Below, one piece after another: positions 1-64,000 of a DNA stretch of 64,000 bases. Made by a program: the position numbers and the translations under genes. How positions within the stretch are numbered: position 1 is the first letter of the stretch; every line of letters begins with the position of its first letter. The stretch lies in contig JBGQGB010000002.1 of assembly GCA_041497195.1 (NCBI GenBank), positions 172,140 to 236,139 on the forward strand, given 5' to 3'. Source of the DNA: Candidatus Doudnabacteria bacterium (GTDB lineage Bacteria > Patescibacteriota > Doudnabacteria > UBA920 > 2-01-FULL-46-14). The notes beneath the pieces are model-generated. The model was not told the DNA's origin, ran no database searches, and saw only the letters and a program-made list of their open reading frames with translations.

Positions 1-740
1 CGCAGATTTCCACTTTTATCAAATGCCCCCTGGAATACAAATATAAATTTATTCTAAACATCCCTACCCCAGGATCCCACGCCGCTTCATTTGGGAGCAC
101 GATCCACAACACTTTGAGCAAATTTATGGTCGAGTACCAGCAAAAGAGCCGGCAGACTGATTTATTCGGCACTGTCGGCAAAAACAGCCTGCCTGATTAT
201 GCGGTTTTGGAAAACCATTACAAAAACGCCTGGATAGATGATTGGTATCCGGACAAAGACATCAAAAAAGAGTATCGGGAAAAAGGCAAAAACATCCTAA
301 AAACTTTTTATGAAGACTGTCAAAAGAGCGCGCCCCGCCCGAAATTTATCGAGAAAAGATTTGAGCTCAAACTTGATGGGCGGATCTTTACCGGCGTGAT
401 CGACCGGGCAGACGAAACGGCAGACGGTTTGGTGATTATTGACTATAAGACTGGCTCCGCAGATATTCTGAGCCCGGTCAATAAAGAGCAGTTGCTCATT
501 TACCAGTGGGCAGCCAATGACGTGCTGAAAGAATCAGTCGCTGATTTGCAATATTGGTATTTGCAAGATAGACTGGAAAAGCAGAGTTTTTTGGGAGAGC
601 CTCCTGATCTGGAAAAATTGAAACAGAAAATCGGCGAGACGATTTCAGAAATAATCCTTGCAGTAAAAAGCGACGATTTTTATGACAGGGACCTTCATGG
701 GCGGTCACACGAGTGTAAATTTCGCCGACTAATCCAATGA
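1..740 (+). CDS. PD-(D/E)XK (RecB/AddB/Cas4-like) nuclease domain, C-terminal part of a larger protein (N-terminus upstream of window)
   Basis: The frame is open from nt 3 with no stop. It carries the CPLEYKYKF motif near its N-terminal end. The nuclease motifs VIDRADETADGLVIIDYKTG (D...D/EXK with DYKTG) are present. The product ends RSHECKFRRL. Confidence 0.55.
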   Translation, partial: QISTFIKCPLEYKYKFILNIPTPGSHAASFGSTIHNTLSKFMVEYQQKSRQTDLFGTVGKNSLPDYAVLENHYKNAWIDDWYPDKDIKKEYREKGKNILKTFYEDCQKSAPRPKFIEKRFELKLDGRIFTGVIDRADETADGLVIIDYKTGSADILSPVNKEQLLIYQWAANDVLKESVADLQYWYLQDRLEKQSFLGEPPDLEKLKQKIGETISEIILAVKSDDFYDRDLHGRSHECKFRRLIQ

Positions 741-1633
741 CAAACATTATTGATCCAAAAAGGCAGAAGTTTTTAGTGGTGCTAGTATCGGCGCTGGTCA
801 GCTTTTTTGGGTTTGAGGCCGATGCTTCTGCTGTCGGCCTTTTCCAAATCCCGGAATTTTTTGCGATTGGGTCTGCCGTTTACGTCTTTTTCGTCGTCTG
901 GCAGATGTTCATCTTTGATCTGCACCTCAAGCCGGCAAGTTCATGGCGAAAACTGGAGCGCACTGTCGTCACTAGTATGGAAGGCCGGTTTGACTACTTG
1001 AGGGAAGGCAAACACTGGCTGCATTTTCAAAACTACCTGATCCTGCCGGGAATCATTTATTGGTCAACCTTAGTTCTGCTGTATCTAAATCCTTTTGACC
1101 AGCTTCGAAAGCAAGTCTGGATAGTCTTGTCCACCCTCGCGTTGGCCGCCGCCGCCTGGTATCTCAAAACCGTTTTTTATGCGCATCATGAAACCAGCCG
1201 CCATATCAGGCAGGTGATATTTCTGGCCAAAGTATATGCGTCTTTTCTTGTTTTTTCAGCCAGCCTTGGCGTGATCCGTTTTTTTGATTATGGGCCGGCT
1301 CTGTTTGGTCTGGTGGTTTTTTTGATGAGTTTCTTGCTGATGTACCAGGCGCTTTTCCAGCATCATTATGTCGGATTTAAAATGCTGAAATTCCTGTTTA
1401 TTGCAGGAATCCTGTTGGGCGCAGTTGGCTACATGCTTTACGCTCTTTGGAATGTCAACTTTTACGGTGCCGCTTTGGTCCTGACAGCCCTCTACAACGC
1501 GACCTGGGGCATGGTGCACCACGAGTATATAGACAAAAATTTGACACGCGAGATAGTTTACGAATATTTGGCAGTTCTTTTCGTCGTTTTGGTGATCATC
1601 TTCAGCACCACCAATTTTTCCCAGAGGATTTAG
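737..1633 (+). CDS. polytopic membrane protein, hypothetical
   Basis: 298 aa with multiple hydrophobic helices. Its start overlaps the upstream stop (ATGA). Confidence 0.45.
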   Translation: MTNIIDPKRQKFLVVLVSALVSFFGFEADASAVGLFQIPEFFAIGSAVYVFFVVWQMFIFDLHLKPASSWRKLERTVVTSMEGRFDYLREGKHWLHFQNYLILPGIIYWSTLVLLYLNPFDQLRKQVWIVLSTLALAAAAWYLKTVFYAHHETSRHIRQVIFLAKVYASFLVFSASLGVIRFFDYGPALFGLVVFLMSFLLMYQALFQHHYVGFKMLKFLFIAGILLGAVGYMLYALWNVNFYGAALVLTALYNATWGMVHHEYIDKNLTREIVYEYLAVLFVVLVIIFSTTNFSQRI

Positions 1634-1637
1634 CTCA

Positions 1638-2684
1638 CTACCACCACCAAATCAGAATCGAAACCAAAACAATCAACATAAAACTCAGTAGATGATAGCT
1701 CGAGTAGCTCCGGTTGATGGCCAGTTCGTGCCTGTAGATGATGACTGAGTCAGCCACCAGTATGGACAAGAGAGCCAGGCCGAATAGAGTGAACAGAAAC
1801 CGGCTGAGATTGAAAGCAGAAAGAAGATTCGAGAGCGGGTTTCGCGTTTGCGGCAATGCTGATACCGGTTGTGCTCCACTGACATTTTCGGGGCTGCGCG
1901 GTGCAGGTCCCGGATTTTGCAAAGTACCTGTCGTGCTGGTGGGAATTGTCGGGGTAGTGCTCGTGCTTGGGTTTTGCGGGGTCGGCTCCGGAGCAGGAGG
2001 TGTTGGGATAGGAGTAGGCTGGGGAGTTGGGACTGGAGTCGGTTGAGGCGTGGGGGTTGGCGTCGGTGGGGGAGACGGTTTTGGTGCAGGTGCTGGCTGC
2101 GGGGGCGATTGTGGCTTTGGAGTGGCTGGGGCAGGGGGTGCTGAGGCAAGTGCGCCGAACAAGCTTGTGGTCACGTCAGTGTAGCGATTTTGATAATTGC
2201 CGTAAACTGCGTTGAGTCCCTGATCCACAAAGTCCGGATGCAAGAGGTTGGCGCGGTGGGTCGGGCTGTTGAGCCAAGCCTGAATCATCCCTTCGGCAGT
2301 CGAAAAATCAATAGCCAAATTTTCCCCAAGAATTTTATAAGGGGTGTAGCCGGCCGCAATGATTTTTGGCCAGACATAGTTGCCGTCCGGATCAATGTGC
2401 GCGAAATAGCCCCGAGCGAGCATGTCTTGGGATTTTTCCGAAGCCGCAGTCAGCAGAGCCTGGTTCGTAAAAAGAGAACTAAGGTTTCTGTTGGTTCGTT
2501 CTTGATTGATGAGGGCCATCAGAGTGGCTGATTCGATGGCCGAACCTTGGGTGGGCAGCGCTCCCAGAAAAAGTCGCAGCAAAAGAAGGATGATGCCGTA
2601 AATCAGAAAGGCTTTGTACGACAGCACCGGTGGCCGGAAATCGTTCTCCTCGGAAGCGATGAAAAAATTTGATATTTTTCCCAT
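1638..2684 (-). CDS. CAP/SCP (PR-1-like, YkwD-like) domain protein with Pro/Thr-rich linker and C-terminal TM anchor
   Basis: It has an N-terminal TM. The CAP motifs GYFAHIDPDG and SPTHRANLL are present. A PTPTPQPTPVPTPQPTPIPTP low-complexity linker follows, then a C-terminal hydrophobic helix. Confidence 0.6.
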   Translation of the reverse strand: MGKISNFFIASEENDFRPPVLSYKAFLIYGIILLLLRLFLGALPTQGSAIESATLMALINQERTNRNLSSLFTNQALLTAASEKSQDMLARGYFAHIDPDGNYVWPKIIAAGYTPYKILGENLAIDFSTAEGMIQAWLNSPTHRANLLHPDFVDQGLNAVYGNYQNRYTDVTTSLFGALASAPPAPATPKPQSPPQPAPAPKPSPPPTPTPTPQPTPVPTPQPTPIPTPPAPEPTPQNPSTSTTPTIPTSTTGTLQNPGPAPRSPENVSGAQPVSALPQTRNPLSNLLSAFNLSRFLFTLFGLALLSILVADSVIIYRHELAINRSYSSYHLLSFMLIVLVSILIWWW

Positions 2685-2776
2685 TTTTTGTTATAATCAC
2701 TCAAGAACTAGGTCGCCAAAATAAAACTTTTTAGAGGCTTTTTATTGAAACTCAATCTTTTACACTAAAGTATAGC

Positions 2777-3142
2777 ATGGCTCGCGTCTCCACGCATATT
2801 TGGCTGATGTTATTGCTGTTTTTGTTTACGACTGCCTTGGGTTTGTTTTTTTTGAACTCTATCAGCCCCGCCACTGCCAATTATTGGCAATTTGCCGTCC
2901 TTTATGTGGCTATTTTTCTCTGGGTGTTCGCTGCGATGACATTCCTGGGGTACGTCGTCCGGCTGGCTATCTGGAAGGAAGGCCTCCGCCTCGAGTTTTT
3001 GAGGTCTGCCCGTCGCCAGGGGGTCCTTTTGGGGTTTCTAGCTGTGCTCTTGGTGCTGCTGCAGGCGGCGAACATTTTGAATCTCTTGACCGGACTTTTG
3101 CTTTTAGCGGTTTTTTTGTTAATAGAGCTTTATGCCAAGTGA
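2777..3142 (+). CDS. small membrane protein, hypothetical
   Basis: 121 aa with 3-4 predicted TM helices. Confidence 0.4.
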   Translation: MARVSTHIWLMLLLFLFTTALGLFFLNSISPATANYWQFAVLYVAIFLWVFAAMTFLGYVVRLAIWKEGLRLEFLRSARRQGVLLGFLAVLLVLLQAANILNLLTGLLLLAVFLLIELYAK

Positions 3143-3213
3143 AAATTTGTTAGAGGGCTTTAGACAGTGCACCGGCGGGTACACTAATAAGGGATTGCTT
3201 ACGCAATTTTGAT

Positions 3214-4284
3214 ATGGCAGAAAACGAAACCCCAAAATTAGATCAGCAGCCCGCTCCGGAGCCGGCAGAAATGGAAATTACGGTAATGCCGCACTTTGAC
3301 AAGCAAGACAACTTGCCCAGCATTGATTCGCGTACTGAGCAAAAGCCAAAAGCACCCGGCACAGTTGGCCACGGCAAGAAAATAGTTTTACGTTTTTTGG
3401 CGGTAGTTTTGGTGGCAGCATTCTTGGCCGGCGGTTATTTTGTTTTCAAAAAATATGGCGCCAGCTTCAAGAAAGCGGCGCCGCATATCAGTATCCCCAA
3501 TATCGTCGTCCCCCCGTCTGTTCCCACTGACACCAGCCTCGACAGTGACCACGACGGTTTGACTGATGTGGAAGAGCGCAAACTCGGAACTGACCCCCTG
3601 AATCCGGATACGGACAAGGATGGGCTCTCCGACGGAGACGAAGTGCACATTTACCATTCAGATCCGCTCTTGAGCGATTCGGACGGGGACGGTTTTCCGG
3701 ATGGCCAAGAAGTCGCCAATGGCTATAGCCCGATAGTCAATTCAAAGGAACCAGCGAGCGGAGACGAGCTGCAGACGTGGAGCGATCGAATCGCAGCTTA
3801 TGGGTTGCATGAGCCGACTGTGACGACCCTGAAACTTAAATCCAAAGCTTCCCACCAGGTCAAAGCTACGTATCACAACACCTCTTACGGCTATAGCATC
3901 GACGTGCCCGGAGCGTTGGCTTATCGCGAAGCAGATGAGCAAAGGACAGTGGGGTTGTACATCAATGGCAGCAGCACGGTAGACGCTGATCCAAGCACTG
4001 ACCCGATTGCCGCCACAATTGCGGTCAAAGTGAAAACTCAAACCCTCAAGGATTGGGTGGCGTCGCAATTTAGCAAAGATAGCTATGCGGCCCTCCAAAA
4101 TCTGACGGTAAACGGCAACAAAAGCATCCAGCTGACCGGGGTGAAATCTGACGTATGCGACCAGGAAAAAACATTTTTTTCCAAGAACAGCACGGTCGTC
4201 ATCTTGACCCTGACATGCACCGGCTCCCCGGACATGACTTCGCTCTATGACGGAGTGGTCAGTAGTTTCAAATTCAGTCCCTGA
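3214..4284 (+). CDS. membrane-anchored protein with Asp-rich calcium-binding (thrombospondin type-3-like DxDxDG) repeats
   Basis: It has a single TM ([19 protein letters not shown]). The repeats are [24 protein letters not shown] and [12 protein letters not shown]. Confidence 0.5.
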
Positions 4285-4357
4285 AATATTCATATTTGAA
4301 GCCGGCAAAAGTATTCGTTAAATTTTTGGCAACACGCGGAGATAGGGATCAAACAAA

Positions 4358-5497
4358 GTGACTGAGATTCAAATTCATTCAGACAATGAGGTCAGGCTTC
4401 GTGAAAATTTAGAAGGCTTGCACGACGTCGACAGCGAGAGGCTAAAGCGGTATTTGGCGATGCCTGATTTGTCCCGCAAGCCAGGCAGTCCGATCGCGGA
4501 AATAGTTCAAAGGGTCCTCGCCTCCGAGACATTCAAAGGTTTTGACGTGATTCAGGTGCCGGAAATCGTGCCTGTTGATATTAGTTTTGATTTGTTCGAT
4601 TTTCCCTCCGACCATCCGGCCCGTTCCAAATCCGATACCTACTATGTGGATGACCAGCATATTTTGCGGACCCACACCACAGTCATGTGGTACTACTATC
4701 TCAAGGATCCTGGGGTGAAAAGGCGCATGGCAACGGGCGAGAGCGTGGGATGTTTTTCTTTCGGCAAGGTGTTCCGAAAAGACGAGCTCGACCGCAGCCA
4801 TATGAACGTCTTCCATCAGATCGATGCCTGGTACCTGACGCCAAAGAGCAAGAAAGTTCTGGGGGTCGAAGATTTGCAAAACGCCTTGGTCGGCTTCGCC
4901 CAGGCTGTGTTTGGCAAAGACGTCAAATATCGATTCAATCCCGATACTTTTCCCTACACCGATCCGTCGCTCGAAATGGAAGTGGACAAAAACGGGAGCT
5001 GGCTCGAGGTTTGCGGCGCCGGGGTGGTGAAGGGGAGTGTCTTGGATAAACTGGGCGTGGACTCTTCGAAATGGAACGGCTGGGCGTTCGGGCCAGGCAT
5101 TGAACGATTCGCCATGATCAGCATGGATTTGCCCGATATTCGCCTACTGTGGTCCGAAGACCCGCGCGTCTTGAGTCAGCTGAAGCTCGGGCAGAAATTT
5201 GCGGAGGTGAGCAAGTATCCCCCGATCACGCGCGACATCTCCTTTGTCGTGGACAAATCATTTGTGCCGAACAATTATTTTGACCTTATTCGCGACATTG
5301 GCGGCAATCTCGTCGAACAAGTCGCGCTTTTGGACAAATACACTGATGAAAAAAAGTTCGGCCCAGACAAGACGAGCTACACTTACCGGGTCATTTACCG
5401 CAGTCCCGAACGCACCCTCAAAACCGATGAAGTCGAGCCCCTGCAGAGCAAGCTTTATGAGCAAACGAAGCTTTTATTTGGCGCTGATTTGAGGTAA
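4358..5497 (+). CDS. pheS: phenylalanyl-tRNA synthetase, monomeric mitochondrial-type (PheS catalytic core fused to C-terminal FDX-ACB anticodon-binding domain)
   Basis: GTG start. Class II motif 2 (FRKDELDRSHMNVFHQID) and motif 3 (GWAFGPGIERFAMI) are present, with FPYTDPSLEMEV typical of PheS. An extra C-terminal ~100 aa (SKYPPITRDISFVVDKSF...YRVIYRSPERTLKTDEV) resembles the FDX-ACB domain of FARS2/PheT. Confidence 0.8.
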   Translation: MTEIQIHSDNEVRLRENLEGLHDVDSERLKRYLAMPDLSRKPGSPIAEIVQRVLASETFKGFDVIQVPEIVPVDISFDLFDFPSDHPARSKSDTYYVDDQHILRTHTTVMWYYYLKDPGVKRRMATGESVGCFSFGKVFRKDELDRSHMNVFHQIDAWYLTPKSKKVLGVEDLQNALVGFAQAVFGKDVKYRFNPDTFPYTDPSLEMEVDKNGSWLEVCGAGVVKGSVLDKLGVDSSKWNGWAFGPGIERFAMISMDLPDIRLLWSEDPRVLSQLKLGQKFAEVSKYPPITRDISFVVDKSFVPNNYFDLIRDIGGNLVEQVALLDKYTDEKKFGPDKTSYTYRVIYRSPERTLKTDEVEPLQSKLYEQTKLLFGADLR

Positions 5498-5502
5498 AAT
5501 AA

Positions 5503-7440
<1,938 letters not shown>

Positions 7441-7475
7441 ACTGTCCGATTCCGATCAGGCACCCAGACCAAAAT

Positions 7476-7497
7476 CGCCCTAGAGGCGTTTTTTTGG
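7476..7497 (+). terminator. weak intrinsic terminator after gyrB
   Basis: A short GC stem (cgcc/ggcg) followed by a T7 run. Confidence 0.35.
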
Positions 7498-7509
7498 TAT
7501 TATAAATGC

Positions 7510-8448
7510 ATGAATTTGAAAGAATTGTTTCAGGCAATTCAATTGGGTTATCAAAAAGCTGTGGGTGAAAATTTTACTAATCACCCGCTCGCTATTTTAA
7601 TGCGTGACGCCCCTAACGAAATAATTAAACCATTGTTAGATGACAATGATTTATTTATCAAAGGGTCGGCCGGGATGGGACAATGGACAGAATTGCCGTG
7701 GATAGGAGTTTTTAACAAGAATGAGACCGATGGCGCTAGGGATGGTGTGTACGTTGTTTATCTCTTTTCGGGAGATATGGAACGATTATATCTTTGTCTA
7801 GGACAGGGCATAACAGACCCCATGGAGCAATTCGGAAGAAAAGGAGGTTTGGCAAAGTTAAAAGCCCGAGCAGAACTTGCACGAGCGAATTATAATCTTC
7901 CTGGGTTTGCCACTGATAATAAATTACAACTTTCTGAATCTCAACGTGGGTCAGACTATGAACGAGCTGTAATTTTTTATAAGGAGTATGATCTAAAAAA
8001 CCTTCCCGAATACGAAATTTTAACAAAAGACCTCCTTGAATTGATAAAGCTATATAATGATTATTTGCTTACAGAGAACGTCGCAACAGTTGAAACAGAC
8101 TTTAGTGAGGTTGTGGGTGAGGTTGAGGAGGGAAAGAGATTATTGCGACAACACTACGTAAGGGAACGGAATCGCAGTATAATAAAAGCAGCAAAAGAAA
8201 AAGCTCTCAAAGAGAAGGGAGGCTTGAATTGCGAAGTTTGCGGTTTTTCCTTTCTGATACATTATGGGGAAAGGGGTCGAAATTTTATAGAAGGGCACCA
8301 TAAAAAACCTGTATCTGAATTACAGGCCGGGGAGAAAACAAGTGTTAATGACATTGTTTTAATTTGCTCAAATTGCCATAGCATTATTCATGCTAAGTGG
8401 CCATATTTACCTTTTGAGGAGCTGCAGAAAATTTACCGCTCATCTTAA
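7510..8448 (+). CDS. MrcB-like N-terminal domain (DUF3578) fused to HNH endonuclease; candidate modification-dependent (type IV) restriction enzyme
   Basis: FIKGSAGMGQWTELPWIGVF...GVYVVYLFSGDMERLYLCLGQG matches the DUF3578 signature. A C-terminal HNH is present (CEVCGF...EGHHKKP...CSNCH). The gene is markedly AT-rich relative to its flanks. Confidence 0.75.
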   Translation: MNLKELFQAIQLGYQKAVGENFTNHPLAILMRDAPNEIIKPLLDDNDLFIKGSAGMGQWTELPWIGVFNKNETDGARDGVYVVYLFSGDMERLYLCLGQGITDPMEQFGRKGGLAKLKARAELARANYNLPGFATDNKLQLSESQRGSDYERAVIFYKEYDLKNLPEYEILTKDLLELIKLYNDYLLTENVATVETDFSEVVGEVEEGKRLLRQHYVRERNRSIIKAAKEKALKEKGGLNCEVCGFSFLIHYGERGRNFIEGHHKKPVSELQAGEKTSVNDIVLICSNCHSIIHAKWPYLPFEELQKIYRSS

Positions 8449-8617
8449 GGATTTCAGTCCGAACATCGTTCCGCAAGGGACCCATTCAACGGTCGCCCCT
8501 GATGACCGGTTACGTCTATTTCCGAAATGTTGGAATTTGTTTACAGTGTTTCTTGCATAAGCTATATTGATATAAAAGGTCGAAAATAACTTAATATTTA
8601 AAGAAACAAATATTATT

Positions 8618-8830
8618 ATGCCATTTGGAACGTTTTTGGACTCTTTTCCGCCAGCGCTTTATATCGTTATTCACCTCATTCTGCTCAGCGTGGGCGTATG
8701 GGCCGTGATGAAAGCCAAAAGCAAGCAGCTCAAGTATGCTTCTGCTTTTTGGCTCTATGTCGTGGTGCACCTTGGTTTTTTTAGCGCATTTTGGAGGACT
8801 CTTTACTCTGAAAATGAGCGTTGTGGTTGA
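8618..8830 (+). CDS. small 2-TM protein, hypothetical
   Basis: 70 aa with two hydrophobic helices. No clear SD, and it lies in an AT-rich spacer. Confidence 0.25.
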   Translation: MPFGTFLDSFPPALYIVIHLILLSVGVWAVMKAKSKQLKYASAFWLYVVVHLGFFSAFWRTLYSENERCG

Positions 8831-9085
8831 ACAGGTATTGATATTAATCATGGTGCTTTGGATTAGTCTAAAGTCTTGACCCAAAGGCTGTCCCGGGTCT
8901 AAACTCGATTTTTCGATGAATGAGTTACTTTGAGTGAATTTGCAAGTGCGCCTGGTCTCTTGTTGGTCCAAGCGACGTATGACTATGCCAGCATAGGCAG
9001 TCGCCCCGTTTTTTTATTTTGCCGAATGATCGGTTTTTTGGTATTCTAAGTATACTTACGAAATCACAACAGACTAAATTATTGC

Positions 9086-9487
9086 ATGTTTGAAGCTCAT
9101 CAGCAGCCCTTGTTATCTAGACAAGCATTTCTCCGCCGCCTTAGTCGTTACGCCGCCGGCGCACTTTTGCTTGTGGTAGTTTCTTGGCTAATAGGCACTC
9201 TAGGCTATCGGCTGTTTGAGGGGATGGCATGGATTGACTCGATTCTGAACGCCGCGATGATTTTGGGTGGGATGGGCCCAGTCAGTCCACTTCACACTGA
9301 CGCAGGTAAGTTGTTTGCCTCTTTTTATGCGCTTTTTTCGGGTATTATTTTTCTAGTTTCTGTTGGAGTCCTCCTGGCTCCCATTCTTCACCGAGTGCTA
9401 CACCAGTTTCACCTAGAAGCCGACAAGAAAGAAACCAAAGCTAAATCGCAAGATAAAATTGAGCAAACTCGGGAAAATTTCAAATAA
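9086..9487 (+). CDS. 2-TM K+-channel-like pore protein with non-canonical filter
   Basis: The layout is M1 helix, pore-helix-like WIDSILNAAMILGGMGPVSP (compare W..S.Y.A..T.TTVGYGD), then M2 helix. Confidence 0.45.
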   Translation: MFEAHQQPLLSRQAFLRRLSRYAAGALLLVVVSWLIGTLGYRLFEGMAWIDSILNAAMILGGMGPVSPLHTDAGKLFASFYALFSGIIFLVSVGVLLAPILHRVLHQFHLEADKKETKAKSQDKIEQTRENFK

Positions 9488-9615
9488 ATTTAGATAAAAA
9501 ATGGTTGGCTTAGTAAAGAAATCGCATCCGAGGTCGGAGTCTCTGAAATGAGCATTTTTTCTTGACTTACGTTGGGCAATCGGATATTTTAAGGAGTCTT
9601 GCAGAAGGAGGAATC

Positions 9616-10029
9616 ATGACTGAAACGAGCAGTTCTGCGGCGAAGTATCTCGCTGATTTTCTGGTGAGCGAACTGAAAGGCAGTGCCAGTCTCCATGGCA
9701 GCCCTCTCAATAGTTCCAATTCCCAGATCATTCCTGACGGGGAGGAGGAGTTCGCGTTCGACATCGACAGGCCTCTCAAGATTGAAGAAGTTCAAGAGGC
9801 AGTTATACGGTTTTATCAACAACAAGGCCTGGTCGCTTCTTTGATCAACGACAGCCGCGGAGTTCTTTGTGTAGAAGACAATAATCGCGAAGTCGTGAAA
9901 TTTGCAGTCATCACCATGTTTCCGGGCTCCGGCCACATACTTTTTTCGGTCAAGCGACTATGGACTCCGGCAGTCCTCTGGAGGAAACTCGATGAACAAG
10001 CATCTGCAAGAACACGGCCCAAACATTGA
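9616..10029 (+). CDS. hypothetical protein
   Basis: A strong SD (AAGGAGG) lies 5 nt upstream of the ATG at 9616. 137 aa. Confidence 0.4.
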   Translation: MTETSSSAAKYLADFLVSELKGSASLHGSPLNSSNSQIIPDGEEEFAFDIDRPLKIEEVQEAVIRFYQQQGLVASLINDSRGVLCVEDNNREVVKFAVITMFPGSGHILFSVKRLWTPAVLWRKLDEQASARTRPKH

Positions 10030-10034
10030 TCGAG

Positions 10035-10175
10035 ATGATGGACACAACCACTTCTTTCATCCCCCTTGGCCAGGCCTTTTTCATGGTCATAGGGCTCATC
10101 GCACTTAGCCTGTTGTTCTGGGGCCTGCACACCGGCCAAATCAAGCCCGAAAAATTGCCACTGCTACCGAGGTAA
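10035..10175 (+). CDS. small hydrophobic peptide (46 aa), hypothetical
   Basis: MMDTTTSFIPLGQAFFMVIGLIALSLLFWGL... It is below the ORF-track cutoff and fills the gap between the neighbouring genes. Confidence 0.2.
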   Translation: MMDTTTSFIPLGQAFFMVIGLIALSLLFWGLHTGQIKPEKLPLLPR

Positions 10176-10215
10176 CAGCAGTAAGAGATCAAATCAGAAG
10201 TCCGAAGGAGGCTGC

Positions 10216-10650
10216 ATGCAACAGAAAAGAATTATCTCGCAAAGCGCGTTTGACCACAGAGTTCGCGAAGCGGCTTATTACTTATCTGCTAGGTTGCAAG
10301 CTCGTGGAGAAGAACAGAGTGACAGCGTGACCGTGTGGTTGCGGGCCGAACGAGACGAGCAGACTTTCCTCAACAGGTATGACATCTGGGTAGTTCCCGA
10401 CGATGAATTCAAAGGCCTAGTCCGAGACCTGGCGCACTCTATTTGGGCAAACGAGAACCCGGAGCGTGAATTGCATGATAAATTGATTGCGCGCACACAG
10501 CTTTTGGAGACTCTCCAGCGCGAGCCGACTCTTGTGGAAGTAGACCGGCTAGCTTACGGGATTTTTTCAGCTCGCAGGCCTGGGGATGAGCAAAGTGACT
10601 GGGAAAGAGCCAGGTACAAGATTAGCGGGGGCCTGGATCGTCGAGCCTGA
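10216..10650 (+). CDS. hypothetical protein with DUF2934-like motif
   Basis: SD AAGGAGG precedes the start. AYYLSARLQARGEEQSDSVTVWLRAERD resembles the DUF2934 AY..W..G...DW..AE signature, and a half-repeat DEQSDWERA follows. Confidence 0.45.
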   Translation: MQQKRIISQSAFDHRVREAAYYLSARLQARGEEQSDSVTVWLRAERDEQTFLNRYDIWVVPDDEFKGLVRDLAHSIWANENPERELHDKLIARTQLLETLQREPTLVEVDRLAYGIFSARRPGDEQSDWERARYKISGGLDRRA

Positions 10651-10851
10651 CCGTCTGGCACTGGAGTATGACAAGCCACAAAAATGATTTCTAGCTATCA
10701 AGTTCTTCCCGGGTTCCCTTCGTTCTTTCGGACGATTTGGGACCCGGGCTATTTTTTTTGTAAAAAAGGAGAGCGTACGTAGATTGCTGTACCAAAAAGG
10801 TACATCTCAAGATACGCTCTTTCGTTCACGCCCGCCGTCTGGGACAGCCAG

Positions 10852-11262
10852 TCATGTGGGGTCCTTTTGTTCTTGGGATGACAAGATTTTCAGGAAGCTC
10901 GGCGCAACACTGATGACGCATCGTCGTCCAGGTGGGTCAAACTTTACTACTGCTGTAATGGGATAATATGCTGGCCTTGCGCCGGCTCTGATCCAATCTC
11001 TTCGCTCTTCAGGCGACCGCGCGGATAAGGCAATCACTGTACCCGTCCTGTTAATATCAGTGTGAAGGACCTTTTTGTTGAGCAGTTTTGCTTCCCAGAA
11101 CTTGATCAGAGCGATGCGTTCGCTTTCCTTCAAGCATTGGTCGGGCGAGTAACCATGAACGAGAAAAGAAATTAGGTGTCTGGCCTGATCTTTGGAAACG
11201 GGAATCGTAATACCCCTAGCGGAGAGAAAGTTGACCTGTCGGTCCGTGGGTTTTGTCGGCAT
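10852..11262 (-). CDS. hypothetical protein
   Basis: SD AGGAGG 5 nt upstream. 136 aa. No recognisable domain. Confidence 0.4.
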   Translation of the reverse strand: MPTKPTDRQVNFLSARGITIPVSKDQARHLISFLVHGYSPDQCLKESERIALIKFWEAKLLNKKVLHTDINRTGTVIALSARSPEERRDWIRAGARPAYYPITAVVKFDPPGRRCVISVAPSFLKILSSQEQKDPT

Positions 11263-11371
11263 AAATCCTCCTGAGACAACCAGTCATGATAATCACATTT
11301 TACTAAAATGTCAACTTCGTTTGGTTAAAAAAATCGCCGGGACTTTCCGTTTAGGAACGTCCCGGCTTTTT

Positions 11372-11623
11372 TCATTTCTGTGTGGTTTTTTTATGTGTTC
11401 TGGGTTTCTTGTGGGCCTTGTGTTTTAGCGCTGCCATGCGTTTGTCTCGGGAGAGGCAGCGCTCCAGCTTGCAAGCATCCTTGAGTGCAGATTTTTCGCA
11501 GGCTTCTTCACAGTCACAGGGCGGGCGCTCTGAGGGGGGAGGGGGAGATTGCTGTGCCCTTATCGCGTAAGTAGGAAGTAGTACCGCAGTGAGAATCAGA
11601 ACCCTCACAAGAAGAGTTTTCAT
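11372..11623 (-). CDS. small secreted Cys-rich, Lys-rich protein
   Basis: Signal peptide MKTLLVRVLILTAVLLPTYAIRA. Then CDCEEACEKSALKDACKLERC and a basic KHKAHKKPRTHKK tail. Confidence 0.4.
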   Translation of the reverse strand: MKTLLVRVLILTAVLLPTYAIRAQQSPPPPSERPPCDCEEACEKSALKDACKLERCLSRDKRMAALKHKAHKKPRTHKKTTQK

Positions 11624-11780
11624 AGGTTCCTCCGTACGGCACGTGCTTGTGTTTCCAAGGGTATACCCATCTGCCAACCCTTACAATCGAACAATCCACA
11701 GCCTTGGTTGTCTGATTCCAACCAGGGGCCTGCTTGCATTTTTTACGAGGTTCTGGTATAGTGTTTTTGATAATAGAAAA

Positions 11781-11800
11781 AGGCCCGCAGAGGCCTTTTA
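11781..11800. terminator. hairpin aggcc-cgcaga-ggcct flanked by A and T runs (possible bidirectional terminator)
   Basis: aaaaaggcccgcagaggcctttt. Confidence 0.35.
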
Positions 11801-11821
11801 AAAAAGACTTAAAAAGAGAAT

Positions 11822-12004
11822 ATGGGGAAAATCATCCAATTTTTTAGAGAAGTCTGGGTGGAACTGGGCAAGGTCGTGTGGCCCTCGCGCCAGGAAGCGC
11901 TCAAGATCACTGGCATTGTCGTGTTCTTCTCCCTGTTGGTGGCGGCTTTCCTGGGTGCTGTAGATTTAGGCTTAGCCCGGCTGCTGGGCTTGTTAATCAA
12001 ATAG
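11822..12004 (+). CDS. secE: preprotein translocase subunit SecE
   Basis: 60 aa with a single C-terminal TM, placed immediately upstream of nusG. Confidence 0.8.
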   Translation: MGKIIQFFREVWVELGKVVWPSRQEALKITGIVVFFSLLVAAFLGAVDLGLARLLGLLIK

Positions 12005-12007
12005 TTT

Positions 12008-12553
12008 ATGCCGCGACAGATATCGACAGGGGAAAAACATTGGTACGTGCTGCATACCTATTCTGGCTATGAGGATTCTGTGGTGCACAATCTGCAGCAG
12101 AGGATCGAGTCCATGGGCATGGAAGACAAAATTTTTGACGTCATCGTGCCGAAAGAGAAAAAGATCAAAATTCGCGACGGCAAACGAGTGACGGTCGAGG
12201 AAAAAATTTTTCCAGGCTATGTGCTGGTCAATATGATTGTGACGGATGACTCGTGGTACGTGGTCCGCAACACCCCGAACGTCACCGGCTTCGTGGGATC
12301 AGGGACAATACCGTCTCCCATCTCGGACGAAGAGGTCAAAGTCATCCAGAAACGGATGGGCATGGAAGAGCCGAAATACAAGATTGAGTTTGCGGTCAGC
12401 GACCTGGTGCGCATTACGGACGGCCCGTTTAAAAACTATGAAGGAAAAGTCTCGGAGATAGACGAGGCCAAAGGCAAAGTCAAAGTTTTGGTTTCCATCT
12501 TTGGCCGCGAGACGCCGGTAGAGCTGGATTTTTTGCAAGCGAAAAAGTTATAA
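12008..12553 (+). CDS. nusG: transcription termination/antitermination factor NusG
   Basis: An NGN domain (WYVLHTYSGYE...) and a KOW motif (FKNYEGKVSEIDEAKGKVKVLVSIFGRETPVEL). Confidence 0.9.
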   Translation: MPRQISTGEKHWYVLHTYSGYEDSVVHNLQQRIESMGMEDKIFDVIVPKEKKIKIRDGKRVTVEEKIFPGYVLVNMIVTDDSWYVVRNTPNVTGFVGSGTIPSPISDEEVKVIQKRMGMEEPKYKIEFAVSDLVRITDGPFKNYEGKVSEIDEAKGKVKVLVSIFGRETPVELDFLQAKKL

Positions 12554-12585
12554 GTAATAATTAGAACTAAGAGGAACGAAGTCGA

Positions 12586-13011
12586 ATGGCAAAAAAAGTA
12601 AAATTGGTAGTGAAATTGCAGATTGCCGCCGGCAAAGCCACGCCCGCGCCGCCCATCGGGACTGCCCTGGGGCCGCATGGGATCAATCTGATGGATTTTT
12701 GCAACCAATTCAACGATAAGACTCGCGACAAGGGCGACTCGGTTATCCCGATTATCATGACGATTTTCGAGGATCGCAGTTTTAGTTTTGTGCTCAAAAC
12801 CCCGCCAGTATCCGATCTCATCCGCAAAGCTTTGAAGATCGAGAAAGGCTCAGGCGACCCGCTCAAAAACAAGGTCGGCAAACTCAGCAAAGCCCAGCTG
12901 CGGCAAATTGCCGAGGCCAAATCCGCTGATCTCAATGCCAACAGTATTGAGGCAGCGGAGCGTATCATTGCCGGCACTGCCCGAAGCATGGGTGTCGAGA
13001 TTGAGAGTTAA
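12586..13011 (+). CDS. rplK: 50S ribosomal protein L11
   Basis: [39 protein letters not shown]. Confidence 0.95.
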
Positions 13012-13032
13012 ATTTTTTCGAAGAATCCTAAA

Positions 13033-13707
13033 ATGTCCAAACGCTTTCGAGAAATTCAAAAATTGGTAGACGCAAACACCGTTTACACCCCGGAAGAGGC
13101 TGTGAAGCTTGCCAAACAAACCTCGACTGTCAAATTTGACGCGTCAGTCGAAGTCCACATCAAGCTCAACGTTGACCCCAAACAGACCAATCAGAAAGTT
13201 CGCACCCAGATAGCCCTACCGCACGGCATTGGCAAAAGCATCAAGGTCGCGGCTTTTGTCACCTCCTCGCGAGAAAAAGAAGCCAAAGCCGCGGGTGCTG
13301 ACATTATTGGCGGCGAAGAATTGGTCAAGGAAATCAAGGAAAAAGAGAAAACTGATTTTGACATCGCTGTGGCCGAGCCGGGTATTATGAAAAGTTTGGC
13401 AACAATTGCCAAGATTTTGGGGCAGCGCGGATTGATGCCCAGTCCCAAAAACGGGACCGTGGGTGAGGACGTCGGCAAACTGATACGTGAGCTCAAATCC
13501 GGGCGTGTGGACATCAAGACTGACGACACTGGAGTTGTCCACCAGACCATTGGCAAGGTTTCTTTTGACGACCAGAAGCTTTTGGAAAATTTTATAGCAC
13601 TCAAAGACGCCATTGCCAAAGCCAAGCCCGCCTCGGTCAAAAAGGATTTTGTGGCCTCGATATCGATGAGCTCTTCAATGGGGCCGGGTATCAAAGTGCA
13701 GAGGTAA
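13033..13707 (+). CDS. rplA: 50S ribosomal protein L1
   Basis: Typical L1 sequence, 224 aa. Confidence 0.95.
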   Translation: MSKRFREIQKLVDANTVYTPEEAVKLAKQTSTVKFDASVEVHIKLNVDPKQTNQKVRTQIALPHGIGKSIKVAAFVTSSREKEAKAAGADIIGGEELVKEIKEKEKTDFDIAVAEPGIMKSLATIAKILGQRGLMPSPKNGTVGEDVGKLIRELKSGRVDIKTDDTGVVHQTIGKVSFDDQKLLENFIALKDAIAKAKPASVKKDFVASISMSSSMGPGIKVQR

Positions 13708-13731
13708 AAAACCAACAAGGAGGAGAAGCTC

Positions 13732-13929
13732 GTGAAATCTAAACCCAAGCAGGCAAAGACTGCAAAGAGTTTTAAACGTAAGCGCAGACCTCGGGTTTCC
13801 AGGGCGGAGCGCGTTTTTCGAAAATACTTGAAACGCCGATCCAAAGCGTTTGGAAGAATCGCTGACGCGATGGACCGGGACCCAAGACCACGTCTGGCCG
13901 GAGCAGAAAGTGTTAATTCAACGTCTTAA
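13732..13929 (+). CDS. small highly basic protein (65 aa), hypothetical
   Basis: GTG start with SD AAGGAGG. Very K/R rich (KRKRRPRVSRAERVFRKYLKRRSK). It sits before the terminator that closes the L11-L1 operon. Confidence 0.4.
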   Translation: MKSKPKQAKTAKSFKRKRRPRVSRAERVFRKYLKRRSKAFGRIADAMDRDPRPRLAGAESVNSTS

Positions 13930-13943
13930 ATCAGCTTCGCTTC

Positions 13944-13979
13944 GCGACCAGGAGAGGAGGGCAGACAATGTCCTCCTTC
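13944..13979 (+). terminator. intrinsic terminator
   Basis: Stem aggagg/cctcct followed by a T9 run. Confidence 0.5.
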
Positions 13980-14041
13980 TTTTTTTTTGTTTGCTTTTAC
14001 CTATTTTTTGAGCTAAAATAATTGGGATTAACCGCTCAAAA

Positions 14042-14620
14042 ATGATTCTCTCTGACGACGACATAAAAGCCCAGCTAGGTAAAGGGGAAATCAAGATAGT
14101 CCCAATGCCGGATCTGGGTGTGGCCTTGGGAACAATGTCCATAGACTTGAGACTCGGGCACCAATTTATGGTCTACCAGCGGACAGAGCAGGCTTTTATT
14201 GACGTGAAAAAACCCGAGACTCTGGAAAATTTGACCAGTCTGGTGGAAAAGAAAAGCCACGAGTCTTTTACGATTCACCCTGGGGAGTTTGTTTTGGCCG
14301 CTACTCTCGAATCAGTGGAGCTGCCGAACAATCTGGCCGGTCGCCTGGAAGGGCGCTCCAGCCTCGGCAGATTGGGAATTGTCATCCATTCCACAGCCGG
14401 AAAAGTTGACCCGGGCTGGAGAGGACACCTGGTTCTGGAAATCAGCAATATCGGAGTCGTGCCGGTCAAACTTTACCCGGAGATGCGCATCTGTCAGCTG
14501 GTATTTGAGGAACTCAAATCCGAAACCAGCCAATCTTACACGCGAAGAAAAAGCTCCAAATACAAATCGCAGGACGCCCCAGCGGGGAGCAAAATAACCT
14601 CCGAAGTCGATGAAAGTTAA
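14042..14620 (+). CDS. dcd: dCTP deaminase
   Basis: MILSDDDIKAQL...IDLRLG...GWRGHLVLEISN matches the dCTP deaminase family. Confidence 0.85.
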   Translation: MILSDDDIKAQLGKGEIKIVPMPDLGVALGTMSIDLRLGHQFMVYQRTEQAFIDVKKPETLENLTSLVEKKSHESFTIHPGEFVLAATLESVELPNNLAGRLEGRSSLGRLGIVIHSTAGKVDPGWRGHLVLEISNIGVVPVKLYPEMRICQLVFEELKSETSQSYTRRKSSKYKSQDAPAGSKITSEVDES

Positions 14621-15044
14621 AATCCAAAAACTCGACCCGACAGTGGAGTTGCCGCAATACCGCACCGCGGAAGCCGCTGCTTTTGATTTGGCCGCCAGCG
14701 AGGACGTCTCGATCGCGCCAAGAGAAATCAAGTTCATCAAGACCGGGCTCGTAATCGAGGCGCCGCACGGGCATTTTTTGCTCATCGCCTCCCGCTCCAG
14801 CACGCCGCGCAAAAAAGGCCTCTTGATCCCACAAAGTATCGGCATAATCGACCGGGATTATTCCGGCCCTGCGGATGAAGTATTGCTCCAATTCTACAAT
14901 TTCACTAACGAGACAGTCACTGTGACGAAAGGCGAGAGGCTGGCGCAGGGACTGTTCCTCAAAGTCGACCATGTGGAGTGGGAAGAAGTCAGCTCGATAC
15001 GAGCGCAATCCCGGGGCGGTTTCGGCAGCACCGGCAGCAAATAA
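14610..15044 (+). CDS. dut: dUTP diphosphatase
   Basis: dUTPase motifs AAAFDL, GLLIPQSIGIIDRDY and a C-terminal GGFGSTG. Confidence 0.85.
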   Translation: MKVKIQKLDPTVELPQYRTAEAAAFDLAASEDVSIAPREIKFIKTGLVIEAPHGHFLLIASRSSTPRKKGLLIPQSIGIIDRDYSGPADEVLLQFYNFTNETVTVTKGERLAQGLFLKVDHVEWEEVSSIRAQSRGGFGSTGSK

Positions 15045-15056
15045 AACTTATCCAAA

Positions 15057-15737
15057 ATGAAGCGCGGCAAACTCATCGTCATTGACGGCACGGACGGCTC
15101 TGGCAAAGCGACCCAAACAGTGATTTTGGCCCGCCGGCTTCGCCAAGACGGCTATAGCGTCGTGGTCGAGGATTTCCCGCAGTACGGCAAAAAATCAGCC
15201 GGGCCGGTGGAGGACTACCTCAATGGCAGCTACGGACCGGCGCACGCGGTGGGACCGTATTTGCCCTCGATTTTTTACGCCGTGGACCGTTTCGCGGCCA
15301 GTGAGCGGATCCGCAAGAGCCTGGCGGGCGGCAAAATCGTCATTTGCAATCGCTACGTCACAGCCAACCTTGCGCACCAGGGCGGCAAGATCAGCAGTCC
15401 CCGCAAGCGCGAACGGTTTTTCCGCTGGGTCATCGACCTCGAATACCGCTTGTTCCGCCTACCGCGGCCCGATCTCAACCTCATCCTTCACATGCCTGCG
15501 GTAGTGGCGCAAAAACTCGTGGGTAAAAAAGCCACTCGCGTTTATCTGCGCGGCAAGAAACGAGACATTCACGAGAAGGATTTGGGTCATCTGCGCGCGG
15601 CCGAGCGCGTCTATCTTGAGATAGCCAAGCGCTTCGGCTATCCTGTAGTCGAGTGTTACGTCCGGGGCCGCATCCTCAGTCGCGCGGAGGTAGCGAGCCT
15701 CATAAGAAACGCTATCAAAAAACATTTACGCGTATGA
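15057..15737 (+). CDS. tmk: thymidylate kinase
   Basis: P-loop [15 protein letters not shown] and the DRF motif (AVDRFAAS). Confidence 0.85.
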
Positions 15738-16546
15738 AACAATATCTCGCTATCCTAGACAAAGTCATGAAGGAGGGTATCGACCGACCGGATCGCACGG
15801 GTACCGGCACGCGCGGCATTTTCGGCCATCAGATGCGTTTTGATTTGCAGGAAGGCTTCCCGCTCCTCACCACCAAAAAAATTCACCTCAAATCCATCGT
15901 TTACGAATTGCTGTGGTTTCTCCGTGGCGATACCAACGTCAAGTGGCTCAATGAGCACGGGGTCACCATCTGGGACGAGTGGGCGGACCAAAGCGGCGAA
16001 CTCGGCCCGATCTATGGCAAGCAGTGGACAGCCTGGGAAGGCCAGGATGGCCAAAAGATCAACCAGATTGCGGAAGCGCAGGAAACTATTAAAAACAATC
16101 CTTATTCCCGCCGGATAATCGTCAGTGGCTGGAATGTGGCTGACCTCGCCAGTCTCATCAAAGGCAAAAAGACCGCGCCTCCGCCTTGCCACACTATTTT
16201 TCAGTTTTACGTGGCCGACGGCAAGCTCTCTTGCCAGCTCTACCAGCGCAGCGCTGATTTGTTCCTCGGTGTGCCTTTCAATATCGCCTCCTACGCGCTC
16301 CTCACTATGATGATGGCGCAAGCCACTGGATTGAAAGCTGGCGATTTTGTTCATACTCTCGGGGATACCCATATTTACCGTAACCATTTTGACCAGGTGA
16401 AGCTGCAGCTGACCAGGCAGCCAAAGGTCCTGCCGAAGATGAAAATCAATCCTGCGGTCAAAGACATTTTTAGTTTTAACTACGAGGATTTTATGCTCGA
16501 GGGGTATGATCCTGACCCTGGCATCAAAGCCCCGATCGCGATCTGA
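15734..16546 (+). CDS. thyA: thymidylate synthase (ThyA type)
   Basis: MKQYLAIL...[12 protein letters not shown]...[11 protein letters not shown]. The ATG at 15734 overlaps the tmk stop, and the upstream M at 15653 in the ORF track is rejected. Confidence 0.9.
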
Positions 16547-17025
16547 TGCTCACTCTCGTGGCAGCTGTTGCTAGAAACGGTATCATCGGCCGGGAAAACG
16601 ATTTGCCTTGGGATCTTCCCGAGGATCGCAAACATTTCCGGCAGCTCACTTCCGGCAAAACAATCCTCATGGGCCGCAAGACTTTTGAGTCAATCATGAA
16701 GCGAAACGGCAAGCTGTTGCCAAACCGAACCAATGTCGTAGTGACGCATGACAAAGCTTACCAGGTTCCGCCCGGCGTGCTCCTGTATTATTCATTGCAA
16801 GACGCTTTGGAGGCGCTGCAGGGCGAGCAAGATGTTTGCGTGATTGGCGGTGGCCAGATTTACCAGCAGACCATGCTGCTGGCGCAGAAACTGGAGATCA
16901 CGCACGTGGACATGGATGCGCCCGGGGATGTGAGTTTTCCGGAAATTGATCCGAAGGTCTGGGAAAAAACCGGGGAGGAACCACACCAGGGCTACACATT
17001 TGCAACTTACGTCAGAAAAAAATAA
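16546..17025 (+). CDS. folA: dihydrofolate reductase
   Basis: [22 protein letters not shown]...GRKTFESI. A TGATG overlap joins it to thyA. Confidence 0.85.
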   Translation: MLTLVAAVARNGIIGRENDLPWDLPEDRKHFRQLTSGKTILMGRKTFESIMKRNGKLLPNRTNVVVTHDKAYQVPPGVLLYYSLQDALEALQGEQDVCVIGGGQIYQQTMLLAQKLEITHVDMDAPGDVSFPEIDPKVWEKTGEEPHQGYTFATYVRKK

Positions 17026-17036
17026 TCGTTTTTGAA

Positions 17037-17061
17037 AACCAGCCAGAAGCTGGTCGTTTTT
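17037..17061 (+). terminator. intrinsic terminator after folA
   Basis: accagc-cagaa-gctggt then cgtttttt. Confidence 0.7.
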
Positions 17062-17092
17062 TGGCTTTCGTCGCAAGCCGGTTTTGGAGCCT

Positions 17093-17121
17093 GTTGCAGT
17101 TTCGGCTGTCTTTGCTAAAAT
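17093..17121 (+). promoter_or_regulatory. candidate sigma70 promoter for prfB (TTGCAG-17-TAAAAT); the ATG lies 6 nt downstream of the -10, implying a leaderless mRNA
   Basis: Motif spacing read directly. There is no SD before the ATG at 17128. Confidence 0.4.
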
Positions 17122-17127
17122 ACCTTC

Positions 17128-18223
17128 ATGAATGATAACAGTCTTACTGAACGGATCAATAAACTGAAGTCTGAGGTCGACTCGCTGCGGAGGCATCTTT
17201 GAGCTGCCTCAAAAGAAACAGAAAATTTTAGAGCTGGAAGACAGGATGCAGCAACCAGGCTTCTGGACTGACCAGAAAGCCGCGCAGGTGACGGCGAAAA
17301 AACTCAGCAATTTGAAAAAACAGATTGATTTTTGGGAAAAGCTGGACTCAGACGTCAAAGAACTGGTAGAATTGGCGGCGATAGTGCAACGCGAGGGCGA
17401 TACGGGGATGGAAAAGGATCTGGAGAGGCGCCTGGTGTCTCTGCGCGAGCGCTATGAACACACCAGGATCATGACTTTTTTCAACGGCCCGTACGACGAC
17501 CACGACGCGATCCTTTCGATCCACGCGGGTGCGGGCGGACTGGATGCTCAGGATTGGGCGGACATGCTGCTGCGGATGTATTTGCGGTTTTGCGAGAAGC
17601 AAGGGCTTAAAACCTCATTTATTGATCAGAGTCGCAATCCCGAAGGGGGCATCAAGAGTGCAACTCTGGAGGTAAAGGGAGATTATGCATACGGCTATTT
17701 GCGAAGCGAGGCTGGAGTGCACCGGCTGATCCGTTTGTCGCCTTTCAATCCCGCTCATACTCGCGAAACCTCGTTTGCCCTGGCGGAAGTGTTACCAGTC
17801 CTGGAGAACCAGGAGGACCTGACGCTTGATCCCAAAGAAATCAAGATAGAAGCGAAGACCGCTCGCGGACACGGGGGGCAATCGGTCAACACTACCTATT
17901 CCGCGATCCGGATCACGCACTTGTCGACAGGTATCACGGTCTCTATCCAAAATGAGCGCAGCCAGACGCAGAACAAGGAACAGGCTGTGAAAATCCTCAT
18001 GGCCAAACTCAAGAAATTGGAGGAAGAAAAACAGCTCGAAAAAAAACTGAAACTCAGAGGCGAATTCAAAAGTGCTGAATGGGGCAACCAGATCCGCAGC
18101 TACACGATCCATCCCTACCAGCTCGTCAAAGATCACCGGACTGATTACGAAACAGCTGACGTGGACTCAGTTTTTGCCGGCAATTTGGAAGATTTTATCG
18201 AAAAATATCTGGAAAATGATTAA
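17128..18223 (+). CDS. prfB: peptide chain release factor 2, with programmed +1 frameshift (frame 0 17128-17199, then +1 from 17201)
   Basis: Frame 0 runs MNDNSLTERINKLKSEVDSLRRHL to CTT-TGA at 17197-17202, with an internal SD-like GGAGG 3 nt upstream. The +1 frame continues ELPQKKQKILELEDRMQQPGFW... and carries the RF2-specific SPF motif and GGQ. Confidence 0.85.
17189..17202 (+). promoter_or_regulatory. RF2 autoregulatory +1 frameshift site (GGAGG-CAT-CTT-TGA-G)
   Basis: It has the same architecture as the E. coli prfB recoding site. Confidence 0.8.
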
Positions 18224-18896
18224 ATTCGATCACATCACAAAAGTTTATACCAAGGAAGTCATTGCCCTCCACGATATTGACGTAGAAATCGAGAGCGGGG
18301 AGTTTATTTCCATTGTCGGTCGCTCAGGCGCGGGAAAAAGCTCTCTATTGAGGCTCATCATCAGAGAAGACCTGCCCACGCAGGGCACCATATTTATAGA
18401 GGGAGTGGATATTTCCACAATCCGCAACAAAGACATTCCTTATCTGCGCCGAAAAATCGGCATGGTCTTCCAAGACATCAAGCTCTTGCCGAGCCGAACC
18501 GCTTTTGAAAATGTCGCTTTTGCCATGGAAGTCGCAGGCGTACCCAGGGCCGCGATCAAAGCCGAAGTGGCAGAAATACTCGCCCTTGTCGGCCTCGAAG
18601 AAAAAACAACCGCTTTTCCGCATCAGCTGTCAGGAGGAGAAAAACAGCGCGTCGCCATCGCCCGGGCACTGGCGCACAGACCAGCTTTGCTTTTGGCGGA
18701 CGAGCCGACCGGCAATCTTGACGAGGACAATGCCATGGAAATCCTCGAAGTCCTCAGAAAGATAAACGAACTCGGTACCACGGTGATTTTGGCCACGCAC
18801 GCCAAGGAGCTGGTGGACAAGATGCGCAAACGTGTTATCGTTTTGGAAAAGGGTGAAATCGTATCCGACATGGCTCAGGGAAAATACAAACTATGA
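18216..18896 (+). CDS. ftsE: cell division ATP-binding protein FtsE
   Basis: MIKFDHITKVY, Walker A GRSGAGKSS, and the ABC signature LSGGEKQR. It overlaps the prfB end by 8 nt, and the ORF-track start at 18072 is rejected. Confidence 0.85.
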   Translation: MIKFDHITKVYTKEVIALHDIDVEIESGEFISIVGRSGAGKSSLLRLIIREDLPTQGTIFIEGVDISTIRNKDIPYLRRKIGMVFQDIKLLPSRTAFENVAFAMEVAGVPRAAIKAEVAEILALVGLEEKTTAFPHQLSGGEKQRVAIARALAHRPALLLADEPTGNLDEDNAMEILEVLRKINELGTTVILATHAKELVDKMRKRVIVLEKGEIVSDMAQGKYKL

Positions 18897-19807
18897 ACGG
18901 CATCACATTCGGCAGAGTCATCAACAACGGGTTTATCAATTATTGGCGCAATTTTTGGCTGTCCGCGGCGGCGACCGCGATAATGGTCATCACGCTGTTC
19001 ATCATCAGCAGTCTTCTGGTACTCAACGCGCTCGCCAGTATTGCGCTCAGTTCCATCCAAGAAAAAGTGGATATTAGCGTGTATTTCAAACCAACCACGT
19101 CCGAACTCACTATCACGCAAATCCAAGACCAATTGCAAGTGCTTTCGCAAGTTAAATCCGTAACTTATATCCCGTCAGTAACCGCGCGGGACAAATTTAA
19201 AGAGCTGCACAAGGACGAGCCGCTGCTCCTGGAATCAGTCGACCAATTTTCAGACTCAGACAACCCGTTTCCCGCGTCTTTCGCGATCCGGGTAAACAGT
19301 CTGGCCGACTACGCGACCATCATCAATATTTTCCAGGATCAGAAATTCCAGCCGTATGTCGAGAAAATTACTGACAAACGCGATGTCGTCGACAGGCTGA
19401 CTAGCATCACGCGCGGGGTAAAACGTATCGGCTTGGGTCTGATAGCCATTTTCAGCGCAATTACGCTGATTGTGATGTTTAATACCATCCGCCTGACCAT
19501 CTACAACCGGAGGGAAGAAATTGAGATAATGCGCCTGGTTGGGGCTTCCAACTGGTTTATCCGCGGCCCATTTGTCATAGAAGGCGTTTTTTACGGGCTG
19601 GTTGGGGCGCTGATTACTTCTGGGCTCATGTACCCGCTCATTTACGTTTTGGCGCCTAAAATCTCCAAATTTCTAGAACTGGACGTGTTTAGCTATCATT
19701 ATCTAGGCTTAAATTTTTGGGGGCTTTTGGGTCTGCAAATGGTCACAGGAATAGTCTTAGGTGTGTTTTCTTCGCTGATCGTCATTCGGCGCTATCTAAA
19801 AATCTAG
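18893..19807 (+). CDS. ftsX: cell division permease FtsX
   Basis: Four TM helices and the FtsX box MRLVGASNWFIRGPF. Confidence 0.8.
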   Translation: MNGITFGRVINNGFINYWRNFWLSAAATAIMVITLFIISSLLVLNALASIALSSIQEKVDISVYFKPTTSELTITQIQDQLQVLSQVKSVTYIPSVTARDKFKELHKDEPLLLESVDQFSDSDNPFPASFAIRVNSLADYATIINIFQDQKFQPYVEKITDKRDVVDRLTSITRGVKRIGLGLIAIFSAITLIVMFNTIRLTIYNRREEIEIMRLVGASNWFIRGPFVIEGVFYGLVGALITSGLMYPLIYVLAPKISKFLELDVFSYHYLGLNFWGLLGLQMVTGIVLGVFSSLIVIRRYLKI

Positions 19808-19810
19808 TTC

Positions 19811-20257
19811 ATGAAAGTCGTCTTGCTAAAAGATCAAAAGGGCCTGGGTAGGACTGGCGACATAGTCGAGGTGTCTACAGGATACGCGAGGAATTTTTTG
19901 TTTACGCAAAAACTCGCAAGCGCAGCTGACGAGCGAATCATCAGCGAAATCCAGTCCAAGCGGGCGCAAAACCAAAAACTTTCAGAGATGAGAAAAAAGA
20001 ACGCTTTGCAGTTGGCTCAAAAACTGGCCGGTACAGTCGTGGAATTCAAGGTGCCGGTGGATGAAAAAGGCCATTTATACGCTGGCTTGAAAGAAGAACA
20101 AATTCTCGCTAAGATACCTTCTGGGGGCAAACCATCCAGTCCAGACGTAAGACTGGTGGATTACAAACCTATTAAAACTGCGGGAATTCACAAGGTTAAG
20201 TTGATACTTGATATGAGCACGCAAGCTGAATTAACTCTAGCCGTAAAAGGCGCATGA
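19811..20257 (+). CDS. rplI: 50S ribosomal protein L9
   Basis: [30 protein letters not shown]. Confidence 0.85.
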
Positions 20258-21924
20258 CCAAGTCAGAGTCGAAGAAAACCGGAAAAAAGAAAGCAACTCG
20301 ATATGTGTTTGTCATCGGCGGCGTGATGTCATCCGTCGGTAAAGGTGTCACAACGGCCTCTCTGGGCCGTGTTTTACAGTCTAAAGGCTACAAAGTCGCC
20401 ATCGTTAAATGCGAAATGTACGTCAACATCGACGCGGGAACTATTCGCCCCACCGAGCACGGCGAAGTTTTTGTCGGCAGCGACGGAATCGAAGCTGACC
20501 AGGATCTGGGGAATTACGAAAGATTTACGGGCAATTTGTCGAAATCGGAAAATTATATTACACAAGGCCAGATCTATCTCGAAGTCATCAGGCGCGAGCG
20601 CAATCTCGAGTTCGGCGGCGAGGACGTAGAGGTTATCCCCGATATTCCGAACGAAATCATCAGACGGCTCAAGCTGGTTGAAAAAAAGCAGAAACCGGAT
20701 TTTATAATAGTCGAAATTGGCGGGACCGTGGGGGAATACCAAGACCTGCTGTTCTTGGAAGCCGCCCGCATGATGCATTTAAAAAGTCCGGAATTAGTCC
20801 AATTCGTTTTGGTCAGTTATTTGCCAATTCCGAAAACAGTCGGAGAAATGAAGACTAAACCGACTCAGTACGCTACCAGGACCTTAAACTCCGCTGGTAT
20901 CGAGCCTGATTTCATCGTTTGCCGTTCTGAGAGGCCGCTCGACCGAAAACGCAAAGAAAAGATGTCCGTCCTTTGCAACGTCGCCCCGGATGATTTGATC
21001 TCCGCCCCCGATGCGGACACGATTTACGAGGTCCCTCTGCTTTTGGAAAAAGAAGGCCTCGGAGACAAAGTCCTCAAAAAATTTGGCTTCGAAAAGCAAT
21101 CAAAGGATCTGAAAGACTGGCGGGCGATGGTCGCCAAAATAAAAAGAGCAACCAGGCCGCTGGATATAGCTGTGGTCGGCAAATATTTCTCAACAGGGGA
21201 TTATACCCTAGTTGATTCTTATATCTCGGTCGTCGAAGCAATCAGGCATGCCTGCTGGCAAAACAACCGGTTGCCGCGTTTGCATTGGATCAATTCTGAG
21301 GATCTGGAGAAAAATCCGGCAATGCTCGTCAAGCTCAAAGCCATGGCCGGAATCCTGGTGCCGGGAGGTTTTGGGAGTCGGGGCGTCGAAGGAATCATCA
21401 TGGCCATCAAATACGCGCGGGAGCACAAGATCCCTTTTTTCGGTCTGTGCTATGGTTTGCAACTAGCCACAATCGAATTTGCTAGAAACGTCTGCGGTTT
21501 GCCGGGGGCCAATAGCACTGAAATTGAGCACAAGGCAAAATATCCGGTAATAGACGTGATGCCAGAACAAAAAAAGAACCTCGCTGATAAAAACTTCGGC
21601 GCGACAATGCGACTGGGCGATTATCCCTGCAAAATAAAAAAAGGTACCCTGGCCTACGACGCCTATGGCACTAGCGGGCCAGTGATGGAAAGGCACCGAC
21701 ACCGATACGAGGTAAATAACCAATACCGGAAGCGATTGGAGGACAAGGGTATGGTATTTTCCGGACTTTATCTCAAAAAAGACCTCGTGGAAATCGCCGA
21801 ACTCAATAAAAAAACCCACCCGTGGTTTTTGGGAACCCAATTTCATCCGGAATTCAATTCGCACCCCTGGGCCCCGCAACCGCTCTTTGATGGATTTGTA
21901 AAAGCCTCTATCAGACTACATTGA
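20254..21924 (+). CDS. pyrG: CTP synthase
   Basis: [14 protein letters not shown] in the N-terminal synthetase domain and GLCYGLQ in the glutamine amidotransferase (GATase) domain. Confidence 0.95.
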
Positions 21925-22183
21925 CGATAGTTCTTTTCTTCAACTGACCGTCGAAACCGCGGACCTGTTTCTGGTTAAACTGTACTATACCTTCTTTCAT
22001 AGAATAAATTGTATCGTCCTTTCCAATCTTTACGTTTTTGCCGGGGTGATATTTGGTGCCCCTTTGTCTGATAATAACATTGCCGGTGGAAACTTTTTGC
22101 CCGCCGAAAATCTTCACTCCCAAACGTTTGGAAGCTGAATCCCGTCCTAGACTTGTACTACCTCCGGCCTTTTTGTGTGCCAT
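21911..22183 (-). CDS. rpmA: 50S ribosomal protein L27
   Basis: [28 protein letters not shown]. Its 3' end overlaps the pyrG 3' end by 14 nt (convergent). Confidence 0.9.
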
Positions 22184-22263
22184 TCGACTGCGTTCTCCGT
22201 TTCGCTGCAAACTTCGAGCTCTGGCTTAGAAATCGAATGTCCAGAGTGAAGTCGAGAGACTAC

Positions 22264-23562
22264 CTATTGAACCTTAAAAATAAAAATTTCCCTTGAAACA
22301 AACTGATCCTTGCGGTCATAGATTATGCTTTTTCTCTGGGTCAGGCGCAAAAAATCGTACTTTTCAATCAAAACTTCCGGCAGCGGATCAACAATATCGT
22401 ATCCCAATTTGCTGAGCTTGTCAACGATTTCCAGGAAACGATACCCGGAAGTAGTGCGGTAGGCAGGCAAGGCAATCACGACTCTTTTGCCCGAACTGAG
22501 AATTTTGGCAAAAGCTTTGAAAGCGCCCAGGTACAAAGTTTGCAGATTTTTGAAATTTTGTTTTATTTCATTTTCGTTCGGCATTTGCGCATAGGCTGGC
22601 CCTAGCGTTCCTTCTGTGACGATGGCCTCAAATTTGAGTTTCGGCAGATTAGTTTGCAGCTCTTTGACATCGCTTAAGAACAATTCATAGCGCCCGGTCG
22701 GTAATTTGTAGCGGTTTTTAACCCACTGTAGATTTTTTTCTCCATCATCCACAGCTTTCTGGGAAATATCCGAGCCGATTCCCTTGTATCCCATGAGCAT
22801 GGCTTCCTGAAGTACTGTTCCCGACCCGACAAAGGGATCAAGTACAGCTCGTTTCAAGTCTCCGACCATTTCTACTGGCAGTTGCGCCAGATTGAGCATA
22901 ATTTGCGCCACTTTCGGCGGTAACATGCCAACCTGGTTATCGCGTGCGGGGCGTTGATAATCACGCCGGCCATAATCCTCGAAATCCTGCACAGACAGGG
23001 TCTTCGCCAGATAAATCCGTTCGGCTCCGACCAGGAAATCAATCTCCGCACCCTTGGTCAGCAAATGCTCGCCCGTGACAACGACCGAAGGCAGGGCAAT
23101 AGCTTCTTCCTGTGGCAAAACAGCGCGCACAGACCAGCCGGCTGTTGTGAGCAGATCTTTGATCCCAAGGCCCAGGCGTTTCGGCTCTCCGCGCAAAGGA
23201 AGCTCCCTAGCCATCGGGTAAATAGATACGCCGATCTGAATTTTTCCGGTAGCATTACCCAGAAATTTCTCCTTCAGAAGTGGTACATCGAAATAATCCT
23301 TGAAAACCCAGCTGGGCCCGTCCATTTTTTTTCTTCCCAGCGAATCCAAAACTTCCATTATCTTGATGGTTCCGCCCAGCCTTTTCTGAAGTTTTTCCAC
23401 CGGCAACACTTCTTCCGTTTCAATAACTAAAACCTCGCGATACAAATCAACGAGGCGAAAAGAAAGACCCATGTTTTCGAACACCCCAAACAATTCTGCC
23501 AAAGAAAGCGTGAACACCCGCCCTAAATTGAAAGCGTATTTGACTTTCATTGATTTAATCAA
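22264..23562 (-). CDS. THUMP-domain RNA (guanine-N2)-methyltransferase-like (RlmL/Trm14 family, UPF0020)
   Basis: RPARDNQVGMLPPKVAQIMLNLA substrate-binding region. SAM motif LDPFVGSGTVLQEA. The N-terminal half fits a THUMP-like domain. Confidence 0.7.
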   Translation of the reverse strand: MIKSMKVKYAFNLGRVFTLSLAELFGVFENMGLSFRLVDLYREVLVIETEEVLPVEKLQKRLGGTIKIMEVLDSLGRKKMDGPSWVFKDYFDVPLLKEKFLGNATGKIQIGVSIYPMARELPLRGEPKRLGLGIKDLLTTAGWSVRAVLPQEEAIALPSVVVTGEHLLTKGAEIDFLVGAERIYLAKTLSVQDFEDYGRRDYQRPARDNQVGMLPPKVAQIMLNLAQLPVEMVGDLKRAVLDPFVGSGTVLQEAMLMGYKGIGSDISQKAVDDGEKNLQWVKNRYKLPTGRYELFLSDVKELQTNLPKLKFEAIVTEGTLGPAYAQMPNENEIKQNFKNLQTLYLGAFKAFAKILSSGKRVVIALPAYRTTSGYRFLEIVDKLSKLGYDIVDPLPEVLIEKYDFLRLTQRKSIIYDRKDQFVSREIFIFKVQ

Positions 23563-23947
23563 GAAACATCAACAAAGAGCGGCTGTCCTCTTGGGCTACT
23601 TGCTGGTGGCTGGCTTGTTTTTTGGACTCGGCAAGTATTCCACAAACAACTCTGCGCGTACTGTCAGGATCGAGGAACCCTCTTTGGATTTATCTCATGT
23701 TAATAATAATGCAAATGCTGCTGCGGTACAAACTCCGCCCCCTTCTACTGCCGGTAGCGTTGCCGGTGCTACAGCCGCAAAGCCTTTCTCCTCTGACTGC
23801 GCCGGAAAAATCAAGGGCAATATTTCTGCCACAAGCAAGATTTATCACATGCCGGGCGGCGCTTTTTATGACCGGACTAATCCGGAAATGTGTTTTGATA
23901 CTGAAGCGCAAGCTCAGGCTGCTGGGTTTCGCAAGAGTCAGCGCTAA
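23471..23947 (+). CDS. membrane-anchored hypothetical protein with conserved C-terminal YHMPGG...YDRT...CFDTE motif
   Basis: One TM (LLGYLLVAGLFFGL), an Ala/Pro-rich spacer, and a C-terminal Cys-containing motif. The annotated ATG overlaps the upstream divergent gene by 90 nt, so the real start may be a downstream non-ATG codon. Confidence 0.35.
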   Translation: MFSNTPNNSAKESVNTRPKLKAYLTFIDLIKKHQQRAAVLLGYLLVAGLFFGLGKYSTNNSARTVRIEEPSLDLSHVNNNANAAAVQTPPPSTAGSVAGATAAKPFSSDCAGKIKGNISATSKIYHMPGGAFYDRTNPEMCFDTEAQAQAAGFRKSQR

Positions 23948-23950
23948 ATC

Positions 23951-24637
23951 ATGACCAAGGCCACTCGCAAGCTCACTCAGCAAGTCACTGACCTCAGGGA
24001 AGCCGGTCGCCAGCAACAAGCCCTAGCACTTGCTGGCCGGCTGATTTTGAGATTTGCAAAAGAGACCGATTACCTGGGGCTGTTTGATGTGCTTGGCAGC
24101 CGGTGCCTCGTATGGAAACACTTGTTTCAATTAACAAGGCGCAAGGTTTACCGATTCCTCATGCGCTCTGATGCAGAGCTCGGATTGGCGCTTTCGATCA
24201 CAGAGAAACTCAAATCTCGGCTTCACGTGGCTCATTTCCGTATGGCTGAGACATTGATGACCTTTCAGGACTACAAAGTGGCCGCTAGGGAATATCAGTT
24301 GGCACTCAGACACTATCGCGGCAATAGAGCAGAAAGAGGGGATTTTCGCTACCACCTTGGCGAAGCGCTTTATCGAAGCGGAAAGCGCGAGCTGGGTAAA
24401 AAAACCATTCTCCAAGGACTTCAGGAGATTCAAGCCAATCGGGACGCTGTTGACTCTTTTTTAGCAAACGTTTGGGAATCAGGAGCCTATATGCGTATTG
24501 CCGAGTTATTGTGGAAGAGCAAACCGAAAAAAGCCAAACAATATCTGGGTGAGGCAAAACGAATAATTGAAAGCGATAAGCTTTTGGTGATGCGCCGCAA
24601 ACAATTCCAAATTTTGCTGCTAGAACTTCAAGACTAA
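23951..24637 (+). CDS. hypothetical protein (helical/TPR-like)
   Basis: 228 aa, predicted helical, with an ALRHYRGN...LGEALYRSG TPR-like hairpin. Confidence 0.4.
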   Translation: MTKATRKLTQQVTDLREAGRQQQALALAGRLILRFAKETDYLGLFDVLGSRCLVWKHLFQLTRRKVYRFLMRSDAELGLALSITEKLKSRLHVAHFRMAETLMTFQDYKVAAREYQLALRHYRGNRAERGDFRYHLGEALYRSGKRELGKKTILQGLQEIQANRDAVDSFLANVWESGAYMRIAELLWKSKPKKAKQYLGEAKRIIESDKLLVMRRKQFQILLLELQD

Positions 24638-24708
24638 ATAAAAATCAAAAAAAATTGGACCCCGATTCCGAAAGGAACCAGGGTCCTGATAATGCGTGTG
24701 CTTCCGGG

Positions 24709-25251
24709 TCAACTCCCCGAAGCGTATTGATCCATTCTCCAACGAAGGTTCGCGGCTTTCAGCCGGAGCAGGGTCCAGGCTTCAAACAATAAGCGTTGCC
24801 AGGTCTTGGCCGGAGCCTCGATTTGCGGTCCGTACTCTCGCTCCGGTCGAATCAGGCCCTGTTTTAAGAGGGCCACTAGTTCCAAAAGGTCCCCGACCCT
24901 TTCGGCCTCGACCAGGTTGCTCTCCCTTACCGCAGAGCTCGTCAAATCCACCCTTGCTGATCGAACACGGTAGAGACCAGCGGCTCGATATTGCGCTAGG
25001 TTGACAAGGATTGTGAAGCGGGTCGGACAGGCCAGCTCAGTGATTAGCCTTTCGATAGCGACAGGCAATTGGCGACCGAAAAGCACCGAGCATTCCAGAT
25101 ACAAAGCCTGTGCTTGCTTGTCACAGAGAACTTCGATTTTTCCAGACTCAGATTTGCGGCTGAGCAAGCGCGGGTCGTATTCTACAACCTTGAAACCCAT
25201 CGACTCGAATTTCTCCCTGCTGACACCAGTAAAATAAACGCGCAATTCCAT
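24709..25251 (-). CDS. hypothetical protein
   Basis: 180 aa from MELRVYFTGV. No confident domain. Confidence 0.4.
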   Translation of the reverse strand: MELRVYFTGVSREKFESMGFKVVEYDPRLLSRKSESGKIEVLCDKQAQALYLECSVLFGRQLPVAIERLITELACPTRFTILVNLAQYRAAGLYRVRSARVDLTSSAVRESNLVEAERVGDLLELVALLKQGLIRPEREYGPQIEAPAKTWQRLLFEAWTLLRLKAANLRWRMDQYASGS

Positions 25252-25375
25252 AACATCCTCCACTACTCATCGTCCGGGAGTTTTCGTGCTGTTCTACACA
25301 GTCACGCTCCTGTCGGTACGAGGCTTCTACCGATGTTTTGATAGAAACAATCAATATTATCATAAAAACGACTGG

Positions 25376-25404
25376 TTGTCAATTCTGCCTGATTAAGCTA
25401 AAAT
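25376..25404 (+). promoter_or_regulatory. candidate sigma70 promoter for secA (TTGTCA-17-TAAAAT)
   Basis: Motif and spacing read directly. It lies about 25 nt upstream of the secA ATG. Confidence 0.4.
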
Positions 25405-25428
25405 AAACACACTCTCAAATGATTACTT

Positions 25429-28020
25429 ATGGCTTTTTTAGGAAAAATATTCGGGTTTGAAGACCCGGCGAAGAGTGTCCGCTCGGAGATTGCTCGCATC
25501 AACGAACTGGAAAAGGAATACGAAAATCTCTCTCGCGAGGATCTGACCGCCAAGACGACAAAATGGCGCGAGGAAATCGCTGCCCTGCCGGCCGAAAAGA
25601 TCAAGGACTTTTTGACAGCCATTTTGCCGGAAGCTTTTGCGGTAGTCCGGGAAGCAGCCAAACGCACCCTGGGGCAGCGGCATTACGACGTGCAGTTGGT
25701 TGGCGGGATCATGCTCCATCAGGGAAAAGTCGCGGAAATGAAAACTGGCGAGGGCAAAACCTTGGCCGCCACTTTGCCGGTCTACCTCAACGCTCTTGCT
25801 GGCAAAGGTGTGCACGTAGTCACTGTCAACGACTACCTGGCTCGCCGAGATTCTTCGTGGATGGGACAAATTTACAATTACCTCGGGCTTTCGGCGGCTG
25901 CAATTCAGCATGAGCAGTCTTTCATTTATTCGGAAAAAGTGGAACCACCGCGAGAACAAGAAGGGGGCACGACCGGGCCGCCCGTCGTTCAAATTGACGT
26001 GAAAAACATGGTCCCGACCTCGCGTAGCCAAGCTTACACTGCTGACATTCTGTACGGAACAAACAACGAGTTCGGGTTTGATTATTTGCGCGACAACATG
26101 GCGCCCAGCCTGGAGCAGATGGTGCAGCGCGATTTATACTATGCCATTGTCGACGAAGTCGACTCGATTCTCATCGATGAAGCTCGGACCCCGCTGATTA
26201 TTTCCGCGCCTGACGTGGAGAGCACGCACCTTTATAGTGAATTTGCAAATTTCGCTCTTACTCTGACGCCGGAGGATTATGTTCTTGAGGAAAAACACCG
26301 ACAAGTGACCTATACCGAGGCCGGATACGAAAAATTGGAAAAAAAATACGGCCCGGAAATCTACAGCGACGTGAAGCTTCGTCATCACGCTGATTCGGCT
26401 CTGAGAGCCCTGACTTTGTTCAAAAAAGACCGGGATTATGTCGTCCGGGAAGGGGAAATAATAATAGTCGATGAATTCACCGGACGGCTCATGATCGGCC
26501 GGCGTTATTCGGAAGGATTGCATCAAGCCATCGAGGCCGAAGAAGGCGTACAGGTAAAACAGGAGTCGAGAACGCTCGCTACAATCACTTTTCAAAATTA
26601 CTTTCGCTTGTACAAAAAATTGGCCGGCATGACTGGCACCGCGGCCACGGAAGCAGAGGAGTTCCACAAAATTTATAATCTGGACGTTGTCGAGATACCT
26701 AGCAACAAGCCGACAATCAGAGAGGATCTGCCTGATAGCGTTTACAAAACCGAGGCTGGGAAATATCAGGCCATCGTGCGCGAAGTAAAAAAAAGATACG
26801 ATGCCGGCCAGCCAACCTTGATCGGCACCATATCTATAGAAAAAAATGAAATGCTGGCCGGACTTTTGAAAAAAGCCGGGGTCAGGCATGAAATCCTCAA
26901 CGCGAAAAACCATGAACGAGAAGCCCATATCATTGCCCAGGCTGGCAAATTCAAGGCCGCCACCCTGGCCACAAACATCGCTGGCCGCGGGGTCGATATC
27001 CTTTTGGGTGGCAACCCTCCGGATGGCGAAGAAGCGGACAAAGTCAGGCAGCTAGGGGGTCTGCACGTCATAGGCACTGAGAGGCATGAAGCCAGACGGA
27101 TAGACAATCAGCTCCGGGGGCGTTCCGGCCGTCAGGGCGACCCCGGGTCCTCGCAGTTTTTCATTTCTCTGGAAGACGATTTGATGAGACTCTTCGGTGG
27201 AGACCGGGTGAAAAAAATGATGGACACTTTGGGCGTGCCCGAAGACCAGCCGATTGAAGCCAAAATAGTCAGCAGGACCATTGAGAGCGCGCAGCATAAA
27301 ATCGAGGGCATGAACTTTGATTTGCGTAAGCATGTTTTGGAGTTCGACGACGTCCTCAACAAACAAAGAGAAGTCATTTACGGAAGAAGACGCAAGATAC
27401 TAGGCGGCGAGATTGATCTGCGCGAGCAAACTCTGCAAAAAATCCGAGAACAAATTGAAAATATATTGAGCCTGGAGCAAGACCCAAAGATCTTGTATGA
27501 GCAAGTTAACGCGATTTTTCCGATACAAAAAGACGAGGAAAAAACGTTTTCCAGTCAGGAAATGTGGATAAATCAGTTGACAAAACTTGCACTGGAGCGT
27601 TACGAGGAAAAAGAAAGCAAGGTCTCTGCTGGCATAATGAGGCAGATTGAAAAGATTATCACTCTCCAATCCATTGACAATTTGTGGATGCAGCACCTGG
27701 ACACCATGGACCACTTGAGACAGTCTGTCAGTTTGCGCGGTTATGCTCAAAAAGATCCGCTGGTGGAATACAAACAGGACGGCTTGCGCTTGTTTGAACG
27801 TTTACTTTCGGAAATAGATAAAAGCATTGTTTACACTATTTACCGAGTCGACGTGCAGCCCAGGGAAACGCCTCATATCCATTCAAGTTCCGCAGTCCGC
27901 GCCGCTGATGGGACTAGGGCAGGTAGAAACGACCCCTGCCCTTGCGGGAGCGGCAAAAAGTGGAAAAAATGCGGGATGCTGAATACCCCAGAACACCAAA
28001 AGTTCATGGCTCAGCGCTAA
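25429..28020 (+). CDS. secA: preprotein translocase ATPase SecA
   Basis: Walker A MKTGEGKTLAA, DEAD-like DEVDSILIDEA, and the C-terminal zinc finger CPCGSGKKWKKC. Confidence 0.95.
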   Translation: MAFLGKIFGFEDPAKSVRSEIARINELEKEYENLSREDLTAKTTKWREEIAALPAEKIKDFLTAILPEAFAVVREAAKRTLGQRHYDVQLVGGIMLHQGKVAEMKTGEGKTLAATLPVYLNALAGKGVHVVTVNDYLARRDSSWMGQIYNYLGLSAAAIQHEQSFIYSEKVEPPREQEGGTTGPPVVQIDVKNMVPTSRSQAYTADILYGTNNEFGFDYLRDNMAPSLEQMVQRDLYYAIVDEVDSILIDEARTPLIISAPDVESTHLYSEFANFALTLTPEDYVLEEKHRQVTYTEAGYEKLEKKYGPEIYSDVKLRHHADSALRALTLFKKDRDYVVREGEIIIVDEFTGRLMIGRRYSEGLHQAIEAEEGVQVKQESRTLATITFQNYFRLYKKLAGMTGTAATEAEEFHKIYNLDVVEIPSNKPTIREDLPDSVYKTEAGKYQAIVREVKKRYDAGQPTLIGTISIEKNEMLAGLLKKAGVRHEILNAKNHEREAHIIAQAGKFKAATLATNIAGRGVDILLGGNPPDGEEADKVRQLGGLHVIGTERHEARRIDNQLRGRSGRQGDPGSSQFFISLEDDLMRLFGGDRVKKMMDTLGVPEDQPIEAKIVSRTIESAQHKIEGMNFDLRKHVLEFDDVLNKQREVIYGRRRKILGGEIDLREQTLQKIREQIENILSLEQDPKILYEQVNAIFPIQKDEEKTFSSQEMWINQLTKLALERYEEKESKVSAGIMRQIEKIITLQSIDNLWMQHLDTMDHLRQSVSLRGYAQKDPLVEYKQDGLRLFERLLSEIDKSIVYTIYRVDVQPRETPHIHSSSAVRAADGTRAGRNDPCPCGSGKKWKKCGMLNTPEHQKFMAQR

Positions 28021-28062
28021 TCCAACTTGATTTTTTCTTTTTAGATGGCATAATATTAGAAG

Positions 28063-29367
28063 ATGAGCAAAACTAAACTATACATCAGATTTGTCCTTAT
28101 CTTACTGCTGGCCGCTGTCAGCGGTTTTCTTGTAACTGACAAACTAGCACTCCTAAAAATACACAAAAAAATCCCTTTCCGACTGGGGCTTGATCTGCAA
28201 GGCGGCACCAACCTGGTGTATGAAGGAAGCCTCACTGACATTGCCACAGCTGATCGCGGTGATGCCATGAATTCAGTCCGCAACGTCATTGAAAGAAGGG
28301 TCAACGCTTTCGGCGTGACCGAACCGGTCGTCCAAATAGCGGGGGAAAACAGGCTGATAGTGGAACTACCGGGTGTCAAAGACATCGATGCGGCAGTCAA
28401 ACAAATCGGCTTGACGCCTTTCTTGGAATTTCGCGAAGAAGATCCAAGTTACAAACAAACAGATCCTAATATAATCGAGCTCGGTAAAAAATACCGCCAA
28501 ACCGGGCTTTCCGGAAAAAACCTGAAACGTTCAAGCATCGTTTTTGACCCTACCACCAATGCTCCGCAAATCAGCCTGCAATTTGACAGCCAGGGTCAAA
28601 AACTTTTTGCAGATATCACTGGGCGAAATGTAGGCAAGACAGTCGCTATCTTTCTCGATGGCCAGCTAATTTCAGCGCCAGTGGTGCAGCAAGCGATCAG
28701 CTCCGGCCAGGCGGTGATCCAAGGACGATTCACAGTGGACGAAGCCAAACAACTGGCACAAAGACTCAACGCCGGAGCACTACCAGTTCCCATCAAACTA
28801 TTGCAGCAGGAAAACATCGGCCCCTCATTGGGCCAAATCTCGGTCAAGAAGAGTATTTTAGCCGGAATGATCGGTTTTCTGGCTGTGGTCGTGTTTATGA
28901 TTTTTTATTACCGCGTCCCGGGCATTTTGGCAACTTTTGCCCTGATCATTTACGTTTTATTTTCTTTGGCGATTTTTAAACTTCTGTCAATAACCTTGAC
29001 TTTGCCCGGCATCGCGGGCTTTATTTTATCCGTCGGCATGGCGGTGGACGCGAACATTTTAATTTTTGAACGCACCAAGGAGGAAATCCGCCTTGAGTTG
29101 CCTTTGGACAAAGCTTTGGAAGAGGGTTTCAAAAGGGCATGGTCTTCCATCCGCGACTCCAACGTTTCTTCCCTGATCACTGTCCTCATTTTGGGCTATT
29201 TTGGGACGAGCCTAATCAGAGGTTTCGCCATTACCTTGGGCATCGGTATTTTGGTCTCAATGTTTACGGCTATAACCGTGACGCGAACGTTCTTGCGGCT
29301 GCTGACGAGCTATAATTTTGCAAAAAACCCGAAACTTTACGGAGTGAGGAGCTTAAAAAATGTTTAG
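28063..29367 (+). CDS. secD: protein translocase subunit SecD
   Basis: LGLDLQGGTNLVYE and a C-terminal 6-TM domain. Confidence 0.9.
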   Translation: MSKTKLYIRFVLILLLAAVSGFLVTDKLALLKIHKKIPFRLGLDLQGGTNLVYEGSLTDIATADRGDAMNSVRNVIERRVNAFGVTEPVVQIAGENRLIVELPGVKDIDAAVKQIGLTPFLEFREEDPSYKQTDPNIIELGKKYRQTGLSGKNLKRSSIVFDPTTNAPQISLQFDSQGQKLFADITGRNVGKTVAIFLDGQLISAPVVQQAISSGQAVIQGRFTVDEAKQLAQRLNAGALPVPIKLLQQENIGPSLGQISVKKSILAGMIGFLAVVVFMIFYYRVPGILATFALIIYVLFSLAIFKLLSITLTLPGIAGFILSVGMAVDANILIFERTKEEIRLELPLDKALEEGFKRAWSSIRDSNVSSLITVLILGYFGTSLIRGFAITLGIGILVSMFTAITVTRTFLRLLTSYNFAKNPKLYGVRSLKNV

Positions 29368-30256
29368 CGTCACGAAGTATTACAAAGTCTGGTTTGGTTT
29401 TTCCGGCTTGTTGCTTTTGGCCTCCGCCGTGCTTCTGATAGCCTGGCATCTCCAATTTGGCATTGACTTCAAAGGCGGTTTTCGCGCTGAAGTTGAATTC
29501 GCCAAGACTGTTGACGCTTCATCCGTCCAAACAGAGCTTGCTAAAAACGGATTTAGTCAAGTTTTGGTTCAACCAGTCACTGACAAAAAAATAGTCATCC
29601 GGACCGAGGCCATCGACGATACCCAAACTGCCAAATTCAAGCAGGTCCTGGAGCACAAATTTGGCAGCTACCAGGAAGACAGCCTGACTAGGGTAGGGCC
29701 GACCTTAGGAAGCGAACTCTTGCGCAAAGCATACTGGCAAATCGGACTGGTTGTCTTGGGGATTGTGCTATACGTGAGCTATGCTTTCCGCAAAATCGGC
29801 AGGTCGATGAAAAAAGGAAGAATCCCCGCGTGGCATTTGGGTGTGGCGACAATAGCCGCATTAGCTCACGATTTGCTAATTCCCATCGGCGTGTTCGTAG
29901 TTTTAGGGCATTTCAAAGGTGTTGAGGTAGACAGCCTTTTTATCACCGCACTGCTCACAATCATGGGTTTTTCCGTCCACGATACGATCGTCGTTTTTGA
30001 CAGGATCCGTGAAAACTTGCAAAAGTATCCATACAAGTCTTTGCAGACTATTATTGATTATTCAGTGAGTTCCACCATGGCTCGTTCCATAAATACTTCC
30101 TCGACTTTAATTTTTGTTCTGATCGCCATGTTGCTTTTTGGTGGTCAGACTGTATTCTATTTCATCCTAGCCCTTCTAGTCGGAGTATTTTTCGGCACTT
30201 ATTCTTCGATTTTTATTGCGAGTCCGATACTTTTCCTCTGGCATAGAGAAACATGA
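29360..30256 (+). CDS. secF: protein translocase subunit SecF
   Basis: GIDFKGG and a 6-TM SecF domain. It overlaps secD by 8 nt. Confidence 0.9.
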   Translation: MFSVTKYYKVWFGFSGLLLLASAVLLIAWHLQFGIDFKGGFRAEVEFAKTVDASSVQTELAKNGFSQVLVQPVTDKKIVIRTEAIDDTQTAKFKQVLEHKFGSYQEDSLTRVGPTLGSELLRKAYWQIGLVVLGIVLYVSYAFRKIGRSMKKGRIPAWHLGVATIAALAHDLLIPIGVFVVLGHFKGVEVDSLFITALLTIMGFSVHDTIVVFDRIRENLQKYPYKSLQTIIDYSVSSTMARSINTSSTLIFVLIAMLLFGGQTVFYFILALLVGVFFGTYSSIFIASPILFLWHRET

Positions 30257-30257
30257 T

Positions 30258-30286
30258 TTGACAAGCATAGCAAATTATGCTATACT
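30258..30286 (+). promoter_or_regulatory. near-consensus sigma70 promoter (TTGACA-17-TATACT) with an embedded inverted repeat AGCATA-N6-TATGCT
   Basis: Motifs read directly. The palindrome sits in the spacer, about 22 nt upstream of the 30308 ATG. Confidence 0.5.
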
Positions 30287-30307
30287 GGTGGCGATTAAAA
30301 AAACGCC

Positions 30308-31429
30308 ATGGCAGAGGAGCAGGACAGCAAAAATCCAAAACCTCACGGCATTCTGGACACCGTGAGCTATACGCGACAAAATGAGACTTTGCGTAACTTC
30401 AATCCGCAAAGTTTTGTTAGTACTTTTTTGGATGGGCTCAAGCTTCGGGAGAGACAAATACTCTCCAGCCGATACGGCCTCGATGACGGCCAGCCACAAA
30501 CATTGGAAGAAATCGGGAAAAGACTGGGTTTGACTCGCGAGCGGGTGAGACAAATCGAAAAAGAAACGACCAAAAAGCTGCAACAAAAAAATATACCCGT
30601 CAGCCTCGAACAGACTGTAGATCTGATATTCCAAATAATCGAGGACAGCGGCAACATAGCGATCGAGGAAAAAATTCTGGACACGCTCCTGGCAGCGAAC
30701 AAGACCGAGGTGGGGCGCAAGGCAATCTTATTTGTTCTAAATTTAGCGCCGCGCTTTAACCGTTTCAAAGAAACAAACAGCTACAGCGCCGGCTGGTCCG
30801 TGACCGGTTTTGATGTCAATCTACTGGAACAAATAATTTCAGCTGCGCAGGAAAGGCTGGAAACAGCGCAAAAACCTTTGCGCGGCGACATTCTGTTTGA
30901 CCAAATTCGAAAACAGATTAATTCCGCAGAAATCCAAAATCTCACCAATGAAGCTTTGGACAGCTACACAAGCATGTCAAAGCAGATTGACAAAAACGTC
31001 TTTCAAGAATGGGGCTTAGCGAAATGGACCGATATTCATCCGAAGGACGTCGGAGATAAGGTATATTTGGTGTTGTCTCACCACGGCAAACCCGAACATT
31101 ACTCAAAAATTACCGAACTCATAAACAAACAAAGTTTTGATAAACGCACGGCCCACAAAGAAACCGTGCACAACGAACTCATAAAAGACGACCGGTTCGT
31201 ACTGGTAGGAAGGGGGATTTACGCGCTCACGAAATGGGGATACAAAAAAGGCGTAGTGGCCGACATAATCAAGGAAACTTTACAAAAATCTCCGGAGCCG
31301 CTGACTAGAGACCAATTGATTGAGCAGGTTCTCAAACAGCGTCTTGTGAAAAGAAATACTATTATAGTCGGGCTTTCCAATCGCAAACTCTTTCGTAAAA
31401 CTTCGGACAACAAATACACAAATGTTTAG
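30308..31429 (+). CDS. DNA-binding protein: sigma-70 region-4-like HTH (N-terminal third) plus C-terminal HARE-HTH-like winged helix
   Basis: LSSRYGLDDGQPQTLEEIGKRLGLTRERVRQIEKETTKKL matches sigma70 region 4. The C-terminal DDRFVLVGRGIYALTKWGY matches the HARE-HTH terminal motif (compare RpoE delta DGRF...WGL..W). Confidence 0.55.
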   Translation: MAEEQDSKNPKPHGILDTVSYTRQNETLRNFNPQSFVSTFLDGLKLRERQILSSRYGLDDGQPQTLEEIGKRLGLTRERVRQIEKETTKKLQQKNIPVSLEQTVDLIFQIIEDSGNIAIEEKILDTLLAANKTEVGRKAILFVLNLAPRFNRFKETNSYSAGWSVTGFDVNLLEQIISAAQERLETAQKPLRGDILFDQIRKQINSAEIQNLTNEALDSYTSMSKQIDKNVFQEWGLAKWTDIHPKDVGDKVYLVLSHHGKPEHYSKITELINKQSFDKRTAHKETVHNELIKDDRFVLVGRGIYALTKWGYKKGVVADIIKETLQKSPEPLTRDQLIEQVLKQRLVKRNTIIVGLSNRKLFRKTSDNKYTNV

Positions 31430-32744
31430 TGACGTATTTCAGCTATTCAGCTTAATTTGGTTTTTAATGGTCAAAGGCGGGTGGGTCGTTTTGGCAGCCG
31501 GGCTCGTGTATATGTTTGGTTGGCTTTATATGGATCGGATCCAAATGGCTTGGTATCACAAACTCGAATGGGTATTTTTGAAAATCACGGTGCCCAAAGA
31601 AAACGATAAAAGTCCGCTGGCGTTCGAGCAGATTTTTGGCCACGTTCACGCTATGCACGCAACTTTTACCCCAGCCGAAAAATATTTGGAGGGTCAATTT
31701 CAAATCTGGTTCACTTGGGAAATCGTCAGCATCGGCGGTACTATCAGCAACTACGTCAAAATTCTGAAAAAATACCGAGATACTCTCGAGTCGGCCATTT
31801 ACTCACAATTTCCTCAGGCTGAAATCACCGAAACCGCTGACTACTTTGACAGTCTCCCAAAATACAACACGGACACATCCGAGTACGACATTTTCGCTTT
31901 TAATTTCAAATACAAACACCCCAATCCGTACCCGATCCGCAGCTATCTGGAATTCGAACACAGTAGTGCCGACACTTTTGTCGACCCGGTCGACGGCCTC
32001 TGGGAAGAGCTCACGAAAATCAGTCCCTATGAAATGGTCGTGTTTCAATATATTTTCCGGCCCATAGCGGACGATGACTGGAAAGAAACCGGGCGCAAAC
32101 TCGTGAGCAAGCTCAAAGGGGAGCGGGAGGCTTTGGAGGAAAAACCGAATTATTTAGCTCAGGCAGCTGGCTGGCTTATAAACCCCTTCATCGACGCTTT
32201 GATAATCAGGGCCAGCCCCGGGGAGCACCGACCAGCACCACGGAAGGAAGAGTTGCCCCCCAGCCTGATGTTGCATTTGTCTGAGGGAGAAAAAGAAATA
32301 ATCAGCGCGATTGAGCGCAAACTTGCCAAGCTGACTTACCAAACCAAACTTCACGTTCTGTATATAGCCCCCAGGGAAAAGTATAACCCCAGCCCGGTTT
32401 ATACGGCTATAATTGGCGCGATAAAAAGCGTTGGTTCAGCGGACACCAATTCGCTCAAGCCAGACACGCACAAATGGACCAAGGTCCACTACGGAGCATT
32501 TAAAGAGTGGGAAAAACCGATTACCACAACCAGGCTGAACTATCGCAAACGGCGCTTCATGAGCCGGATCAGGCGACGTTTTTATTTCCACGGACCAGCG
32601 CCGATGATTCTCAGTACCGAGGAAATCGCCACGATTTTGCACTTCCCCAGAACCGAGGTCACAGTCCCGCAGATTGAAAAAGTCGAGGTTATGAAAGTTC
32701 AGCCACCACCGGAGTTACCTGTTATTTATGATGAAACTATATGA
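31422..32744 (+). CDS. membrane protein (2 N-terminal TM helices + ~370-aa cytoplasmic domain), hypothetical; putative partner of downstream coupling ATPase
   Basis: N-terminal hydrophobic helices (LFSLIWFLMV, WVVLAAGLVYMFGWLY). An 8-nt overlap with the upstream gene and a 4-nt overlap with the downstream gene. Confidence 0.5.
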   Translation: MFSDVFQLFSLIWFLMVKGGWVVLAAGLVYMFGWLYMDRIQMAWYHKLEWVFLKITVPKENDKSPLAFEQIFGHVHAMHATFTPAEKYLEGQFQIWFTWEIVSIGGTISNYVKILKKYRDTLESAIYSQFPQAEITETADYFDSLPKYNTDTSEYDIFAFNFKYKHPNPYPIRSYLEFEHSSADTFVDPVDGLWEELTKISPYEMVVFQYIFRPIADDDWKETGRKLVSKLKGEREALEEKPNYLAQAAGWLINPFIDALIIRASPGEHRPAPRKEELPPSLMLHLSEGEKEIISAIERKLAKLTYQTKLHVLYIAPREKYNPSPVYTAIIGAIKSVGSADTNSLKPDTHKWTKVHYGAFKEWEKPITTTRLNYRKRRFMSRIRRRFYFHGPAPMILSTEEIATILHFPRTEVTVPQIEKVEVMKVQPPPELPVIYDETI

Positions 32745-34354
32745 ATAACAATCGAGAACACATCAATCTTTTCGCCCGAACCAATTTTCGTAACCGCGAG
32801 GTACCTTTTGGCATCAAGGAAGATGACCGGCGCCGGCACATGTACATCATCGGCAAGACAGGCATGGGAAAGACTACCATGATTGAAAACATGATAGTCC
32901 AGGATATCGCTGCCGGTCACGGCGTGGCCTTTGTCGACCCCCATGGCGAATCAGTCGAAAAGATTCTTCAGTATATCCCTTCCTCGCGCGTCAACGATGT
33001 CGTGTATTTCAATCCCGCGGATATCGACTATCCGATAGCCTTCAATCCGCTCGAGTCAGTCGATCCGAAATACAAACACTTGGTTGCGTCCGGACTGATG
33101 GGCGTATTCACTAAAATTTGGGAAAATGTCTGGAGTGCCCGGATGGAATACATTTTGAACAACACAATACTTGCTCTGCTGGACACTCCGGGCAACACTA
33201 TGCTCGGTATTGCGCGCATGCTGGTGGACAAAAAATTTCGCAAACGAATAACCGACAACACCCGGGATCCAGTGGTCAAATCCTTTTGGATAGATGAGTT
33301 CGCTAATTATAACGATCGGTTCCGCAACGAAGCCATTGCGCCTATCCAGAACAAAGTCGGACAATTTTTATCCTCCGCCATTATCAGAAACATTGTTGGC
33401 CAGACAAAAAGCACTGTTGATTTGCGGGATATCATGGACAACAGGAAGATTTTACTTCTGAATTTGGCCAAAGGCCGCATCGGCGAGGACAATTCGAAAC
33501 TTCTAGGAGCGATGTTTATCACCAAGCTGCAGCTGGCAGCGATGAGTAGGGTAGATGTTCCGGAAGAAGAGCGGGCAGATTTTTATTTGTACGTTGACGA
33601 ATTTCAAAACTTTGCGACGCAGTCGTTCGCGACTATCCTGTCAGAGGCTAGAAAATACCGACTGAATTTGATAATCGCCCACCAATACATTGAGCAGCTT
33701 GACGAGGAGGTCGCCGCTGCAGTATTTGGTAACGTCGGTACAATCATTTTATTCAGGATTGGGGCAACGGACGCTGAAGCCCTGGAGCCTGAATTTTTGC
33801 CGACTTTTGAACAGGATGACCTGGTCAACCTGAGCAAATATCACATTTATCTAAAACTGATGATAAACGGTGTCTCTTCGCAGCCATTTTCGGCTGTCAC
33901 TCTACAGCCGCTTGCAGAAAAAACGGGAAATCTAGATAAGGTCATCAAAGTTTCCCGCGAAAGATACAGCCGTCCGCGCGAACAAATCGAGGAAAAGATT
34001 ACGCGCTGGATGGGACAGGAATACCATAGCGAAGCGGCCCAGCAGGACCTCACGGAAGAAGAGGCAGAGGAGGAAAGGGGAGGAGTGATATTCAGTGGAG
34101 CTACCGCGGCGCCTGCAGCTACGAAGCCTGTTGTAGTAGAAAAACCAGATGCTCCTGCCCCGGCTAACCCCGTACTGAATTCTAAACCACAAGAAAATCC
34201 GGTTTGGCAGAAAGTTGCCAGCGACCAAGAGAAAAAGACCCAAGAGGCAATAAAAAAAGTCTCCAAGACGCTGCGTTTTGATTTTGCTAACAAGAAAAAT
34301 CAACTCCAACCGCCGCGCCCACCAGTTGAGAGTGACAAACCACGACAAACTTGA
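32741..34354 (+). CDS. VirD4/TrwB/TraD-like type IV coupling-protein ATPase (soluble; lacks own TM anchor) with acidic/low-complexity C-terminal tail
   Basis: RRRHMYIIGKTGMGKTT...VAFVDPHGE...VYFNPADIDYPIAFNPLE parallels the TrwB RHLLVNGATGTGKS...VDPNGD...ILNPYD motifs. Walker B FYLYVDEFQNF is present. The C-terminal EEEAEEERG... tail is acidic. Confidence 0.65.
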   Translation: MNNNREHINLFARTNFRNREVPFGIKEDDRRRHMYIIGKTGMGKTTMIENMIVQDIAAGHGVAFVDPHGESVEKILQYIPSSRVNDVVYFNPADIDYPIAFNPLESVDPKYKHLVASGLMGVFTKIWENVWSARMEYILNNTILALLDTPGNTMLGIARMLVDKKFRKRITDNTRDPVVKSFWIDEFANYNDRFRNEAIAPIQNKVGQFLSSAIIRNIVGQTKSTVDLRDIMDNRKILLLNLAKGRIGEDNSKLLGAMFITKLQLAAMSRVDVPEEERADFYLYVDEFQNFATQSFATILSEARKYRLNLIIAHQYIEQLDEEVAAAVFGNVGTIILFRIGATDAEALEPEFLPTFEQDDLVNLSKYHIYLKLMINGVSSQPFSAVTLQPLAEKTGNLDKVIKVSRERYSRPREQIEEKITRWMGQEYHSEAAQQDLTEEEAEEERGGVIFSGATAAPAATKPVVVEKPDAPAPANPVLNSKPQENPVWQKVASDQEKKTQEAIKKVSKTLRFDFANKKNQLQPPRPPVESDKPRQT

Positions 34355-34367
34355 TACACTTTAGCTC

Positions 34368-35456
34368 ATGAAAAAGGTCTTGGTCGCCATGAGCGGAGGA
34401 GTTGACTCCTCGGTAGCAGCAGCCCTTCTGAAACAGCAGGGCTATTTTGTTGCAGGCGGTTATATGAAAAATTTTTCCGAAGAGTCATGGTCTGGTGTCA
34501 TCAAAGCAGATTGCCCATGGGAACAGGATGTCGCTGATGCCAAGGCGGTATGCGATAAACTTGGAATCGAATTACGTAGTTTTAATTTTGAAAAAGAATA
34601 CAAAGACAAGGTGGTTGAATATTTTTTCGCTGATTACGCAGCGGGGCGCACACCAAACCCCGACATCATATGCAATAAAGAAATCAAATTCAAGCTTTTT
34701 CTTGATAAAGCTTTAGAATTGGGGTTTGACTATATAGCTACAGGTCACTACGCTCGAATCCAAAAACTTACGAGGTACAACTTTAGTACTTACCAACTTT
34801 GCAAGGGACTGGACGCAAAAAAAGACCAATCCTATTTTCTGTATACCCTCACTCAAGACCAACTTGCTCATTCGATCTTTCCAGTCGGAGAATATGCCAA
34901 AACGCAAGTGCGCCAATTGGCTCGCGACTTTGGATTGCCAAACTCAGAAAAAAAAGACTCCCAAGGAGTTTGTTTCATCGGCCGCATCAATCTGCGCGAA
35001 TTCCTGAAACAAAGGATTCCGGAAAGAGTCGGAGAAATAGTGACGACCGCAGGTCAAGTCATCGGGCAACACCGCGGGGCTGCTTACTTCACAATCGGCC
35101 AGCGAGAAGGATTGGGCGTCGGCGGCGGCACTCCCTACTATGTCTCCCAAAAAAATGTTTTAAAAAATCAGATCGTTGTCGCCCAAGGGCGACAAGATAG
35201 CTCAATGTACAAAACTGAAGTTAGAATCGCCAACCCCCATTGGATTGGCAAGGAACCAAAACTTCCTTTCAGCTGTCGCACTAAAATCCGTTACCAGCAA
35301 CTAGATCAGGAATGTGAGGTCACTAAACAAGGTAGCGAATTGATCGTGAACTTTCGGGAGTCCCAGTTTGCTGTAGCCCCCGGGCAGTCCATAGTATTTT
35401 ACAACGGCAATCTCGTCGTAGGTGGCGCCATCATCGAAAATTCGTTTCGCTACTGA
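34368..35456 (+). CDS. mnmA: tRNA-specific 2-thiouridylase MnmA
   Basis: PP-loop VLVAMSGGVDSSVAA and a C-terminal MnmA domain. Confidence 0.9.
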   Translation: MKKVLVAMSGGVDSSVAAALLKQQGYFVAGGYMKNFSEESWSGVIKADCPWEQDVADAKAVCDKLGIELRSFNFEKEYKDKVVEYFFADYAAGRTPNPDIICNKEIKFKLFLDKALELGFDYIATGHYARIQKLTRYNFSTYQLCKGLDAKKDQSYFLYTLTQDQLAHSIFPVGEYAKTQVRQLARDFGLPNSEKKDSQGVCFIGRINLREFLKQRIPERVGEIVTTAGQVIGQHRGAAYFTIGQREGLGVGGGTPYYVSQKNVLKNQIVVAQGRQDSSMYKTEVRIANPHWIGKEPKLPFSCRTKIRYQQLDQECEVTKQGSELIVNFRESQFAVAPGQSIVFYNGNLVVGGAIIENSFRY

Positions 35457-35521
35457 TTCTGTCGAAAAAACTTTTTGACAATCGGCTGCCTCTACTAAAG
35501 GGACGTCATAGGTTCTTTTTT

Positions 35522-37498
35522 CTATTTGACTAAAAATTTCACTATCAAAAGAGCGACGATATTGATGATCTTAATCATCGGGTTTATCGCGGGCCCGGCT
35601 GTATCCTTGTAGGGATCACCGACTGTATCCCCGGTGACTGCAGCAGCATGAGCAGGGGAGCCTTTGCCGCCGTACTGACCCTCTTCAATGTATTTTTTCG
35701 CATTATCCCAGGCAGCCCCTCCTGAGGTCATCGAAATCGCTACGAACAGCCCGGTCACGATTGTCCCGACCAGGAGACCACCCAGCGCTTTGGGTCCCAA
35801 AATAAAACCGACAAGAAGCGGTGCGGCCACTGGAAGTAGCGCCGGGATCAACATCTCTCTCAATGCAGCCTTTGTCACGATATCAACTGCGCGAGCATAA
35901 TCCGGTTTGGTAGTGCCTTCCATGATGCCTTTGATTTCGCGGAACTGCCGTCTGACTTCTTCCACGACCGCCCCGGCGGCCTTGCCAACCGCCAGCATGG
36001 CCATGGACCCGAACAGATAAGGAAGAAGCGCGCCCAAGAATATTCCAGAAAGAACGCGAACATCGGAAAGCTCAAAGACAATTTTGTGTCCCAACTCAGC
36101 CAGCTCTTGGGTATAAGCGCCAAAAAGTACTATCGCAGCGAGGCCCGCGGAAGCGATCGCGTACCCTTTGGTTACGGCCTTGGTCGTATTGCCAACCGCA
36201 TCAAGAGCGTCTGTTACTTTTCTGACCGACTCGGGAAGTCCCGCCATCTCAGCGATGCCGCCGGCATTGTCTGTAATTGGTCCAAAAGCATCAATTGCGA
36301 TGATTATGCCTGTCAAAGACAGAAGTGACATGACCGCGATTCCTACACCGTAAATCCCCGCCAATTTGAAGCTGACAAGAATGCCCCCGACAATCAGGAC
36401 GGCGGGCAGAGCGGTTGCTTCCATGCTCATGGCCAGACCGGTGATGATGTTTGTGCCGTGTCCGCTTGTTGAGGATTTGGCAATGACTTGGACGGGCCGG
36501 AATTTTTTCGAAGTATAATATTCCGTAATCACGAACATTCCCAGAGCTACGACCAGCCCGACAATTGCTGACCAAAAAAACTTCACTCCAGATGAGTAAG
36601 AACTAGTGATCCAGTAAAACCCAGCGGCCCCCAAGAGTCCGCTCACTGCAAGCCCTCGGTAAAGGGCGGTCATTATTTGGCCGGATGCAGGCAATCTGAC
36701 AAAAAAGGTTCCAACGATTGACGCAAAAATCGCCACCCCACCAATAAGCAGCGGGAGGTAGACCAAATCAGCGGCTCCCGGATAGACCAAGCTGCCCAAA
36801 AGCATGACCGCTACCAGAGTCACAGCATAGGTTTCAAAAAGATCCGCGGCCATGCCAGCGTCATCGCCGACATTGTCACCGACATTGTCAGCTATGACCG
36901 CCGGGTTGCGAGGGTCGTCTTCGGGAATACCGGCCTCGACTTTGCCAACCAGGTCTGCGCCAACATCAGCGCCCTTTGTAAAAATACCTCCTCCAAGTCT
37001 GGCAAAAACAGAAATTAGTGACCCCCCAAAGCCCAAACCAATCAGAGATTTGAGATCATGAGTAAGCGCAAAAAAACCGGCAACTGACAAGAGCGCCAGA
37101 CCGACCACAAACAGACCCGTAACCGCACCGCCTTTAAAAGCCAGGTCCAGGGCCTCGCTGAGGCCGCTCTTGGCGGCTTCAGCTGTACGAACATTGGCCC
37201 GGACCGCAACATTCATGCCGATAAAACCAGCCAGAGCCGAGGCGACCGCCCCAATCAAAAAAGCCAGAGCAGTGTTTGCTCCGAGAAATATCCAAACCGC
37301 AACAAAAATTACGACAGCTACCACGCCGACGGTAGTGTATTGGCGCTTCAAGTAAGCATTGGCTCCTTCTTGGATGGCGGCTGCGATGGAGCGCATTTTT
37401 TCGTCGCCTTGGGGTTTCCTATTAATAAACACAGCCAACAAAAGGCCGTAAAGGATGGCTACGACCGAAGCGAGTAGGGCAAACAAAATGGGAGGCAT
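35522..37498 (-). CDS. hppA: membrane-bound proton-translocating pyrophosphatase (H+-PPase)
   Basis: [19 protein letters not shown] and DNVGDNVGD signature motifs. 658 aa, polytopic. Confidence 0.9.
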
Positions 37499-37675
37499 AG
37501 AGCTGGTATTTTATTGGCTTAATTACTCATATTTTAGCTAAAATCTGGCGCACAAGGCAAATGGTGACAAAACTTATCCACAAAACTTTTTTACGGCTTT
37601 TTGTGCTTAACCTATAATAAAGTCGTACAAAACTCTCCAAAAACAGCAAATCCTGAGAGGGGGTGAAAAGAATAA

Positions 37676-38035
37676 ATGGCAAAAATGTTTTCAATGCTCG
37701 TGGGGTGGGTGCTGGTTATTGTCGGACTACTCAATTTTTTCGTGGCTCCGATCAAACTGCTGCCAGCACATGCCGTTTTCCACATAGTCGCGGGGCTCCT
37801 CGGTATTTGGGCGGCTAAAAACCATGCAGTCGGCTATGCGATGTGGGTTGGTGTCGTCGGCGTCTTACTGGCCCTCATCGGATTTTTCTTTGGATACCCG
37901 ACTCTCTTGGGCCTCATCAACCTTCCCGTCTGGATTACCGTCATTCACCTGGTGCTTGGCGTATGGGGATTATGGACTTACTGGGCGGCAACCAAAAAAC
38001 CAATGGCTTCAGGCGGACCAGCAACCGCTATGTAA
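37676..38035 (+). CDS. small 4-TM membrane protein, hypothetical
   Basis: 119 aa, hydrophobic, with its own terminator downstream. Confidence 0.45.
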   Translation: MAKMFSMLVGWVLVIVGLLNFFVAPIKLLPAHAVFHIVAGLLGIWAAKNHAVGYAMWVGVVGVLLALIGFFFGYPTLLGLINLPVWITVIHLVLGVWGLWTYWAATKKPMASGGPATAM

Positions 38036-38065
38036 AGCGCCGATTTTCAAAACACAAAAGGCTCA

Positions 38066-38104
38066 AAAACAACCCTGCGAAATATCTACGGGGTTGTTTT
38101 TTCA
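38066..38104 (+). terminator. intrinsic terminator
   Basis: aaacaaccc...gggttgttt stem followed by a T-run. Confidence 0.45.
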
Positions 38105-38301
38105 AACTGAAAATCAACGTTTGTAAAAAATAGGGAAAAAGCTGCGCCGGTAGCGCCACAAATGATAAACCATAGCGATCGCTACTAGAACAAGCTCTAT
38201 CTGGTGAATGTATAAAGCGATAAAAGTCAAAATCGGGTTTTGAGCCGTCAAGGCGCTCATGGCGTGATGGTGCATGTTTGGGCCTGAATTTAAAAGTTTC
38301 T

Positions 38302-38339
38302 AAAAACCCCGCCTTGATATTATCGAGGCGGGGTTTTTT
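38302..38339. terminator. strong bidirectional intrinsic terminator (8-bp GC stem ccccgcct/aggcgggg, A-run 5', T-run 3')
   Basis: aaaaaccccgccttgatattatcgaggcggggtttttt, 10 nt downstream of the RRM gene stop. Confidence 0.7.
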
Positions 38340-38349
38340 GGATCATTCC

Positions 38350-38676
38350 TTAAAAGCGATCATCGCGTCGTCCACCGAATCCGCCTCGACCGCCACCGCC
38401 ACCAAAATTGCCGCGGGGTGCTCTGGGCTGGAGAGGACGAGCTTCGTTGACCACGATTTTTCTACCTTCCATCTCGTAACCATTGAACATTTCAATGGCT
38501 TTCGCGGCTTCCTCATCGGAAGCCATCTCGACAAACCCGAAGCCTTTTGATCGGCCAGAGAATTTGTCCATGATGACAGAGGCAGAAGAGACAGCACCTG
38601 CTTGGGAAAAAAGATCCTGCAGTTCACTGTCAGTGGTTTTGTAAGGAAGACTCCCTACGTAAAGCTTCTTTGCCAC
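38350..38676 (-). CDS. RRM-type RNA-binding protein with Gly/Arg-rich tail
   Basis: RNP2 LYVGSL and RNP1 KGFGFVEM. C-terminal GGGGGRGGFGGRRDDRF. Confidence 0.8.
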   Translation of the reverse strand: MAKKLYVGSLPYKTTDSELQDLFSQAGAVSSASVIMDKFSGRSKGFGFVEMASDEEAAKAIEMFNGYEMEGRKIVVNEARPLQPRAPRGNFGGGGGRGGFGGRRDDRF

Positions 38677-38796
38677 TTCACTTATCCTTGCTTAGCACGA
38701 GTAGGGGGTCCGAACAAAAAACCACGCTAACTTGATGCTAATTATTAAGTTTCAATGCAGTTTATGTGAATGTTCGACTGCAATCCACACTATACA

Positions 38797-39306
38797 CTAC
38801 TTCGCTCTTTTTGGCAAGTTCTTTGTCAAAACCGAGAATTTCAAATGAAATCCCACGACGCCAAAGGCCACGGCCACATTCAGGGATTCTTTCCGGCCGG
38901 ACATCGGGATTTCCAAGACTTTGTCACACTGCTTCAAGATGGCTAGGGGCAATCCTGTCACCTCATTGCCCACGACCAAAGCAGTTAACGGCCACTGGGT
39001 ATTCTCGGCCGCCTTGAAACGAAAATAGGAAACAGCCTTGAGGCTTTGCTCCAATGCGAATATTTTGAAACCACCCCTTTTTAAGCTCTTAATCGCACTC
39101 AAGGAGGCACGGATTTTTTCCCAAGCAACAAAACGCTCAGCCCCCAAAGACACTTTCGCAAGCGGTTTGCGGACCCGGCCGTATCTATCCACTGGCTCCG
39201 GGGTAATACCGCTGAGATAGATTTTTTCTATTCCTAAAGCGTCGGCTGTCCTGAAAATGGAGCCGACGTTATGAAGACTACGGATATTGTCCAAAACAAC
39301 GATCAC
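38797..39306 (-). CDS. SpoU/TrmH-family RNA 2'-O-methyltransferase
   Basis: SPOUT motifs NVGSIFRTADALG, LVVGNEVTGL and IPMSGRKESLNVAVAFGVV. Confidence 0.8.
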   Translation of the reverse strand: MIVVLDNIRSLHNVGSIFRTADALGIEKIYLSGITPEPVDRYGRVRKPLAKVSLGAERFVAWEKIRASLSAIKSLKRGGFKIFALEQSLKAVSYFRFKAAENTQWPLTALVVGNEVTGLPLAILKQCDKVLEIPMSGRKESLNVAVAFGVVGFHLKFSVLTKNLPKRAK

Positions 39307-39788
39307 TTTGTCGTGCTCTTGGGGGGATACAAATCCTTGTCAATGTTGCGGTCAAAGCAAACCCGTCCTGAACCGTGCGCCCAGTTGTCATTAGCGCTGC
39401 CGTCATAGCCGGCTGGAGAAGGGGCTGACATGCGCGCCGGCAAAGGGACAGTTTTTGCCGAATTACTCATACTGGAACCGACATCAAAAGTAGCGCAAAG
39501 CTGAAAACTCTGGGGACTTGTCGCGACATACTGGTACTCCTGGCCGCTCTCGGGATCCCGCGGCACTGTAAAACCGGAAATCGAATCATTGAGCGCAGCC
39601 AGATTCTGCGGGAGAGTAGCTTTGCTCTGCCAATAATACAGAATCTGCGACTGGAGGTTCTGCAAATCCGAAACGCGCCTCTCGTCAAACCGTCGCAATC
39701 GTTCCTGCTGGGGTGAGCCGACTATAAAAAAACCCGTGACTACAGACACGGCTACCAAAACAATAACGATGTAAATGAAATACTTCAT
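39303..39788 (-). CDS. membrane-anchored hypothetical protein (N-terminal TM, extracytoplasmic domain with 2 Cys)
   Basis: N-terminal TM MKYFIYIVIVLVAVSVVTGFFIV. The 3' end overlaps the start of the SpoU gene. Confidence 0.4.
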   Translation of the reverse strand: MKYFIYIVIVLVAVSVVTGFFIVGSPQQERLRRFDERRVSDLQNLQSQILYYWQSKATLPQNLAALNDSISGFTVPRDPESGQEYQYVATSPQSFQLCATFDVGSSMSNSAKTVPLPARMSAPSPAGYDGSANDNWAHGSGRVCFDRNIDKDLYPPKSTTK

Positions 39789-40282
39789 TCATCTTTGTGC
39801 TTACGTAAGTCCCAGAGGTAGTAGGAAAAAATTGAACCGGCGATAAACAGGACTGTCAAAACTTTCAAGATAAAACGCACTGTCAAATCGCCGCCCAGAA
39901 GGTTGTAGACCAGGGTCACCAAATCGCCAATAATAATCACGGCAGCTACAAACAACGTCAGATAAATGAGCCATTTTCTGATGCGCAAACTCAGCTTTTC
40001 TGGATCGGATGAGTAAATCTTATTGAGATATTTTGTCACCAAAATATAAGTCGGAAAAACGATTATCAACGAAGCGATAGACCAACGAATGGAACTATAG
40101 GCGGACGTCAGCGCGTAGGAATTTTGCTCCAAAGGATCAGGAATCGAAATATTTATATAATTAAAAATCAGCGACCAAAAACTGCCAGCGCTGAAATAGA
40201 GCGTAAAAATGGCCAAAAGATGCAGAAATACGTCTCGCGGCCCGCCTTTTGATACTGTTTTGCCACTAACCTCTGGGGTCAT
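39785..40282 (-). CDS. 4-TM membrane protein, hypothetical
   Basis: 165 aa, hydrophobic. The 3' end overlaps the start of the downstream gene. Confidence 0.4.
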   Translation of the reverse strand: MTPEVSGKTVSKGGPRDVFLHLLAIFTLYFSAGSFWSLIFNYINISIPDPLEQNSYALTSAYSSIRWSIASLIIVFPTYILVTKYLNKIYSSDPEKLSLRIRKWLIYLTLFVAAVIIIGDLVTLVYNLLGGDLTVRFILKVLTVLFIAGSIFSYYLWDLRKHKDE

Positions 40283-40330
40283 ATTGATTGAAATATAGCA
40301 CTTTAGCCGTTTGCCAACAAGCCAGAAGTC

Positions 40331-41863
40331 CTAGCCTGAATAGCCGGTAAAAAAATCAGTTTTGATATTATGACTGGCGACTCCCATTTTTTGCAGCATC
40401 TTCTTGTAAGACACGACCATCGGGTCTGGCCCGGAAACATAAAACAGACAGTCTTGCCAATTCGGGACCTCGCTCTTAATCATGTCACTATCGATACGCC
40501 CGGTTTTGCCTTTCCAAGCGCTGCCGGCACTTTGAGAGTCGGTTGTTGTGCGCACGATTTTTAGACCGATTTTTTCGGAAGCTTCTTGAAACAAATCGCC
40601 AAACACAAATTCTTCCGGTGAGCGGCTCGCATACAGAAGGGTAATGGAAACTTTCTGGCCCCTGTCGAGAATATCCCGAATAATGCTGCGAAACGGCGTG
40701 ACTCCGATTCCGCCAGCGATAAAGACTAAATGCCGGCTAGTTTTGTTTCTTACGACAAACTCACCCTCTTTATTGCTGGCTATAATTTTCTGGCCAGGCT
40801 TCAAATCTTTCAAGGCTTTTTTGAAACTACTTGAGACCTCGACAAATTTCGTAACCAGTAAAATACCTTTCTCACTCGGAGCAGATGCAATCGTAAAATA
40901 GCGCCTGATGCCTCGGCTGTCCGGATGTGAGTGGGGGAGCGTCCATTCCAAAAACTGCCCGGCTGTAAAAACAAAAGGCCGCTCCGGCTCAAACCAAAAG
41001 GCGACGGTGTCCTTTGACAACGACATTGTTTCACGCAAACGCAAAACCAGACGAATGTCGCGTGAAAAAATACGTGACCCAACATTACCGACAAGCAAAG
41101 CCAGTTCGAGACTATAGGGGACCTGCGTATACCTTTGCACTGCTATCAAAACCAGAGCAACAAAGACTCCGAAATAAATCCTAGGCAATCTATTCTGCGG
41201 GCCCGTGAGAGGCTCTATCAGCATGACAAAGGTAAAAAACAAAAGTGGAGAATATAAAACTAAGCTCTTCAGGAGCGGCCAAAACGTACCGATCCCAGCG
41301 GGGGAAAATGCTGACCCGACGAATAGAGCCGCGAAATATGTAAGAAGAAAACTGAGTGCCAAATGCCAGCGTCGGATCTTTCCCACAACTAGCACACCAC
41401 CGAGAATAATAAAAGGGACTAGAAATTGGTTCCCGACCCACCAACTAGCGCCTGTTTTTAGCAGAAGTGCTGAAACCACGACGGCAAAAGCAGTAGGATT
41501 TAAAATATGCCTTTTATTTATGACCAGAAGATATTTGGAAGCCATGGCCACTACAGCGATGGCAGCCAAAACCCAAACGCTGGCGAAGGGAGCCAACGGA
41601 CCAACTATCAAAGCCAAAATCAATCCGGTGATAAGTGCTGATTCAGGATTCGGCGTGGTCCGAAAAACGTAGGCGAACAGCTTGTTACTAGCATAACTCA
41701 CCAAAACCAAAAAGCCTCCGGATAACAAAATGTCCGTAGCCTTGAAAGCCAGGACTCCCGCAAAGCTGAGAAGAGAAGCAATTGCTACTAAACCAATCAA
41801 GTAGTACAGCATTAACCTGTACATGGTCACTCGATTGAGAATGTCCTGGAAAAACTTACTCAA
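40331..41863 (-). CDS. fused membrane oxidoreductase: N-terminal ~330-aa polytopic domain (possibly NqrB/RnfD-like) + C-terminal FNR-like FAD/NAD(P)H-binding module
   Basis: The C-terminus has the RRYFTIAS (RxYS/T) FAD motif and the GGIGVTPF NAD(P) motif. The N-terminus has about 8 TM helices, with HILNPTAF and KTGASWW motifs. Only two His lie in the membrane part, which argues against a bis-heme FRD domain. Confidence 0.55.
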   Translation of the reverse strand: MSKFFQDILNRVTMYRLMLYYLIGLVAIASLLSFAGVLAFKATDILLSGGFLVLVSYASNKLFAYVFRTTPNPESALITGLILALIVGPLAPFASVWVLAAIAVVAMASKYLLVINKRHILNPTAFAVVVSALLLKTGASWWVGNQFLVPFIILGGVLVVGKIRRWHLALSFLLTYFAALFVGSAFSPAGIGTFWPLLKSLVLYSPLLFFTFVMLIEPLTGPQNRLPRIYFGVFVALVLIAVQRYTQVPYSLELALLVGNVGSRIFSRDIRLVLRLRETMSLSKDTVAFWFEPERPFVFTAGQFLEWTLPHSHPDSRGIRRYFTIASAPSEKGILLVTKFVEVSSSFKKALKDLKPGQKIIASNKEGEFVVRNKTSRHLVFIAGGIGVTPFRSIIRDILDRGQKVSITLLYASRSPEEFVFGDLFQEASEKIGLKIVRTTTDSQSAGSAWKGKTGRIDSDMIKSEVPNWQDCLFYVSGPDPMVVSYKKMLQKMGVASHNIKTDFFTGYSG

Positions 41864-42272
41864 CGATTATGGCGCCGCCCTTACTGGCATTGAGGTGATT
41901 GTGATACCCCCAATGGCCAGTTTTTGTAAAAGTGAACGAATAGGATTGCCCTGGCAGCGTACCTGCCAGAGCGTCGAAGCCCGGGTAGTCAGTATGGATC
42001 GGGTGTGGATTGGAAGCAGTCCACATCGGGTCCGAGCTTTGGTTCACAAAAGTCACTGTCTCGCCGGCTTTGATAGTGAGTGTTGCAGGAGAGTAACCTG
42101 AGTCCGTATAAATTACAGTGTTGCCGGAATTTGCCGGCTCGTTTCCACCACTCGACTGGGTGCCTCCCGGTCTTTGCGGTGTAATGGAGGGGACGGGAGC
42201 AGTGTGCTTAAAAAAATACCACCCTCCCAGGATGACAACGATGACCACAATTGCTATGATGAGTGTTTTCAT
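41856..42272 (-). CDS. membrane-anchored cupredoxin-fold protein lacking Cys ligand, His-rich
   Basis: N-terminal TM. TLTIKAGETVTFVNQS...HPIHTDY...SYSFTFTKTGHWGYHNHLN follows the cupredoxin (Cupredoxin_1-like) pattern, but there is no Cys. It overlaps the oxidoreductase start. Confidence 0.45.
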   Translation of the reverse strand: MKTLIIAIVVIVVILGGWYFFKHTAPVPSITPQRPGGTQSSGGNEPANSGNTVIYTDSGYSPATLTIKAGETVTFVNQSSDPMWTASNPHPIHTDYPGFDALAGTLPGQSYSFTFTKTGHWGYHNHLNASKGGAIIVE

Positions 42273-42337
42273 TCTTATTCCGATGAATTGTTAAACTTTC
42301 TGTGTTTCTCCCTCTTTACTTTCCCTCTTCAATCAGA

Positions 42338-43036
42338 TTATAAACGATTTTTTATTATAGTCCAAATCCCAACGATCTCATCGACCCAGCCGATTTTTTT
42401 TCCCTCCGCAAATTTCCGCGGATAATAACTGATAGGGACCTCGCGAATAGCAAAACCCTTTTTCAGCAATTTGACTGTCAATTCTGCTTCAAATTCGAAA
42501 CCATTACTTTGCAAATTCAGTGGCTTCAGTGCCGCAAGGGGCACGAGTTTGTAACAAGTATACACGTCAGTGAGTTGCCCACCGTAAAGCAGATTCACTA
42601 ACATAGTAATAATTTTGACCCCTAAAACATAAAGCGGATAACCGCGCCGTTTTGGGTTGAGGTTTCTCGAACCATAGACCACCTGTACCCTCGGCGGCTC
42701 CAGTTTCTCAAGTAAAAGCGGGATTTCAGCCGGGTCATACTCCAAATCAGCGTCTTGAATAATCACATAATCGCCCGTGGCGCTCGAGAGCGCAGTCCGG
42801 ACAGCCTGACCTTTGCCTTGATTGGTTTTGTGAGTCAAAAAAATCATCCCGCTTTGCGGATGTGATTTTGTCCATTCCAATATTTTTTTTGCGGTCAGAT
42901 CACGCGAAGCGTCATCAACGACTAGTATTTCCGGAGTCCATCCCGGAATGCTCAATTTGCCGAGCTTGGTCAAAATCGCGGCAATCGTTTGTTCTTCGTC
43001 AAAAACCGGTACAATAATTGAGAGTTTCATTATCAA
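42338..43036 (-). CDS. family-2 glycosyltransferase (dolichol-phosphate mannosyltransferase-like)
   Basis: LSIIVPVFDEE, VVDDASRD and IIQDADLEYDP match the GT2 family. Confidence 0.8.
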   Translation of the reverse strand: MIMKLSIIVPVFDEEQTIAAILTKLGKLSIPGWTPEILVVDDASRDLTAKKILEWTKSHPQSGMIFLTHKTNQGKGQAVRTALSSATGDYVIIQDADLEYDPAEIPLLLEKLEPPRVQVVYGSRNLNPKRRGYPLYVLGVKIITMLVNLLYGGQLTDVYTCYKLVPLAALKPLNLQSNGFEFEAELTVKLLKKGFAIREVPISYYPRKFAEGKKIGWVDEIVGIWTIIKNRL

Positions 43037-43086
43037 CCGAAAAACTCTAAACGAATCAGTTTTTTCAGACTATCCGCTGCATGGCT

Positions 43087-43160
43087 TTGGCTCCGGGACT
43101 TGGATTCGAACCAAGATTACCAGATTCAGAGTCTGGCGTCCTACCATTAGACGATCCCGG
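43087..43160 (-). tRNA. tRNA-Gln (anticodon CUG)
   Basis: Manually folded, 74 nt. The acceptor stem is UCCGGGA/UCCCGGA, with U1:A72 and G73. The D-arm has G10. The anticodon loop is CU-CUG-AA. The T-arm is CTTGG-TTCGAAT-CCAAG. CCA is encoded. Confidence 0.8.
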
Positions 43161-43438
43161 AATGCTTTGAAATTATAACGGAAAGTCGCCTGATTTGACA
43201 AAGCGCTGACCTGCCGATACCTTATAAGTAAGAGACATTAAAAATTAATGAAACAAAAATGTTCTTTGCACTCGCACTGGTCCTTTTCGGGGTTGCATGG
43301 ATGCTGCGGAGCCTCGGTGTCTATAACGACCAAGTTTTTGGCCTAGTAGGCTCGTTTTTGCTCATCTTTGCAGGAGTGCTCAAACTCTTGCAGTTGAATA
43401 GCAAACACTCTTCCAAAGACGAACACGGCTTTTAGCTC

Positions 43439-44389
43439 TTAGCCCAAAATTTTAGCTTCCAGATTGCGGTGTCCGTTCAAAAATTCTTCAGAAGGCAGCC
43501 GCCTGGCACCTTGCGCCTGCAAGGATTTGATTTGCAAAAAAGTCAGTTTAGTTCCAGAGTTCTGTCCGCAACTGACTATCAATCGCGGTCCTGCTTCCAC
43601 GATTTGGCCAGGCTGTTTAGGGTCCTGCGCCAGGCTGAGTGGAACCACCTCGTAAATTTTCAGAAGCTGGCCCTCGAGAGTCGTCCACGCAACCGGCCAG
43701 GTCTCGAAAGCCCTAATCATTCTATCGATTGCCTCAGCACTGTCCCGCCAATCAATGCGGACATTTTTTTTGCTGATTTTCTGTGTAAATGTTGCCTGTG
43801 CTTCTTCCTGCGGCACCGGCTTGATCTGTCCATCTAAATATTCGGGTAAAACTTTGACTAGAAGCTGAGCCCCGAGCTTGGCCAACTCGTCGTGAAGCTG
43901 CCGATAGCCGAATCGCTTACCTGTTAAATTCACAGCAGCTTTTGCCACGATAGCACCATGATCCAAAAGCTCGTCCATCCTTATAATAGTTACGCCGGTT
44001 TCAAAATCACCATTCAGGATGGCGGCTTGAATAGGGGAGGCTCCGCGATATTTGGGCAGAAGCGAGGGATGAACATTCAAAAACCCAAATCTTGGGATTT
44101 GCAAATATTTTTTTGGGATGATCTCACCGTACGAAGCGAGTACAAAGAGTTCGCAGCCGGCCAGTTTTTCGAGCAAATCATCGTCGTCCAAAAGCGATTC
44201 TGGTTGAAACACCGGGACCTTTTTTTCAACAGCCCATTTTTTGACTGGAGAGGAAACCATTTTTTTTGACCGACCAGCTGGTCTATCCGGTTGAGTGACG
44301 ACCGCTCCGATCTCATAGCTGGCAGCTTCGAGCAACTTTTGCAGAATGGGAACTGCAAAATCCGAAGTGCCAAAAAACGCGAGTTTCAT
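43439..44389 (-). CDS. fmt: methionyl-tRNA formyltransferase
   Basis: MKLAFFGTSDFAVPIL...SLLPKYRGASPIQ. Confidence 0.9.
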   Translation of the reverse strand: MKLAFFGTSDFAVPILQKLLEAASYEIGAVVTQPDRPAGRSKKMVSSPVKKWAVEKKVPVFQPESLLDDDDLLEKLAGCELFVLASYGEIIPKKYLQIPRFGFLNVHPSLLPKYRGASPIQAAILNGDFETGVTIIRMDELLDHGAIVAKAAVNLTGKRFGYRQLHDELAKLGAQLLVKVLPEYLDGQIKPVPQEEAQATFTQKISKKNVRIDWRDSAEAIDRMIRAFETWPVAWTTLEGQLLKIYEVVPLSLAQDPKQPGQIVEAGPRLIVSCGQNSGTKLTFLQIKSLQAQGARRLPSEEFLNGHRNLEAKILG

Positions 44390-44859
44390 GGTCGTATTTT
44401 TTTAAATTTATCAATTATCAAAACTCCGTGGAGGTGGTCAATCTCGTGCTGTAAAACTTTTGCCAAAAGCCCTTGGGCGCGCAGCACTATCCGTTTACCT
44501 TGCTCGTTGAACGCTTCCACTTCGACCCGAGCCGGCCTTTTGACTTGCCCAAACAAATTGGGGATGGATAAACATCCTTCTTGCATGTCTGTCTTTTTGA
44601 TCGACCTTGAAAGGACTTTGGGATTAAAAAGGGGGAACACTGGCGTGCCAAACTCTTCCAAATTGATAACTGCCAAATTTAAATTCTTACCGATTTGCGG
44701 GGCTGCCAGCCCTATCCCCGGCGCTTTGCGCACATTCAACTTCATGTCCTCGACTAGTTTTTTGATTTCGGCCGACAAAGGAAATGTTATATCGGAGTTC
44801 GAACCGCGCAATATTTTTTCGTCTCCGGGCAAGATGTGCAGTCTCAAAAGTTTCGCCAT
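44386..44859 (-). CDS. def: peptide deformylase
   Basis: GIGLAAPQIG, EGCLSIP and QHEIDHLHG motifs. Confidence 0.9.
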   Translation of the reverse strand: MAKLLRLHILPGDEKILRGSNSDITFPLSAEIKKLVEDMKLNVRKAPGIGLAAPQIGKNLNLAVINLEEFGTPVFPLFNPKVLSRSIKKTDMQEGCLSIPNLFGQVKRPARVEVEAFNEQGKRIVLRAQGLLAKVLQHEIDHLHGVLIIDKFKKIRP

Positions 44860-44895
44860 TTTTCTATTTTAGCATTCAATCAGCAAATCAGAAAA

Positions 44896-46908
44896 TCAAA
44901 GCAACTCCTCAGGATCCACGTCAATATCAACAGCTCCGGGTAAGTTTCGCAAAAATTGATAAAGGTCAGAACTCGGCTCATTTGTAACTCTCAAAATAAT
45001 CCGAAATTGATATTGGCCACGAAGCTTCGCGATAAAAGCCGGTAAGGGTCCCAAAATCTCAACTGACGTGCTGGCCTGGAGTGACAATCGTTTATGGAGG
45101 TCGTCAGCCTCTTTTGCGGCTTTGTCTGCTTGTTTATTTTTTACGGTCAATTTGACGAGACGGACAAACGGCGGGTAAAGGAACCTTTCGCGTTCTCTTA
45201 TTTCCGCTTTGTAGAACTTCTCGTAATCGTGAGTTTTGGCCGCCTCGATCGCGTAGTTTTCCGGGTGATACGTTTGCAAGATGACCAATCCTGACTGACC
45301 ACCACGACCAGTCCTGCCGGCTACTTGAGTCAACACTTGAAACGTGCGCTCGTTCGAACGAAAATCAGGCAAAGACAAAATCGTGTCAGCCGAAACGACC
45401 CCCACCAGTCCCACCCGGCCAATATCCCAGCCTTTGGTGATCATCTGTGTGCCGATCAAGATTTGAATCTTTCCCGCCGCCCACTCATGATATATATTCG
45501 AGCCTGCCCCGACCCCGGCTGTAACGTCACTGTCCATCCTCGCGATAATAGGACGTGTTTTTCCGCCGAAATCGCTCATCAAAAATTTTTTCAATTCAGT
45601 CTCAACACGTTGAGTACCCAACCCAAAAATTCCTATGCGATGGCTGCCGCAGGAAGGGCATGCGTCGGGCAGGGGATAGCTTCGGCCGCAGTGATGACAG
45701 ATGAGTTTCGCAGCAGTCTCGTGCCACACCAAATTTACTGAACAATACTGGCAAAGGGGGATATAGCCACAGTCTCGGCACATCACGAGATTGGCTGTGC
45801 CGCGTCGGTTGAGGAAAAGAATTATCTGTCGGCCGGCTTTGAGATTATCCAGAATCTGGAGCTTCAAAAATTCGCTGAAAATCGAATAATTTTCCCCCCG
45901 TCTTTCCTCTCGCATATCCACAACATGAACCTTGGGCATGCCCAAATCAGCCTTTATCCGGTGGGGTAAAACCAGAAGTTTGATCTTTCCCTCCACTGCC
46001 CTTTGATACGTTTCCACAGAGGGGGTAGCGTCTCCTAGGACCAAGGGGCAGTGCCAAAGTTCGGAGAGGCGCTCCGCAACGGTCCTGGCGTGATATTTCG
46101 GATTTTGATCATACTGTTTAAACGACTGATCGTGCTCCTCGTCGAGAACAATAAGTCCCAAGGACCGCACCGGCGCAAACATGGCCGATCTGGGGCCGAT
46201 GATTATTTTTTTTTCGCCAGAGCGGATCTTCTGCCATGTCCAGAATCTTTCCGCCTGGCCCAGTTTGCTGTGAAGGAGCGCGATGGAATCAATGCCAAAC
46301 CGCCTGGCAAAACGCTCCACCGCGGGATCGGTCAAAGAAATCTCCGGCACCAGCATCAACACTTGACTCCCGCCCTCCAGAACGCGCTCGAACAACTGCA
46401 TATAGACTTCTGTTTTTCCCGACCCCGTGACTCCATGCAATAAAAAAACTCCTGTTTGTCCCAAAGAAGCCGAGATTTGGGCGACTGCCTGATGCTGGGC
46501 TTCCGTCAAAACAAAATCGGGATTGTATTTTTCATAACCGACTAGCCCGGATGACCTGACTTTTTTGCTTCTTGCCGGCAACATAGCTTTAACTGCCGAA
46601 CCCAAAGACGTGACATAATATTGAGCCAGCCAATTTGCCAGATTCAGATTCTGTTCGCTAAGTACCGGCGTCGCGTCTGCCAGCTCCGTTAAAATTTTGT
46701 ACCCTTTTGTCTCTGTTTCCAGGCGGTGGATTTCAAAAGAACATACGACACCAAAAATCTGGCGTGGACCAAAAGGGACTTTCACCAATTGGCCAGGCCG
46801 CATTTGACCTTGAAATTTCAACGGTACCAGATAGGTGAAAATTTGGGCGGATTTGAGAGCGACCCGCGTTAAGGGAATGACATTGACCGCTCGTTTAAAT
46901 TCCGGCAT
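44896..46908 (-). CDS. priA: primosomal protein N' (PriA helicase)
   Basis: Walker A GVTGSGKTEVY, a DEEH box, and two Cys4 zinc fingers (CRDCGY...CQYC / CHHCG...CPSCG). Confidence 0.9.
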   Translation of the reverse strand: MPEFKRAVNVIPLTRVALKSAQIFTYLVPLKFQGQMRPGQLVKVPFGPRQIFGVVCSFEIHRLETETKGYKILTELADATPVLSEQNLNLANWLAQYYVTSLGSAVKAMLPARSKKVRSSGLVGYEKYNPDFVLTEAQHQAVAQISASLGQTGVFLLHGVTGSGKTEVYMQLFERVLEGGSQVLMLVPEISLTDPAVERFARRFGIDSIALLHSKLGQAERFWTWQKIRSGEKKIIIGPRSAMFAPVRSLGLIVLDEEHDQSFKQYDQNPKYHARTVAERLSELWHCPLVLGDATPSVETYQRAVEGKIKLLVLPHRIKADLGMPKVHVVDMREERRGENYSIFSEFLKLQILDNLKAGRQIILFLNRRGTANLVMCRDCGYIPLCQYCSVNLVWHETAAKLICHHCGRSYPLPDACPSCGSHRIGIFGLGTQRVETELKKFLMSDFGGKTRPIIARMDSDVTAGVGAGSNIYHEWAAGKIQILIGTQMITKGWDIGRVGLVGVVSADTILSLPDFRSNERTFQVLTQVAGRTGRGGQSGLVILQTYHPENYAIEAAKTHDYEKFYKAEIRERERFLYPPFVRLVKLTVKNKQADKAAKEADDLHKRLSLQASTSVEILGPLPAFIAKLRGQYQFRIILRVTNEPSSDLYQFLRNLPGAVDIDVDPEELL

Positions 46909-47029
46909 TAAGCTATAATTTAAGCAGATGAACAGAATTAGTATAACATGATTCGCCTTGGTTTATTTGGAATTTTTTCTCAACCGTTTTACAAATGACA
47001 AATATTTTTAGAATTGGGAGCGAAGCAGT

Positions 47030-47584
47030 ATGCGCGATACAGACAAGCGACTTTTTGTAAGCATTGACTTACCGCAGTTTATCAAGGACCACCTCAAGAG
47101 ATCCAGCCAGCCGGGCGTCTACTGGATCAAATGGATGAATCCTGGCAACCTGCATATTACCTTAAGTTTTCTGGGAGATCTCAAGCCCGGCCAAATAGAA
47201 ACAGCCAAACGCGTTTTGGCGGAAGTCGTCCCCCGGTTTGCGCCTTTTTCAATAAAGCTCGATAAAGTAGTGGGGGAGCGGGACATGCTCTGGCTGGAAC
47301 CGGATAACCCCGAGAAGTTGATCGAGCTGCAAACGGAGCTAAAAAATAGTTTGAAACAAGAAAGGCTGGGCAAAAGAGAGAAATGGAGCTACACGCCTCA
47401 CGTCCTTTGGGCAAAGTCGAAAACTGGGCGGCGCATGACCTGGCAGCCGCAAAATTTTGTCGGCCAAGAATTCACGGCCGAAAAAGTAAATCTGTATGAG
47501 AGTCAGCTCACTCCGGGAGCGGCTACCCATACACTTCTGGCGAGTTGGCCTCTAAGCGAAACTGCTCCTCAACATGAAAATTGA
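47030..47584 (+). CDS. 2H-phosphoesterase family protein (LigT/ThpR-like RNA 2',3'-cyclic phosphodiesterase)
   Basis: A first HxT/S motif (HITLSFLG) is present. The second motif is degenerate (TPHVLWA). Confidence 0.45.
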   Translation: MRDTDKRLFVSIDLPQFIKDHLKRSSQPGVYWIKWMNPGNLHITLSFLGDLKPGQIETAKRVLAEVVPRFAPFSIKLDKVVGERDMLWLEPDNPEKLIELQTELKNSLKQERLGKREKWSYTPHVLWAKSKTGRRMTWQPQNFVGQEFTAEKVNLYESQLTPGAATHTLLASWPLSETAPQHEN

Positions 47585-48380
47585 CGTTTTAGGTATAAAA
47601 ATAGACGCTGCCAGACGCAACGAAATTTTATGGCAAATTTTGACACGTCTAGAAAACAACCAGCAAACATTTATCGTAACTCCCTATTCCGAATCAATAG
47701 TCGCTGCGCAGAAAGATTTGGCGTACAAAGAAATATTGAACGATGCGGATATTGCTCTGCCTGATGGGATTGGCATCCTCTGGGCAGCAAAGTGTTTATC
47801 TCTCCCAAACCCAAAAAAAAGTTTTTGGCGCGCATTGTGGCAGCTCAAATATTCACTGGCGGCAATAGTCTTTGCTCCAAAATTTATCCGGAGCCCAATC
47901 CCGGAAAAAATCTCTGGCTCAGAATTTGTCTGGGACTTGTGCAAGCTCGCAGAACAAAATCACAAAACTATATTTTTACTAGGCGGCTTTGGTGATACGG
48001 CAGTACGGGCTGCAGGCGCATTAAAAAAAAATCATCCGAGTTTAAACATCGCGGGCACGTATGAAGGCAACTCGGACGAGCCCGGAATCGTTGGAAAAGT
48101 TAACGAGACCAAGGCCGATATTCTTCTCGCAGCTTTTGGTCCTGTCAGGCAAGAAAAATGGCTGGCCGAAAACAGGCACAAACTCAATGCCAGTGTTCTG
48201 ATTGGCTTAGGAGGCACCTTTGACTATCTGGCCGGTAATAGGCCCCCAGCACCCAAATTTTGGGCTATAATGGGCTTGGAATGGCTATGGCGCCTCTTTA
48301 CCCAGCCCTGGCGAGCAGTGCGAATTAGCAAGGGCATATTCAGCCTCATATACTACGCTTTTTTGGCAAAACTCAAGTAA
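47574..48380 (+). CDS. WecB/TagA/CpsF-family glycosyltransferase (GT26)
   Basis: IDVLGIKIDA...DADIALPDGIGILWAAK...FLLGGFG matches the TagA family. Confidence 0.8.
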   Translation: MKIDVLGIKIDAARRNEILWQILTRLENNQQTFIVTPYSESIVAAQKDLAYKEILNDADIALPDGIGILWAAKCLSLPNPKKSFWRALWQLKYSLAAIVFAPKFIRSPIPEKISGSEFVWDLCKLAEQNHKTIFLLGGFGDTAVRAAGALKKNHPSLNIAGTYEGNSDEPGIVGKVNETKADILLAAFGPVRQEKWLAENRHKLNASVLIGLGGTFDYLAGNRPPAPKFWAIMGLEWLWRLFTQPWRAVRISKGIFSLIYYAFLAKLK

Positions 48381-48397
48381 AATATAATCGTTCATAT

Positions 48398-49813
48398 ATG
48401 ACACAAGTAAAAGTCAGATTTGCTCCGTCTCCCACGGGATTTTTGCATATCGGCGGCTTGCGGACTGCTCTGTTCAATTTTCTGTTTGCGCGCAAAAACC
48501 AGGGCAAGTTTATGTTGCGCATCGAAGACACGGATAAAGCCCGCGAGGTTGACGGTGCGGTCGAAAATATTGAAACCACGCTAAAAACTTTCGCTTTACG
48601 ATACGATGAAGGGCCGGTTTTTCAATCTCAGAGGCTTCAAATTTATCAAGAACACATCCAAATCTTGATCGACAAAGGCGCGGCTTACCGATGCTACTGC
48701 ACCAACGAACGCATCGCCGAACTCAAAAAACAAGCTGAGCTTCTCAAACAGCCGTTTCGTTATGACAAATATTGCCTCAAGAACCCTGGTCAGACTGGCA
48801 AAAGCTACGTGGTCAGGCAAAACATTCCCGAAGAAGGTATCACGGTCTTCACTGATGAAGTGTATGGGGAAATAAAAGTCGAAAATAGGCTTCTCGACGA
48901 CGGAGTGCTCATGAAAACCGATGGGTATCCGGTTTATAACTTTGCTAACGTGGTGGACGACCACCTCATGCGGATCACGCACGTGATACGGGGGGAGGAA
49001 TTTATTTCTTCGACTCCGAAGCACGTACTTTTGTACGAAGCGTTTGGTTGGAATCTGCCGCAGTTTGTTCACTTGCCCCTCTTGCTCGACAATAAACGGC
49101 AGAAACTCTCCAAACGATCCGGCGACGTGGCAGTGAATGAATATCTGGAAAAAGGCTACCTGCCGGAAGCAATCCTAAACTTCATCGCTTTCTTGGGCTG
49201 GAATCCAAAAAACGAACAAGAAATTTTTTCCCTTGAAGAATTGATCGAAGCTTTTGACCTGAAAAAAATCAACAAAGCCGGTGCCGTATTCGATGTCGAA
49301 AAACTCAACTGGTTCAACGCCCAATATATCCAAAAAATCCCAATCACCAAACTCGCTGAACTCGCTGGTCCTCATTTCGGTCGGGATGTTTCCAACTATC
49401 CGAAAATGTTCCTTCAACAAATCGTGCAAATTGAAAAAGAGAGATTGACAGTATTAACTGAGATAGGGGAGAGGACAATGTATTTTTTTGACAATCCCGA
49501 ATATGAAACGGCTTTGTTGCAATGGAAACAAATGACTGAAGAAGAACTTAAAAGGTCTGTTCAGATATCTCAAAAGCTTATAGAGCAAGTCCCGCTCGAT
49601 GCTCAGAAAGAACAAATCCAAGCAGCGTTTTTTGATTCGATCGGCGAAAAAGACAAAGGCAGCCTCCTGTGGCCTTTGCGCGTGGCCCTGACTGGGCTCA
49701 AAGCATCACCAGGGCCTTTTGAAATCATTGAAGCTTTCTTCAAACTTACCGACGGCAAGCAAATATTGCAAAAACGGCTCCAAACAGCGCTTGAAAAACT
49801 CGACCAAGTATGA
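48398..49813 (+). CDS. gltX: glutamyl-tRNA synthetase
   Basis: HIGG (FAPSPTGFLHIGGLRTALFN) and KLSKR (KMSKS-type) motifs. Confidence 0.9.
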   Translation: MTQVKVRFAPSPTGFLHIGGLRTALFNFLFARKNQGKFMLRIEDTDKAREVDGAVENIETTLKTFALRYDEGPVFQSQRLQIYQEHIQILIDKGAAYRCYCTNERIAELKKQAELLKQPFRYDKYCLKNPGQTGKSYVVRQNIPEEGITVFTDEVYGEIKVENRLLDDGVLMKTDGYPVYNFANVVDDHLMRITHVIRGEEFISSTPKHVLLYEAFGWNLPQFVHLPLLLDNKRQKLSKRSGDVAVNEYLEKGYLPEAILNFIAFLGWNPKNEQEIFSLEELIEAFDLKKINKAGAVFDVEKLNWFNAQYIQKIPITKLAELAGPHFGRDVSNYPKMFLQQIVQIEKERLTVLTEIGERTMYFFDNPEYETALLQWKQMTEEELKRSVQISQKLIEQVPLDAQKEQIQAAFFDSIGEKDKGSLLWPLRVALTGLKASPGPFEIIEAFFKLTDGKQILQKRLQTALEKLDQV

Positions 49814-49829
49814 TATAATCTCCGCACCG

Positions 49830-51131
49830 ATGAGCTTCCAGAAACAAAAACAAAATACCAATTTAATAAGCAGGGGACTCGTAGCGGCAATTCTTTTGTC
49901 GCTTATTTGCGGCTCCAGCTCAGCCCAAACGTCAGTAGGTGATCTGCAAAACAGCATTAGCCAGAAACAGCAACAGCTCGACCACATCACGAACCAAATT
50001 CAAGATTTGCAAAACCAGATAAATAAACAGCAAAAACAAGCAGCGAGCCTAAAGAACGAAATTTCTCTGTACGATCTCCATATTCAGGAAACCCAGCAGC
50101 AAATCGCGGCAGTACAAATTCAGATCGATCAATCATCGGCCCAAATTTTACAAACCCAAATAGAGATCCAGCATAAACAAGACGACATAGACAAACAAAA
50201 AGTTTTTCTGGCCGAGACGCTGCGACTAATCAACGAATATGACGGAGTCAGCCCTCTGGAATTAGTACTCAAAAACGACACCTTTTCCCAATTTCTGGAC
50301 CAGGTCCAATATGCGGGGGATTTGCAGGCCAAAACGCAAACACTCCTGGATACGATTAAAAAACTGCAAACCGAACTGCAGCAGAAACGAACAAACCTGC
50401 AAACCCAGCTTGCTAGCCAACAGCGACTCAAAGACGAGCTGGTCCAATCGCAAAATTCCCTGGCGCAACAAAGGACCGACAAGCAATATTTATTGAACAA
50501 AACCAAGGGTCAACAAAAAATTTACCAATCCTTGTTGACAGATGCGTCGCAAAAACAACAGCAGGTCGAACAAGAGATTTACCAACTGGACCAATCAGTC
50601 CGGCAGCAACTCGGGCAAAAAGCGTTGCCGCCGTTCCAAGGCGTTTTGCAATGGCCCATGTCAGGCATCATCAGCCAAGGCTATGGCAATACAGGTTTTA
50701 CCGCCCTGGGCTACAATTTTCACAATGGCATCGATATCGCAGCCCCGGCTGGTACGCCCATCTATGCGGCAGCAACCGGGGTCGTGTACGCTACCGGTAC
50801 TGGCCAAACTGCTTACGGCAATTGGGTCGTAATCAAACATACCCTTACAAAAGACGGAAAAATTTATAACATTTATACTCTGTACGGGCATATGCAAAAA
50901 TTTGTGGTGACGCCTGGACAAACAGCCCACGGAACCGACGTGATTGGATATGAAGGTAATACAGGCAATACGACCAGGCTTTTATACGGGCCGGAGCGCG
51001 GCTATCATTTGCATTTCACCATATTTGATGAAGACGGCTTTGGGATAAGAGAAGGTGCGAATGAAAGTATCTATGGGCCGTACCAAATTCCCTATGGATA
51101 TACTTACAATCCATTGGATTTCTTAAAGTAG
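49830..51131 (+). CDS. M23-family metallopeptidase with N-terminal signal peptide and long Gln-rich coiled coil (EnvC-like)
   Basis: Signal peptide after MSFQKQKQ. About 250 aa of Q-rich heptads. M23 motifs HNGIDIAAPAGTPIYAA and YGHM. Confidence 0.8.
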   Translation: MSFQKQKQNTNLISRGLVAAILLSLICGSSSAQTSVGDLQNSISQKQQQLDHITNQIQDLQNQINKQQKQAASLKNEISLYDLHIQETQQQIAAVQIQIDQSSAQILQTQIEIQHKQDDIDKQKVFLAETLRLINEYDGVSPLELVLKNDTFSQFLDQVQYAGDLQAKTQTLLDTIKKLQTELQQKRTNLQTQLASQQRLKDELVQSQNSLAQQRTDKQYLLNKTKGQQKIYQSLLTDASQKQQQVEQEIYQLDQSVRQQLGQKALPPFQGVLQWPMSGIISQGYGNTGFTALGYNFHNGIDIAAPAGTPIYAAATGVVYATGTGQTAYGNWVVIKHTLTKDGKIYNIYTLYGHMQKFVVTPGQTAHGTDVIGYEGNTGNTTRLLYGPERGYHLHFTIFDEDGFGIREGANESIYGPYQIPYGYTYNPLDFLK

Positions 51132-51400
51132 AGATTTGACATCAAGTCAATAAATCAGGCTGGTAGTGAACCACTAAAATACGAAAAAAAAGCCGGCCCA
51201 AGTAATTCAGGTGGGGACAAAAAAAGTTAAAAAAATTTCTGCTATAAGCTTCTGACCAGCACTTTAGGGGGATAAAGCAAGACATAATGCATAGGCTTGG
51301 AATGCTAAATTATGGAATAGACGTCGTAAAAGGTATATTGTGCGACGCGACATAGCAAACGATCAGTCTTCTCCCCTCCAAAGCGAACTCTATCCAAACC

Positions 51401-51428
51401 AAAAACCCCGCCATAGGCGGGGTTTTTG
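51401..51428. terminator. strong intrinsic terminator (ccccgcc-ata-ggcgggg + T-run), bidirectional in form
   Basis: It lies immediately downstream of the DHS-like gene stop (51432). Confidence 0.75.
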
Positions 51429-51431
51429 GTT

Positions 51432-52466
51432 TTAAGCAAACAACTTGGCGAAGCTCCTCTTGGCTCTTTTTTTCCAATGCCCAGTCTTGTAAGCGTGGGC
51501 TGCGAGCACAGGAAGAGCGAGGGTCGCTTCAGCATAGACCATTTGCTCGTAGACAGTACTGACCTTGCCCCAAGAACTAGCTTCTTTGAGAGTTGAGGAT
51601 GAGCAGGCGCCGTCTCTGACGTCTGCGACAGTGATCTGAATCGCGTATTTATGGACCGACGCATTAAAACCCAAAACCTCGGCCGCCACCACGGTGTCCT
51701 GGGCAAAATTCTTCGGCACTCCCCCGCCGATCATGAGGAGCCCGCTGTCTTTGCTGGCAATTTTAATTTTCGTTAACTCCAAAAAATCCTTCACGGAATC
51801 AATGCTTACATGCTCATCGGGATTCTTCCACTGATGTAGCACCAGCCCGAACCCTGCTGAAGAGTCTGAAAAAGCCGGACAGAAAATTGGGACGTTGTGC
51901 TCATACGCCGTCTGCACCAATGAATTCTTCTTCTTGGAATGTTTGACCAGGTACTTTCCCATCTGGGCTATGAATTCACGGGAGGAATAAGCGCGCGGCT
52001 CCATCTCATCAGCCAGCTTGCAAATCGTCTTGTCGCATTCCTGGAGCTGGTCCTCGTCTATAAACGTATCGTATATCCGGTCAATGTACATGCTCCGCAA
52101 CAGCCCGTCGTCAACATTCGGCGTGCCTCGATAATGCCGAAATCCCAAAGCTTCAAAAAAATCCATGTCAACAATGGAGGCTCCGGTCGCCACAATTACG
52201 TCTATCATATTGTTTTTGACCATGTCCACATAGATCTGCATGCAGCCGGCAGCGCTGGTGGATCCGGCCAGAGTGAGCCAGGCTGACGAATTTTTGTCAG
52301 CGAGCATCCGGTTGTATATTTCCGCTCCTCGGGCCAAATCCCGGGAAGAAAAAGACATCTTCCCATAGGCTTTCACTAATCGCTCCACATCCAGGGTCTT
52401 GATGTCTATATGTTCTATGGGTTGACTCAATAGTCTCCGCTTTTCGCGCTTCAAACTCGATTTCAT
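51432..52466 (-). CDS. deoxyhypusine synthase-like protein (DHS/homospermidine synthase family)
   Basis: LTLAGSTSAAGCMQIYVDMVKNNMIDVIVATGASIVDMD... matches the DHS fold. 344 aa. Confidence 0.75.
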   Translation of the reverse strand: MKSSLKREKRRLLSQPIEHIDIKTLDVERLVKAYGKMSFSSRDLARGAEIYNRMLADKNSSAWLTLAGSTSAAGCMQIYVDMVKNNMIDVIVATGASIVDMDFFEALGFRHYRGTPNVDDGLLRSMYIDRIYDTFIDEDQLQECDKTICKLADEMEPRAYSSREFIAQMGKYLVKHSKKKNSLVQTAYEHNVPIFCPAFSDSSAGFGLVLHQWKNPDEHVSIDSVKDFLELTKIKIASKDSGLLMIGGGVPKNFAQDTVVAAEVLGFNASVHKYAIQITVADVRDGACSSSTLKEASSWGKVSTVYEQMVYAEATLALPVLAAHAYKTGHWKKRAKRSFAKLFA

Positions 52467-52470
52467 ATAT

Positions 52471-53292
52471 TTATTTATTCAAAAATTTAAAACTTATTAA
52501 CTTAAAAACCAGCTTCGCGACCAAAAAATCATACCCCGGCATACCTCTTATGGGCGCCAGTTCCACAAAATCAGCGCCGACGAGGTTTTTTCGCTTAGCC
52601 ACCGTACTCATGAGTTCGAGAGCCTGCGCGTACGACAGTCCGCCTGGCTCCGGCGTCCCGGTCGCGGGCATGATAGAAAGATCGAGCCCGTCCACGTCAA
52701 AAGTCAAATAGACGTCCTCACTCAGTCGGCTCATAACTTTATCCAAATCATACCGATCTCCCCAAAAAATATTGTCCGGGTTGAGATGCCACTGCTCTTC
52801 TTTGGCGGTATTGCGAATGCCGACCTGAACGATTTTCTCTATCCCCTGCTCCTGGACTCGCCGCATGGCGCAAGCGTGCGAATTTTTCGAACCTTCCCAT
52901 TCGTCCCTCATATCCGTGTGCGCATCAATCTGCAAAACCGAAAGGTTTTTGTACTTTTCGATGTAAGGCTTGATCAGCGCTGGGGTTATCGAATGTTCCC
53001 CGCCGAGAGTAATCAAAAACCTGTCAAAATATCTTCTGGCCGTTTCGGCAATCGCCTCTCTGCTGCCGCTGACCTCTGGCAGAGTCGCGATCTTTACCAG
53101 GTTTTGCAGTTCATCCCCCAATTCCGGCTCAAAAAGTTCAACTTGCTGCGAAGCAGCGAGTATAGCGCGGGGTCCGTGCTTTGTGCCTTGTCCGTAAGAC
53201 GTGGTTTCCTCAAAAGGGGCAGGTAAAATCAAGACTTGGCCTTCCTCAGGGTCTATTTCCGGTATTCCCAGAAAATTAAAAATCGCGTCCAT
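52471..53292 (-). CDS. speB: agmatinase (arginase/ureohydrolase family)
   Basis: Mn-binding motifs GGEHSIT, LQIDAHTDMRDE and SFDVDGLDLSIMPATGTPEPGG. Confidence 0.85.
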   Translation of the reverse strand: MDAIFNFLGIPEIDPEEGQVLILPAPFEETTSYGQGTKHGPRAILAASQQVELFEPELGDELQNLVKIATLPEVSGSREAIAETARRYFDRFLITLGGEHSITPALIKPYIEKYKNLSVLQIDAHTDMRDEWEGSKNSHACAMRRVQEQGIEKIVQVGIRNTAKEEQWHLNPDNIFWGDRYDLDKVMSRLSEDVYLTFDVDGLDLSIMPATGTPEPGGLSYAQALELMSTVAKRKNLVGADFVELAPIRGMPGYDFLVAKLVFKLISFKFLNK

Positions 53293-53329
53293 TTTTCGAA
53301 TGGTAAGGTTTCAAAAAACTTTTGTCAAT

Positions 53330-53692
53330 TTATTTGCGCCCCCAGGGACGCCACGCAAAAAACGTTTTGAGATAGCGGCGCATCCGGCGGTCCGTGCTGC
53401 GCTGCTGGCCTTTGAACTTTTCGATTTGTTCACGAAGCTTGGGCACAACCCCGTCGATTGCCGCATACAGATCGGGGTCAGTACTTTCCGCTCTCATTAC
53501 CAGCTTCTGTGGGACATCTAAATTGACTTCACAGGCAAAAAAACCGCTGTGGTGATGGGTAGAGGCGACCAAATCAACCCTGGCTTCCAATATCTCATCC
53601 CAATAATGCTCCAAATGGCCGATTTTTTCCTCAACATAGCTTCTGAGCGCGTCTGTAACGTCGAGATGATTGCCGCGAATTAAAATTTTCAT
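53330..53692 (-). CDS. hpf: ribosome hibernation promoting factor (short HPF/RaiA)
   Basis: MKILIRGNHLDVTDALRSYVEEKIGHLEHY... with a basic C-terminal tail RRMRRYLKTFFAWRPWGRK. Confidence 0.85.
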   Translation of the reverse strand: MKILIRGNHLDVTDALRSYVEEKIGHLEHYWDEILEARVDLVASTHHHSGFFACEVNLDVPQKLVMRAESTDPDLYAAIDGVVPKLREQIEKFKGQQRSTDRRMRRYLKTFFAWRPWGRK

Positions 53693-53696
53693 AAAA

Positions 53697-54623
53697 CTAG
53701 AAGCCTAAATATTGAACCTCTTCTTCAATTGTAACGCCAAATCTGTTTTTGACAAGTTTTTTTAGCTTCTTCGCCAATCTCTGGACGTCCGCCGCCCGGC
53801 CCCGCCCTGGGTTGTAAATCAGATTCGCGTGGTGAGCAGCCACCAGAATCTGTCCCTGTTTCATGCCCCTAGCCCCGACTCGGTCCAAAAGTCTCCCGGC
53901 TGGGACCTTGCCATACATTACGTCATCCGCGGCTAGCCTCCGCACAAACGCCTTTCGTTTGCCAGCAGGTCGAAGGTCGGCAAGTTTTATGTTTTTGAAA
54001 AAACTGCCCGGGCAGCGCATGCCTGGCGGATACTTTTTCGCCCGCAGCTTGATGATGTCTTTAGATGTTTCCAGAAGCCTTTCCCTATCCCCTTTCGTAA
54101 CCTGCAATACAACCTCGGTGATGGTCCAATTCTTATTTCTTTTAAAAACACTATCACGATAACCAAAACGGCACTGCTTACGAGACAAATTGCGAAATTT
54201 ATGACCGTCAAAGTATCTGACCCGAACGATCAAACTTTTTATCTCGGAGCCATAAGCACCCGCGGAACCATACACCGCGCCCCCGACCGTTCCTGGTATG
54301 CCGGCCATTTTTTCCAGACCCGCCCAGCCAAGTTTATCGAGCTTAAATATTAATTTCAAAAGGTTGTTGCCGGCGCCTACAGTCACCACGGTTGCCTTAC
54401 GGGCAAACTTCTCGATTCGATTACTAATCACCACACCAGGGTAGCCTCTGTCCGAGACTATCAAATTGGACCCCTCCCCGACAACGTAGCTGGGCAATTT
54501 CCAATCACGGGCTTTTTTGACGGCTTCTGCCAACTCTGGCTCTGACCTCACAGACACAAAATACCTGGCTGGCCCGCCCATGCGCATGGTTGTAAAATTT
54601 TTGAGGAGGAAATCACGTTTCAT
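53697..54623 (-). CDS. murB: UDP-N-acetylenolpyruvoylglucosamine reductase
   Basis: FAD-binding NFTTMRMGGPARYF...VVGEGSNL. The ATG at 54623 overlaps the upstream stop, and the longer ORF-track start is rejected. Confidence 0.8.
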   Translation of the reverse strand: MKRDFLLKNFTTMRMGGPARYFVSVRSEPELAEAVKKARDWKLPSYVVGEGSNLIVSDRGYPGVVISNRIEKFARKATVVTVGAGNNLLKLIFKLDKLGWAGLEKMAGIPGTVGGAVYGSAGAYGSEIKSLIVRVRYFDGHKFRNLSRKQCRFGYRDSVFKRNKNWTITEVVLQVTKGDRERLLETSKDIIKLRAKKYPPGMRCPGSFFKNIKLADLRPAGKRKAFVRRLAADDVMYGKVPAGRLLDRVGARGMKQGQILVAAHHANLIYNPGRGRAADVQRLAKKLKKLVKNRFGVTIEEEVQYLGF

Positions 54624-55159
54624 ATTTTTTTCAATTGATAGACCCACCCAGGCTGCCACTGCCAGGGGGCAGCAATCGCTTCTTGCAAAGTCTTTTTGTT
54701 TATAAAACACTCCAAGGCGTACTGAGTAGCGCGGTGACCGATTATGAGCACGGTTTTGCCAGAATAGTCACGCGACAACTGATCCAAAAAAATTTTCATC
54801 CTCGCGTTGGTTTGTTCATAGCTTTCGCCATTTGGAAACGGGTCTTTGATATGTTCGCCGCGATAAGGGACCACTTCATCGTCTGGGCGATGATTGAAAT
54901 CGCCATAGTTACATTCCCGAATCCTCATGTCTCGAATTATCGGCGTACTCCGTTCGGCAAAGGCGATGTCAGCGGTTTCGTAAGCCCGACGTAAATCAGA
55001 ACAAAACACCGCGCCCAACTCTCTACCCTCGTATCTCGAGCCTAGTTCCCGCGCCTGCTTTTTGCCAAGCGACGAAAGCTCGGCGTCATAGTGGCCTGAT
55101 GACCGGTTCGCTTCGTTATCTACACTCGTCCCGTGTGCTTCGAAAAAAATCGTTACCAT
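54620..55159 (-). CDS. histidine phosphatase (phosphoglycerate-mutase-like) family protein
   Basis: RHG-type catalytic motif FEAHGTS...N and LIIGHRAT. Confidence 0.75.
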   Translation of the reverse strand: MVTIFFEAHGTSVDNEANRSSGHYDAELSSLGKKQARELGSRYEGRELGAVFCSDLRRAYETADIAFAERSTPIIRDMRIRECNYGDFNHRPDDEVVPYRGEHIKDPFPNGESYEQTNARMKIFLDQLSRDYSGKTVLIIGHRATQYALECFINKKTLQEAIAAPWQWQPGWVYQLKKI

Positions 55160-55162
55160 ATT

Positions 55163-55708
55163 TTAGCTGAATCTCATATCATACCAGTTTAGACCATATT
55201 TCTTCTGAATCAAGACCCTTTCTCCTTCAGCGCTTGTTTCATACTTGCTCAAATCAAAAAGATTGATGGCCTCTTGAATGTGTTCTTCATCGCGGCCTTC
55301 GATCTCCAGATAAACCGGCATCCCCGGGTACTGGTCAAGGTCAAATCTCCAATCTTTGTAAACCCAGGAAGTGCGATCCTTGTCTTGATGAGCATAACGC
55401 TCCAAGCCGAGCGCTTCAAATAACAACGACGCCTTTCCCGGCTCCATGACTTCAAAATTAATCTCTTTGTGCTGACGGGAGGCGCCCAATTTGTCTGATT
55501 TGCCTTTCCAGGTTACTTCGGCCGGCCCGTCCGATCTTTTGCGTACGCGCAGAAACCACGGGTCTTCGCCCTCCTTGATGCCTCTTATCCGAAACCAGTC
55601 TACTGACAATCTGGCTTCCGTAACCTCGGTCGCACCCAACCGCGTAAGAGCATCAACCAACGAGGTTTTGTCGATATTTAAAACTTTTGTCTCAACTTCT
55701 TGCGCCAT
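55163..55708 (-). CDS. CYTH-domain protein (CyaB-like triphosphate tunnel metalloenzyme / class IV adenylate cyclase-like)
   Basis: N-terminal ETKVLNID (ExExK). It is an acidic beta-barrel protein of 181 aa. Confidence 0.6.
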   Translation of the reverse strand: MAQEVETKVLNIDKTSLVDALTRLGATEVTEARLSVDWFRIRGIKEGEDPWFLRVRKRSDGPAEVTWKGKSDKLGASRQHKEINFEVMEPGKASLLFEALGLERYAHQDKDRTSWVYKDWRFDLDQYPGMPVYLEIEGRDEEHIQEAINLFDLSKYETSAEGERVLIQKKYGLNWYDMRFS

Positions 55709-55718
55709 TTGAGCCAGA

Positions 55719-57041
55719 TCAAGCGACTAAATTGTCCGCGACTTTGTAAATATCCCCTGCTCCCATAAAAATTACGGCTTTAAATCTCTTCAATTCCCGC
55801 CGCGCCAGTTTTTCCGCTGTCTCTAGGTCGGCGGCGAATTGAGCCCGTTTTCCGCAGGAGTTCAGTTCCCGGACCAGGTCCACTGAGCTGACATCCTGAT
55901 CTTCAGATTCCTCGCGCCCGGCGACATCGAAAATTTCCGCAATGATCATGTCGTTTACGCTACTTTGGCAGAGCGTTTCGACAAACTCTCCGAAAAGCTT
56001 TTTTGTCCTGCTGTGCTGGTGCGGCTGAAAAACCAAAAGAACTTTTTCAGCTCCGTAAATATTCGCTGCCGCCTCCAGTGTCACTCTAATCCCTGCTGGG
56101 TGATGGGCGTAGTCGGAGATAACATCCGTCTCCCCTACCTTACCGATTTTCTCAAACCGTCGCCAAGTCCCGCCAAAATTAGTCAAAGCTGAAATGATGA
56201 TGCTATTAGGGATGTTCAAGAGCTGCCCCACGGCAGCCGCCGCAAGAGCATTTTCTCGATTAAACTTGCCGGGTACGAGCAGAGACGGGAGCAAAAAGTT
56301 TTTTTCGTTCACGTGGGCCGGTTTGTCGATCGCAAAACCGATTTTTTTTACAGGCGCGTAGGCGGCGATATCTTGTGAATTTTCGTCTGCGGAATTATAA
56401 ACCAGGCTTCCGCCCGGCTTGATCTGCTCGACAAACTGTCGAAAAGCGTCTTTGACGTCCGCCAAATCCTTGTAATAGTCCAGGTGGTCTGATTGAACGT
56501 TTGTGACCACTGCGATGTCGGGATGATATTGCAAAAAGGCCCGTTTGTACTCATCCGCCTCCAGAACGAAATACTTTCCCTGCCCGAAACGAGCGTTCGA
56601 GTGCCAGGCCAAAATTTCACTGCCGACTACCACGGTCGGATCGAGCTCAGCCGCTTCAAGTATCGCTGCAATCATTGCAGTGGTCGTGGTTTTGCCATTT
56701 GTTCCCGCCACAGCGATGACGTTTTTATCCTTGGCCAATTCACCCAGCGCTTTGGCATAAGATAGCTCCGGAATTTTGGTTTTTCTAGCCCTGCTTCGTT
56801 CCGGGTTGTCCTCAGGAATGGCCTGGGAATAGACCAAAAGTTGAACACCCTCCGCGAGATTGCTTTGATTGTGCCCGATGGCCACTGGTATTCCTTCACT
56901 GACGAGTTTTTCAGTTATTTCTGAAGGCGTGATGTCTGATCCGGAAACTTCACACCCCTTCGCTTTGAGAATCCTGCCGAGCGCGGAAACTCCAATGCCA
57001 CCGATACCCACGAAAAAAATTTTCGCTCCTGGTTCAAACAT
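55719..57041 (-). CDS. murC: UDP-N-acetylmuramate--L-alanine ligase
   Basis: IFFVGIGGIGVSALGRIL...GTNGKTTTTAMIA. Confidence 0.9.
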   Translation of the reverse strand: MFEPGAKIFFVGIGGIGVSALGRILKAKGCEVSGSDITPSEITEKLVSEGIPVAIGHNQSNLAEGVQLLVYSQAIPEDNPERSRARKTKIPELSYAKALGELAKDKNVIAVAGTNGKTTTTAMIAAILEAAELDPTVVVGSEILAWHSNARFGQGKYFVLEADEYKRAFLQYHPDIAVVTNVQSDHLDYYKDLADVKDAFRQFVEQIKPGGSLVYNSADENSQDIAAYAPVKKIGFAIDKPAHVNEKNFLLPSLLVPGKFNRENALAAAAVGQLLNIPNSIIISALTNFGGTWRRFEKIGKVGETDVISDYAHHPAGIRVTLEAAANIYGAEKVLLVFQPHQHSRTKKLFGEFVETLCQSSVNDMIIAEIFDVAGREESEDQDVSSVDLVRELNSCGKRAQFAADLETAEKLARRELKRFKAVIFMGAGDIYKVADNLVA

Positions 57042-58032
57042 GTTGCAAATTTAATCGACCAGGCTGCTTCGCCCGCCATTCGTAATCGCTGATAAGCTTT
57101 TTAATTGCCGGGATCGCTTCTCGGGTCACCCGGCGGCCTTCCTCAAGCATTTCCGCAGCACTTTCCATGTCAGTTTTTCCCAAATGTTTAACCTGCGGGG
57201 ATAAAAGGAAGTCACAGTCCACTAGAAAATCCTTGCGTTTTTCGCTTTGGGCCAGAGAAATATCGATCGCCTTGCCGAGAATAGAAAACATCCCCGGGCC
57301 AGGCTGCTCGGTTTCCTCGAAAGTATCGGACTGGTTGTAGTAAATAAAATCGACCGATTTTGTGAACAACTGATCAAAAAATTCATGAATACTCGCATAT
57401 AGCCTGAACGGCAAACTACGCTTGAAAAAATTGTAACCTTTACGCATATGATAAAAACGTTTTTTGAACATATATCTGGTGGCTGCTATGTCAACTCCGA
57501 TCACAATATCAGCGCCCATCTTCCTAGCTTCCGCCGTCGGAATAATGCTGAAAAGGCCACCATCGATGAGCAAGCGGTTGCCCCACTCGACTGGTTCGAA
57601 AAGCCCGGGCACTGTGCAGCTGGCGCGGACGGCTTTGGCAATCTCGCCGAGAGAAAGCAATACCGGCTCGCCGGTGACTATGTCGGCGCAGACAAAACCT
57701 AGAGGCGGTTTGACGTCTTCGAAACGTCGATCTGCGAAATACTTACTAGCCCAAGCTTCGGCTTTCTCCGTCCCCAAAATGCCTTTCCCGTTTTTATTCA
57801 ACTCAAGCAAGGTCCAAAGAAAACCACGGTCCATGCGGAGCCAATCTTCCTTCAACCGCTCGATCGTTCCGCATGCGTAACTAGCCGCGATGAGAGCTCC
57901 GGAAGAACAAGCCGTAATATAATCGATTGGGATACTATTTTCACGCAAGACCTCCAAAACGCCAATGTGAGTGATGGCTCGTCCGGAACCTCCGGAAAGA
58001 GCCAGTCCGATAGTAGGTCGACCTGTTTTCAT
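57034..58032 (-). CDS. patatin-like phospholipase
   Basis: GLALSGGSGRA oxyanion motif, GxSxG (ACSSGA), and the DGG catalytic Asp. Confidence 0.8.
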   Translation of the reverse strand: MKTGRPTIGLALSGGSGRAITHIGVLEVLRENSIPIDYITACSSGALIAASYACGTIERLKEDWLRMDRGFLWTLLELNKNGKGILGTEKAEAWASKYFADRRFEDVKPPLGFVCADIVTGEPVLLSLGEIAKAVRASCTVPGLFEPVEWGNRLLIDGGLFSIIPTAEARKMGADIVIGVDIAATRYMFKKRFYHMRKGYNFFKRSLPFRLYASIHEFFDQLFTKSVDFIYYNQSDTFEETEQPGPGMFSILGKAIDISLAQSEKRKDFLVDCDFLLSPQVKHLGKTDMESAAEMLEEGRRVTREAIPAIKKLISDYEWRAKQPGRLNLQHV

Positions 58033-59147
58033 GGATTGAGTTTAGCCTGTTCGCAAACTTTTAATAAAACGTGGGCGATGCGCCTGTCCGCGTTCCTCGG
58101 CATAAAATGTTTCATCCCCTCGCTCATGCCTTTTGACAAATCCCGATCCCACAAAATCTTGCGGATCAGTCGGACCAAAAGCTCGGGAGTCAACAATTCC
58201 TGAGCCACTCCGAAAACGAGCTGTGCCCTCGCCAAGACGCCGGCATTTATCTCCTGCGGGCTTTGAGGCAATGGAATCAATATAACAGCCTTGCCCAAAA
58301 CCGCCAATTCAGAAATCGTGGACATGCCGGCGCGGCTGACGACCAAATCCGCTACCGCGTAGGCATGTTTGAGCTCAGTGCTCAAAAATTCGTAAGCATG
58401 ATAATGGGGCTGGTTTTGACCAGGGATTTTTCTCAATTTTGCTCCGGTGAGGTGAATGACTTGCACGTATTTAGTCAGCTCAGGCAAGGCGCTAGCGACG
58501 ACTTCATTTATTTTTGCAGCCCCGCTACCACCGCCCATAATCAGTACCGTGGGATAGTCTTGATTGAGGCCAAAAAGCTTTCTCGCCTCAGCAGCAGAGC
58601 CGCCAAACACTTCCTTGCGCACGGGATTGCCTGTGACGTGAATCTTGGTTTTGCGCGTGAGTTTGAAAAGACCTGACGCTTCCGGCATTTCTTTTCCGCT
58701 GAAACTGAAGCTCACGGTCACGGCTTTTGCGATCGGCCTCACCAAACGGGTGGATAAGGATAAAACAAAATCTTGCTGGTGAATAACAATTGGCACTCCG
58801 GAAACGTATCCCGCAAAAGACATCGGCACCTGTACGTAGCTGCCGGCACCGAAAATCAGATCCGGCTTGTACTTATGCAAAAAAAACCAGGATTTGAGAA
58901 AGCCGGCCGCGGTTTTGAAAAAGTCGAGAAGATTCAGGAACGAAAAAGGGCGCCGCCACTTGCCCGCGGGGATGGTCAGATGAGTAATGGGTAAACGGAA
59001 ATTTTCAAGGAGTTTTTTTTCTACGCCCCCGCCCCCACTAATGAGAAAAAACTCGGCACTAGATTCGAGTTTGTGCAAAGCCTCGGCAACAGCCAAAAGC
59101 GCCGCTGTGGGGCCTCCTGTTCCGCCGCCCACAAAAAAAATCTTCAT
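58029..59147 (-). CDS. murG: UDP-GlcNAc:MurNAc-pentapeptide-PP-undecaprenol GlcNAc transferase
   Basis: MKIFFVGGGTGGPTAALL... matches the GT28 family. Confidence 0.85.
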   Translation of the reverse strand: MKIFFVGGGTGGPTAALLAVAEALHKLESSAEFFLISGGGGVEKKLLENFRLPITHLTIPAGKWRRPFSFLNLLDFFKTAAGFLKSWFFLHKYKPDLIFGAGSYVQVPMSFAGYVSGVPIVIHQQDFVLSLSTRLVRPIAKAVTVSFSFSGKEMPEASGLFKLTRKTKIHVTGNPVRKEVFGGSAAEARKLFGLNQDYPTVLIMGGGSGAAKINEVVASALPELTKYVQVIHLTGAKLRKIPGQNQPHYHAYEFLSTELKHAYAVADLVVSRAGMSTISELAVLGKAVILIPLPQSPQEINAGVLARAQLVFGVAQELLTPELLVRLIRKILWDRDLSKGMSEGMKHFMPRNADRRIAHVLLKVCEQAKLNP

Positions 59148-59707
59148 ATTTTAAATTTCGCTAGACCAAGTCGTTCTGCAACCAATATTAGCGCTTTGAA
59201 TTCCGCACTTCGACCTGCCTCTTTCGCTTTGATACACCGCCGCAAATATTTCGCAAAAGGCAACTTCACTACCTCAATAAATTCATCCCAGTCTGGCTTT
59301 GGCTTTTTTTTCCTTAACTTTGTGCCCAAAAAATAATACGTGTGATACGTCCAGCTCCCTCCCCCTCTGATTTCGTATAATAGCTCCATTTTGCTTGGCT
59401 CATACCCGGTCTCTTCGAGACATTCTCTGGCTGCAGCCCTTCTAGGAGTTTCTCTATTTTTATAAAAGCGCCCTCCTGGTAATTCCAATCGGGCTTTTCC
59501 CAGGCCAGAACGGAAACTTCTTATCAAAATAACATTTTGGTCTTGATCCAAAGGCACGATGCACACTGACTGATGCTTTGTGACAGAAATTTCTCTCAGT
59601 GCGATCTTGCCATCTGGAAGTCTAACTTTCTCTCGCACAATGCGGAAAGACTCTCCGTCAAAAAGAGTCTTTGAGCTAAGTTTGATTTCCTTAATTTTTT
59701 TGCTCAT
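59144..59707 (-). CDS. NUDIX hydrolase
   Basis: Nudix box GGRFYKNRETPRRAAARECLEETGYE. Confidence 0.8.
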   Translation of the reverse strand: MSKKIKEIKLSSKTLFDGESFRIVREKVRLPDGKIALREISVTKHQSVCIVPLDQDQNVILIRSFRSGLGKARLELPGGRFYKNRETPRRAAARECLEETGYEPSKMELLYEIRGGGSWTYHTYYFLGTKLRKKKPKPDWDEFIEVVKLPFAKYLRRCIKAKEAGRSAEFKALILVAERLGLAKFKI

Positions 59708-60809
59708 AAATTTTCAGTGTTTCCTCAGCGGTTTTCCGCCAATCATATTTCTGCGCGTTTATTTGCCCTTCGGCGACCAAATTTTGCAAAAGTCCCGGAT
59801 CGCCCAAAAGCTCGTCGATTTTTTTTGCCATATCTTGCTCGTCAGTGGGGTTGAAATAAATCGCGCCCTGACCCAGGATCTCCTCCAAAACCTGAATGCG
59901 CGAGGCCAAAACCGGCAGGCCCGCAGCTTGTGCTTCGACCCCTATCAAGCCAAATCCTTCGACCAACGAAGGCAGGACGAACGCTTGCGCTGCCTGATAA
60001 AGTACGGCCAGATCTAGGTCAGGCACAAAACCTAAAGCCCTGATATCGTCCGCATGCTTGATTTTGAAAACCGCTTGTTTGATCTCCGGGTAAAAGGGGT
60101 CAATCTTGCCGGCCAGGGCCAATTGAACATCACGGTGATAATCCTCTTTCAGTATATCAAATGCCAGCGAGAGTCGCGGCAGGTTCTTGTATTGGCGCCA
60201 CACGCCGACAAAAAACAGAAAGGGTTTGCTTATTTTGTAGGCGTTCTTCACTTCCTCGATTTTTACGGCAGAAACCGCTTCAGCAAACTGTTTCTCCACG
60301 CCTTCATACACGACCGCGACTTTTTCCGCCCGGACACCAAGGACTTTGACTATTTCCCGCTTGGTCGCTTCGGAAACAGCGATAACTTTCGCGGCCCGCC
60401 GGACCGAAGCCCATATGGCTGCGCGGTAAGCCAATCGGTGAAACATGCGTGATTTCTTCTTACCGGGAAATTGGTGATGGATGACGTCGTGAACAGTAAT
60501 AACGAATTTCCCCGGATATAAAACCGGGGCGTTGAAACTGGCAAAATGGACCAGGTCGAGTTTCAAGCGCCTCAGTTCTGCGATAAAAGACGTCTGTTCC
60601 GACCAGGAATAATAGCGGGAGGAAACGGAAACTTTTGCAAAATTCCGGCGCGTCACTTCAAACTTCTCTACAAACTCGGAGTTTTTGTCGCAAAGCAAAA
60701 AGTATTGATTGGTTTCATCAATATCCATGAGATTGACTACTAATTTTTCGATATAGCGGCCGATCCCCTCCCCTGTGCCGGCCATTCTCATATCAATTCC
60801 TATTCTCAT
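59691..60809 (-). CDS. family-4 (GT-B) glycosyltransferase
   Basis: EGFGLIGVEAQAAGLPVLAS (EX7E region). Confidence 0.8.
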   Translation of the reverse strand: MRIGIDMRMAGTGEGIGRYIEKLVVNLMDIDETNQYFLLCDKNSEFVEKFEVTRRNFAKVSVSSRYYSWSEQTSFIAELRRLKLDLVHFASFNAPVLYPGKFVITVHDVIHHQFPGKKKSRMFHRLAYRAAIWASVRRAAKVIAVSEATKREIVKVLGVRAEKVAVVYEGVEKQFAEAVSAVKIEEVKNAYKISKPFLFFVGVWRQYKNLPRLSLAFDILKEDYHRDVQLALAGKIDPFYPEIKQAVFKIKHADDIRALGFVPDLDLAVLYQAAQAFVLPSLVEGFGLIGVEAQAAGLPVLASRIQVLEEILGQGAIYFNPTDEQDMAKKIDELLGDPGLLQNLVAEGQINAQKYDWRKTAEETLKIYEQKN

Positions 60810-61921
60810 ACCTTCACCGTTTCATTGAATAATTGCAATGTTTTTTTTGCCGTCTGTCCCCAAACAAACTCTTTTACGGCCAAGCGCCCGCGGTCACTAA
60901 GACTTTGATAAAAACCGCGATCTTGCTCCAGAGAGAGCATGGCATCGGCCACTTGGCTGGGACGGAACGGATTGACAAATAGGACAAATTTATTGCCAAT
61001 TTCCGCAATACTGGTGGCGAAGCTCGCGATGACCGGGACTCCGTAACTTGCCGCTTCCAAAACCGGAAATCCGAAGCCCTCGTAAAAGCTTAAGAAGAGA
61101 AAAAGAAATGCTCCTCGATAAAACAGAGCTTTCTGCTTCTCGCTGACATTGGAAAAAAAATACACCGACCTACGAATTTCCTCTGGTATGCGCAAGTCAG
61201 TTTTCCAACCTGAGCTGCCGGCGAGAACCAGGGGCAGTCTGTCGGGGCTTTTTGAGTAATATTCCTGATACGCTTTGAGCGCTGCCTCCAAATTTTTCCG
61301 CGGTTCAAAAGTGCCAAACGCCAAAATATACTTTGCGGGCAAGGCCGCGGGACTTGCGGGCAAAACAGTCTGAGCAGCCGGCTCATCGACGCCGGAATGA
61401 ATCAAGCTTATCTTCTCTGCCGGTATTTTGTAAAAATCCACCAAATCTTGCCGGGTGCTTTCAGACATCACAATGAGACGGGTCGCTCGTGCGGCCGCGC
61501 CGCGATAATTCATAATCTTGTGCCAAACCCTCTGCCGCCAAGTAAAAAATCCAGGCAATACTTCAAAGGACAAATCGTGAAAAGTGATAACCAGCGGGAC
61601 TCTTTTGCTCAGTGCCAAAGTCCGCCAGTGGGGTGAAAAAAACAGATCTAGGCCCCCAACCAAGCGGTCAACTTTGGGGAACGCAAAAAATTTCATGAAA
61701 AAATTAAAAATCTTGTTCGGAAACCGCAAAATTTTGTAGCTGACGTTCGGGTAATCGAAAATTTTCACTCTGCCGGAAACGTCGGCAAAGGAATTGGCAA
61801 AAAGTACATATTGATTATGCTGGTCATTTTCAAAGAGCGTACGCAGAAGTTTTGTGAGATAAACCTGCACGCCGGTCGTCCGCCCTTCCATCAAAGCCCT
61901 GATATCAATGCCTATTCTCAT
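60806..61921 (-). CDS. family-4 (GT-B) glycosyltransferase
   Basis: EGFGFPVLEAASYGVPVIAS. Confidence 0.8.
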   Translation of the reverse strand: MRIGIDIRALMEGRTTGVQVYLTKLLRTLFENDQHNQYVLFANSFADVSGRVKIFDYPNVSYKILRFPNKIFNFFMKFFAFPKVDRLVGGLDLFFSPHWRTLALSKRVPLVITFHDLSFEVLPGFFTWRQRVWHKIMNYRGAAARATRLIVMSESTRQDLVDFYKIPAEKISLIHSGVDEPAAQTVLPASPAALPAKYILAFGTFEPRKNLEAALKAYQEYYSKSPDRLPLVLAGSSGWKTDLRIPEEIRRSVYFFSNVSEKQKALFYRGAFLFLFLSFYEGFGFPVLEAASYGVPVIASFATSIAEIGNKFVLFVNPFRPSQVADAMLSLEQDRGFYQSLSDRGRLAVKEFVWGQTAKKTLQLFNETVKV

Positions 61922-62017
61922 AATGAATTCCTTTAGAACCCATTCTGCTCAAAGAAAAAATAAATTTACTTACGAATAGTACTCTCCGAAGTCCTCCCGA
62001 GACGGACGAAGGACGGG

Positions 62018-63112
62018 TCAATGCCCACGCGCATGTGTTTTAATCAATTCTAAAATCTGCGTTTTAAATTGAGCTTTGTCGAAACGCAAAACCGACTGGC
62101 GGACTTTCTGTTCATCAAATTTCAGCAAGACAAATCTCCTTAAAGCCTCCGCAATGCTTCCCGGGGTTTGCTCGGCAAACAAGACCCCGTTTTCGCCGTC
62201 TGTAAGGTATTCCACGGTACCTCCTTCGGCAAAACCGATGACTGGCGTGCCGCAAGCCAGACTTTCCGGCACCATCAAGCCTGCATCTTCCAGGGCCGGA
62301 AGCACGAAAGCCCGGGCCTGACTATAAAGCTCACGCAATTGCGCATCAGGCACTTTGCCCAGGAATTCTATGTTTGGTCCGGCTCGCTGCCGCAAAATGG
62401 GTGCCGCCGTTCCGGTCCCGACCACTTTGAGCGGCCAGCCCAAATCATTGAACGCATCAATCACCAAATCTATTTTTTTATACGGCTCCAGCCGCGAGCC
62501 AACCAAAAAAAAATCTTTTTTTGCAGATGAGGGCTTAAAAAAATCAGTATCAACAGGAGGATAAATTACCACCGAATCACGGCCGTAGTATTTTTTTATC
62601 CGCGCCCGCACTGTCTGCGAATTTGCCACTATCACGTCCGGCCGCTGAGCTGCTGCATAATCCCACGGACGCAAATGCTCCTTCAAATAGACTTTCACCA
62701 TTTTTTTTATAATACCCGGATAAGCACCGGAAGCGACATAACTGTCCATGTCCTGCCACAAATACCGCGTCGGGGTATGGCAGTAACAAATATGAACGGC
62801 CGGTTTCTTGACTGTGACCCCTTTAGCAAAAGCGGAAGCATCGGAGAGTACCAGATCAAACCCGGAAAAATCAAAACTTTCAATCGCCCGCGGCATCAAA
62901 GGCAGATACCATTTGTACTTCCCCGGCATGCCGGGCAGGTTTTGCAAAAAGCTGGTATGGATCCGCAAGTCTCCAAATTGTCCCCTCGTGCGCCATTTGT
63001 CATGCACCAAGGTGTAGACCGGGGCATTGGGAAAAAGTTCGTGGAATACTTCGAGGACCCGCTCGGCCCCGCCGCTTTGGGTTAAAAACTCGTGCACTAG
63101 GGCTACTCTCAT
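62018..63112 (-). CDS. family-4 (GT-B) glycosyltransferase
   Basis: EDAGLMVPESLACGTPVIGF. Confidence 0.8.
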   Translation of the reverse strand: MRVALVHEFLTQSGGAERVLEVFHELFPNAPVYTLVHDKWRTRGQFGDLRIHTSFLQNLPGMPGKYKWYLPLMPRAIESFDFSGFDLVLSDASAFAKGVTVKKPAVHICYCHTPTRYLWQDMDSYVASGAYPGIIKKMVKVYLKEHLRPWDYAAAQRPDVIVANSQTVRARIKKYYGRDSVVIYPPVDTDFFKPSSAKKDFFLVGSRLEPYKKIDLVIDAFNDLGWPLKVVGTGTAAPILRQRAGPNIEFLGKVPDAQLRELYSQARAFVLPALEDAGLMVPESLACGTPVIGFAEGGTVEYLTDGENGVLFAEQTPGSIAEALRRFVLLKFDEQKVRQSVLRFDKAQFKTQILELIKTHARGH

Positions 63113-63118
63113 GAAATC

Positions 63119-64000
63119 TCAATAGTTTTCTGCTTGCCTTTTGCTAAAAAGCAAAACCGTCGTTTTAAAAATGATGTAGAGATCCAGCCAAACCGACCAG
63201 TTTTCGATATAAAACAAATCAAGCTTGACTTCTTCTTCAAAAGCCAGCTCCGGATTGTACATTTGGTTGATTTGAGCCAGCCCGGTGGCGCCCGGCTTGA
63301 TGGTGAAGAGGCGCCGGTAGCGCTGCTCAAATTTTTCGACCTCCTTGAGCATGTGGATACGCGGGCCCACGAGACTCATCTGTCCGCGCAAAATGTGCCA
63401 AAGCTGCGGCAACTCATCGAGCTTGGTGCGGCGCAAAAATCGTCCCACCCGAGTAACGCGCGGATCATTTTTGATTTTGACGTAAGGGCCGTGGCGCGCA
63501 TTTTGCCTCTCGAGCTGATGCCTGATCCGGTCCCCAGTCTCGGTGCCCTCGGAAAGCTCATAGAACATTGAGCGGAATTTATAAACTTTGAAATTCTGGA
63601 ACGAGGAGCCGCGGCGTTGCCGGAACAAAACCGGCCCCGGCGAGTCCAGTTTGATAGCCAAGGAAATTAGTGCAAACAAAGGCGAAAAAAGTATCAGCCC
63701 GATCGCAGACACTGCGATATCGACGATGCGTTTTACCACCTTGCCCCACCCCTCCAGCGGTGTCGTGCGCAGCCGAATCACTGGCATGCTGCCGATGACA
63801 TCTGTTTCCACATTAGCGCGGTGGGTTTCGAGTATGCTCGGCAAATAGGTAAACTTGATCCCGAGGTCTTCGCACAAATCTACCAGACGCAAAACTTGCT
63901 CGTTGGGTAAGCGCGAATCCGTCTGCATCAGTTCGTCGATACGCTCCTGCCTGTGTATCCGCTCGATATCTCGTAAAAGCACTTCCGAGTACGGGAGTTT
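63119..64000 (-). CDS. polyprenyl-phosphate sugar-phosphate transferase (bacterial sugar transferase, WbaP/WcaJ-like), 5' end beyond window
   Basis: C-terminal [12 protein letters not shown]...FSKRQAENY. The frame stays open through nt 64000, and the GTG at 63982 is probably internal. Confidence 0.75.

What the first reader, a model, noticed from the sequence alone, without database searches (positions are those of the whole stretch)
4358..5497. Monomeric, mitochondrial-type phenylalanyl-tRNA synthetase in a bacterium
The 379-aa product has the class-II PheS catalytic core (motifs 2 and 3, FPYTDPSLEME). It lacks the long N-terminal coiled-coil arm of bacterial PheS.

Instead it carries a C-terminal ~100-aa extension (SKYPPITRDISFVVDKSF...YRVIYRSPERTLKTDEV). 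This matches the FDX-ACB anticodon-binding domain normally found at the end of bacterial PheT and of the single-chain mitochondrial PheRS (FARS2).

Bacterial PheRS is canonically an (alpha-beta)2 heterotetramer. A FARS2-like single-chain enzyme would mean the organism has dispensed with PheT, or uses it differently. No pheT lies in this window.
Basis: partly seen in the sequence, partly recalled or inferred. Interest (0 to 1): 0.65.

Follow-up and report, generated by a model that had tools for sequence, protein, structure and literature searches.

The report
Single-chain PheRS replacing pheS-pheT in CPR
This ultra-small (CPR/Patescibacteria) bacterium encodes a one-piece phenylalanyl-tRNA synthetase built like the mitochondrial enzyme, in the chromosomal slot where related bacteria keep the usual two-subunit genes, so a large bacterial group probably breaks the rule that bacterial PheRS is always a heterotetramer.

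Summary
ORF 4358-5497 (+, GTG, 379 aa) is a PheS class-II core (aa 45-274) joined directly to an FDX-ACB anticodon-binding domain (aa 285-379). It has a 44-aa N-terminal stub instead of the coiled-coil arm. An AF2 model (pLDDT 86.8) superposes full-length on human mitochondrial PheRS (TMq 0.72).

The Phe/ATP pocket is kept and is invariant across homologues from Parcubacteria/Paceibacteria-type CPR MAGs (thousands of protein clusters, hundreds of GTDB species genomes). NCBI labels the named ones 'hypothetical protein'.

The protein misses the NCBIfam cutoffs for pheS_mito (234 vs 258), SrmL (240 vs 300) and pheS (158 vs 237). In a rough tree it forms a bacterial clade next to SrmL, apart from the mitochondrial/viral clade.

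Key new evidence is synteny. Paceibacteria genome PMX.50 reads pheS-pheT-gyrB-secE-nusG-rplK-dcd-tmk. The window reads single-chain gene-gyrB-...-secE-nusG-rplK-rplA-dcd-tmk.

No pheT or second pheS occurs in the window or within 10 kb of the gene in 80 related genomes. About a fifth of relatives carry a ~140-aa PheT-B2 'mini-beta' gene just upstream (fused in one case); it is absent here.

Not shown: absence of pheST from the whole genome, monomeric state, enzymatic activity.

The parts
4358..5497 (+). Single-chain phenylalanyl-tRNA synthetase gene (379 aa, GTG start, stop included)
   Evidence: ORF. Pfam PF01409 plus PF03147. Best PDB matches are human mtPheRS. An identical protein (P0001) lies on 240-kb CPR contigs.
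4358..4489 (+). N-terminal 44 aa: short vestige of the PheS helical arm (two short helices), in place of the ~100-aa coiled coil
   Evidence: The AF2 model has helices at aa 9-18 and 24-34. The E. coli PheS core starts aligning at its residue ~108 with window aa ~45. No PF02912 is detected.
4490..5179 (+). Class II PheS catalytic core (aa 45-274). Pocket residues: H106-T107-T108, motif-2 R140, F152-H153-Q154-I-D156, F198-P-Y200-T201, G241-W-A243-F-G...E249-R250
   Evidence: PF01409 E 9.5e-55. The residues align with the RTQTS, GRVYRND, FHQMEG, FPFTEPS and GFAFGMGMER motifs of E. coli PheS and with human mtPheRS. Most are invariant in 30 family members. Reference roles of ttF258/F260/V261/A314 are taken from PMC3275996.
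5150..5209 (+). Fusion junction (aa 265-284). The PheS C-terminus equivalent ends at K276; PheT-B8-like sequence starts at about aa 272-285
   Evidence: E. coli PheS ends ...DLRFLKQFK, aligned to window ...DPRVLSQLK. TIGR00472 pheT_bact positions 692-798 align to window aa 272-379. E. coli PheT 696-794 hits the C-termini of homologues.
5210..5494 (+). FDX-ACB (PheT B8-type) anticodon-binding domain, aa 285-379
   Evidence: PF03147 E 4.6e-22. Modelled as a beta-alpha-beta-beta-alpha ferredoxin-like unit that superposes on human mtPheRS. The R292-D-I-S-F296 motif is invariant in the family and shared with human NDISF.
4285..4357 (.). 73-bp intergenic gap where ~20% of relatives carry a ~140-aa PheT-B2 'mini-beta' (tRNA_bind) gene; empty here
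   Evidence: L006 and L007 have tRNA_bind then PheRS with 5-20 nt gaps. 17 of 80 loci with upstream data have it. There is no remnant here or anywhere in the window.
3214..4284 (+). Upstream neighbour: TSP3-repeat secreted/membrane protein, partly homologous to the upstream neighbour in relatives
   Evidence: Weak Pfam TSP3_bac hit. 46% identity over 98 aa to the L007 upstream gene, E 8e-24.
5509..7440 (+). gyrB, the conserved downstream neighbour (synteny anchor)
   Evidence: Pfam HATPase_c, DNA_gyraseB, Toprim, DNA_gyraseB_C. gyrB is directly downstream in 48 and nearby in 18 of 84 loci. In PMX.50, gyrB directly follows pheS-pheT.
11822..15737 (+). secE-nusG-rplK-rplA-dcd-dut-like-tmk block (synteny anchor shared with PMX.50)
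   Evidence: Called genes of L001, mapped with offset 5643, plus ORFs 13033-13707 and 15057-15737. PMX.50_00319-00323 are secE, nusG, rplK, dcd, tmk.

Best explanation
The gene encodes a working single-chain phenylalanyl-tRNA synthetase. It is most likely the only PheRS of this Parcubacteria/Paceibacteria-type CPR bacterium.

The chain equals PheS without its coiled-coil arm, joined head-to-tail to the last domain (B8/FDX-ACB) of PheT. The core would activate Phe with ATP in a conserved PheRS pocket. The C-terminal domain would read the GAA anticodon of tRNA-Phe. By analogy with human mitochondrial PheRS, the two domains would swing from a closed to an open arrangement to dock the tRNA.

There is no B3/B4 editing module, so Tyr-tRNA-Phe would not be proofread in cis.

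The gene sits where related Paceibacteria carry pheS-pheT (upstream of gyrB-secE-nusG-rplK), so it has taken over the canonical operon's place.

In a minority of relatives a stand-alone PheT-B2 tRNA-binding mini-protein, encoded just upstream and once fused, probably helps tRNA binding in trans. This genome seems to do without it.

Shown: architecture, fold, conserved pocket, distribution, synteny. Inferred: catalytic activity, monomeric state, sole-enzyme status, role of the mini-protein.
For: Architecture and fold:
- PF01409 plus PF03147, no PF02912.
- AF2 pLDDT 86.8.
- Full-length superposition on human mtPheRS in the closed state, TMq 0.72, against 0.57 for the open tRNA complex 3tup.

Pocket:
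- RTHTT, GKVFRKD, FHQID, FPYTDPS and GWAFGPGIER align with the PheRS motifs. This includes the positions of ttF258/F260/V261 and EcA294.
- Most of these residues are invariant in 30 homologues.
- A true SrmL (P0262, 402 bits) changes several of them.

Housekeeping character:
- The top 120 protein clusters are 69-77% identical.
- The gene lies on a 240-kb contig among core genes.

Positional replacement:
- PMX.50 reads pheS-pheT-gyrB-secE-nusG-rplK-dcd-tmk.
- The window reads PheRS-gyrB-...-secE-nusG-rplK-rplA-dcd-tmk.
- gyrB is adjacent in most of 84 loci.

No competitor seen:
- No PheT or second PheS in the window.
- None within 10 kb in 80 genomes.
- Two searches with B2-domain bait returned only stand-alone mini-proteins among the top 120 hits, never a full-length PheT.

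tRNA link:
- A PheT-B2 mini-protein is adjacent in 17 of 80 loci and fused in P0091. Its best NCBIfam match is pheT_bact positions 36-151.
- A sibling cluster representative (P0121, 61% identical) passes the pheS_mito equivalog cutoff.
Against: - Only 64 kb, probably under a tenth of the genome, was searched for pheS/pheT. Whole-genome absence is untested.
- Canonical pheS-pheT does exist in other Parcubacteria lineages (PMX_810_sub, PMX.50), so the class is mixed.
- Single-chain PheS-like paralogues of unknown function (SrmL, and an Oligoflexia 'hypothetical protein') are the nearest bacterial relatives in the tree.
- The protein misses every NCBIfam equivalog cutoff.
- Three pocket positions carry conservative changes relative to bacterial PheS: S->T108, E->D156, F->Y200.
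- The synteny argument rests on one published gene table, which gives gene order but not strands or coordinates.
- No biochemical data exist.
Confidence: 0.72

Rival explanations
1. It is an extra paralogue. The genome also has canonical pheS-pheT elsewhere, and this single-chain protein does an auxiliary job, such as a stress-resistant or inhibitor-resistant PheRS, or supply of Phe-tRNA for a non-ribosomal use.
For: Whole-genome absence of pheST was not tested; only the 64-kb window and 10-kb flanks in relatives were searched. Canonical pheST occurs in some Parcubacteria. Single-chain PheS-like proteins also occur in non-CPR settings: an Oligoflexia MAG, the SrmL family and large phage-like contigs.
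Against: The gene sits exactly in the pheS-pheT slot of a conserved housekeeping block. CPR genomes are tiny, so a duplicate aaRS system is unlikely (general knowledge of CPR genome reduction). The family is very conserved (59-77% identity) across many lineages. No canonical gene was seen in any of 84 loci. The stored parts of the PMX.50 and PMX_810_sub gene tables list a canonical pair and no second PF01409/PF03147 gene.
Confidence: 0.13
2. It is an SrmL-type 'PheS-related mystery ligase'. It would share the fold but use a different amino acid or acceptor, and would not be a PheRS.
For: NF051887 SrmL is nominally the top NCBIfam hit (240.5 bits against 234.2 for pheS_mito). The SrmL clade is sister to the CPR/Oligoflexia group in the NJ tree (82% bootstrap).
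Against: The score is well below the SrmL cutoff of 300. Identity to a true SrmL (P0262) is only ~30%. SrmL replaces pocket residues (IHHMD for FHQ(I/M)(D/E), HPYT for FP(F/Y)T, GWALG for GWAFG), while the window protein keeps the PheRS versions. A sibling representative passes the PheRS equivalog TIGR00469. The PheT-B2 partner and fusion link the family to PheRS and tRNA.
Confidence: 0.07
3. It is a recent horizontal acquisition from a eukaryote (mitochondrial FARS2), a virus, or an assembly or binning contaminant, rather than a native bacterial gene.
For: The best solved-structure matches are human mitochondrial PheRS. Related single-chain genes occur in a giant virus (P0266) and on large phage-like contigs, so the single-gene design is mobile.
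Against: The gene is embedded in a 240-kb contig of bacterial housekeeping genes, recovered independently in JGI, NCBI and Logan assemblies. The CPR clade has 100% bootstrap support and lies outside the mitochondrial/viral clade. Synteny with gyrB is conserved across most of 84 genomes. No CPR-type copy was found in IMG/VR.
Confidence: 0.03

Closest known systems
Mitochondrial single-chain PheRS (human FARS2, yeast MSF1; NCBIfam TIGR00469 pheS_mito; 'PheRS-M' in AARS Online; PDB 3CMQ/3TUP)
   Same: Same two-module chain: PheS catalytic core plus C-terminal FDX-ACB/B8, with no coiled coil, no B1-B7 and no editing domain. Full-length structural match (TMq 0.72, 33% identity). Same pocket motifs, including Thr at the ttV261 position as in human T235. 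Same junction just after the PheS C-terminus.
   Different: Scores 234.2, below the 258.35 equivalog cutoff. Falls in a separate bacterial clade. Lacks the human insertion between the two matched stretches (human ~179-204). Has its own ~10-aa insertion at aa ~115-130, shared with the Oligoflexia and code-25 CPR variants. Carries Y200, T108 and D156 where human has F, S and E. Is chromosomal in a bacterium, in the pheS-pheT slot. Some relatives have a B2 mini-partner.
Canonical bacterial (alpha-beta)2 PheRS: PheS (TIGR00468) and PheT (TIGR00472)
   Same: The core is homologous to PheS (33% identity to E. coli over 233 aa). The C-terminal domain is homologous to PheT 692-798. Same genomic position as pheS-pheT in Paceibacteria PMX.50.
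   Different: No N-terminal coiled coil. No B1, B2, B3/4 (editing), B5 or B6/7 (CLM) domains. Scores 158 against a cutoff of 237 for pheS, and 73.5 against 402.65 for pheT. The review PMC3275996 states that neither alpha nor beta alone is active and that the heterotetramer is conserved in all known prokaryotic species.
SrmL, 'PheS-related mystery ligase' (NCBIfam NF051887)
   Same: Same single-chain layout and similar length. Nearest named bacterial family, and sister clade in the rough tree.
   Different: The window protein scores 240.5 against a cutoff of 300. About 30% identity to a true member. SrmL has altered amino-acid pocket residues. No literature on SrmL was found.
Single-chain PheRS of giant viruses and large phage-like elements (Yasminevirus P0266; P0277/P0135 and P0158 clusters)
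   Same: Single-chain PheS-like enzymes: P0277 and P0158 carry PF01409 plus PF03147 in 348-354 aa; the 426-aa Yasminevirus P0266 is source-named a phenylalanyl tRNA-synthetase, though BLAST with the window's C-terminal domain did not detect an FDX-ACB in it.
   Different: P0135 (the P0277 cluster representative) passes TIGR00469, as do all nine other ~350-aa representatives tested; P0158 and P0266 were not scanned. These variants group with the mitochondrial clade, not the CPR clade. They are 34-35% identical to the window protein. They lie on contigs of mostly ORFan genes.
Stand-alone PheT-N-terminal/B2-like tRNA-binding proteins (YtpR NF045760, TapR NF045867, Trbp111/CsaA type). These are relevant to the partner seen in relatives, not to the window.
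   Same: The ~140-aa PF01588 mini-protein next to the enzyme in relatives is the same kind of OB-fold tRNA-binding module. Mukai et al. 2017 noted B2 domains fused to CPR TyrRS/LysRS, and B2-less CPR PheRS-beta.
   Different: Its best match is PheT itself (TIGR00472 positions 36-151, ~110 bits). It falls below the YtpR (87 vs 100) and TapR (43 vs 120) cutoffs. It is operonic with, and once fused to, a single-chain PheRS.

Membership tests
Mitochondrial-type single-chain PheRS (TIGR00469 / PheRS-M) | Class II PheS catalytic core in the chain | tested here: met
   PF01409 at aa 45-274, E 9.5e-55.
Mitochondrial-type single-chain PheRS (TIGR00469 / PheRS-M) | FDX-ACB (PheT B8-type) anticodon-binding domain fused C-terminally in the same chain | tested here: met
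   PF03147 at aa 285-379, E 4.6e-22. The AF2 model superposes full-length on 3cmq/5mgh, TMq 0.72.
Mitochondrial-type single-chain PheRS (TIGR00469 / PheRS-M) | No coiled-coil arm and no B1-B7 domains, hence no editing module | tested here: met
   No PF02912, PF03483, PF03484, PF17759 or PF01588 hit at E<=0.1. Only 44 aa precede the core.
Mitochondrial-type single-chain PheRS (TIGR00469 / PheRS-M) | Score at or above the curated equivalog cutoff (258.35 bits) | tested here: not met
   234.2 bits. The sibling representative P0121 (61% identical) scores 264.3 and passes.
Mitochondrial-type single-chain PheRS (TIGR00469 / PheRS-M) | Placement inside the mitochondrial clade | tested here: not met
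   In the NJ tree the CPR clade (100% bootstrap) groups with the Oligoflexia, code-25 CPR and SrmL proteins (82%), apart from the mitochondrial/viral clade. The method is rough, with only two canonical outgroups.
Mitochondrial-type single-chain PheRS (TIGR00469 / PheRS-M) | Conserved Phe/ATP pocket (aromatic pair, EcA294-equivalent Ala, motif 2 and 3 arginines) | tested here: met
   F198, Y200, T201, A243, R140 and R250 align with ttF258, F260, V261 (hmT235), EcA294 and the motif arginines. Most are invariant in the family. Conservative changes are S->T108, E->D156 and F->Y200.
Mitochondrial-type single-chain PheRS (TIGR00469 / PheRS-M) | Active as a monomer; charges tRNA-Phe | not testable with these tools
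   Needs biochemistry (SEC-MALS, aminoacylation assay). Inferred only by homology to human mtPheRS.
Mitochondrial-type single-chain PheRS (TIGR00469 / PheRS-M) | It is the compartment's or organism's only PheRS (no beta subunit) | tested here: inconclusive
   No pheT or second pheS in the window or within 10 kb in 80 genomes. The gene lies in the pheS-pheT slot. The whole genome could not be scanned.
Canonical bacterial PheS (TIGR00468) | Equivalog cutoff of 237.45 bits, N-terminal coiled coil (PF02912), and an adjacent or co-encoded full-length PheT | tested here: not met
   158.1 bits. No PF02912. No PheT in the window or flanks.
SrmL, PheS-related mystery ligase (NF051887) | Equivalog cutoff of 300 bits | tested here: not met
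   240.5 bits. A true member, P0262, scores 402.1.
SrmL, PheS-related mystery ligase (NF051887) | SrmL-type pocket signature (as seen in P0262: IHHMD, HPYTNEG, GWALGMGLDR) | tested here: not met
   The window has FHQID, FPYTDPS and GWAFGPGIER, the PheRS versions. This is based on one true SrmL sequence.
Two-piece variant: single-chain PheRS plus PheT-B2 mini-protein (seen in relatives) | ~140-aa PF01588 gene immediately upstream of, or fused to, the enzyme gene | tested here: not met
   Present in L006, L007 and 15 of the GTDB loci, and fused in P0091. Absent from the 73-bp gap and from the whole window. No family member was found on contigs of the window's lengths.

The most novel reading that the evidence does not exclude
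Single-chain PheRS is an old bacterial invention, not a eukaryotic one. The CPR clade and its bacterial relatives (the Oligoflexia protein, the code-25 CPR variant, SrmL) would represent the lineage from which the mitochondrial enzyme (FARS2/MSF1) and the viral copies descend. In part of the CPR it would work as a previously undescribed two-piece PheRS: the single chain plus a split-off PheT-B2 'mini-beta' that aids tRNA binding in trans.
Probability: 0.2. Interest if true: 0.8.

Novelty: new variant of a known kind. Interest (0 to 1): 0.62.

Why it matters
- **It breaks a stated rule.** Bacterial PheRS is described as an obligate (alpha-beta)2 heterotetramer in which neither subunit works alone. 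The mitochondrial enzyme is called the only monomeric class-II-core synthetase (PMC3275996). A free-standing single-chain PheRS used by hundreds of CPR species would overturn that.
- **It would be one of the smallest bacterial synthetases.** It would also mean these bacteria translate Phe codons without Tyr proofreading.
- **It affects annotation and quality scoring.** Named homologues in NCBI are 'hypothetical protein', while JGI calls the enzyme 'PheRS alpha chain' and the B2 remnant 'beta chain'. pheS and pheT are in widely used bacterial marker sets (my recollection of the GTDB bac120 list, not checked here), so these lineages may be scored as less complete than they are.
- **It bears on the origin of mitochondrial PheRS.** It provides bacterial relatives for testing where that enzyme came from.
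- **It may be useful for engineering.** It offers a compact one-gene PheRS scaffold for genetic-code work.

Tried and rejected
- **Literature.** Searches for SrmL, Patescibacteria+PheRS, CPR+pheT, 'PheRS beta'+CPR and 'PheRS-M' found no description of a bacterial single-chain PheRS. Tsurumaki 2022 has nothing on PheRS.
- **Seeds for canonical CPR PheS/PheT.** I looked among the 150 representatives. The FDX-less candidates (P0245, P0253, P0206, P0225) turned out to be eukaryotic mitochondrial PheRS gene models truncated by introns. A direct sequence comparison with canonical Paceibacteria PheS/PheT was therefore not possible.
- **Complete-genome gene tables.** The Minisyncoccus archaeiphilus table is truncated in storage and contains neither gene type. 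The PMX_810_sub and PMX.50 tables gave canonical pairs instead.
- **Viral contigs.** IMG/VR scans for the CPR-type and for the P0277-type gene both found nothing. PHROGs on the L089/L090 neighbours hit only a phage-type helicase and PcfJ-like families, so 'huge phage' remains a guess.
- **RNA leaders.** An Rfam scan of the window found only tRNA-Gln: no T-box or pheST-type leader.
- **Recent in-frame deletion of a local pheS-pheT.** I considered this as the origin. It fits the junction and the synteny. However, no canonical PheS cluster representative scores above ~145 bits against this protein (the first canonical hit is rank 148). The event is therefore either old or was a replacement by transfer; this is unresolved.
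- **Not run.** I did not use the second structure job on the B2 fusion (P0091), because the tool reports no interface metrics.
Full report
**1. Observation**

- Pfam finds the PheS class II core (PF01409, aa 45-274, E 9.5e-55) and a C-terminal FDX-ACB domain (PF03147, aa 285-379, E 4.6e-22). It finds no N-terminal PheS arm.
- The best solved-structure relatives by sequence are human mitochondrial PheRS entries (E ~1e-58). Bacterial PheS chains follow, and PheT chains match only the last ~100 residues.
- An AlphaFold2 model built on 30 homologues has mean pLDDT 86.8 and pTM 0.78.
- Foldseek against the PDB puts human mtPheRS first, over ~390 aligned columns (E 1e-31, TMq 0.72, 33% identity). 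The fit to the closed form (3cmq) is better than to the open tRNA complex 3tup (TMq 0.57).
- tblastn with E. coli PheT finds nothing in the 64-kb window, and E. coli PheS hits only this ORF.

**2. Host and distribution**

The identical protein lies on ~240-kb contigs from JGI and Logan assemblies and in NCBI assembly GCA_041493695.1. The surrounding genes are bacterial housekeeping genes: gyrB, secE-nusG-rplK-rplA, secA/secDF, prfA-like, ftsEX, pyrG, priA, def/fmt, murB/C, gltX, and an H+-PPase.

Homologues are abundant.
- The 120 best protein clusters are 69-77% identical and 367-520 aa (nearly all 374-410), and all carry PF01409 plus PF03147.
- The named ones come from Candidatus Yanofsky-, Lipton- and Doudnabacteria, Paceibacterota or 'Patescibacteria group' MAGs.
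- NCBI calls the named ones 'hypothetical protein'. JGI calls them 'PheRS alpha chain'.
The best 80 loci (59-72% identity) also include Giovannoni-, Zambryski-, Nomura- and Niyogibacteria, Parcubacteria group and Minisyncoccia.

**3. Which family is it?**

NCBIfam gives three near-misses:

| Family | Score (bits) | Cutoff (bits) |
|---|---|---|
| SrmL 'PheS-related mystery ligase' | 240.5 | 300 |
| pheS_mito | 234.2 | 258.35 |
| pheS | 158.1 | 237.45 |

An exhaustive HMMER search of 1.84 billion cluster representatives returned mostly single-chain proteins. Of the 111 full-length representatives, 96 have the C-terminal domain.

- The sibling representative P0121 (61% identical) passes pheS_mito.
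- So do the ~350-aa variants: four of the first batch (P0134, P0135, P0139, plus the 435-aa P0137 and 420-aa P0140) and nine of the second batch of ten; the tenth, P0262, is a true SrmL at 402 bits.

An alignment separates the readings.
- The window protein keeps RTHT(T), the motif-2 arginine, F-H-Q, F-P-Y-T and G-W-A-F-G...E-R.
- These are the positions of ttPhe258/Phe260/Val261, E. coli Ala294 and the motif-3 arginine. Their roles are described in PMC3275996.
- SrmL instead has IHHMD, HPYT and GWALG.
- The three deviations from bacterial PheS are conservative (S->T108, E->D156, F->Y200). Tyr at the F260 position is normal in eukaryotic cytosolic PheRS.
- Most of these residues are invariant in the family.

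I therefore read it as a PheRS, not an SrmL.

**4. Where it sits in the tree**

I built a rough neighbour-joining tree (55 sequences, 348 columns, 100 bootstraps, rooted on two canonical PheS).
- The CPR family forms a 100% clade.
- It joins P0127/P0126 (54%), an Oligoflexia protein (74%) and the SrmL clade (82%).
- This group is separate from a second group holding the long eukaryote-type proteins, a giant-virus protein and the ~350-aa variants.

So the enzyme is mitochondrial-type in design but is not a recent import from eukaryotes. The root and the deep order are not reliable with this method and sampling.

**5. The decisive context**

Published gene tables show that canonical PheRS exists in some Parcubacteria.
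- PMX_810_sub has adjacent pheT (B3/4, CLM, B5, FDX-ACB; no B2) and pheS (with the N-terminal domain).
- PMX.50, a Paceibacteria genome of family 32-520/UBA5633, has the order pheS (00316) - pheT (00317) - gyrB - secE - nusG - rplK - dcd - tmk.
- The window has single-chain PheRS (4358-5497) - gyrB (5509-7440) - an HNH gene and small ORFs - secE - nusG - rplK - rplA - dcd - dut-like - tmk (11822-15737).

The single gene therefore occupies the positional slot of the pheS-pheT pair. Among 84 loci, gyrB is directly downstream in 48 and nearby in 18. None of the 80 GTDB loci has a full-length pheT or a second pheS within 10 kb.

The junction fits a head-to-tail join.
- E. coli PheS ends ...DLRFLKQFK, opposite window ...DPRVLSQLK (aa 276).
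- The PheT profile aligns from its position 692 at window aa 272.

One deletion from the end of pheS to the start of B8 would give this chain. However, no canonical PheS representative scores above ~145 bits against it. The event is therefore either ancient or was a replacement by transfer. I could not obtain canonical Paceibacteria sequences to decide.

**6. An unexpected partner in relatives**

One homologue (P0091, 520 aa) carries an N-terminal tRNA_bind domain. I used that domain as bait.
- It returned ~600 stand-alone 122-181-aa PF01588 proteins from the same lineages. JGI calls them 'PheRS beta chain'. No full-length PheT appeared among the top 120.
- Their best NCBIfam match is bacterial PheT positions 36-151, the B2 domain (~110 bits). 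That is ahead of YtpR and TapR, both below cutoff.
- In L006 and L007 this gene lies 5-20 nt upstream of the enzyme gene.
- It is adjacent in 17 of the 80 loci with upstream data, scattered over the enzyme tree.

The window lacks it.
- The upstream gap is 73 bp, with no remnant.
- tblastn over the whole window is negative.
- A second search, seeded with the closest relative's copy, found no member on contigs of the window's lengths.

Mukai et al. 2017 had noted that many CPR PheRS-beta lack B2, and that B2 is fused to some CPR TyrRS and LysRS. I infer an optional trans-acting tRNA-binding helper that this genome has lost or moved.

**7. Mechanism**

*Shown:* the domain set, the fold, the conserved pocket, the invariant RDISF motif of the anticodon-binding domain shared with human NDISF, and the absence of any editing domain.

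*Inferred from human mtPheRS* (PMC3275996; PDB 3cmq/3tup):
- Phe-AMP formation in the core.
- Anticodon reading by the FDX-ACB domain.
- A closed-to-open domain swing for tRNA docking.
- No cis-editing of Tyr-tRNA-Phe.
- Action as a monomer.

**8. What remains open**

Whole-genome absence of pheS/pheT, oligomeric state and activity were not testable here. I put 0.72 on 'functional and sole PheRS in the pheST slot'. The rivals are an extra paralogue (0.13), an SrmL-like ligase (0.07), and recent foreign acquisition or contamination (0.03).

**9. Novelty**

I found no paper in the searchable library that describes a bacterial housekeeping single-chain PheRS. The structural review states that the heterotetramer is conserved in all known prokaryotic species, and that the mitochondrial enzyme is the only monomeric class-II-core synthetase.

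The kind (single-chain PheRS) is known. The bacterial clade, its replacement of pheS-pheT in place, and the split B2 partner make it a new variant of that kind.

Noticed in passing
L006:5540-5995, L007:5561-5980 (relatives); absent at window 4285-4357: A family of ~626 protein clusters of stand-alone ~140-aa PheT-B2 (PF01588) 'mini-beta' proteins. The gene lies directly upstream of the single-chain PheRS gene in ~20% of related genomes and is fused to it in P0091 (520 aa). JGI annotates it 'PheRS beta chain'; NCBI annotates it 'hypothetical protein'.
   Followed up: yes
L091:8001-9371 (Logan SRR2107213; protein P0127): A divergent 456-aa single-chain PheRS (38-41% identical) next to an F-type ATP synthase operon, on a 32%-GC contig. 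It has 13 in-frame TGA codons, two of them aligned to invariant Gly residues. This indicates genetic code 25, so it probably comes from a Gracilibacteria/Absconditabacteria-type CPR bacterium. The stored protein was translated with TGA=Trp.
   Followed up: partly
L089:8001-9047 (340,874-bp ENA contig) and L090:8001-9065 (160,460-bp Logan contig): ~350-aa single-chain PheRS genes (the representative of the L089 protein's cluster, P0135, passes the pheS_mito cutoff). They sit on very large contigs of mostly ORFan genes, with PhageMetallopep, PcfJ, a phage-type SNF2 helicase, eIF-1a and dCMP deaminase. They look like huge phages or other large mobile elements, but PHROGs support is thin and no IMG/VR relatives were found.
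   Followed up: partly
P0123 (Oligoflexia MAG, MBX7144632.1) and P0262 (true SrmL): Single-chain PheS-like proteins also occur outside CPR. NCBIfam's SrmL 'mystery ligase' has altered amino-acid pocket residues (IHHMD, HPYT, GWALG). No publication on it was found.
   Followed up: partly
window 7510-8448 (+): A gene with MrcB_N and HNH nuclease domains, followed by several small Pfam-less ORFs (~8.6-11.7 kb). They are inserted between gyrB and secE, and interrupt a block that is contiguous in PMX.50.
   Followed up: no
window 30308-34354 (+): Three consecutive genes: a sigma-70 region-4/HARE-HTH protein, a DUF8128 protein and a TrwB/TraG/VirD4-like coupling ATPase (DUF87, T4SS-DNA_transf). Possibly a DNA-transfer or uptake module.
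   Followed up: no
window 51432-53292 (-): Adjacent deoxyhypusine-synthase-like (PF01916) and arginase/agmatinase-family genes. This is a polyamine-type pair in a genome with otherwise minimal metabolism.
   Followed up: no
window 35522-37498 (-) and 22264-23562 (-): A membrane H+-pyrophosphatase gene and an N6/N4 DNA methyltransferase gene. The only RNA gene in the 64 kb is tRNA-Gln(CTG) at 43088-43161.
   Followed up: no
L026 (DASPNG010000107.1, 4.5-kb contig labelled 'Candidatus Binatia'): A CPR-type single-chain PheRS plus mini-beta pair on a short contig binned into a Binatia MAG. This is probably a binning error. Many 'uncultured Candidatus Saccharibacteria' labels on the binchicken MAGs also look like placeholder names for Parcubacteria-type genomes.
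   Followed up: no

Follow-up and report, generated by a model that had tools for sequence, protein, structure and literature searches.

Within the window (the whole 64-kb stretch of DNA analysed here, from a Ca. Doudnabacteria-like genome), three overlapping genes lie downstream of secA, secD and secF and upstream of mnmA. They are a genuine, strongly conserved Patescibacteria gene cluster that encodes a DNA-binding protein and a membrane-tethered motor ATPase split between two genes. The features of the locus, in window positions, are:

30258–30286, plus strand: sigma-70-type promoter, TTGACA-17-TATACT, with a TG extended −10 (tatGCTATACT)
30265–30282, no strand: AGCATA-N6-TATGCT inverted repeat within the promoter spacer
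30308–31429, plus strand: gene 1, sigma-region-4 and HARE-HTH DNA-binding protein, 373 aa
30428–30583, plus strand: sigma-70 region 4 of gene 1 (aa 41–92; Pfam Sigma70_r4, E 3e-16), recognition helix TRERVRQIE
31067–31237, plus strand: HARE-HTH winged helix of gene 1 (aa 254–310; Pfam PF05066, E 4e-8)
31422–32744, plus strand: gene 2, DUF8128 protein, 440 aa; membrane anchor at the N terminus, then a cytoplasmic domain resembling the VirB4 N-terminal domain
31434–31532, plus strand: hydrophobic membrane anchor of gene 2 (aa 5–37), a single long segment broken by K-G-G
31563–32651, plus strand: cytoplasmic alpha/beta domain of gene 2, predicted VirB4 N-terminal-domain fold, with the C-end motif (N/S)TEE(L/I)AxxxHFP
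32700–32720, plus strand: C-terminal PPxxLP motif of gene 2, in a disordered tail at the linker position of fused homologues
32741–34354, plus strand: gene 3, soluble T4CP (VirD4/TrwB)-type P-loop ATPase with an acidic/Pro-rich low-complexity tail, 537 aa
32852–32878, plus strand: Walker A of gene 3, GKTGMGKTT (aa 38–46), family-invariant and aligned with the TrwB Walker A
33584–33604, plus strand: Walker B of gene 3, YLYVDEF (aa 282–288), invariant and aligned with TrwB WLFIDEL
34031–34351, plus strand: variable low-complexity C-terminal tail of gene 3, acidic and then Pro/Ala-rich, with an NPVW motif

An open reading frame scan gives overlaps of 8 nt between genes 1 and 2 and 4 nt between genes 2 and 3, and the JGI and NCBI annotations of the contig, made independently, contain the same three genes; the overlapping arrangement and the core-genome setting between secDF and mnmA given in the preliminary description therefore hold. 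So does its statement that the 64 kb contain no relaxase, VirB4 or VirB6: none occurs among the 20 large open reading frames elsewhere in the window, which are housekeeping genes.

The promoter begins 2 nt past the secF stop codon and, as first described, is near consensus, matching sigma-70 at 11 of 12 positions and forming the top match within 7.8 kb. Its layout (TTGACa...TRTGcTATAcT) is seen again upstream of gene-1 orthologues, where a looser pattern (TTGAC-N16-19-TAnnnT) fits 38 of the 45 regions. In many lineages, the interval between secF and gene 1 contains a hairpin resembling a terminator together with a strong promoter, so that the two genes are separate transcription units. The inverted repeat had been put forward as a binding site for the first protein. 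The repeat itself is present, but it is probably not an operator: shuffling the 51-nt intergenic sequence yields a repeat of this type in about 9.5% of cases, the right arm falls within the conserved extended −10, and the palindrome is not found in the orthologous promoters, where the left arm is missing.

Domain architecture of the three products

The two DNA-binding domains recognized earlier in gene 1 were recovered by Pfam, the HARE-HTH match with a score above the gathering score. Over 56 aa, region 4 closely resembles that of HrdB/SigA, and the recognition helices (TRERVRQIE here, TRERIRQIE there) are nearly identical. No other sigma region is present, in agreement with the view that the protein departs from the standard sigma-factor architecture. 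The N-terminal model of RNAP delta matches weakly, under its cut-off, and, by analogy with the ECOD parse of the Southlakia homologue, gene 1 may contain three winged helices.

Gene 2 is not the orphan it was taken for, as it belongs to Pfam DUF8128 (PF26449; 3,623 cluster representatives at E ≤ 0.001). Nor were the two proposed N-terminal transmembrane helices established: hydropathy gives one unbroken hydrophobic segment (aa 5–37), AlphaFold gives one long N-terminal helix (aa 2–47), and several homologues have a single segment of the same kind. The GGW of the anchor is kept in the family. Structure comparison assigns the cytoplasmic domain, of about 360 aa, the fold of the VirB4 N-terminal domain, and gene 2 is thus more than a transmembrane domain. 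The likeness is structural only, as hhalign found no match to VirB4/TrwK and there is no CagE_TrbE_VirB Pfam match. In the motif at the end of this domain, E400, E401, A403, H407 and P409 are invariant; in PPxxLP, P428 and L432 are invariant and P429 and P433 nearly so. Residues 413–440 have an AlphaFold pLDDT below 50.

By sequence, gene 3 is a T4CP-type ATPase without a membrane segment of its own. Pfam matches include TrwB_AAD_bind (E 5e-13), DUF87, TraG-D_C and T4SS-DNA_transf, and hhalign relates the family to TrwB with a probability of 94.8% (E 5e-8; 259 columns from Walker A to Walker B), compared with only 1.5% for VirB4/TrwK. These results, with the Walker motifs and acidic tail evident in the translation, agree with the soluble TrwB/VirD4-type ATPase first described. 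Among solved structures, DotL and TrwB are nearest in sequence, and no plasmid T4CP-like protein exceeds 39% identity. The FtsK_SpoIIIE match is negligible (E 0.02), and NCBIfam relates gene 3 weakly, through the P-loop region only, to CedD, a DNA-translocating ATPase. The AlphaFold model has a pLDDT of 39. Tails vary strongly between classes; among close homologues, an NPxW..V motif keeps its P, W and V at a conservation of 90% or more. On proteobacterial plasmids, related solitary ATPases adjoin CHAT/TPR genes and transposases.

Conservation and fusion across the Patescibacteria

Our neighbourhood census covered 80 species, with counts that refer to 74, 70 or 65 loci. The ATPase gene lies directly downstream of the DUF8128 gene at 64 of 74 loci, and secF is directly upstream on the same strand, across classes, at 48 of 65; the whole block secA-secD-secF-...-mnmA is syntenic. 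A gene with sigma region 4 and HARE-HTH directly precedes the DUF8128 gene at 45 of 70 loci with room for it and is missing from that place at the other 25 (about 36%), as well as from beside three of four fused forms. Gaps between genes 1 and 2 reach approximately 465 nt in other lineages. The triplet therefore recurs in related genomes, contrary to the earlier caution that its genes might never co-occur. No T4SS gene is adjacent in the window, at the loci of the 80 species or at the four fused-form loci, which extends what was first observed here to every locus examined.

The module is vertically inherited and looks Patescibacteria-wide. Median best-segment identity across classes is 67.7% for the ATPase core, 56.6% for SecD, 50% for SecA and 46% for MnmA; for gene 2, identity across the compared loci is only about 32%. 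In 3,035 Patescibacteria genomes, T4CP homologues were reported in 2,918 (96%), only 148 near virB4, and VirB4, a separate bona fide protein, in 2,417 (80%) (PMC12102498). The module has not escaped notice: orphan T4CP homologues in Patescibacteria were reported in 2025 (PMC12102498), and Tn-seq results exist for apparent orthologues (PMC10633639).

At least 13 homologues of 792–980 aa carry genes 2 and 3 in colinear fusion, which makes the two genes parts of what is elsewhere a single protein; in the 13 fused proteins, gene 2 corresponds to approximately residues 10–425 and gene 3 to approximately residue 425 onward. These fusions, and the similar layout of SEML1_0293, bear out the proposal that the anchor is supplied in trans by the preceding gene. 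Given the fold of gene 2, the pair therefore looks like a T4CP-style motor preceded by an N-terminal half of VirB4 style. Gene 1 directly abuts one fused form (L084, gap 0 nt), which together with the 8-nt overlap here suggests translational coupling.

Apparent orthologues in 'Candidatus Southlakia epibionticum' ML1 (Saccharibacteria) were assigned from supplementary domain tables (PMC10633639). SEML1_0294 (349 aa; Sigma70_r4 and HARE-HTH) adjoins SEML1_0293 (921 aa; TrwB_AAD_bind at 402–719), which has the size and domain layout of a DUF8128–ATPase fusion; gene 1 thus adjoins the motor in both split and fused states (Southlakia and L084). Both are flagged as core, Patescibacteria-enriched families, and by Tn-seq SEML1_0294 is essential whereas SEML1_0293 is non-essential, its reads falling only about fourfold (5817 to 1372) (PMC10633639). 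The Southlakia T4SS is essential and its cluster has no recognizable coupling protein (PMC10633639). Also essential is SEML1_0142, a second TraD/TraG-like ATPase, which may be the one that truly partners the T4SS; a canonical, essential FtsK is retained, and the competence channel in this tractable relative is ComEC.

Candidate functions and related systems

The best reading, to which we lean tentatively, is a membrane-tethered coupling or translocation motor that docks on another translocon, most plausibly an MPF-FATA-type T4SS, with gene 1 as its DNA-binding accessory. On the known behaviour of the FtsK/HerA/VirB4/VirD4 superfamily, the products of genes 2 and 3 would form, on the cytoplasmic side of the membrane, an oligomeric, probably hexameric, ATP-driven motor. 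With only one hydrophobic segment per subunit, this motor is unlikely to form a channel alone and would most likely dock elsewhere. The most plausible partner would be the MPF-FATA-type T4SS that lies elsewhere in the chromosome of most Patescibacteria without a cluster-encoded coupling protein. The VirB4-like N-domain could take VirB4-type contacts in that system; the motor would then select a substrate, with DNA as the leading candidate, and energize its transfer, and gene 1 may serve as accessory or regulator, as TrwA or TraM does for a coupling protein. The minimal DNA-uptake module suggested earlier is somewhat disfavoured, because of the single segment and the use of ComEC in Southlakia. 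Evidence against T4SS coupling comprises the lack of adjacent T4SS genes at all loci, the essentiality of the Southlakia T4SS but not of SEML1_0293, the essential SEML1_0142 as a possible alternative partner, and the presence of T4CP homologues in 96% of genomes against 80% for VirB4 (PMC12102498).

Since Tn-seq finds gene 1, but not the motor, essential in Southlakia, the chief function of gene 1 may have nothing to do with the motor, and it must also hold an independent essential role. It is quite possible that gene 1 stands outside the machine, as an essential Patescibacteria-specific transcription or RNAP-associated factor, with its sigma region 4 and a delta-like HARE-HTH, in a shared ancient syntenic block, and that the unit is genes 2 and 3. 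The 36% of loci without gene 1 beside gene 2 argue against a dedicated accessory, as does its absence beside most fused forms; the wide gaps in other lineages, the similarity of its region 4 to primary sigma factors and the syntenic block, in which gene order is conserved beyond function, point the same way. However, adjacency persists in split and fused states despite the deep divergence of gene 2, and the 8-nt overlap and 0-nt gap favour a link. A gene 1 outside the machine fits either reading of the motor.

An autonomous DNA translocase independent of any T4SS is unlikely, although several observations fit it. Guided by gene 1, the DUF8128–T4CP motor would move DNA at or across the membrane, alone or with a non-T4SS channel, on the model of Streptomyces TraB, FtsK/SpoIIIE or the archaeal Ced importer, and would serve DNA exchange, release, scavenging or segregation. 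The lack of adjacent T4SS genes, the wider occurrence of T4CP homologues than of VirB4 and the non-essential motor beside an essential T4SS favour it, as do the core-genome setting and extreme conservation, which suggest a housekeeping-like role, the primary-sigma TRERxRQIE kept in gene 1 and the CedD match. That match is limited to the P-loop region, however, a single segment per subunit is unlikely to make a DNA pore, and Southlakia keeps its essential FtsK and needs ComEC for competence.

A protein-handling ATPase tied to secretion is improbable. It would work with Sec/SecDF, or as a minimal T7SS-like pair with DUF8128 in the EccE role and the ATPase in the EccC role. The position of secF would suit it, and T4CPs recognize protein substrates in effector-translocating systems; yet the hairpin and strong promoter divide secF from gene 1, the motor sequence is T4CP-type rather than EccC/FtsK-type, the locus is not linked to a candidate substrate gene, WXG100-like or otherwise, and the synteny also takes in genes with no obvious secretion link, such as mnmA. 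That a HerA/TraD-like ATPase serves here in an anti-phage or conflict system is hardly credible: PADLOC matches gene 3 to mad8 (E 1e-15), HerA and DndH and gene 1 to MzaA, and the related plasmid ATPases lie beside CHAT/TPR genes and transposases, but the MzaA match covers sigma region 4 only, the Southlakia genes are core families (PMC10633639), and a near-universal family at one syntenic core-genome position, conserved more strongly than SecA, is the opposite of defence-island behaviour.

Among known systems, the T4CPs (VirD4/TrwB/TraD/DotL; TrwB of R388, PDB 1E9R) have a motor homologous to gene 3 from Walker A to beyond Walker B and share its flexible acidic C-terminal tail. In R388, the DNA-binding accessory gene trwA precedes the T4CP gene trwB, and gene 1 is likewise upstream here. 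Unlike gene 3, T4CPs carry their own transmembrane segment; here the membrane part is a separate protein whose fold resembles the VirB4 N-domain and has no counterpart in canonical T4CPs, neither a relaxase nor a T4SS is nearby, and the ATPase is chromosomal, phylum-widespread and vertically inherited.

VirB4 (TrwK of R388, PDB 7O42/8RTD) shares its N-terminal-domain fold with the modelled gene 2 domain, and VirB3–VirB4 fusion proteins have the order of membrane segment, N-domain and P-loop motor that genes 2 and 3 mirror; VirB4 differs in motor sequence and lacks sequence similarity to gene 2, and the module lies outside any T4SS cluster. EccE–EccC of mycobacterial ESX (type VII) similarly pairs a membrane-anchored alpha/beta protein with an FtsK/HerA-superfamily ATPase, but the match falls well short of that to VirB4, gene 3 is a T4CP-type and not an EccC-type motor, and further ESX components and WXG substrates are absent from the linked genes. 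Streptomyces TraB and FtsK/SpoIIIE are membrane-tethered hexameric DNA pumps of the same superfamily that use winged-helix DNA recognition independently of a T4SS; they have DNA-recognition and multi-pass membrane domains in one polypeptide, gene 3 hardly matches FtsK_SpoIIIE, and Southlakia has a canonical FtsK besides the motor. SEML1_0294 and SEML1_0293 offer the same pairing of a Sigma70_r4 and HARE-HTH gene with a TrwB_AAD_bind ATPase, but there a DUF8128-sized N-terminal half and the motor form one protein, next to CRISPR–Cas and topoisomerase I, whereas here they are two overlapping genes between secDF and mnmA.

Gene organization and promoter of the module

Three genes on the forward strand occupy the interval between secDF and mnmA, as the preliminary description had placed them: secA, secD and secF lie upstream, and mnmA lies downstream, followed by an H+-pyrophosphatase on the opposite strand. 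The names of homologues put the source in or near Candidatus Doudnabacteria (Patescibacteria).

Genes of the module, from the ORF listing
30308-31429, forward strand: gene 1, protein with sigma-70 region 4 and HARE-HTH, 373 amino acids
31422-32744, forward strand: gene 2, membrane-anchored DUF8128 protein, 440 amino acids
32741-34354, forward strand: gene 3, T4CP-type ATPase, 537 amino acids

The overlaps described earlier, 8 nt between genes 1 and 2 and 4 nt between genes 2 and 3, are present in this listing, and the JGI and NCBI gene calls for the same contig are identical to the three ORFs. The near-consensus promoter also holds: TTGACA-17-TATACT begins 2 nt past the secF stop, has TG before its -10 element, agrees with the consensus at 11 of 12 positions and ranks first among promoter-like sites within 27.9-35.7 kb. 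Of 45 orthologous loci, 38 have a loose TTGAC-N16-19-TAnnnT ahead of gene 1, and many of these upstream regions read TTGACa-N13-14-TRTGcTATAcT. This longer element, in the 150 nt before gene 1 orthologues, is strikingly uniform across classes and may be a general strong-promoter consensus of Patescibacteria. The heptamer CTTTGAC, which includes the -35 core TTGAC, occurs 24 times in the whole window, counting both strands, against 10.7 expected, a number reached by no shuffle; no prfB-style CTTTGAC frameshift site precedes the release-factor ORF at 17246 on the relevant strand.

The palindrome AGCATA-N6-TATGCT, previously suggested as a binding site for the gene 1 protein, finds no support as an autoregulatory operator. 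Its left arm is not conserved in orthologous promoters, its right arm (TATGCT) is part of the conserved extended -10 element, and an equivalent inverted repeat arises in approximately 10% of shuffled versions of the 51-nt spacer.

In many lineages a terminator-like hairpin follows secF and precedes the module's own strong promoter, and the linkage to secDF is therefore one of synteny, not co-transcription. At the other end, mnmA may be co-transcribed with gene 3, because the interval between them contains no convincing terminator and mnmA starts only 14 nt after gene 3.

A coupling-protein motor with a probable VirB4-like N-terminal half

The preliminary description likened gene 3 to TrwB and VirD4, and profile searches agree. 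Gene 3 matches the Pfam families TrwB_AAD_bind (PF10412; E = 5e-13, 49.3 bits against a cut-off of 20.5, amino acids 27-340), DUF87, TraG-D_C and T4SS-DNA_transf, all above gathering scores; its matches in NCBIfam, to TraD and VirD4-like models, are partial and fall well under the curated cut-offs. Its closest solved relatives by sequence in the PDB are DotL and TrwB. When a 20-member gene 3 profile was compared using hhalign with the T4CP and VirB4 of plasmid R388 (NC_028464), it aligned to TrwB with 94.8% probability (E = 5e-8, 259 columns, from Walker A through Walker B), as against 1.5% to TrwK, the VirB4, across the P-loop only. The VirB4 model TIGR00929 reaches 17.6 bits against genes 2 and 3, with a cut-off of 643. 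Gene 3 is a T4CP-type P-loop motor, homologous to TrwB. A low-confidence AlphaFold model of it (pLDDT 39.5, from a 20-sequence, low-diversity alignment) contains helices at amino acids 109-235, a putative counterpart of the all-alpha domain that T4CPs carry between Walker A and Walker B.

The large cytoplasmic domain of gene 2, which the preliminary description could not place, belongs to DUF8128 (PF26449), for which a precomputed match exists on a 100% identical database protein and on most homologues; NCBIfam and a Pfam copy that apparently lacks PF26449 gave no match to gene 2. The family comprises 3,623 representatives of 50%-identity clusters (E <= 0.001), and a genome scan with a 10-sequence alignment recovered at least 552 species loci, the named sources being nearly all Patescibacteria, with a few under other MAG labels. 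Across 17 aligned gene 2 sequences, certain acidic and aromatic residues are invariant; the motif (N/S)TEE(L/I)AxxxHFP lies towards the C-terminus, and the tail has PPxxLP.

The AlphaFold model of gene 2 is confident (pLDDT 79, pTM 0.75), and TrwK chains take up each of the best 13 Foldseek places (E = 5e-6 to 8e-4); among the best 60 fold matches there is no P-loop protein other than TrwK. One of the matched chains has 457 residues and cannot hold the whole C-terminal ATPase. Gene 2 lacks a P-loop, and the Walker A motif of TrwK lies near residue 450; from this we infer that the model resembles the N-terminal domain of VirB4. Sequence profiles detect no similarity between the gene 2 family and TrwK, and searches with the family against all PDB sequences, and with gene 2 against all plasmids, returned nothing.

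Hydropathy analysis of gene 2 gives a single continuous hydrophobic stretch at amino acids 5-37 instead of the two transmembrane helices first described, and several homologues have a single segment of this sort. No N-terminal hydrophobic segment was found in gene 3 by the same method, in keeping with the proposal that gene 2 supplies the anchor in trans. Fused homologues bear on the same point. A chimeric query, in which gene 2 was joined to residues 1-130 of gene 3, identified at least 13 fused proteins of 792-980 amino acids, most with both DUF8128 and TrwB_AAD_bind; in BLASTP alignments gene 2 covers approximately residues 10-425 and gene 3 follows from about 425 onwards, in colinear order. 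SEML1_0293 of Ca. Southlakia epibionticum ML1 (hereafter Southlakia), an apparent fused orthologue of 921 amino acids with TrwB_AAD_bind at 402-719, has the same layout. These sequences indicate that genes 2 and 3 encode the two halves of a single protein, a membrane-anchored T4CP-type ATPase whose N-terminal half appears VirB4-like. The fused forms have housekeeping surroundings, and one is abutted by a gene 1 homologue with a gap of 0.

The last ~105 residues of gene 3 are acidic and then Pro/Ala-rich, which upholds the low-complexity tail described earlier. Tails of orthologues are hypervariable low-complexity sequence. Many end in (L/I)xPG(Q/E)x(I/V)xF (L003, L006, L009, L010, L023, L031, L045, L049, L053 and others), a motif that the window gene 3 lacks, and five carry a zinc-ribbon-like RPxYCxxC (L015, L020, L030, L059 and L062). 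A possible correlation between an NPxW tail motif and gene 1 adjacency was set aside as uninformative, the motif being restricted to close relatives. Locus L023 has, 4-5 kb before the module, a second, more divergent T4CP-like paralogue (3-1034) that shares 41% identity with gene 3.

The nearest plasmid relatives of gene 3 have at most 39% identity and merge gradually with DUF87/TraD-like proteins from plasmids of monoderms and archaea, some of these plasmids being typed as conjugative. Two solitary gene-3-like ATPases, on a Sulfitobacter plasmid (NZ_CP081110, 99994-101181) and a Bradyrhizobium plasmid (NZ_CP064708), have 39% and 29% identity, respectively; both plasmids are proteobacterial, non-mobilisable and without T4SS genes, and one ATPase lies between transposases, the other adjoining CHAT/TPR genes. 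The Bradyrhizobium protein (708 amino acids) has an unrelated N-terminal extension of ~320 amino acids, to which the DUF8128 profile has no match.

Conservation and genomic setting across Patescibacteria

We compared 80 loci from different species (L001-L080), with flanks of up to 7 kb, and counted neighbours on the basis of tblastn. The triplet recurs in related genomes, and the commonest order is secD-secF-gene1-gene2-gene3.

Gene order in the 80 loci
Gene 2 followed immediately by gene 3: 64 of 74 loci with room
Gene 2 preceded immediately by gene 1: 45 of 70 loci with room
secF immediately upstream and on the same strand: 48 of 65 loci
mnmA directly adjacent: 7 of 58 loci

Median best-segment identity to the window proteins
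Gene 3 core: 67.7%
SecD: 56.6%
SecA: 50%
MnmA: 46%
SecF: 42.7%
Gene 1: 37%
Gene 2: 32%

The gene 3 core is more conserved than SecA and SecD in the same loci. The block secA-secD-secF-(gene1)-gene2-gene3-(mnmA), at 25429-35456 in the window, is syntenic across very divergent classes of Patescibacteria. The module is widely distributed across the phylum, vertically inherited and under very strong constraint, and it looks near-universal there. As in the preliminary description, no relaxase, VirB4 or VirB6 was found in the 64-kb window, where the 20 other large ORFs scanned are housekeeping or cell-envelope genes; neither T4SS genes nor a relaxase occur in the 80 loci or in four fused-form loci.

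The usual upstream partner, gene 1, has only two recognizable domains, sigma region 4 (amino acids 41-92) and HARE-HTH (254-310). Pfam and NCBIfam models detect no region 2, and NCBIfam sigma models reach the protein only by their C-terminal ends, far below cut-off, so the earlier view that it is no standard sigma factor stands. The RNA polymerase delta model TIGR04567 (RpoE, low-GC) reaches 27.1 bits, its cut-off being 42. Across 56 amino acids region 4 is closely similar to HrdB/SigA, with the recognition helix TRERVRQIE in place of TRERIRQIE. Sigma region 4.2 reads the -35 element through this helix; the resemblance predicts -35-type DNA contacts for gene 1, and possibly contacts with the beta-flap. 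An ECOD parse of the apparent Southlakia orthologue, SEML1_0294, gives one tri-helical and three winged-helix domains. A 432-amino-acid ORF between ribosomal protein L27 and secA (22264-23562, reverse strand) has a weak N6/N4 DNA methylase match, which could matter if the gene 1 HARE-HTH reads modified DNA.

Three further loci in the window stand out. At 7510-8448 (forward strand), an MrcB-like N-terminal domain is fused to an HNH nuclease, and the product resembles a type IV restriction enzyme, one that acts on modified DNA. At 51432-53292 (reverse strand), a deoxyhypusine synthase homologue (E = 3e-94) adjoins an arginase/agmatinase-family gene, a polyamine-related pair that is unusual for a bacterium. 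In the 510-amino-acid membrane protein at 40331-41863 (reverse strand), an NQR2/RnfD-like region is joined to oxidoreductase domains that bind FAD and NAD, which is notable in a lineage not known to have respiratory chains.

Possible roles and relation to known systems

The preliminary description called the module uncharacterised. We found no account of its function or three-gene organization in the searchable literature, no mention of DUF8128 or PF26449, and no paper on HARE-HTH combined with sigma region 4; it has already been glimpsed in surveys and annotation tables. VirB4 was reported in 2,417 of 3,035 Patescibacteria genomes; the same study counted 5,713 T4CP homologues across 2,918 genomes, placed just 148 of the homologues near virB4 and suggested exaptation (PMC12102498). 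In Southlakia, SEML1_0294 is called essential at all three time points and SEML1_0293 is called non-essential, its normalised reads dropping from 5817 to 2940 to 1372 (PMC10633639, Table S1); both are flagged as core, Patescibacteria-enriched families (PMC10633639). The motor is usually partnered with an essential sigma4/winged-helix protein. Southlakia also has an essential T4SS cluster, SEML1_0006-0019, without a recognizable coupling protein or relaxase, and an essential second TraD/TraG-like ATPase, SEML1_0142 (PMC10633639), preceded by a small essential hypothetical gene, SEML1_0141.

We hypothesize that the motor is hexameric at the membrane. Because each subunit has a single hydrophobic segment, it would probably serve another translocon and probably not be a channel itself. 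The patescibacterial T4SS would be the best candidate partner, as it lacks a T4CP of its own and the gene 2 domain would mimic VirB4. Coupling of a substrate to the T4SS by gene 3 is putative; the apparent Southlakia orthologue, SEML1_0293, is non-essential although the T4SS is essential. That discordance in the Tn-seq data, the wider occurrence of T4CP homologues compared with VirB4, and the absence of any linked T4SS gene leave autonomous DNA handling, or a function separate from gene 1, as serious alternatives.

A bolder proposal, which we consider improbable, makes the module a self-standing, Patescibacteria-specific, T4SS-independent machine for handling nucleic acids. Gene 1, with its copy of primary-sigma region 4 and its winged helices, would mark specific DNA, such as -35-like TTGACA sites or DNA modified so as to be read by HARE-HTH, and pass it to the membrane-tethered motor, which would be an evolutionary intermediate between VirB4 and VirD4. 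Such a machine could exchange DNA with the host cell or acquire it from there, or could tether the nucleoid to the membrane and remodel it; Patescibacteria cannot make their own nucleotides. Replacement of FtsK was rejected, as Southlakia has a canonical, essential FtsK beside the module (PMC10633639). An anti-phage system was likewise rejected: PADLOC matches are partial and to single proteins, and the setting is a conserved core-genome block, whereas the MADS mad8, HerA-type and Mza systems have a full set of components in a defence island, and the module has neither.

A large part of bacterial diversity belongs to the Patescibacteria, whose lineage-specific core genes mostly lack an explanation. 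New here are the apparently VirB4-like N-terminal half (DUF8128) carried by an 'orphan T4CP', its alternate fusion to and separation from the motor, and the company of a sigma4/HARE-HTH protein whose counterpart is essential in Southlakia, the one relative amenable to genetics. A family of proteins that surveys had only counted thereby gains a concrete architecture, which suggests a route for a coupling protein into VirB4-type sites, or for the divergence of VirB4 and VirD4, and the role of exapted patescibacterial T4CPs becomes experimentally approachable in Southlakia.

Gene 1 differs from sigma-70 family sigma factors, which have regions 2 and 4 together, in having region 4 only, and from RNA polymerase delta, in which an N-terminal HARE-HTH precedes an acidic C-terminal tail, in that its HARE-HTH is internal and the acidic tail is absent. 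The module is a split motor of the T4CP family, apparently with a VirB4-type N-domain, that is encoded on the chromosome and occurs widely in the phylum. Members of the VirB4 family have a VirB4-type C-terminal ATPase domain, which genes 2 and 3 lack. Canonical T4CPs are encoded with a relaxase and/or a VirB4 cluster, neither of which is near gene 3, and carry an N-terminal transmembrane domain in the same polypeptide; here the anchor is on gene 2, and only the fused homologues share that canonical arrangement.

Follow-up and report, generated by a model that had tools for sequence, protein, structure and literature searches.

Five open reading frames, all on the minus strand, were recovered at 38797-42272 of the window (the whole 64-kb stretch of DNA that was analysed), each of them as a preliminary description of this DNA had placed it. 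These genes, together with the H+-PPase gene noted in the same description and confirmed in this analysis, are as follows.

41856-42272, minus strand: cupredoxin-like protein, membrane-tethered (138 aa ORF; Pfam Copper-bind/Cupredoxin_1)
40331-41863, minus strand: fusion protein (510 aa, TTG start)
39785-40282, minus strand: DUF5671 protein (Pfam), operon neighbour of the fusion gene
39303-39788, minus strand: 161-aa protein, N-terminally anchored, operon neighbour of the fusion gene
38797-39306, minus strand: SpoU methyltransferase (methylase; Pfam), operon neighbour of the fusion gene
35522-37498: H+-PPase, in the same window but outside 38797-42272

The end of the cupredoxin gene overlaps the start of the fusion gene by 8 nt, in agreement with the overlap described earlier. 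A gap of 48 nt separates the fusion gene from the DUF5671 gene, and overlaps of 4 nt each link the DUF5671 gene to that for the 161-aa protein and the latter to the SpoU gene. In the NCBI annotation the fusion protein is shorter (493 aa, starting at M18); since its homologs conserve the N-terminal sequence LNRxTMYRL, the longer form with the TTG start, as originally proposed, is favoured. Homologs of the DUF5671, 161-aa and SpoU proteins were found only at L002/L003, which belong to a close relative, and, in a fused form, at L056, and were absent from the other cupredoxin/RnfD-FNR loci compared. With recurrence limited to this extent, the view that the downstream genes form part of the redox module was not retained, and the three genes are probably mere operon neighbours outside the module.

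The architecture of the fusion protein, a polytopic membrane domain joined to a module of the ferredoxin-NADP reductase (FNR) type, was confirmed by Pfam (PF03116 followed by PF00970 and PF00175). The domains and motifs are located as follows.

41054-41863, minus strand: RnfD/NqrB-like membrane domain, residues 1-270 (Pfam PF03116, profile matches, hhalign, AF2 helices)
41495-41509, minus strand: H119-I-L-N122-P123, HxFNP motif in a predicted cytoplasmic loop preceding TM5
41438-41452, minus strand: G138-A-S140-W-W142, short periplasmic loop between TM5 and TM6, aligned to QMTSWL of RsxD
40331-41053, minus strand: NqrF-like FAD/NAD(P)H-binding (FNR-type) domain, residues 271-510, cytoplasmic (Pfam, profile, Foldseek)
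40883-40906, minus strand: RRYFTIAS, residues 320-327, conserved in 28 homologs
40691-40714, minus strand: GGIGVTPF, residues 384-391, conserved in 28 homologs

The C-terminal domain matched FAD_binding_6 (PF00970) and NAD_binding_1 (PF00175, E 1.5e-15), and its best relatives among solved structures were NqrF proteins (E 1e-23). The hallmarks of the ferredoxin-NADP reductase superfamily, RxY(S/T), GxGxxP and an aromatic side chain close to the C-terminus, are all present: R320, R321, Y322, F323, T324, G384, G385, G387, P390 and F505, the last being the invariant near-C-terminal aromatic residue, are invariant or nearly so among the 28 homologs. No loss of the FAD and NAD motifs was seen on this alignment, and the FNR module recognized earlier thus stands.

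For the N-terminal domain, the match to NQR2_RnfD_RnfE (PF03116) scored 39.6 bits against a cut-off of 27.7, the profile comparison with solved structures yielded RnfD (8ahx_D, E 9e-8) and NqrB (7xk3_B, E 8e-7), and the global hhalign alignment to Escherichia coli RsxD gave 97.5% probability over 259 columns. The relationship to NqrB/RnfD, at first raised as a possibility, is thereby supported, and the domain is not that of a non-redox transporter family. The AF2 model includes ten TM helices between residues 14 and 266, instead of the approximately eight originally counted, followed by the cytoplasmic FNR domain, and the N- and C-termini of the membrane domain are both predicted to be cytoplasmic. 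The TM domain contains exactly two His (the invariant H119, and H167), as already noted, and zero Cys, and Pfam gave no match to Ferric_reduct (PF01794) in the fusion protein. A bis-heme ferric-reductase identity, judged unlikely from the beginning, is ruled out by the RnfD/NqrB homology and by the presence of only two His, of which one is conserved; given this low number of His and the RnfD fold, a flavin rather than a heme is expected in the membrane domain.

The HxFNP motif, of which H119, N122 and P123 are invariant in the fusion-protein homologs, is common to RnfD and NqrB, the RsxD counterpart being NPFNPA (alignments to NqrB and RsxD), and NqrB has acidic residues at the positions aligned with E74 and E217. 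Within the TM5-TM6 loop, A139, W141 and W142 are invariant in the 28-homolog alignment, and position 140 is Ser in all 14 of the 14 members of the clade linked to cupredoxin and S, T, N or D in the clade linked to FMN_bind (see below). Residues specific to either clade concentrate where TM9 reaches the outer face and in the loop joining TM9 to TM10, and H244 is 100% conserved in the FMN clade only. The flavinylated Thr of NqrB and RnfD is not conserved: in the hhalign alignment, the RsxD loop 145-225 (about 80 residues), which carries SQAT187PLD, corresponds to a gap between residues 144 and 145 of the fusion protein. Because the loop carrying Thr187 is deleted, S140 is not a flavinylation site, and covalent FMN on the TGAS motif, suggested from the sequence KTGASWW, is not supported. 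The membrane domain is proposed to carry a non-covalent flavin.

The cupredoxin consists of a TM helix (residues 2-22), a linker rich in Pro, Ser and Gly, and a cupredoxin domain (residues 51-138), and contains zero Cys. The match to Pfam Copper-bind reached 22.4 bits against a cut-off of 21.2, and that to Cupredoxin_1 was below its cut-off. The family profile matched amicyanin at E 6e-11, and the AF2 model (pLDDT 83.6) gave plastocyanin, purple cupredoxin and amicyanin as the top Foldseek matches (E 1e-7 to 1e-8). Both lines of evidence support the Cys-less cupredoxin fold with a non-type-1 site that had been proposed for this protein. In some homologs a lipobox takes the place of the TM anchor, indicating that the family is located outside the cytoplasm, and this supports an extracytoplasmic, outward-facing position also for the protein in the window. 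Two segments contain the four His, H90, H93, H124 and H126, that are invariant in cupredoxins of this type.

41994-42005, minus strand: H90-P-I-H93 of the cupredoxin, with H90, P91 and H93 invariant in 28 homologs
41895-41906, minus strand: Y123-H124-N125-H126 of the cupredoxin, with H124 and H126 invariant in 28 homologs

H90 corresponds to the first type-1 His ligand (PHxxH; compare PH53NVH of amicyanin), and H93 is an additional His. In the HMMER alignment to the amicyanin segment YHC92TPH95PFM98, N125 sits at the position of Cys92, Asn is found opposite His95, and the residue opposite Met98 varies. N125 is conserved at the level of at least 90%, being replaced by Asp in two members of the 28-homolog alignment and in tandem-domain relatives, and the positions of the second type-1 His and of Met are not conserved in the family. 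Since the type-1 Cys, His and Met are lost and three extra invariant His are present, copper would most likely be bound in a type-2-like site with all-N/O ligands. At E <= 1e-30 the family includes about 1,500 clusters, some of them classical type-1 repeat proteins; it is a large cupredoxin family, whose remodelled site is predicted to be all-histidine.

At most genome loci the fusion gene is found in the canonical order FMN_bind-ApbE-fusion, FMN_bind being present at 31 and ApbE at 28 of the 37 loci. With HMMs built from the neighbours at these 37 genome loci, neither FMN_bind nor ApbE was detected among all ORFs of at least 40 aa in the 64-kb window. A cupredoxin gene adjoins the fusion gene also at L002, L004, L009, L042 and L169, and the same adjacency was observed at about 15 of the 80 metagenome loci that the cupredoxin profile had yielded; depending on the locus, the cupredoxin gene is either co-directional upstream or convergent downstream. 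The cupredoxin-linked fusion proteins form one clade, separate from those linked to FMN_bind/ApbE, in a simple neighbour-joining tree without support values, in which the cupredoxin label of the metagenome loci carries an ascertainment bias because these loci were picked through the cupredoxin. Cupredoxin adjacency was found at 5/9 cupredoxin-type loci versus 0/31 FMN_bind/ApbE-linked loci (Fisher p = 2e-4). The other four of the nine, L007 (3.5 kb upstream covered), L167, L168 and L170, have no cupredoxin within 4-5 kb, and about 80% of the cupredoxin loci have no fusion gene nearby. At L004, of the same fusion-protein clade, and at L042, the neighbouring cupredoxin is a classical blue copper protein with His/Cys/His/Met ligands, and at L056 a type-1 cupredoxin gene is located directly upstream of a gene for a protein with Ferric_reduct, FAD and NAD domains. 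The occurrence of a type-1 blue copper protein in the cupredoxin position in two lineages supports a role in electron transfer. In the clade of the window, the cupredoxin gene occupies the place that FMN_bind and ApbE have in the canonical order, an arrangement that looks new. The recurring adjacency, the separate clade and the type-1 neighbours altogether make the cupredoxin a plausible partner of the fusion protein, as the preliminary description had assumed.

From these observations we consider, with moderate confidence, that the overlapping cupredoxin and fusion genes specify the two subunits of an exporter that directs electrons outward, and that this exporter is a variant form of the Nqr/Rnf-like systems. 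The electron path given here, including its cofactors, the identity of its metal, its direction and its final acceptor, is that which we infer. The NqrF-like cytoplasmic domain would pass hydride from NAD(P)H to FAD, and single electrons would then enter the RnfD/NqrB-like 10-TM domain, where a non-covalent flavin is expected near the cytoplasmic face because of the homology to RnfD and NqrB. At the outer face the electrons would be accepted by the membrane-tethered cupredoxin, which would replace the outer-face flavin carried canonically by the FMN_bind protein after flavinylation by ApbE, and which could be either a carrier or the terminal reductase itself. As the covalent-FMN loop is deleted, the cytoplasm-side flavin and the external copper may lie too far apart, except if the pocket is filled by a second flavin or by the copper site.

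The fusion protein could also act alone, as a single-polypeptide NAD(P)H reductase of quinone or another small acceptor through the quinone/flavin sites inherited from NqrB, the cupredoxin being an unrelated neighbour. NqrB binds ubiquinone as well as riboflavin (PMC12174285), and the four cupredoxin-type loci without adjacent cupredoxin agree with this reading, as does the lack of the fusion gene at most cupredoxin loci. It is nevertheless considered unlikely, because the adjacency recurs among proteins merely 45-57% identical, with differing flanks and orientations, because it and FMN_bind/ApbE are mutually exclusive, and because classical electron-carrier cupredoxins hold the same position. 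Patescibacteria are reported to be without quinone biosynthesis, and this also counts against a quinone reductase. If the cupredoxin is instead the end point, with type-2-like copper at the place of the partner FMN, the pair might form a minimal NAD(P)H-driven terminal reductase for O2, superoxide or nitrite; this is quite unlikely, but it would provide bacteria without a respiratory chain with a two-gene extracellular redox enzyme, and also with a route of energy conservation should the RnfD-like domain still be ion-coupled.

Assimilation of metals is another function to be weighed, in which electrons from NAD(P)H reduce external Fe(III) or Cu(II) and the His-rich cupredoxin is the metal-binding reductase that feeds an importer. 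VIT1 iron transporters occur in six NQR/RNF-like clusters, for which iron assimilation was suggested (Méheust et al. 2021, PMC8238504), and genes for ZIP, Fur and YibE_F lie 3-5 kb from the fusion gene at L167 and L170; these two ZIP/Fur loci, however, share their flanking gene order and have no cupredoxin, and the operon in the window has no metal transporter. The cupredoxin upstream of the ferric-reductase-type protein at L056 is in line with metal reduction, as is the iron redox chemistry of the Cys-less cupredoxin FtrB in FtrABCD, although FtrB oxidizes Fe(II) and does not reduce Fe(III). Altogether, a metal reductase appears improbable. A similarly low probability, as rather improbable, is given to extracytoplasmic thiol/disulfide or oxidative-damage chemistry, in which electrons from NAD(P)H, directly or via the cupredoxin, would reach Dsb-type proteins in organisms that have no quinone pool. 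At L007 genes for a DsbA-like protein and for VKOR directly follow the fusion gene, at L056 DsbB adjoins the cupredoxin and NOX-like pair, and, among the 80 loci, the cupredoxin gene has a DsbA-like gene directly upstream in eight and a DoxX/MauE-like gene beside it in 13. These counts are small and perhaps reflect in part a shared ancestry of gene order; furthermore, the operon in the window includes no Dsb, VKOR or DoxX gene, DsbA and VKOR normally take electrons out of the periplasm, in the opposite direction, and a one-electron copper centre would be an odd donor to disulfides.

The exporter reading is of significance since the candidate-phyla-radiation bacteria are thought to be nearly devoid of membrane redox machinery, the Nqr/Rnf-like family being among the few candidates. 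The replacement by cupredoxin would be a second, independent indication that electrons are exported to an outward-facing one-electron carrier, and would represent a natural swap of a flavin for a copper carrier, comparable to the swaps of flavodoxin/ferredoxin and plastocyanin/cytochrome c6. With only two genes and about 650 residues, the system should be suitable for heterologous expression.

Among known proteins, the cupredoxin shares with type-1 blue copper proteins such as amicyanin and plastocyanin the fold, a recognizable sequence kinship and the first His ligand in PHxxH, but differs in the replacement of Cys by Asn/Asp, the loss of the second His and Met, and the new invariant His at H93, H124 and H126; as the His/Cys/His/Met (or Gln) ligand set is missing, a blue type-1 centre is excluded. 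The Cup-II cupredoxins of the FtrB/EfeO type are likewise periplasmic and lack the type-1 Cys, and both binding of Cu(II) at a non-classical site and metal redox chemistry have been proposed for them. The ligands suggested are different ones (Asp/His in FtrB), and FtrB is a component of an iron importer instead of an exporter driven by NAD(P)H; it was absent from the 60 listed of the 96 profile matches and from the 50 listed Foldseek rows. Bacterial NOX/ferric-reductase-type proteins and MsrQ-like-NAD fusions resemble the fusion protein in combining a polytopic membrane domain with an FNR-type NAD(P)H module for electron export; these proteins differ in that their membrane domain is a bis-heme Ferric_reduct domain with four His, in place of two His and the RnfD fold.

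The RNF and Na+-NQR pumps show full-length homology to the membrane domain, with the motifs HxFNP, TSW/ASWW and (D/E)P(V/L)T in common, and RnfD and NqrB have 10 TM helices (reviewed in PMC12174285), as does the AF2 model of the window protein, with both termini cytoplasmic. In contrast to these pumps, the periplasmic covalent-FMN Thr loop of about 80 residues is deleted, ApbE is missing from the window and the membrane domain continues directly into the NAD(P)H dehydrogenase in a single polypeptide; no RnfG/NqrC-like FMN_bind ORF was detected in the 64-kb window by HMM search, none of the RnfA/E/G/C/B partners was identified by Pfam among the five genes of the operon (cupredoxin, fusion, DUF5671, 161-aa and SpoU), and ion pumping by the fusion protein is not inferable from the present evidence.

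The closest relatives are the NQR/RNF-like systems (Méheust et al. 2021, PMC8238504; Huang et al. 2024, PMC10979944), which are known from bioinformatics only. In these systems as in the window, the core is a fusion of an NqrB/RnfD-like membrane domain with a C-terminal cytosolic NqrF-like NAD-binding domain (PF00175) and the flavinylated Thr is missing; one-way transfer of electrons from NAD(P)H to the outside is proposed, and both are found among members of the candidate phyla radiation. Canonical NQR/RNF-like clusters contain homologs that share 37-50% identity with the fusion protein of the window. The fusion of RnfD/NqrB with NqrF is therefore already known as the core subunit of these systems (described in PMC8238504 and modelled in PMC10979944), and the module is not undescribed in this respect, as had been thought possible. 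The difference is that NqrC/RnfG-like FMN_bind and ApbE genes are located directly upstream in the NQR/RNF-like systems and the cupredoxin gene takes their place in the window, in which neither ApbE nor FMN_bind was found nearby. Since the published definition demanded a flavinylation-associated cluster, the cupredoxin subfamily was excluded from it. What looks new is the replacement, in this bacterial lineage, of a flavin-carrying partner and its flavin-attaching enzyme by a four-His, Cys-less cupredoxin.

The five minus-strand open reading frames named in the preliminary description were all found at the coordinates assigned to them.

Open reading frames of the window system and of the genes downstream
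41856-42272, minus strand: cupredoxin-like protein, 138 aa
40331-41863, minus strand: fusion protein, 510 aa, TTG start
39785-40282, minus strand: DUF5671 protein
39303-39788, minus strand: 161-aa protein
38797-39306, minus strand: SpoU methylase

As read from the sequence, the stop of the cupredoxin gene and the start of the fusion gene overlap by 8 nt, a gap of 48 nt follows the fusion gene, and the DUF5671, 161-aa and SpoU genes overlap by 4 nt each. The fusion protein in the public annotation (database protein P0001, GCA_041493695.1) is shorter, 493 aa with the start at Met18 (window 41812-41863). Since residues 5-16 (LNRxTMYRL) are kept across homologs, the longer reading from the TTG codon, overlapping the cupredoxin stop codon, is supported. 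Scans for promoters and terminators gave consensus-level matches only, not clearly over the shuffled expectation. The H+-PPase gene reported beside the module was confirmed, and no respiratory function was found among ten otherwise unassigned open reading frames examined in the window. Two other sites in the window are unrelated to the redox module: a gene for an MrcB_N plus HNH endonuclease (7510-8448), which may represent a restriction system, and that for a TrwB/DUF87-type coupling ATPase (32741-34354), preceded by a 440-aa protein without Pfam match, which may represent a DNA-transfer or uptake system.

By Pfam analysis, the fusion protein matched NQR2_RnfD_RnfE (39.6 bits at a cut-off of 27.7), FAD_binding_6 and NAD_binding_1 (E 1.5e-15). 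The closest solved structure to its C-terminal domain was NqrF by sequence search, in agreement with Foldseek. The FAD motif RRYFTIAS and the NAD motif GGIGVTPF, pointed out from the sequence alone, survived alignment and, like the near-C-terminal Phe, show no or almost no variation across 28 homologs. FNR-only paralogues of about 225 aa without the RnfD domain were observed in CPR genomes (loci L046-L051, L060, L065, L066, L071 and L105), with 34-41% identity to this C-terminal domain, and some adjoin cupredoxins (L050 and L105).

A single-sequence search of solved structures with the TM domain gave no match, a family profile being needed, and Foldseek with the full-length model returned FNR-domain matches only and was thus uninformative on the membrane domain. 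The profile built from the N-terminal 270 residues matched RnfD (8ahx_D, E 9e-8; 7zc6_D, E 5e-4) and NqrB (7xk3_B, E 8e-7), and global hhalign against E. coli RsxD gave a probability of 97.5% over 259 columns. Together with the Pfam match, these profile matches bear out the earlier guess of an NqrB/RnfD-like N-terminal domain. The number of TM helices should be corrected from about eight to ten, as estimated from the AlphaFold model (pLDDT 83.8). RnfD/NqrB proteins also have 10 TM helices, and hold two flavins about 8 Å from each other, riboflavin toward the cytoplasmic side and the covalent FMN toward the periplasmic side (PMC12174285). The TM domain contains two His, as first noted, and no Cys either; a bis-heme domain was ruled out by this low number of His.

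The membrane domain shares the HxFNP motif (H119, N122, P123) with RnfD/NqrB-type proteins, its ASWW aligns with TSWL of RsxD, its EPLT motif aligns with DPVS of NqrB, and E74 and E217 align with acidic residues of NqrB. RsxD segment 145-225 including Thr187 (SQATPLD), which is flavinylated by ApbE, is however deleted from the fusion protein, the gap falling between residues 144 and 145, and therefore the covalent-FMN site is absent. The proposal of KTGASWW as a flavinylation motif has to be abandoned, because the flavinylated-Thr segment falls in this gap. S140 within GASWW was considered as the covalent-FMN site, based on the periplasmic location of the loop and the presence of Ser in 14/14 members of the cupredoxin-linked clade described below; it was rejected, since it aligns with RsxD TSW and not with the flavinylated Thr, and is replaced by N or D in several members of the FMN-linked clade.

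In the cupredoxin, a low-complexity linker joins the TM helix at the N-terminus to a β-sandwich of 88 residues (AF2 pLDDT 83.6), grouped by Foldseek with plastocyanin, a purple cupredoxin and amicyanin; amicyanin was also matched by the family profile (E 6e-11). The domain faces outward, judging from the lipobox that replaces the TM anchor in some homologs. The protein is indeed devoid of Cys. In comparison with amicyanin, His53 (PH53NVH) corresponds by motif reading to H90 (PH90PIH), Cys92 to N125 (Asp in some relatives), His95 to Asn and Met98 to a variable position. With the counterparts of Cys92, His95 and Met98 lost, a type-1 site is excluded, in agreement with the non-type-1 metal site predicted beforehand. 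Residues W84, A86, S87, H90, P91, H93, H124 and H126 are invariant in 28 homologs, and the four His among them suggest a type-2-like site for this form, hereafter His4 cupredoxin.

The cupredoxin family is large, and at E ≤ 1e-30 it numbers 1,506 representatives, with some classical type-1 repeat proteins among them. The top matches with many repeats resembled poly-His4 proteins, but their sequences proved to be classical Cys-containing type-1 repeats. Two such database proteins, P0241 and P0243, are longer than 1,000 aa, with 7-10 tandem Cys-containing type-1 cupredoxin domains, Pro-rich linkers and a C-terminal TM anchor, and could form a multi-copper electron conduit. His4 cupredoxins adjoin a Cys/His-rich repeat protein (CSHGFFEY, CYHGVGHG) without Pfam match at L152 (2158-3417) and L154 (2117-3496), and a similar region is fused to two His4 domains in P0244. 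A recurrent neighbour of the His4 cupredoxin, seen at L092 and L100, is a signal-peptide protein that by eye apparently starts with HGG after the signal peptide.

The fusion and cupredoxin genes are directly adjacent in the window, L002/L003, L004, L009, L042 and L169. The fusion protein of L002/L003 is 57% identical to that of the window; that of L004 (Andersenbacteria) is 47% identical and its flanking genes are entirely different. A metagenome scan seeded by the cupredoxin profile gave 80 loci. In about 15 of them the fusion gene is the immediate neighbour, lying downstream of the cupredoxin gene on the same strand or convergent with it. A neighbour-joining tree was built from 48 fusion proteins, without support values and with its metagenome loci chosen via cupredoxin; in it the cupredoxin-linked proteins formed one clade (window, L002, L004, L009, L087, L091, L093, L106, L111, L122, L130, L144, L156 and L007), separate from the FMN_bind/ApbE-linked proteins. 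L007 belongs to this clade without a cupredoxin partner nearby, and the L042 protein branches off deeply as an outlier. The adjacency count was restricted to loci found via the fusion protein and is therefore unbiased with respect to cupredoxin: an adjacent cupredoxin was present in 5/9 loci of the cupredoxin type and in 0/31 of the FMN type (Fisher p = 2e-4), and in four cupredoxin-type loci none was detected over a distance of 4-5 kb (for L007, 3.5 kb on the upstream side). The clade-separating residues, including P241, H244 (100% conserved), G246, Y249 and P252 in the FMN clade and A236, Y250 and L252 in the cupredoxin clade, lie mostly at the outer end of TM9 and in the loop linking it to TM10, as would be expected from co-evolution of the outer surface with a different partner.

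Alignment of the cupredoxins encoded beside fusion genes was the most informative comparison. The L004 fusion protein belongs to the same clade as that of the window, and the cupredoxin beside it shows the His/Cys/His/Met set of classical blue copper proteins; L042 has two cupredoxins, of which the first is likewise classical type-1. The L056 locus has a type-1 cupredoxin gene immediately ahead of the gene for a Ferric_reduct + FAD_binding_8 + NAD_binding_1 protein, which is another kind of NAD(P)H-driven transmembrane exporter, and in L050 a type-1 cupredoxin adjoins an FNR-only paralogue. Since dedicated one-electron carriers are found in the genomic place of the His4 cupredoxin, electron transfer to the cupredoxin is supported, and the His4 form may be a remodelled descendant.

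Electrons from NAD(P)H would most likely enter at the cytoplasmic FAD, move through non-covalent flavin(s) of the RnfD-like domain to copper of the tethered cupredoxin on the outside, and continue to an acceptor. The outer half of the canonical membrane domain is supplied with FMN by the partner; with this FMN missing, free flavin or the cupredoxin metal site would have to fill the pocket. The homologies, motifs, loop deletion, gene contexts and clades were observed; which cofactors and metal take part, which way the electrons flow and what accepts them is inferred. Thermodynamically, outward flow from NAD(P)H is the sensible direction.

The fusion protein may instead act alone, for instance with quinone as the acceptor, as NqrB does (PMC12174285). 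Thiol/disulfide chemistry is suggested by L007 (5545-6731), where a membrane-anchored DsbA-like thioredoxin and a VKOR homolog directly follow the fusion gene; this locus keeps the upstream gene order of the window, with a fusion protein of 50% identity and no cupredoxin. In the same direction point DsbB in L056 and, among the 80 cupredoxin loci, DsbA-like neighbours in 8 and DoxX/MauE-like neighbours in 13, the latter being Cys-free 4-TM proteins near His4 cupredoxins (L087-L166). Pointing to metal reduction for uptake are VIT1 in six published NQR/RNF-like clusters (PMC8238504), the Cys-less cupredoxin FtrB, a precedent for iron redox chemistry, and ZIP transporter, Fur-family regulator and YibE_F genes in L167 (1128-3544) and L170 (9811-11509). 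The latter genes are located at 3-5 kb from fusion genes of the cupredoxin type with no cupredoxin next to them, a pattern that may reflect shared gene-order ancestry in related genomes. None of these neighbour hints is present in the window's own operon.

The DUF5671, 161-aa and SpoU proteins were ruled out as parts of the NAD(P)H-to-cupredoxin module for lack of conservation: the first two genes were found again only in L002/L003 and, as one protein, in L056, and SpoU in the window only. The DUF5671 and 161-aa genes are separate with a 4-nt overlap in the window (39303-40282) and L002. They are fused into a 328-aa protein in L056 (7657-8643), a locus also carrying cupredoxin and the NAD(P)H exporter, and because of this fusion the two are suggested to act together. 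The 161-aa protein is N-terminally anchored and carries a pilin-like RxxDxxxLQxxLxxYW segment.

Fusion of the NqrB/RnfD-like membrane domain to the NqrF-like NAD-binding domain defines the "NQR/RNF-like systems" of Méheust et al. (2021), who identified them in 127 flavinylation gene clusters, chiefly of Actinobacteria and the candidate phyla radiation (PMC8238504), and a two-subunit Nqr/Rnf-like complex was modelled by Huang et al. (2024; PMC10979944); no experimental work on the fusion family was found in the literature. By homology, the window protein is a member of this known, uncharacterised family, which is large (more than 4,800 matches among 8,000 scored candidates; 43-57% identity to the window protein for the best 120). 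A scan of one genome per species gave 37 loci with the fused gene, a few ending at a contig edge, from many CPR lineages, Chloroflexota (including cultured Dictyobacter and Ktedonospora), Mesorhizobium, Methylocapsa and others. After clustering of neighbour open reading frames and identification of the clusters with Pfam, the canonical order was FMN_bind, ApbE and fusion gene, with FMN_bind in 31/37 loci and ApbE in 28/37. The HMMs made from these neighbour genes matched nothing in the 64 kb of the window, and gave no credible match at any of the cupredoxin-linked loci. Without ApbE or FMN_bind, the window system lies outside the defining context of the family. The preliminary suggestion of an undescribed module thus holds only in part: the fusion itself is known, and for the cupredoxin-partnered clade no description was found in the literature searched, searches on a cupredoxin/RnfD link giving nothing relevant. 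Compared with the known NQR/RNF-like systems, the window system represents a clade partnered with cupredoxin in place of the ApbE/FMN_bind context.
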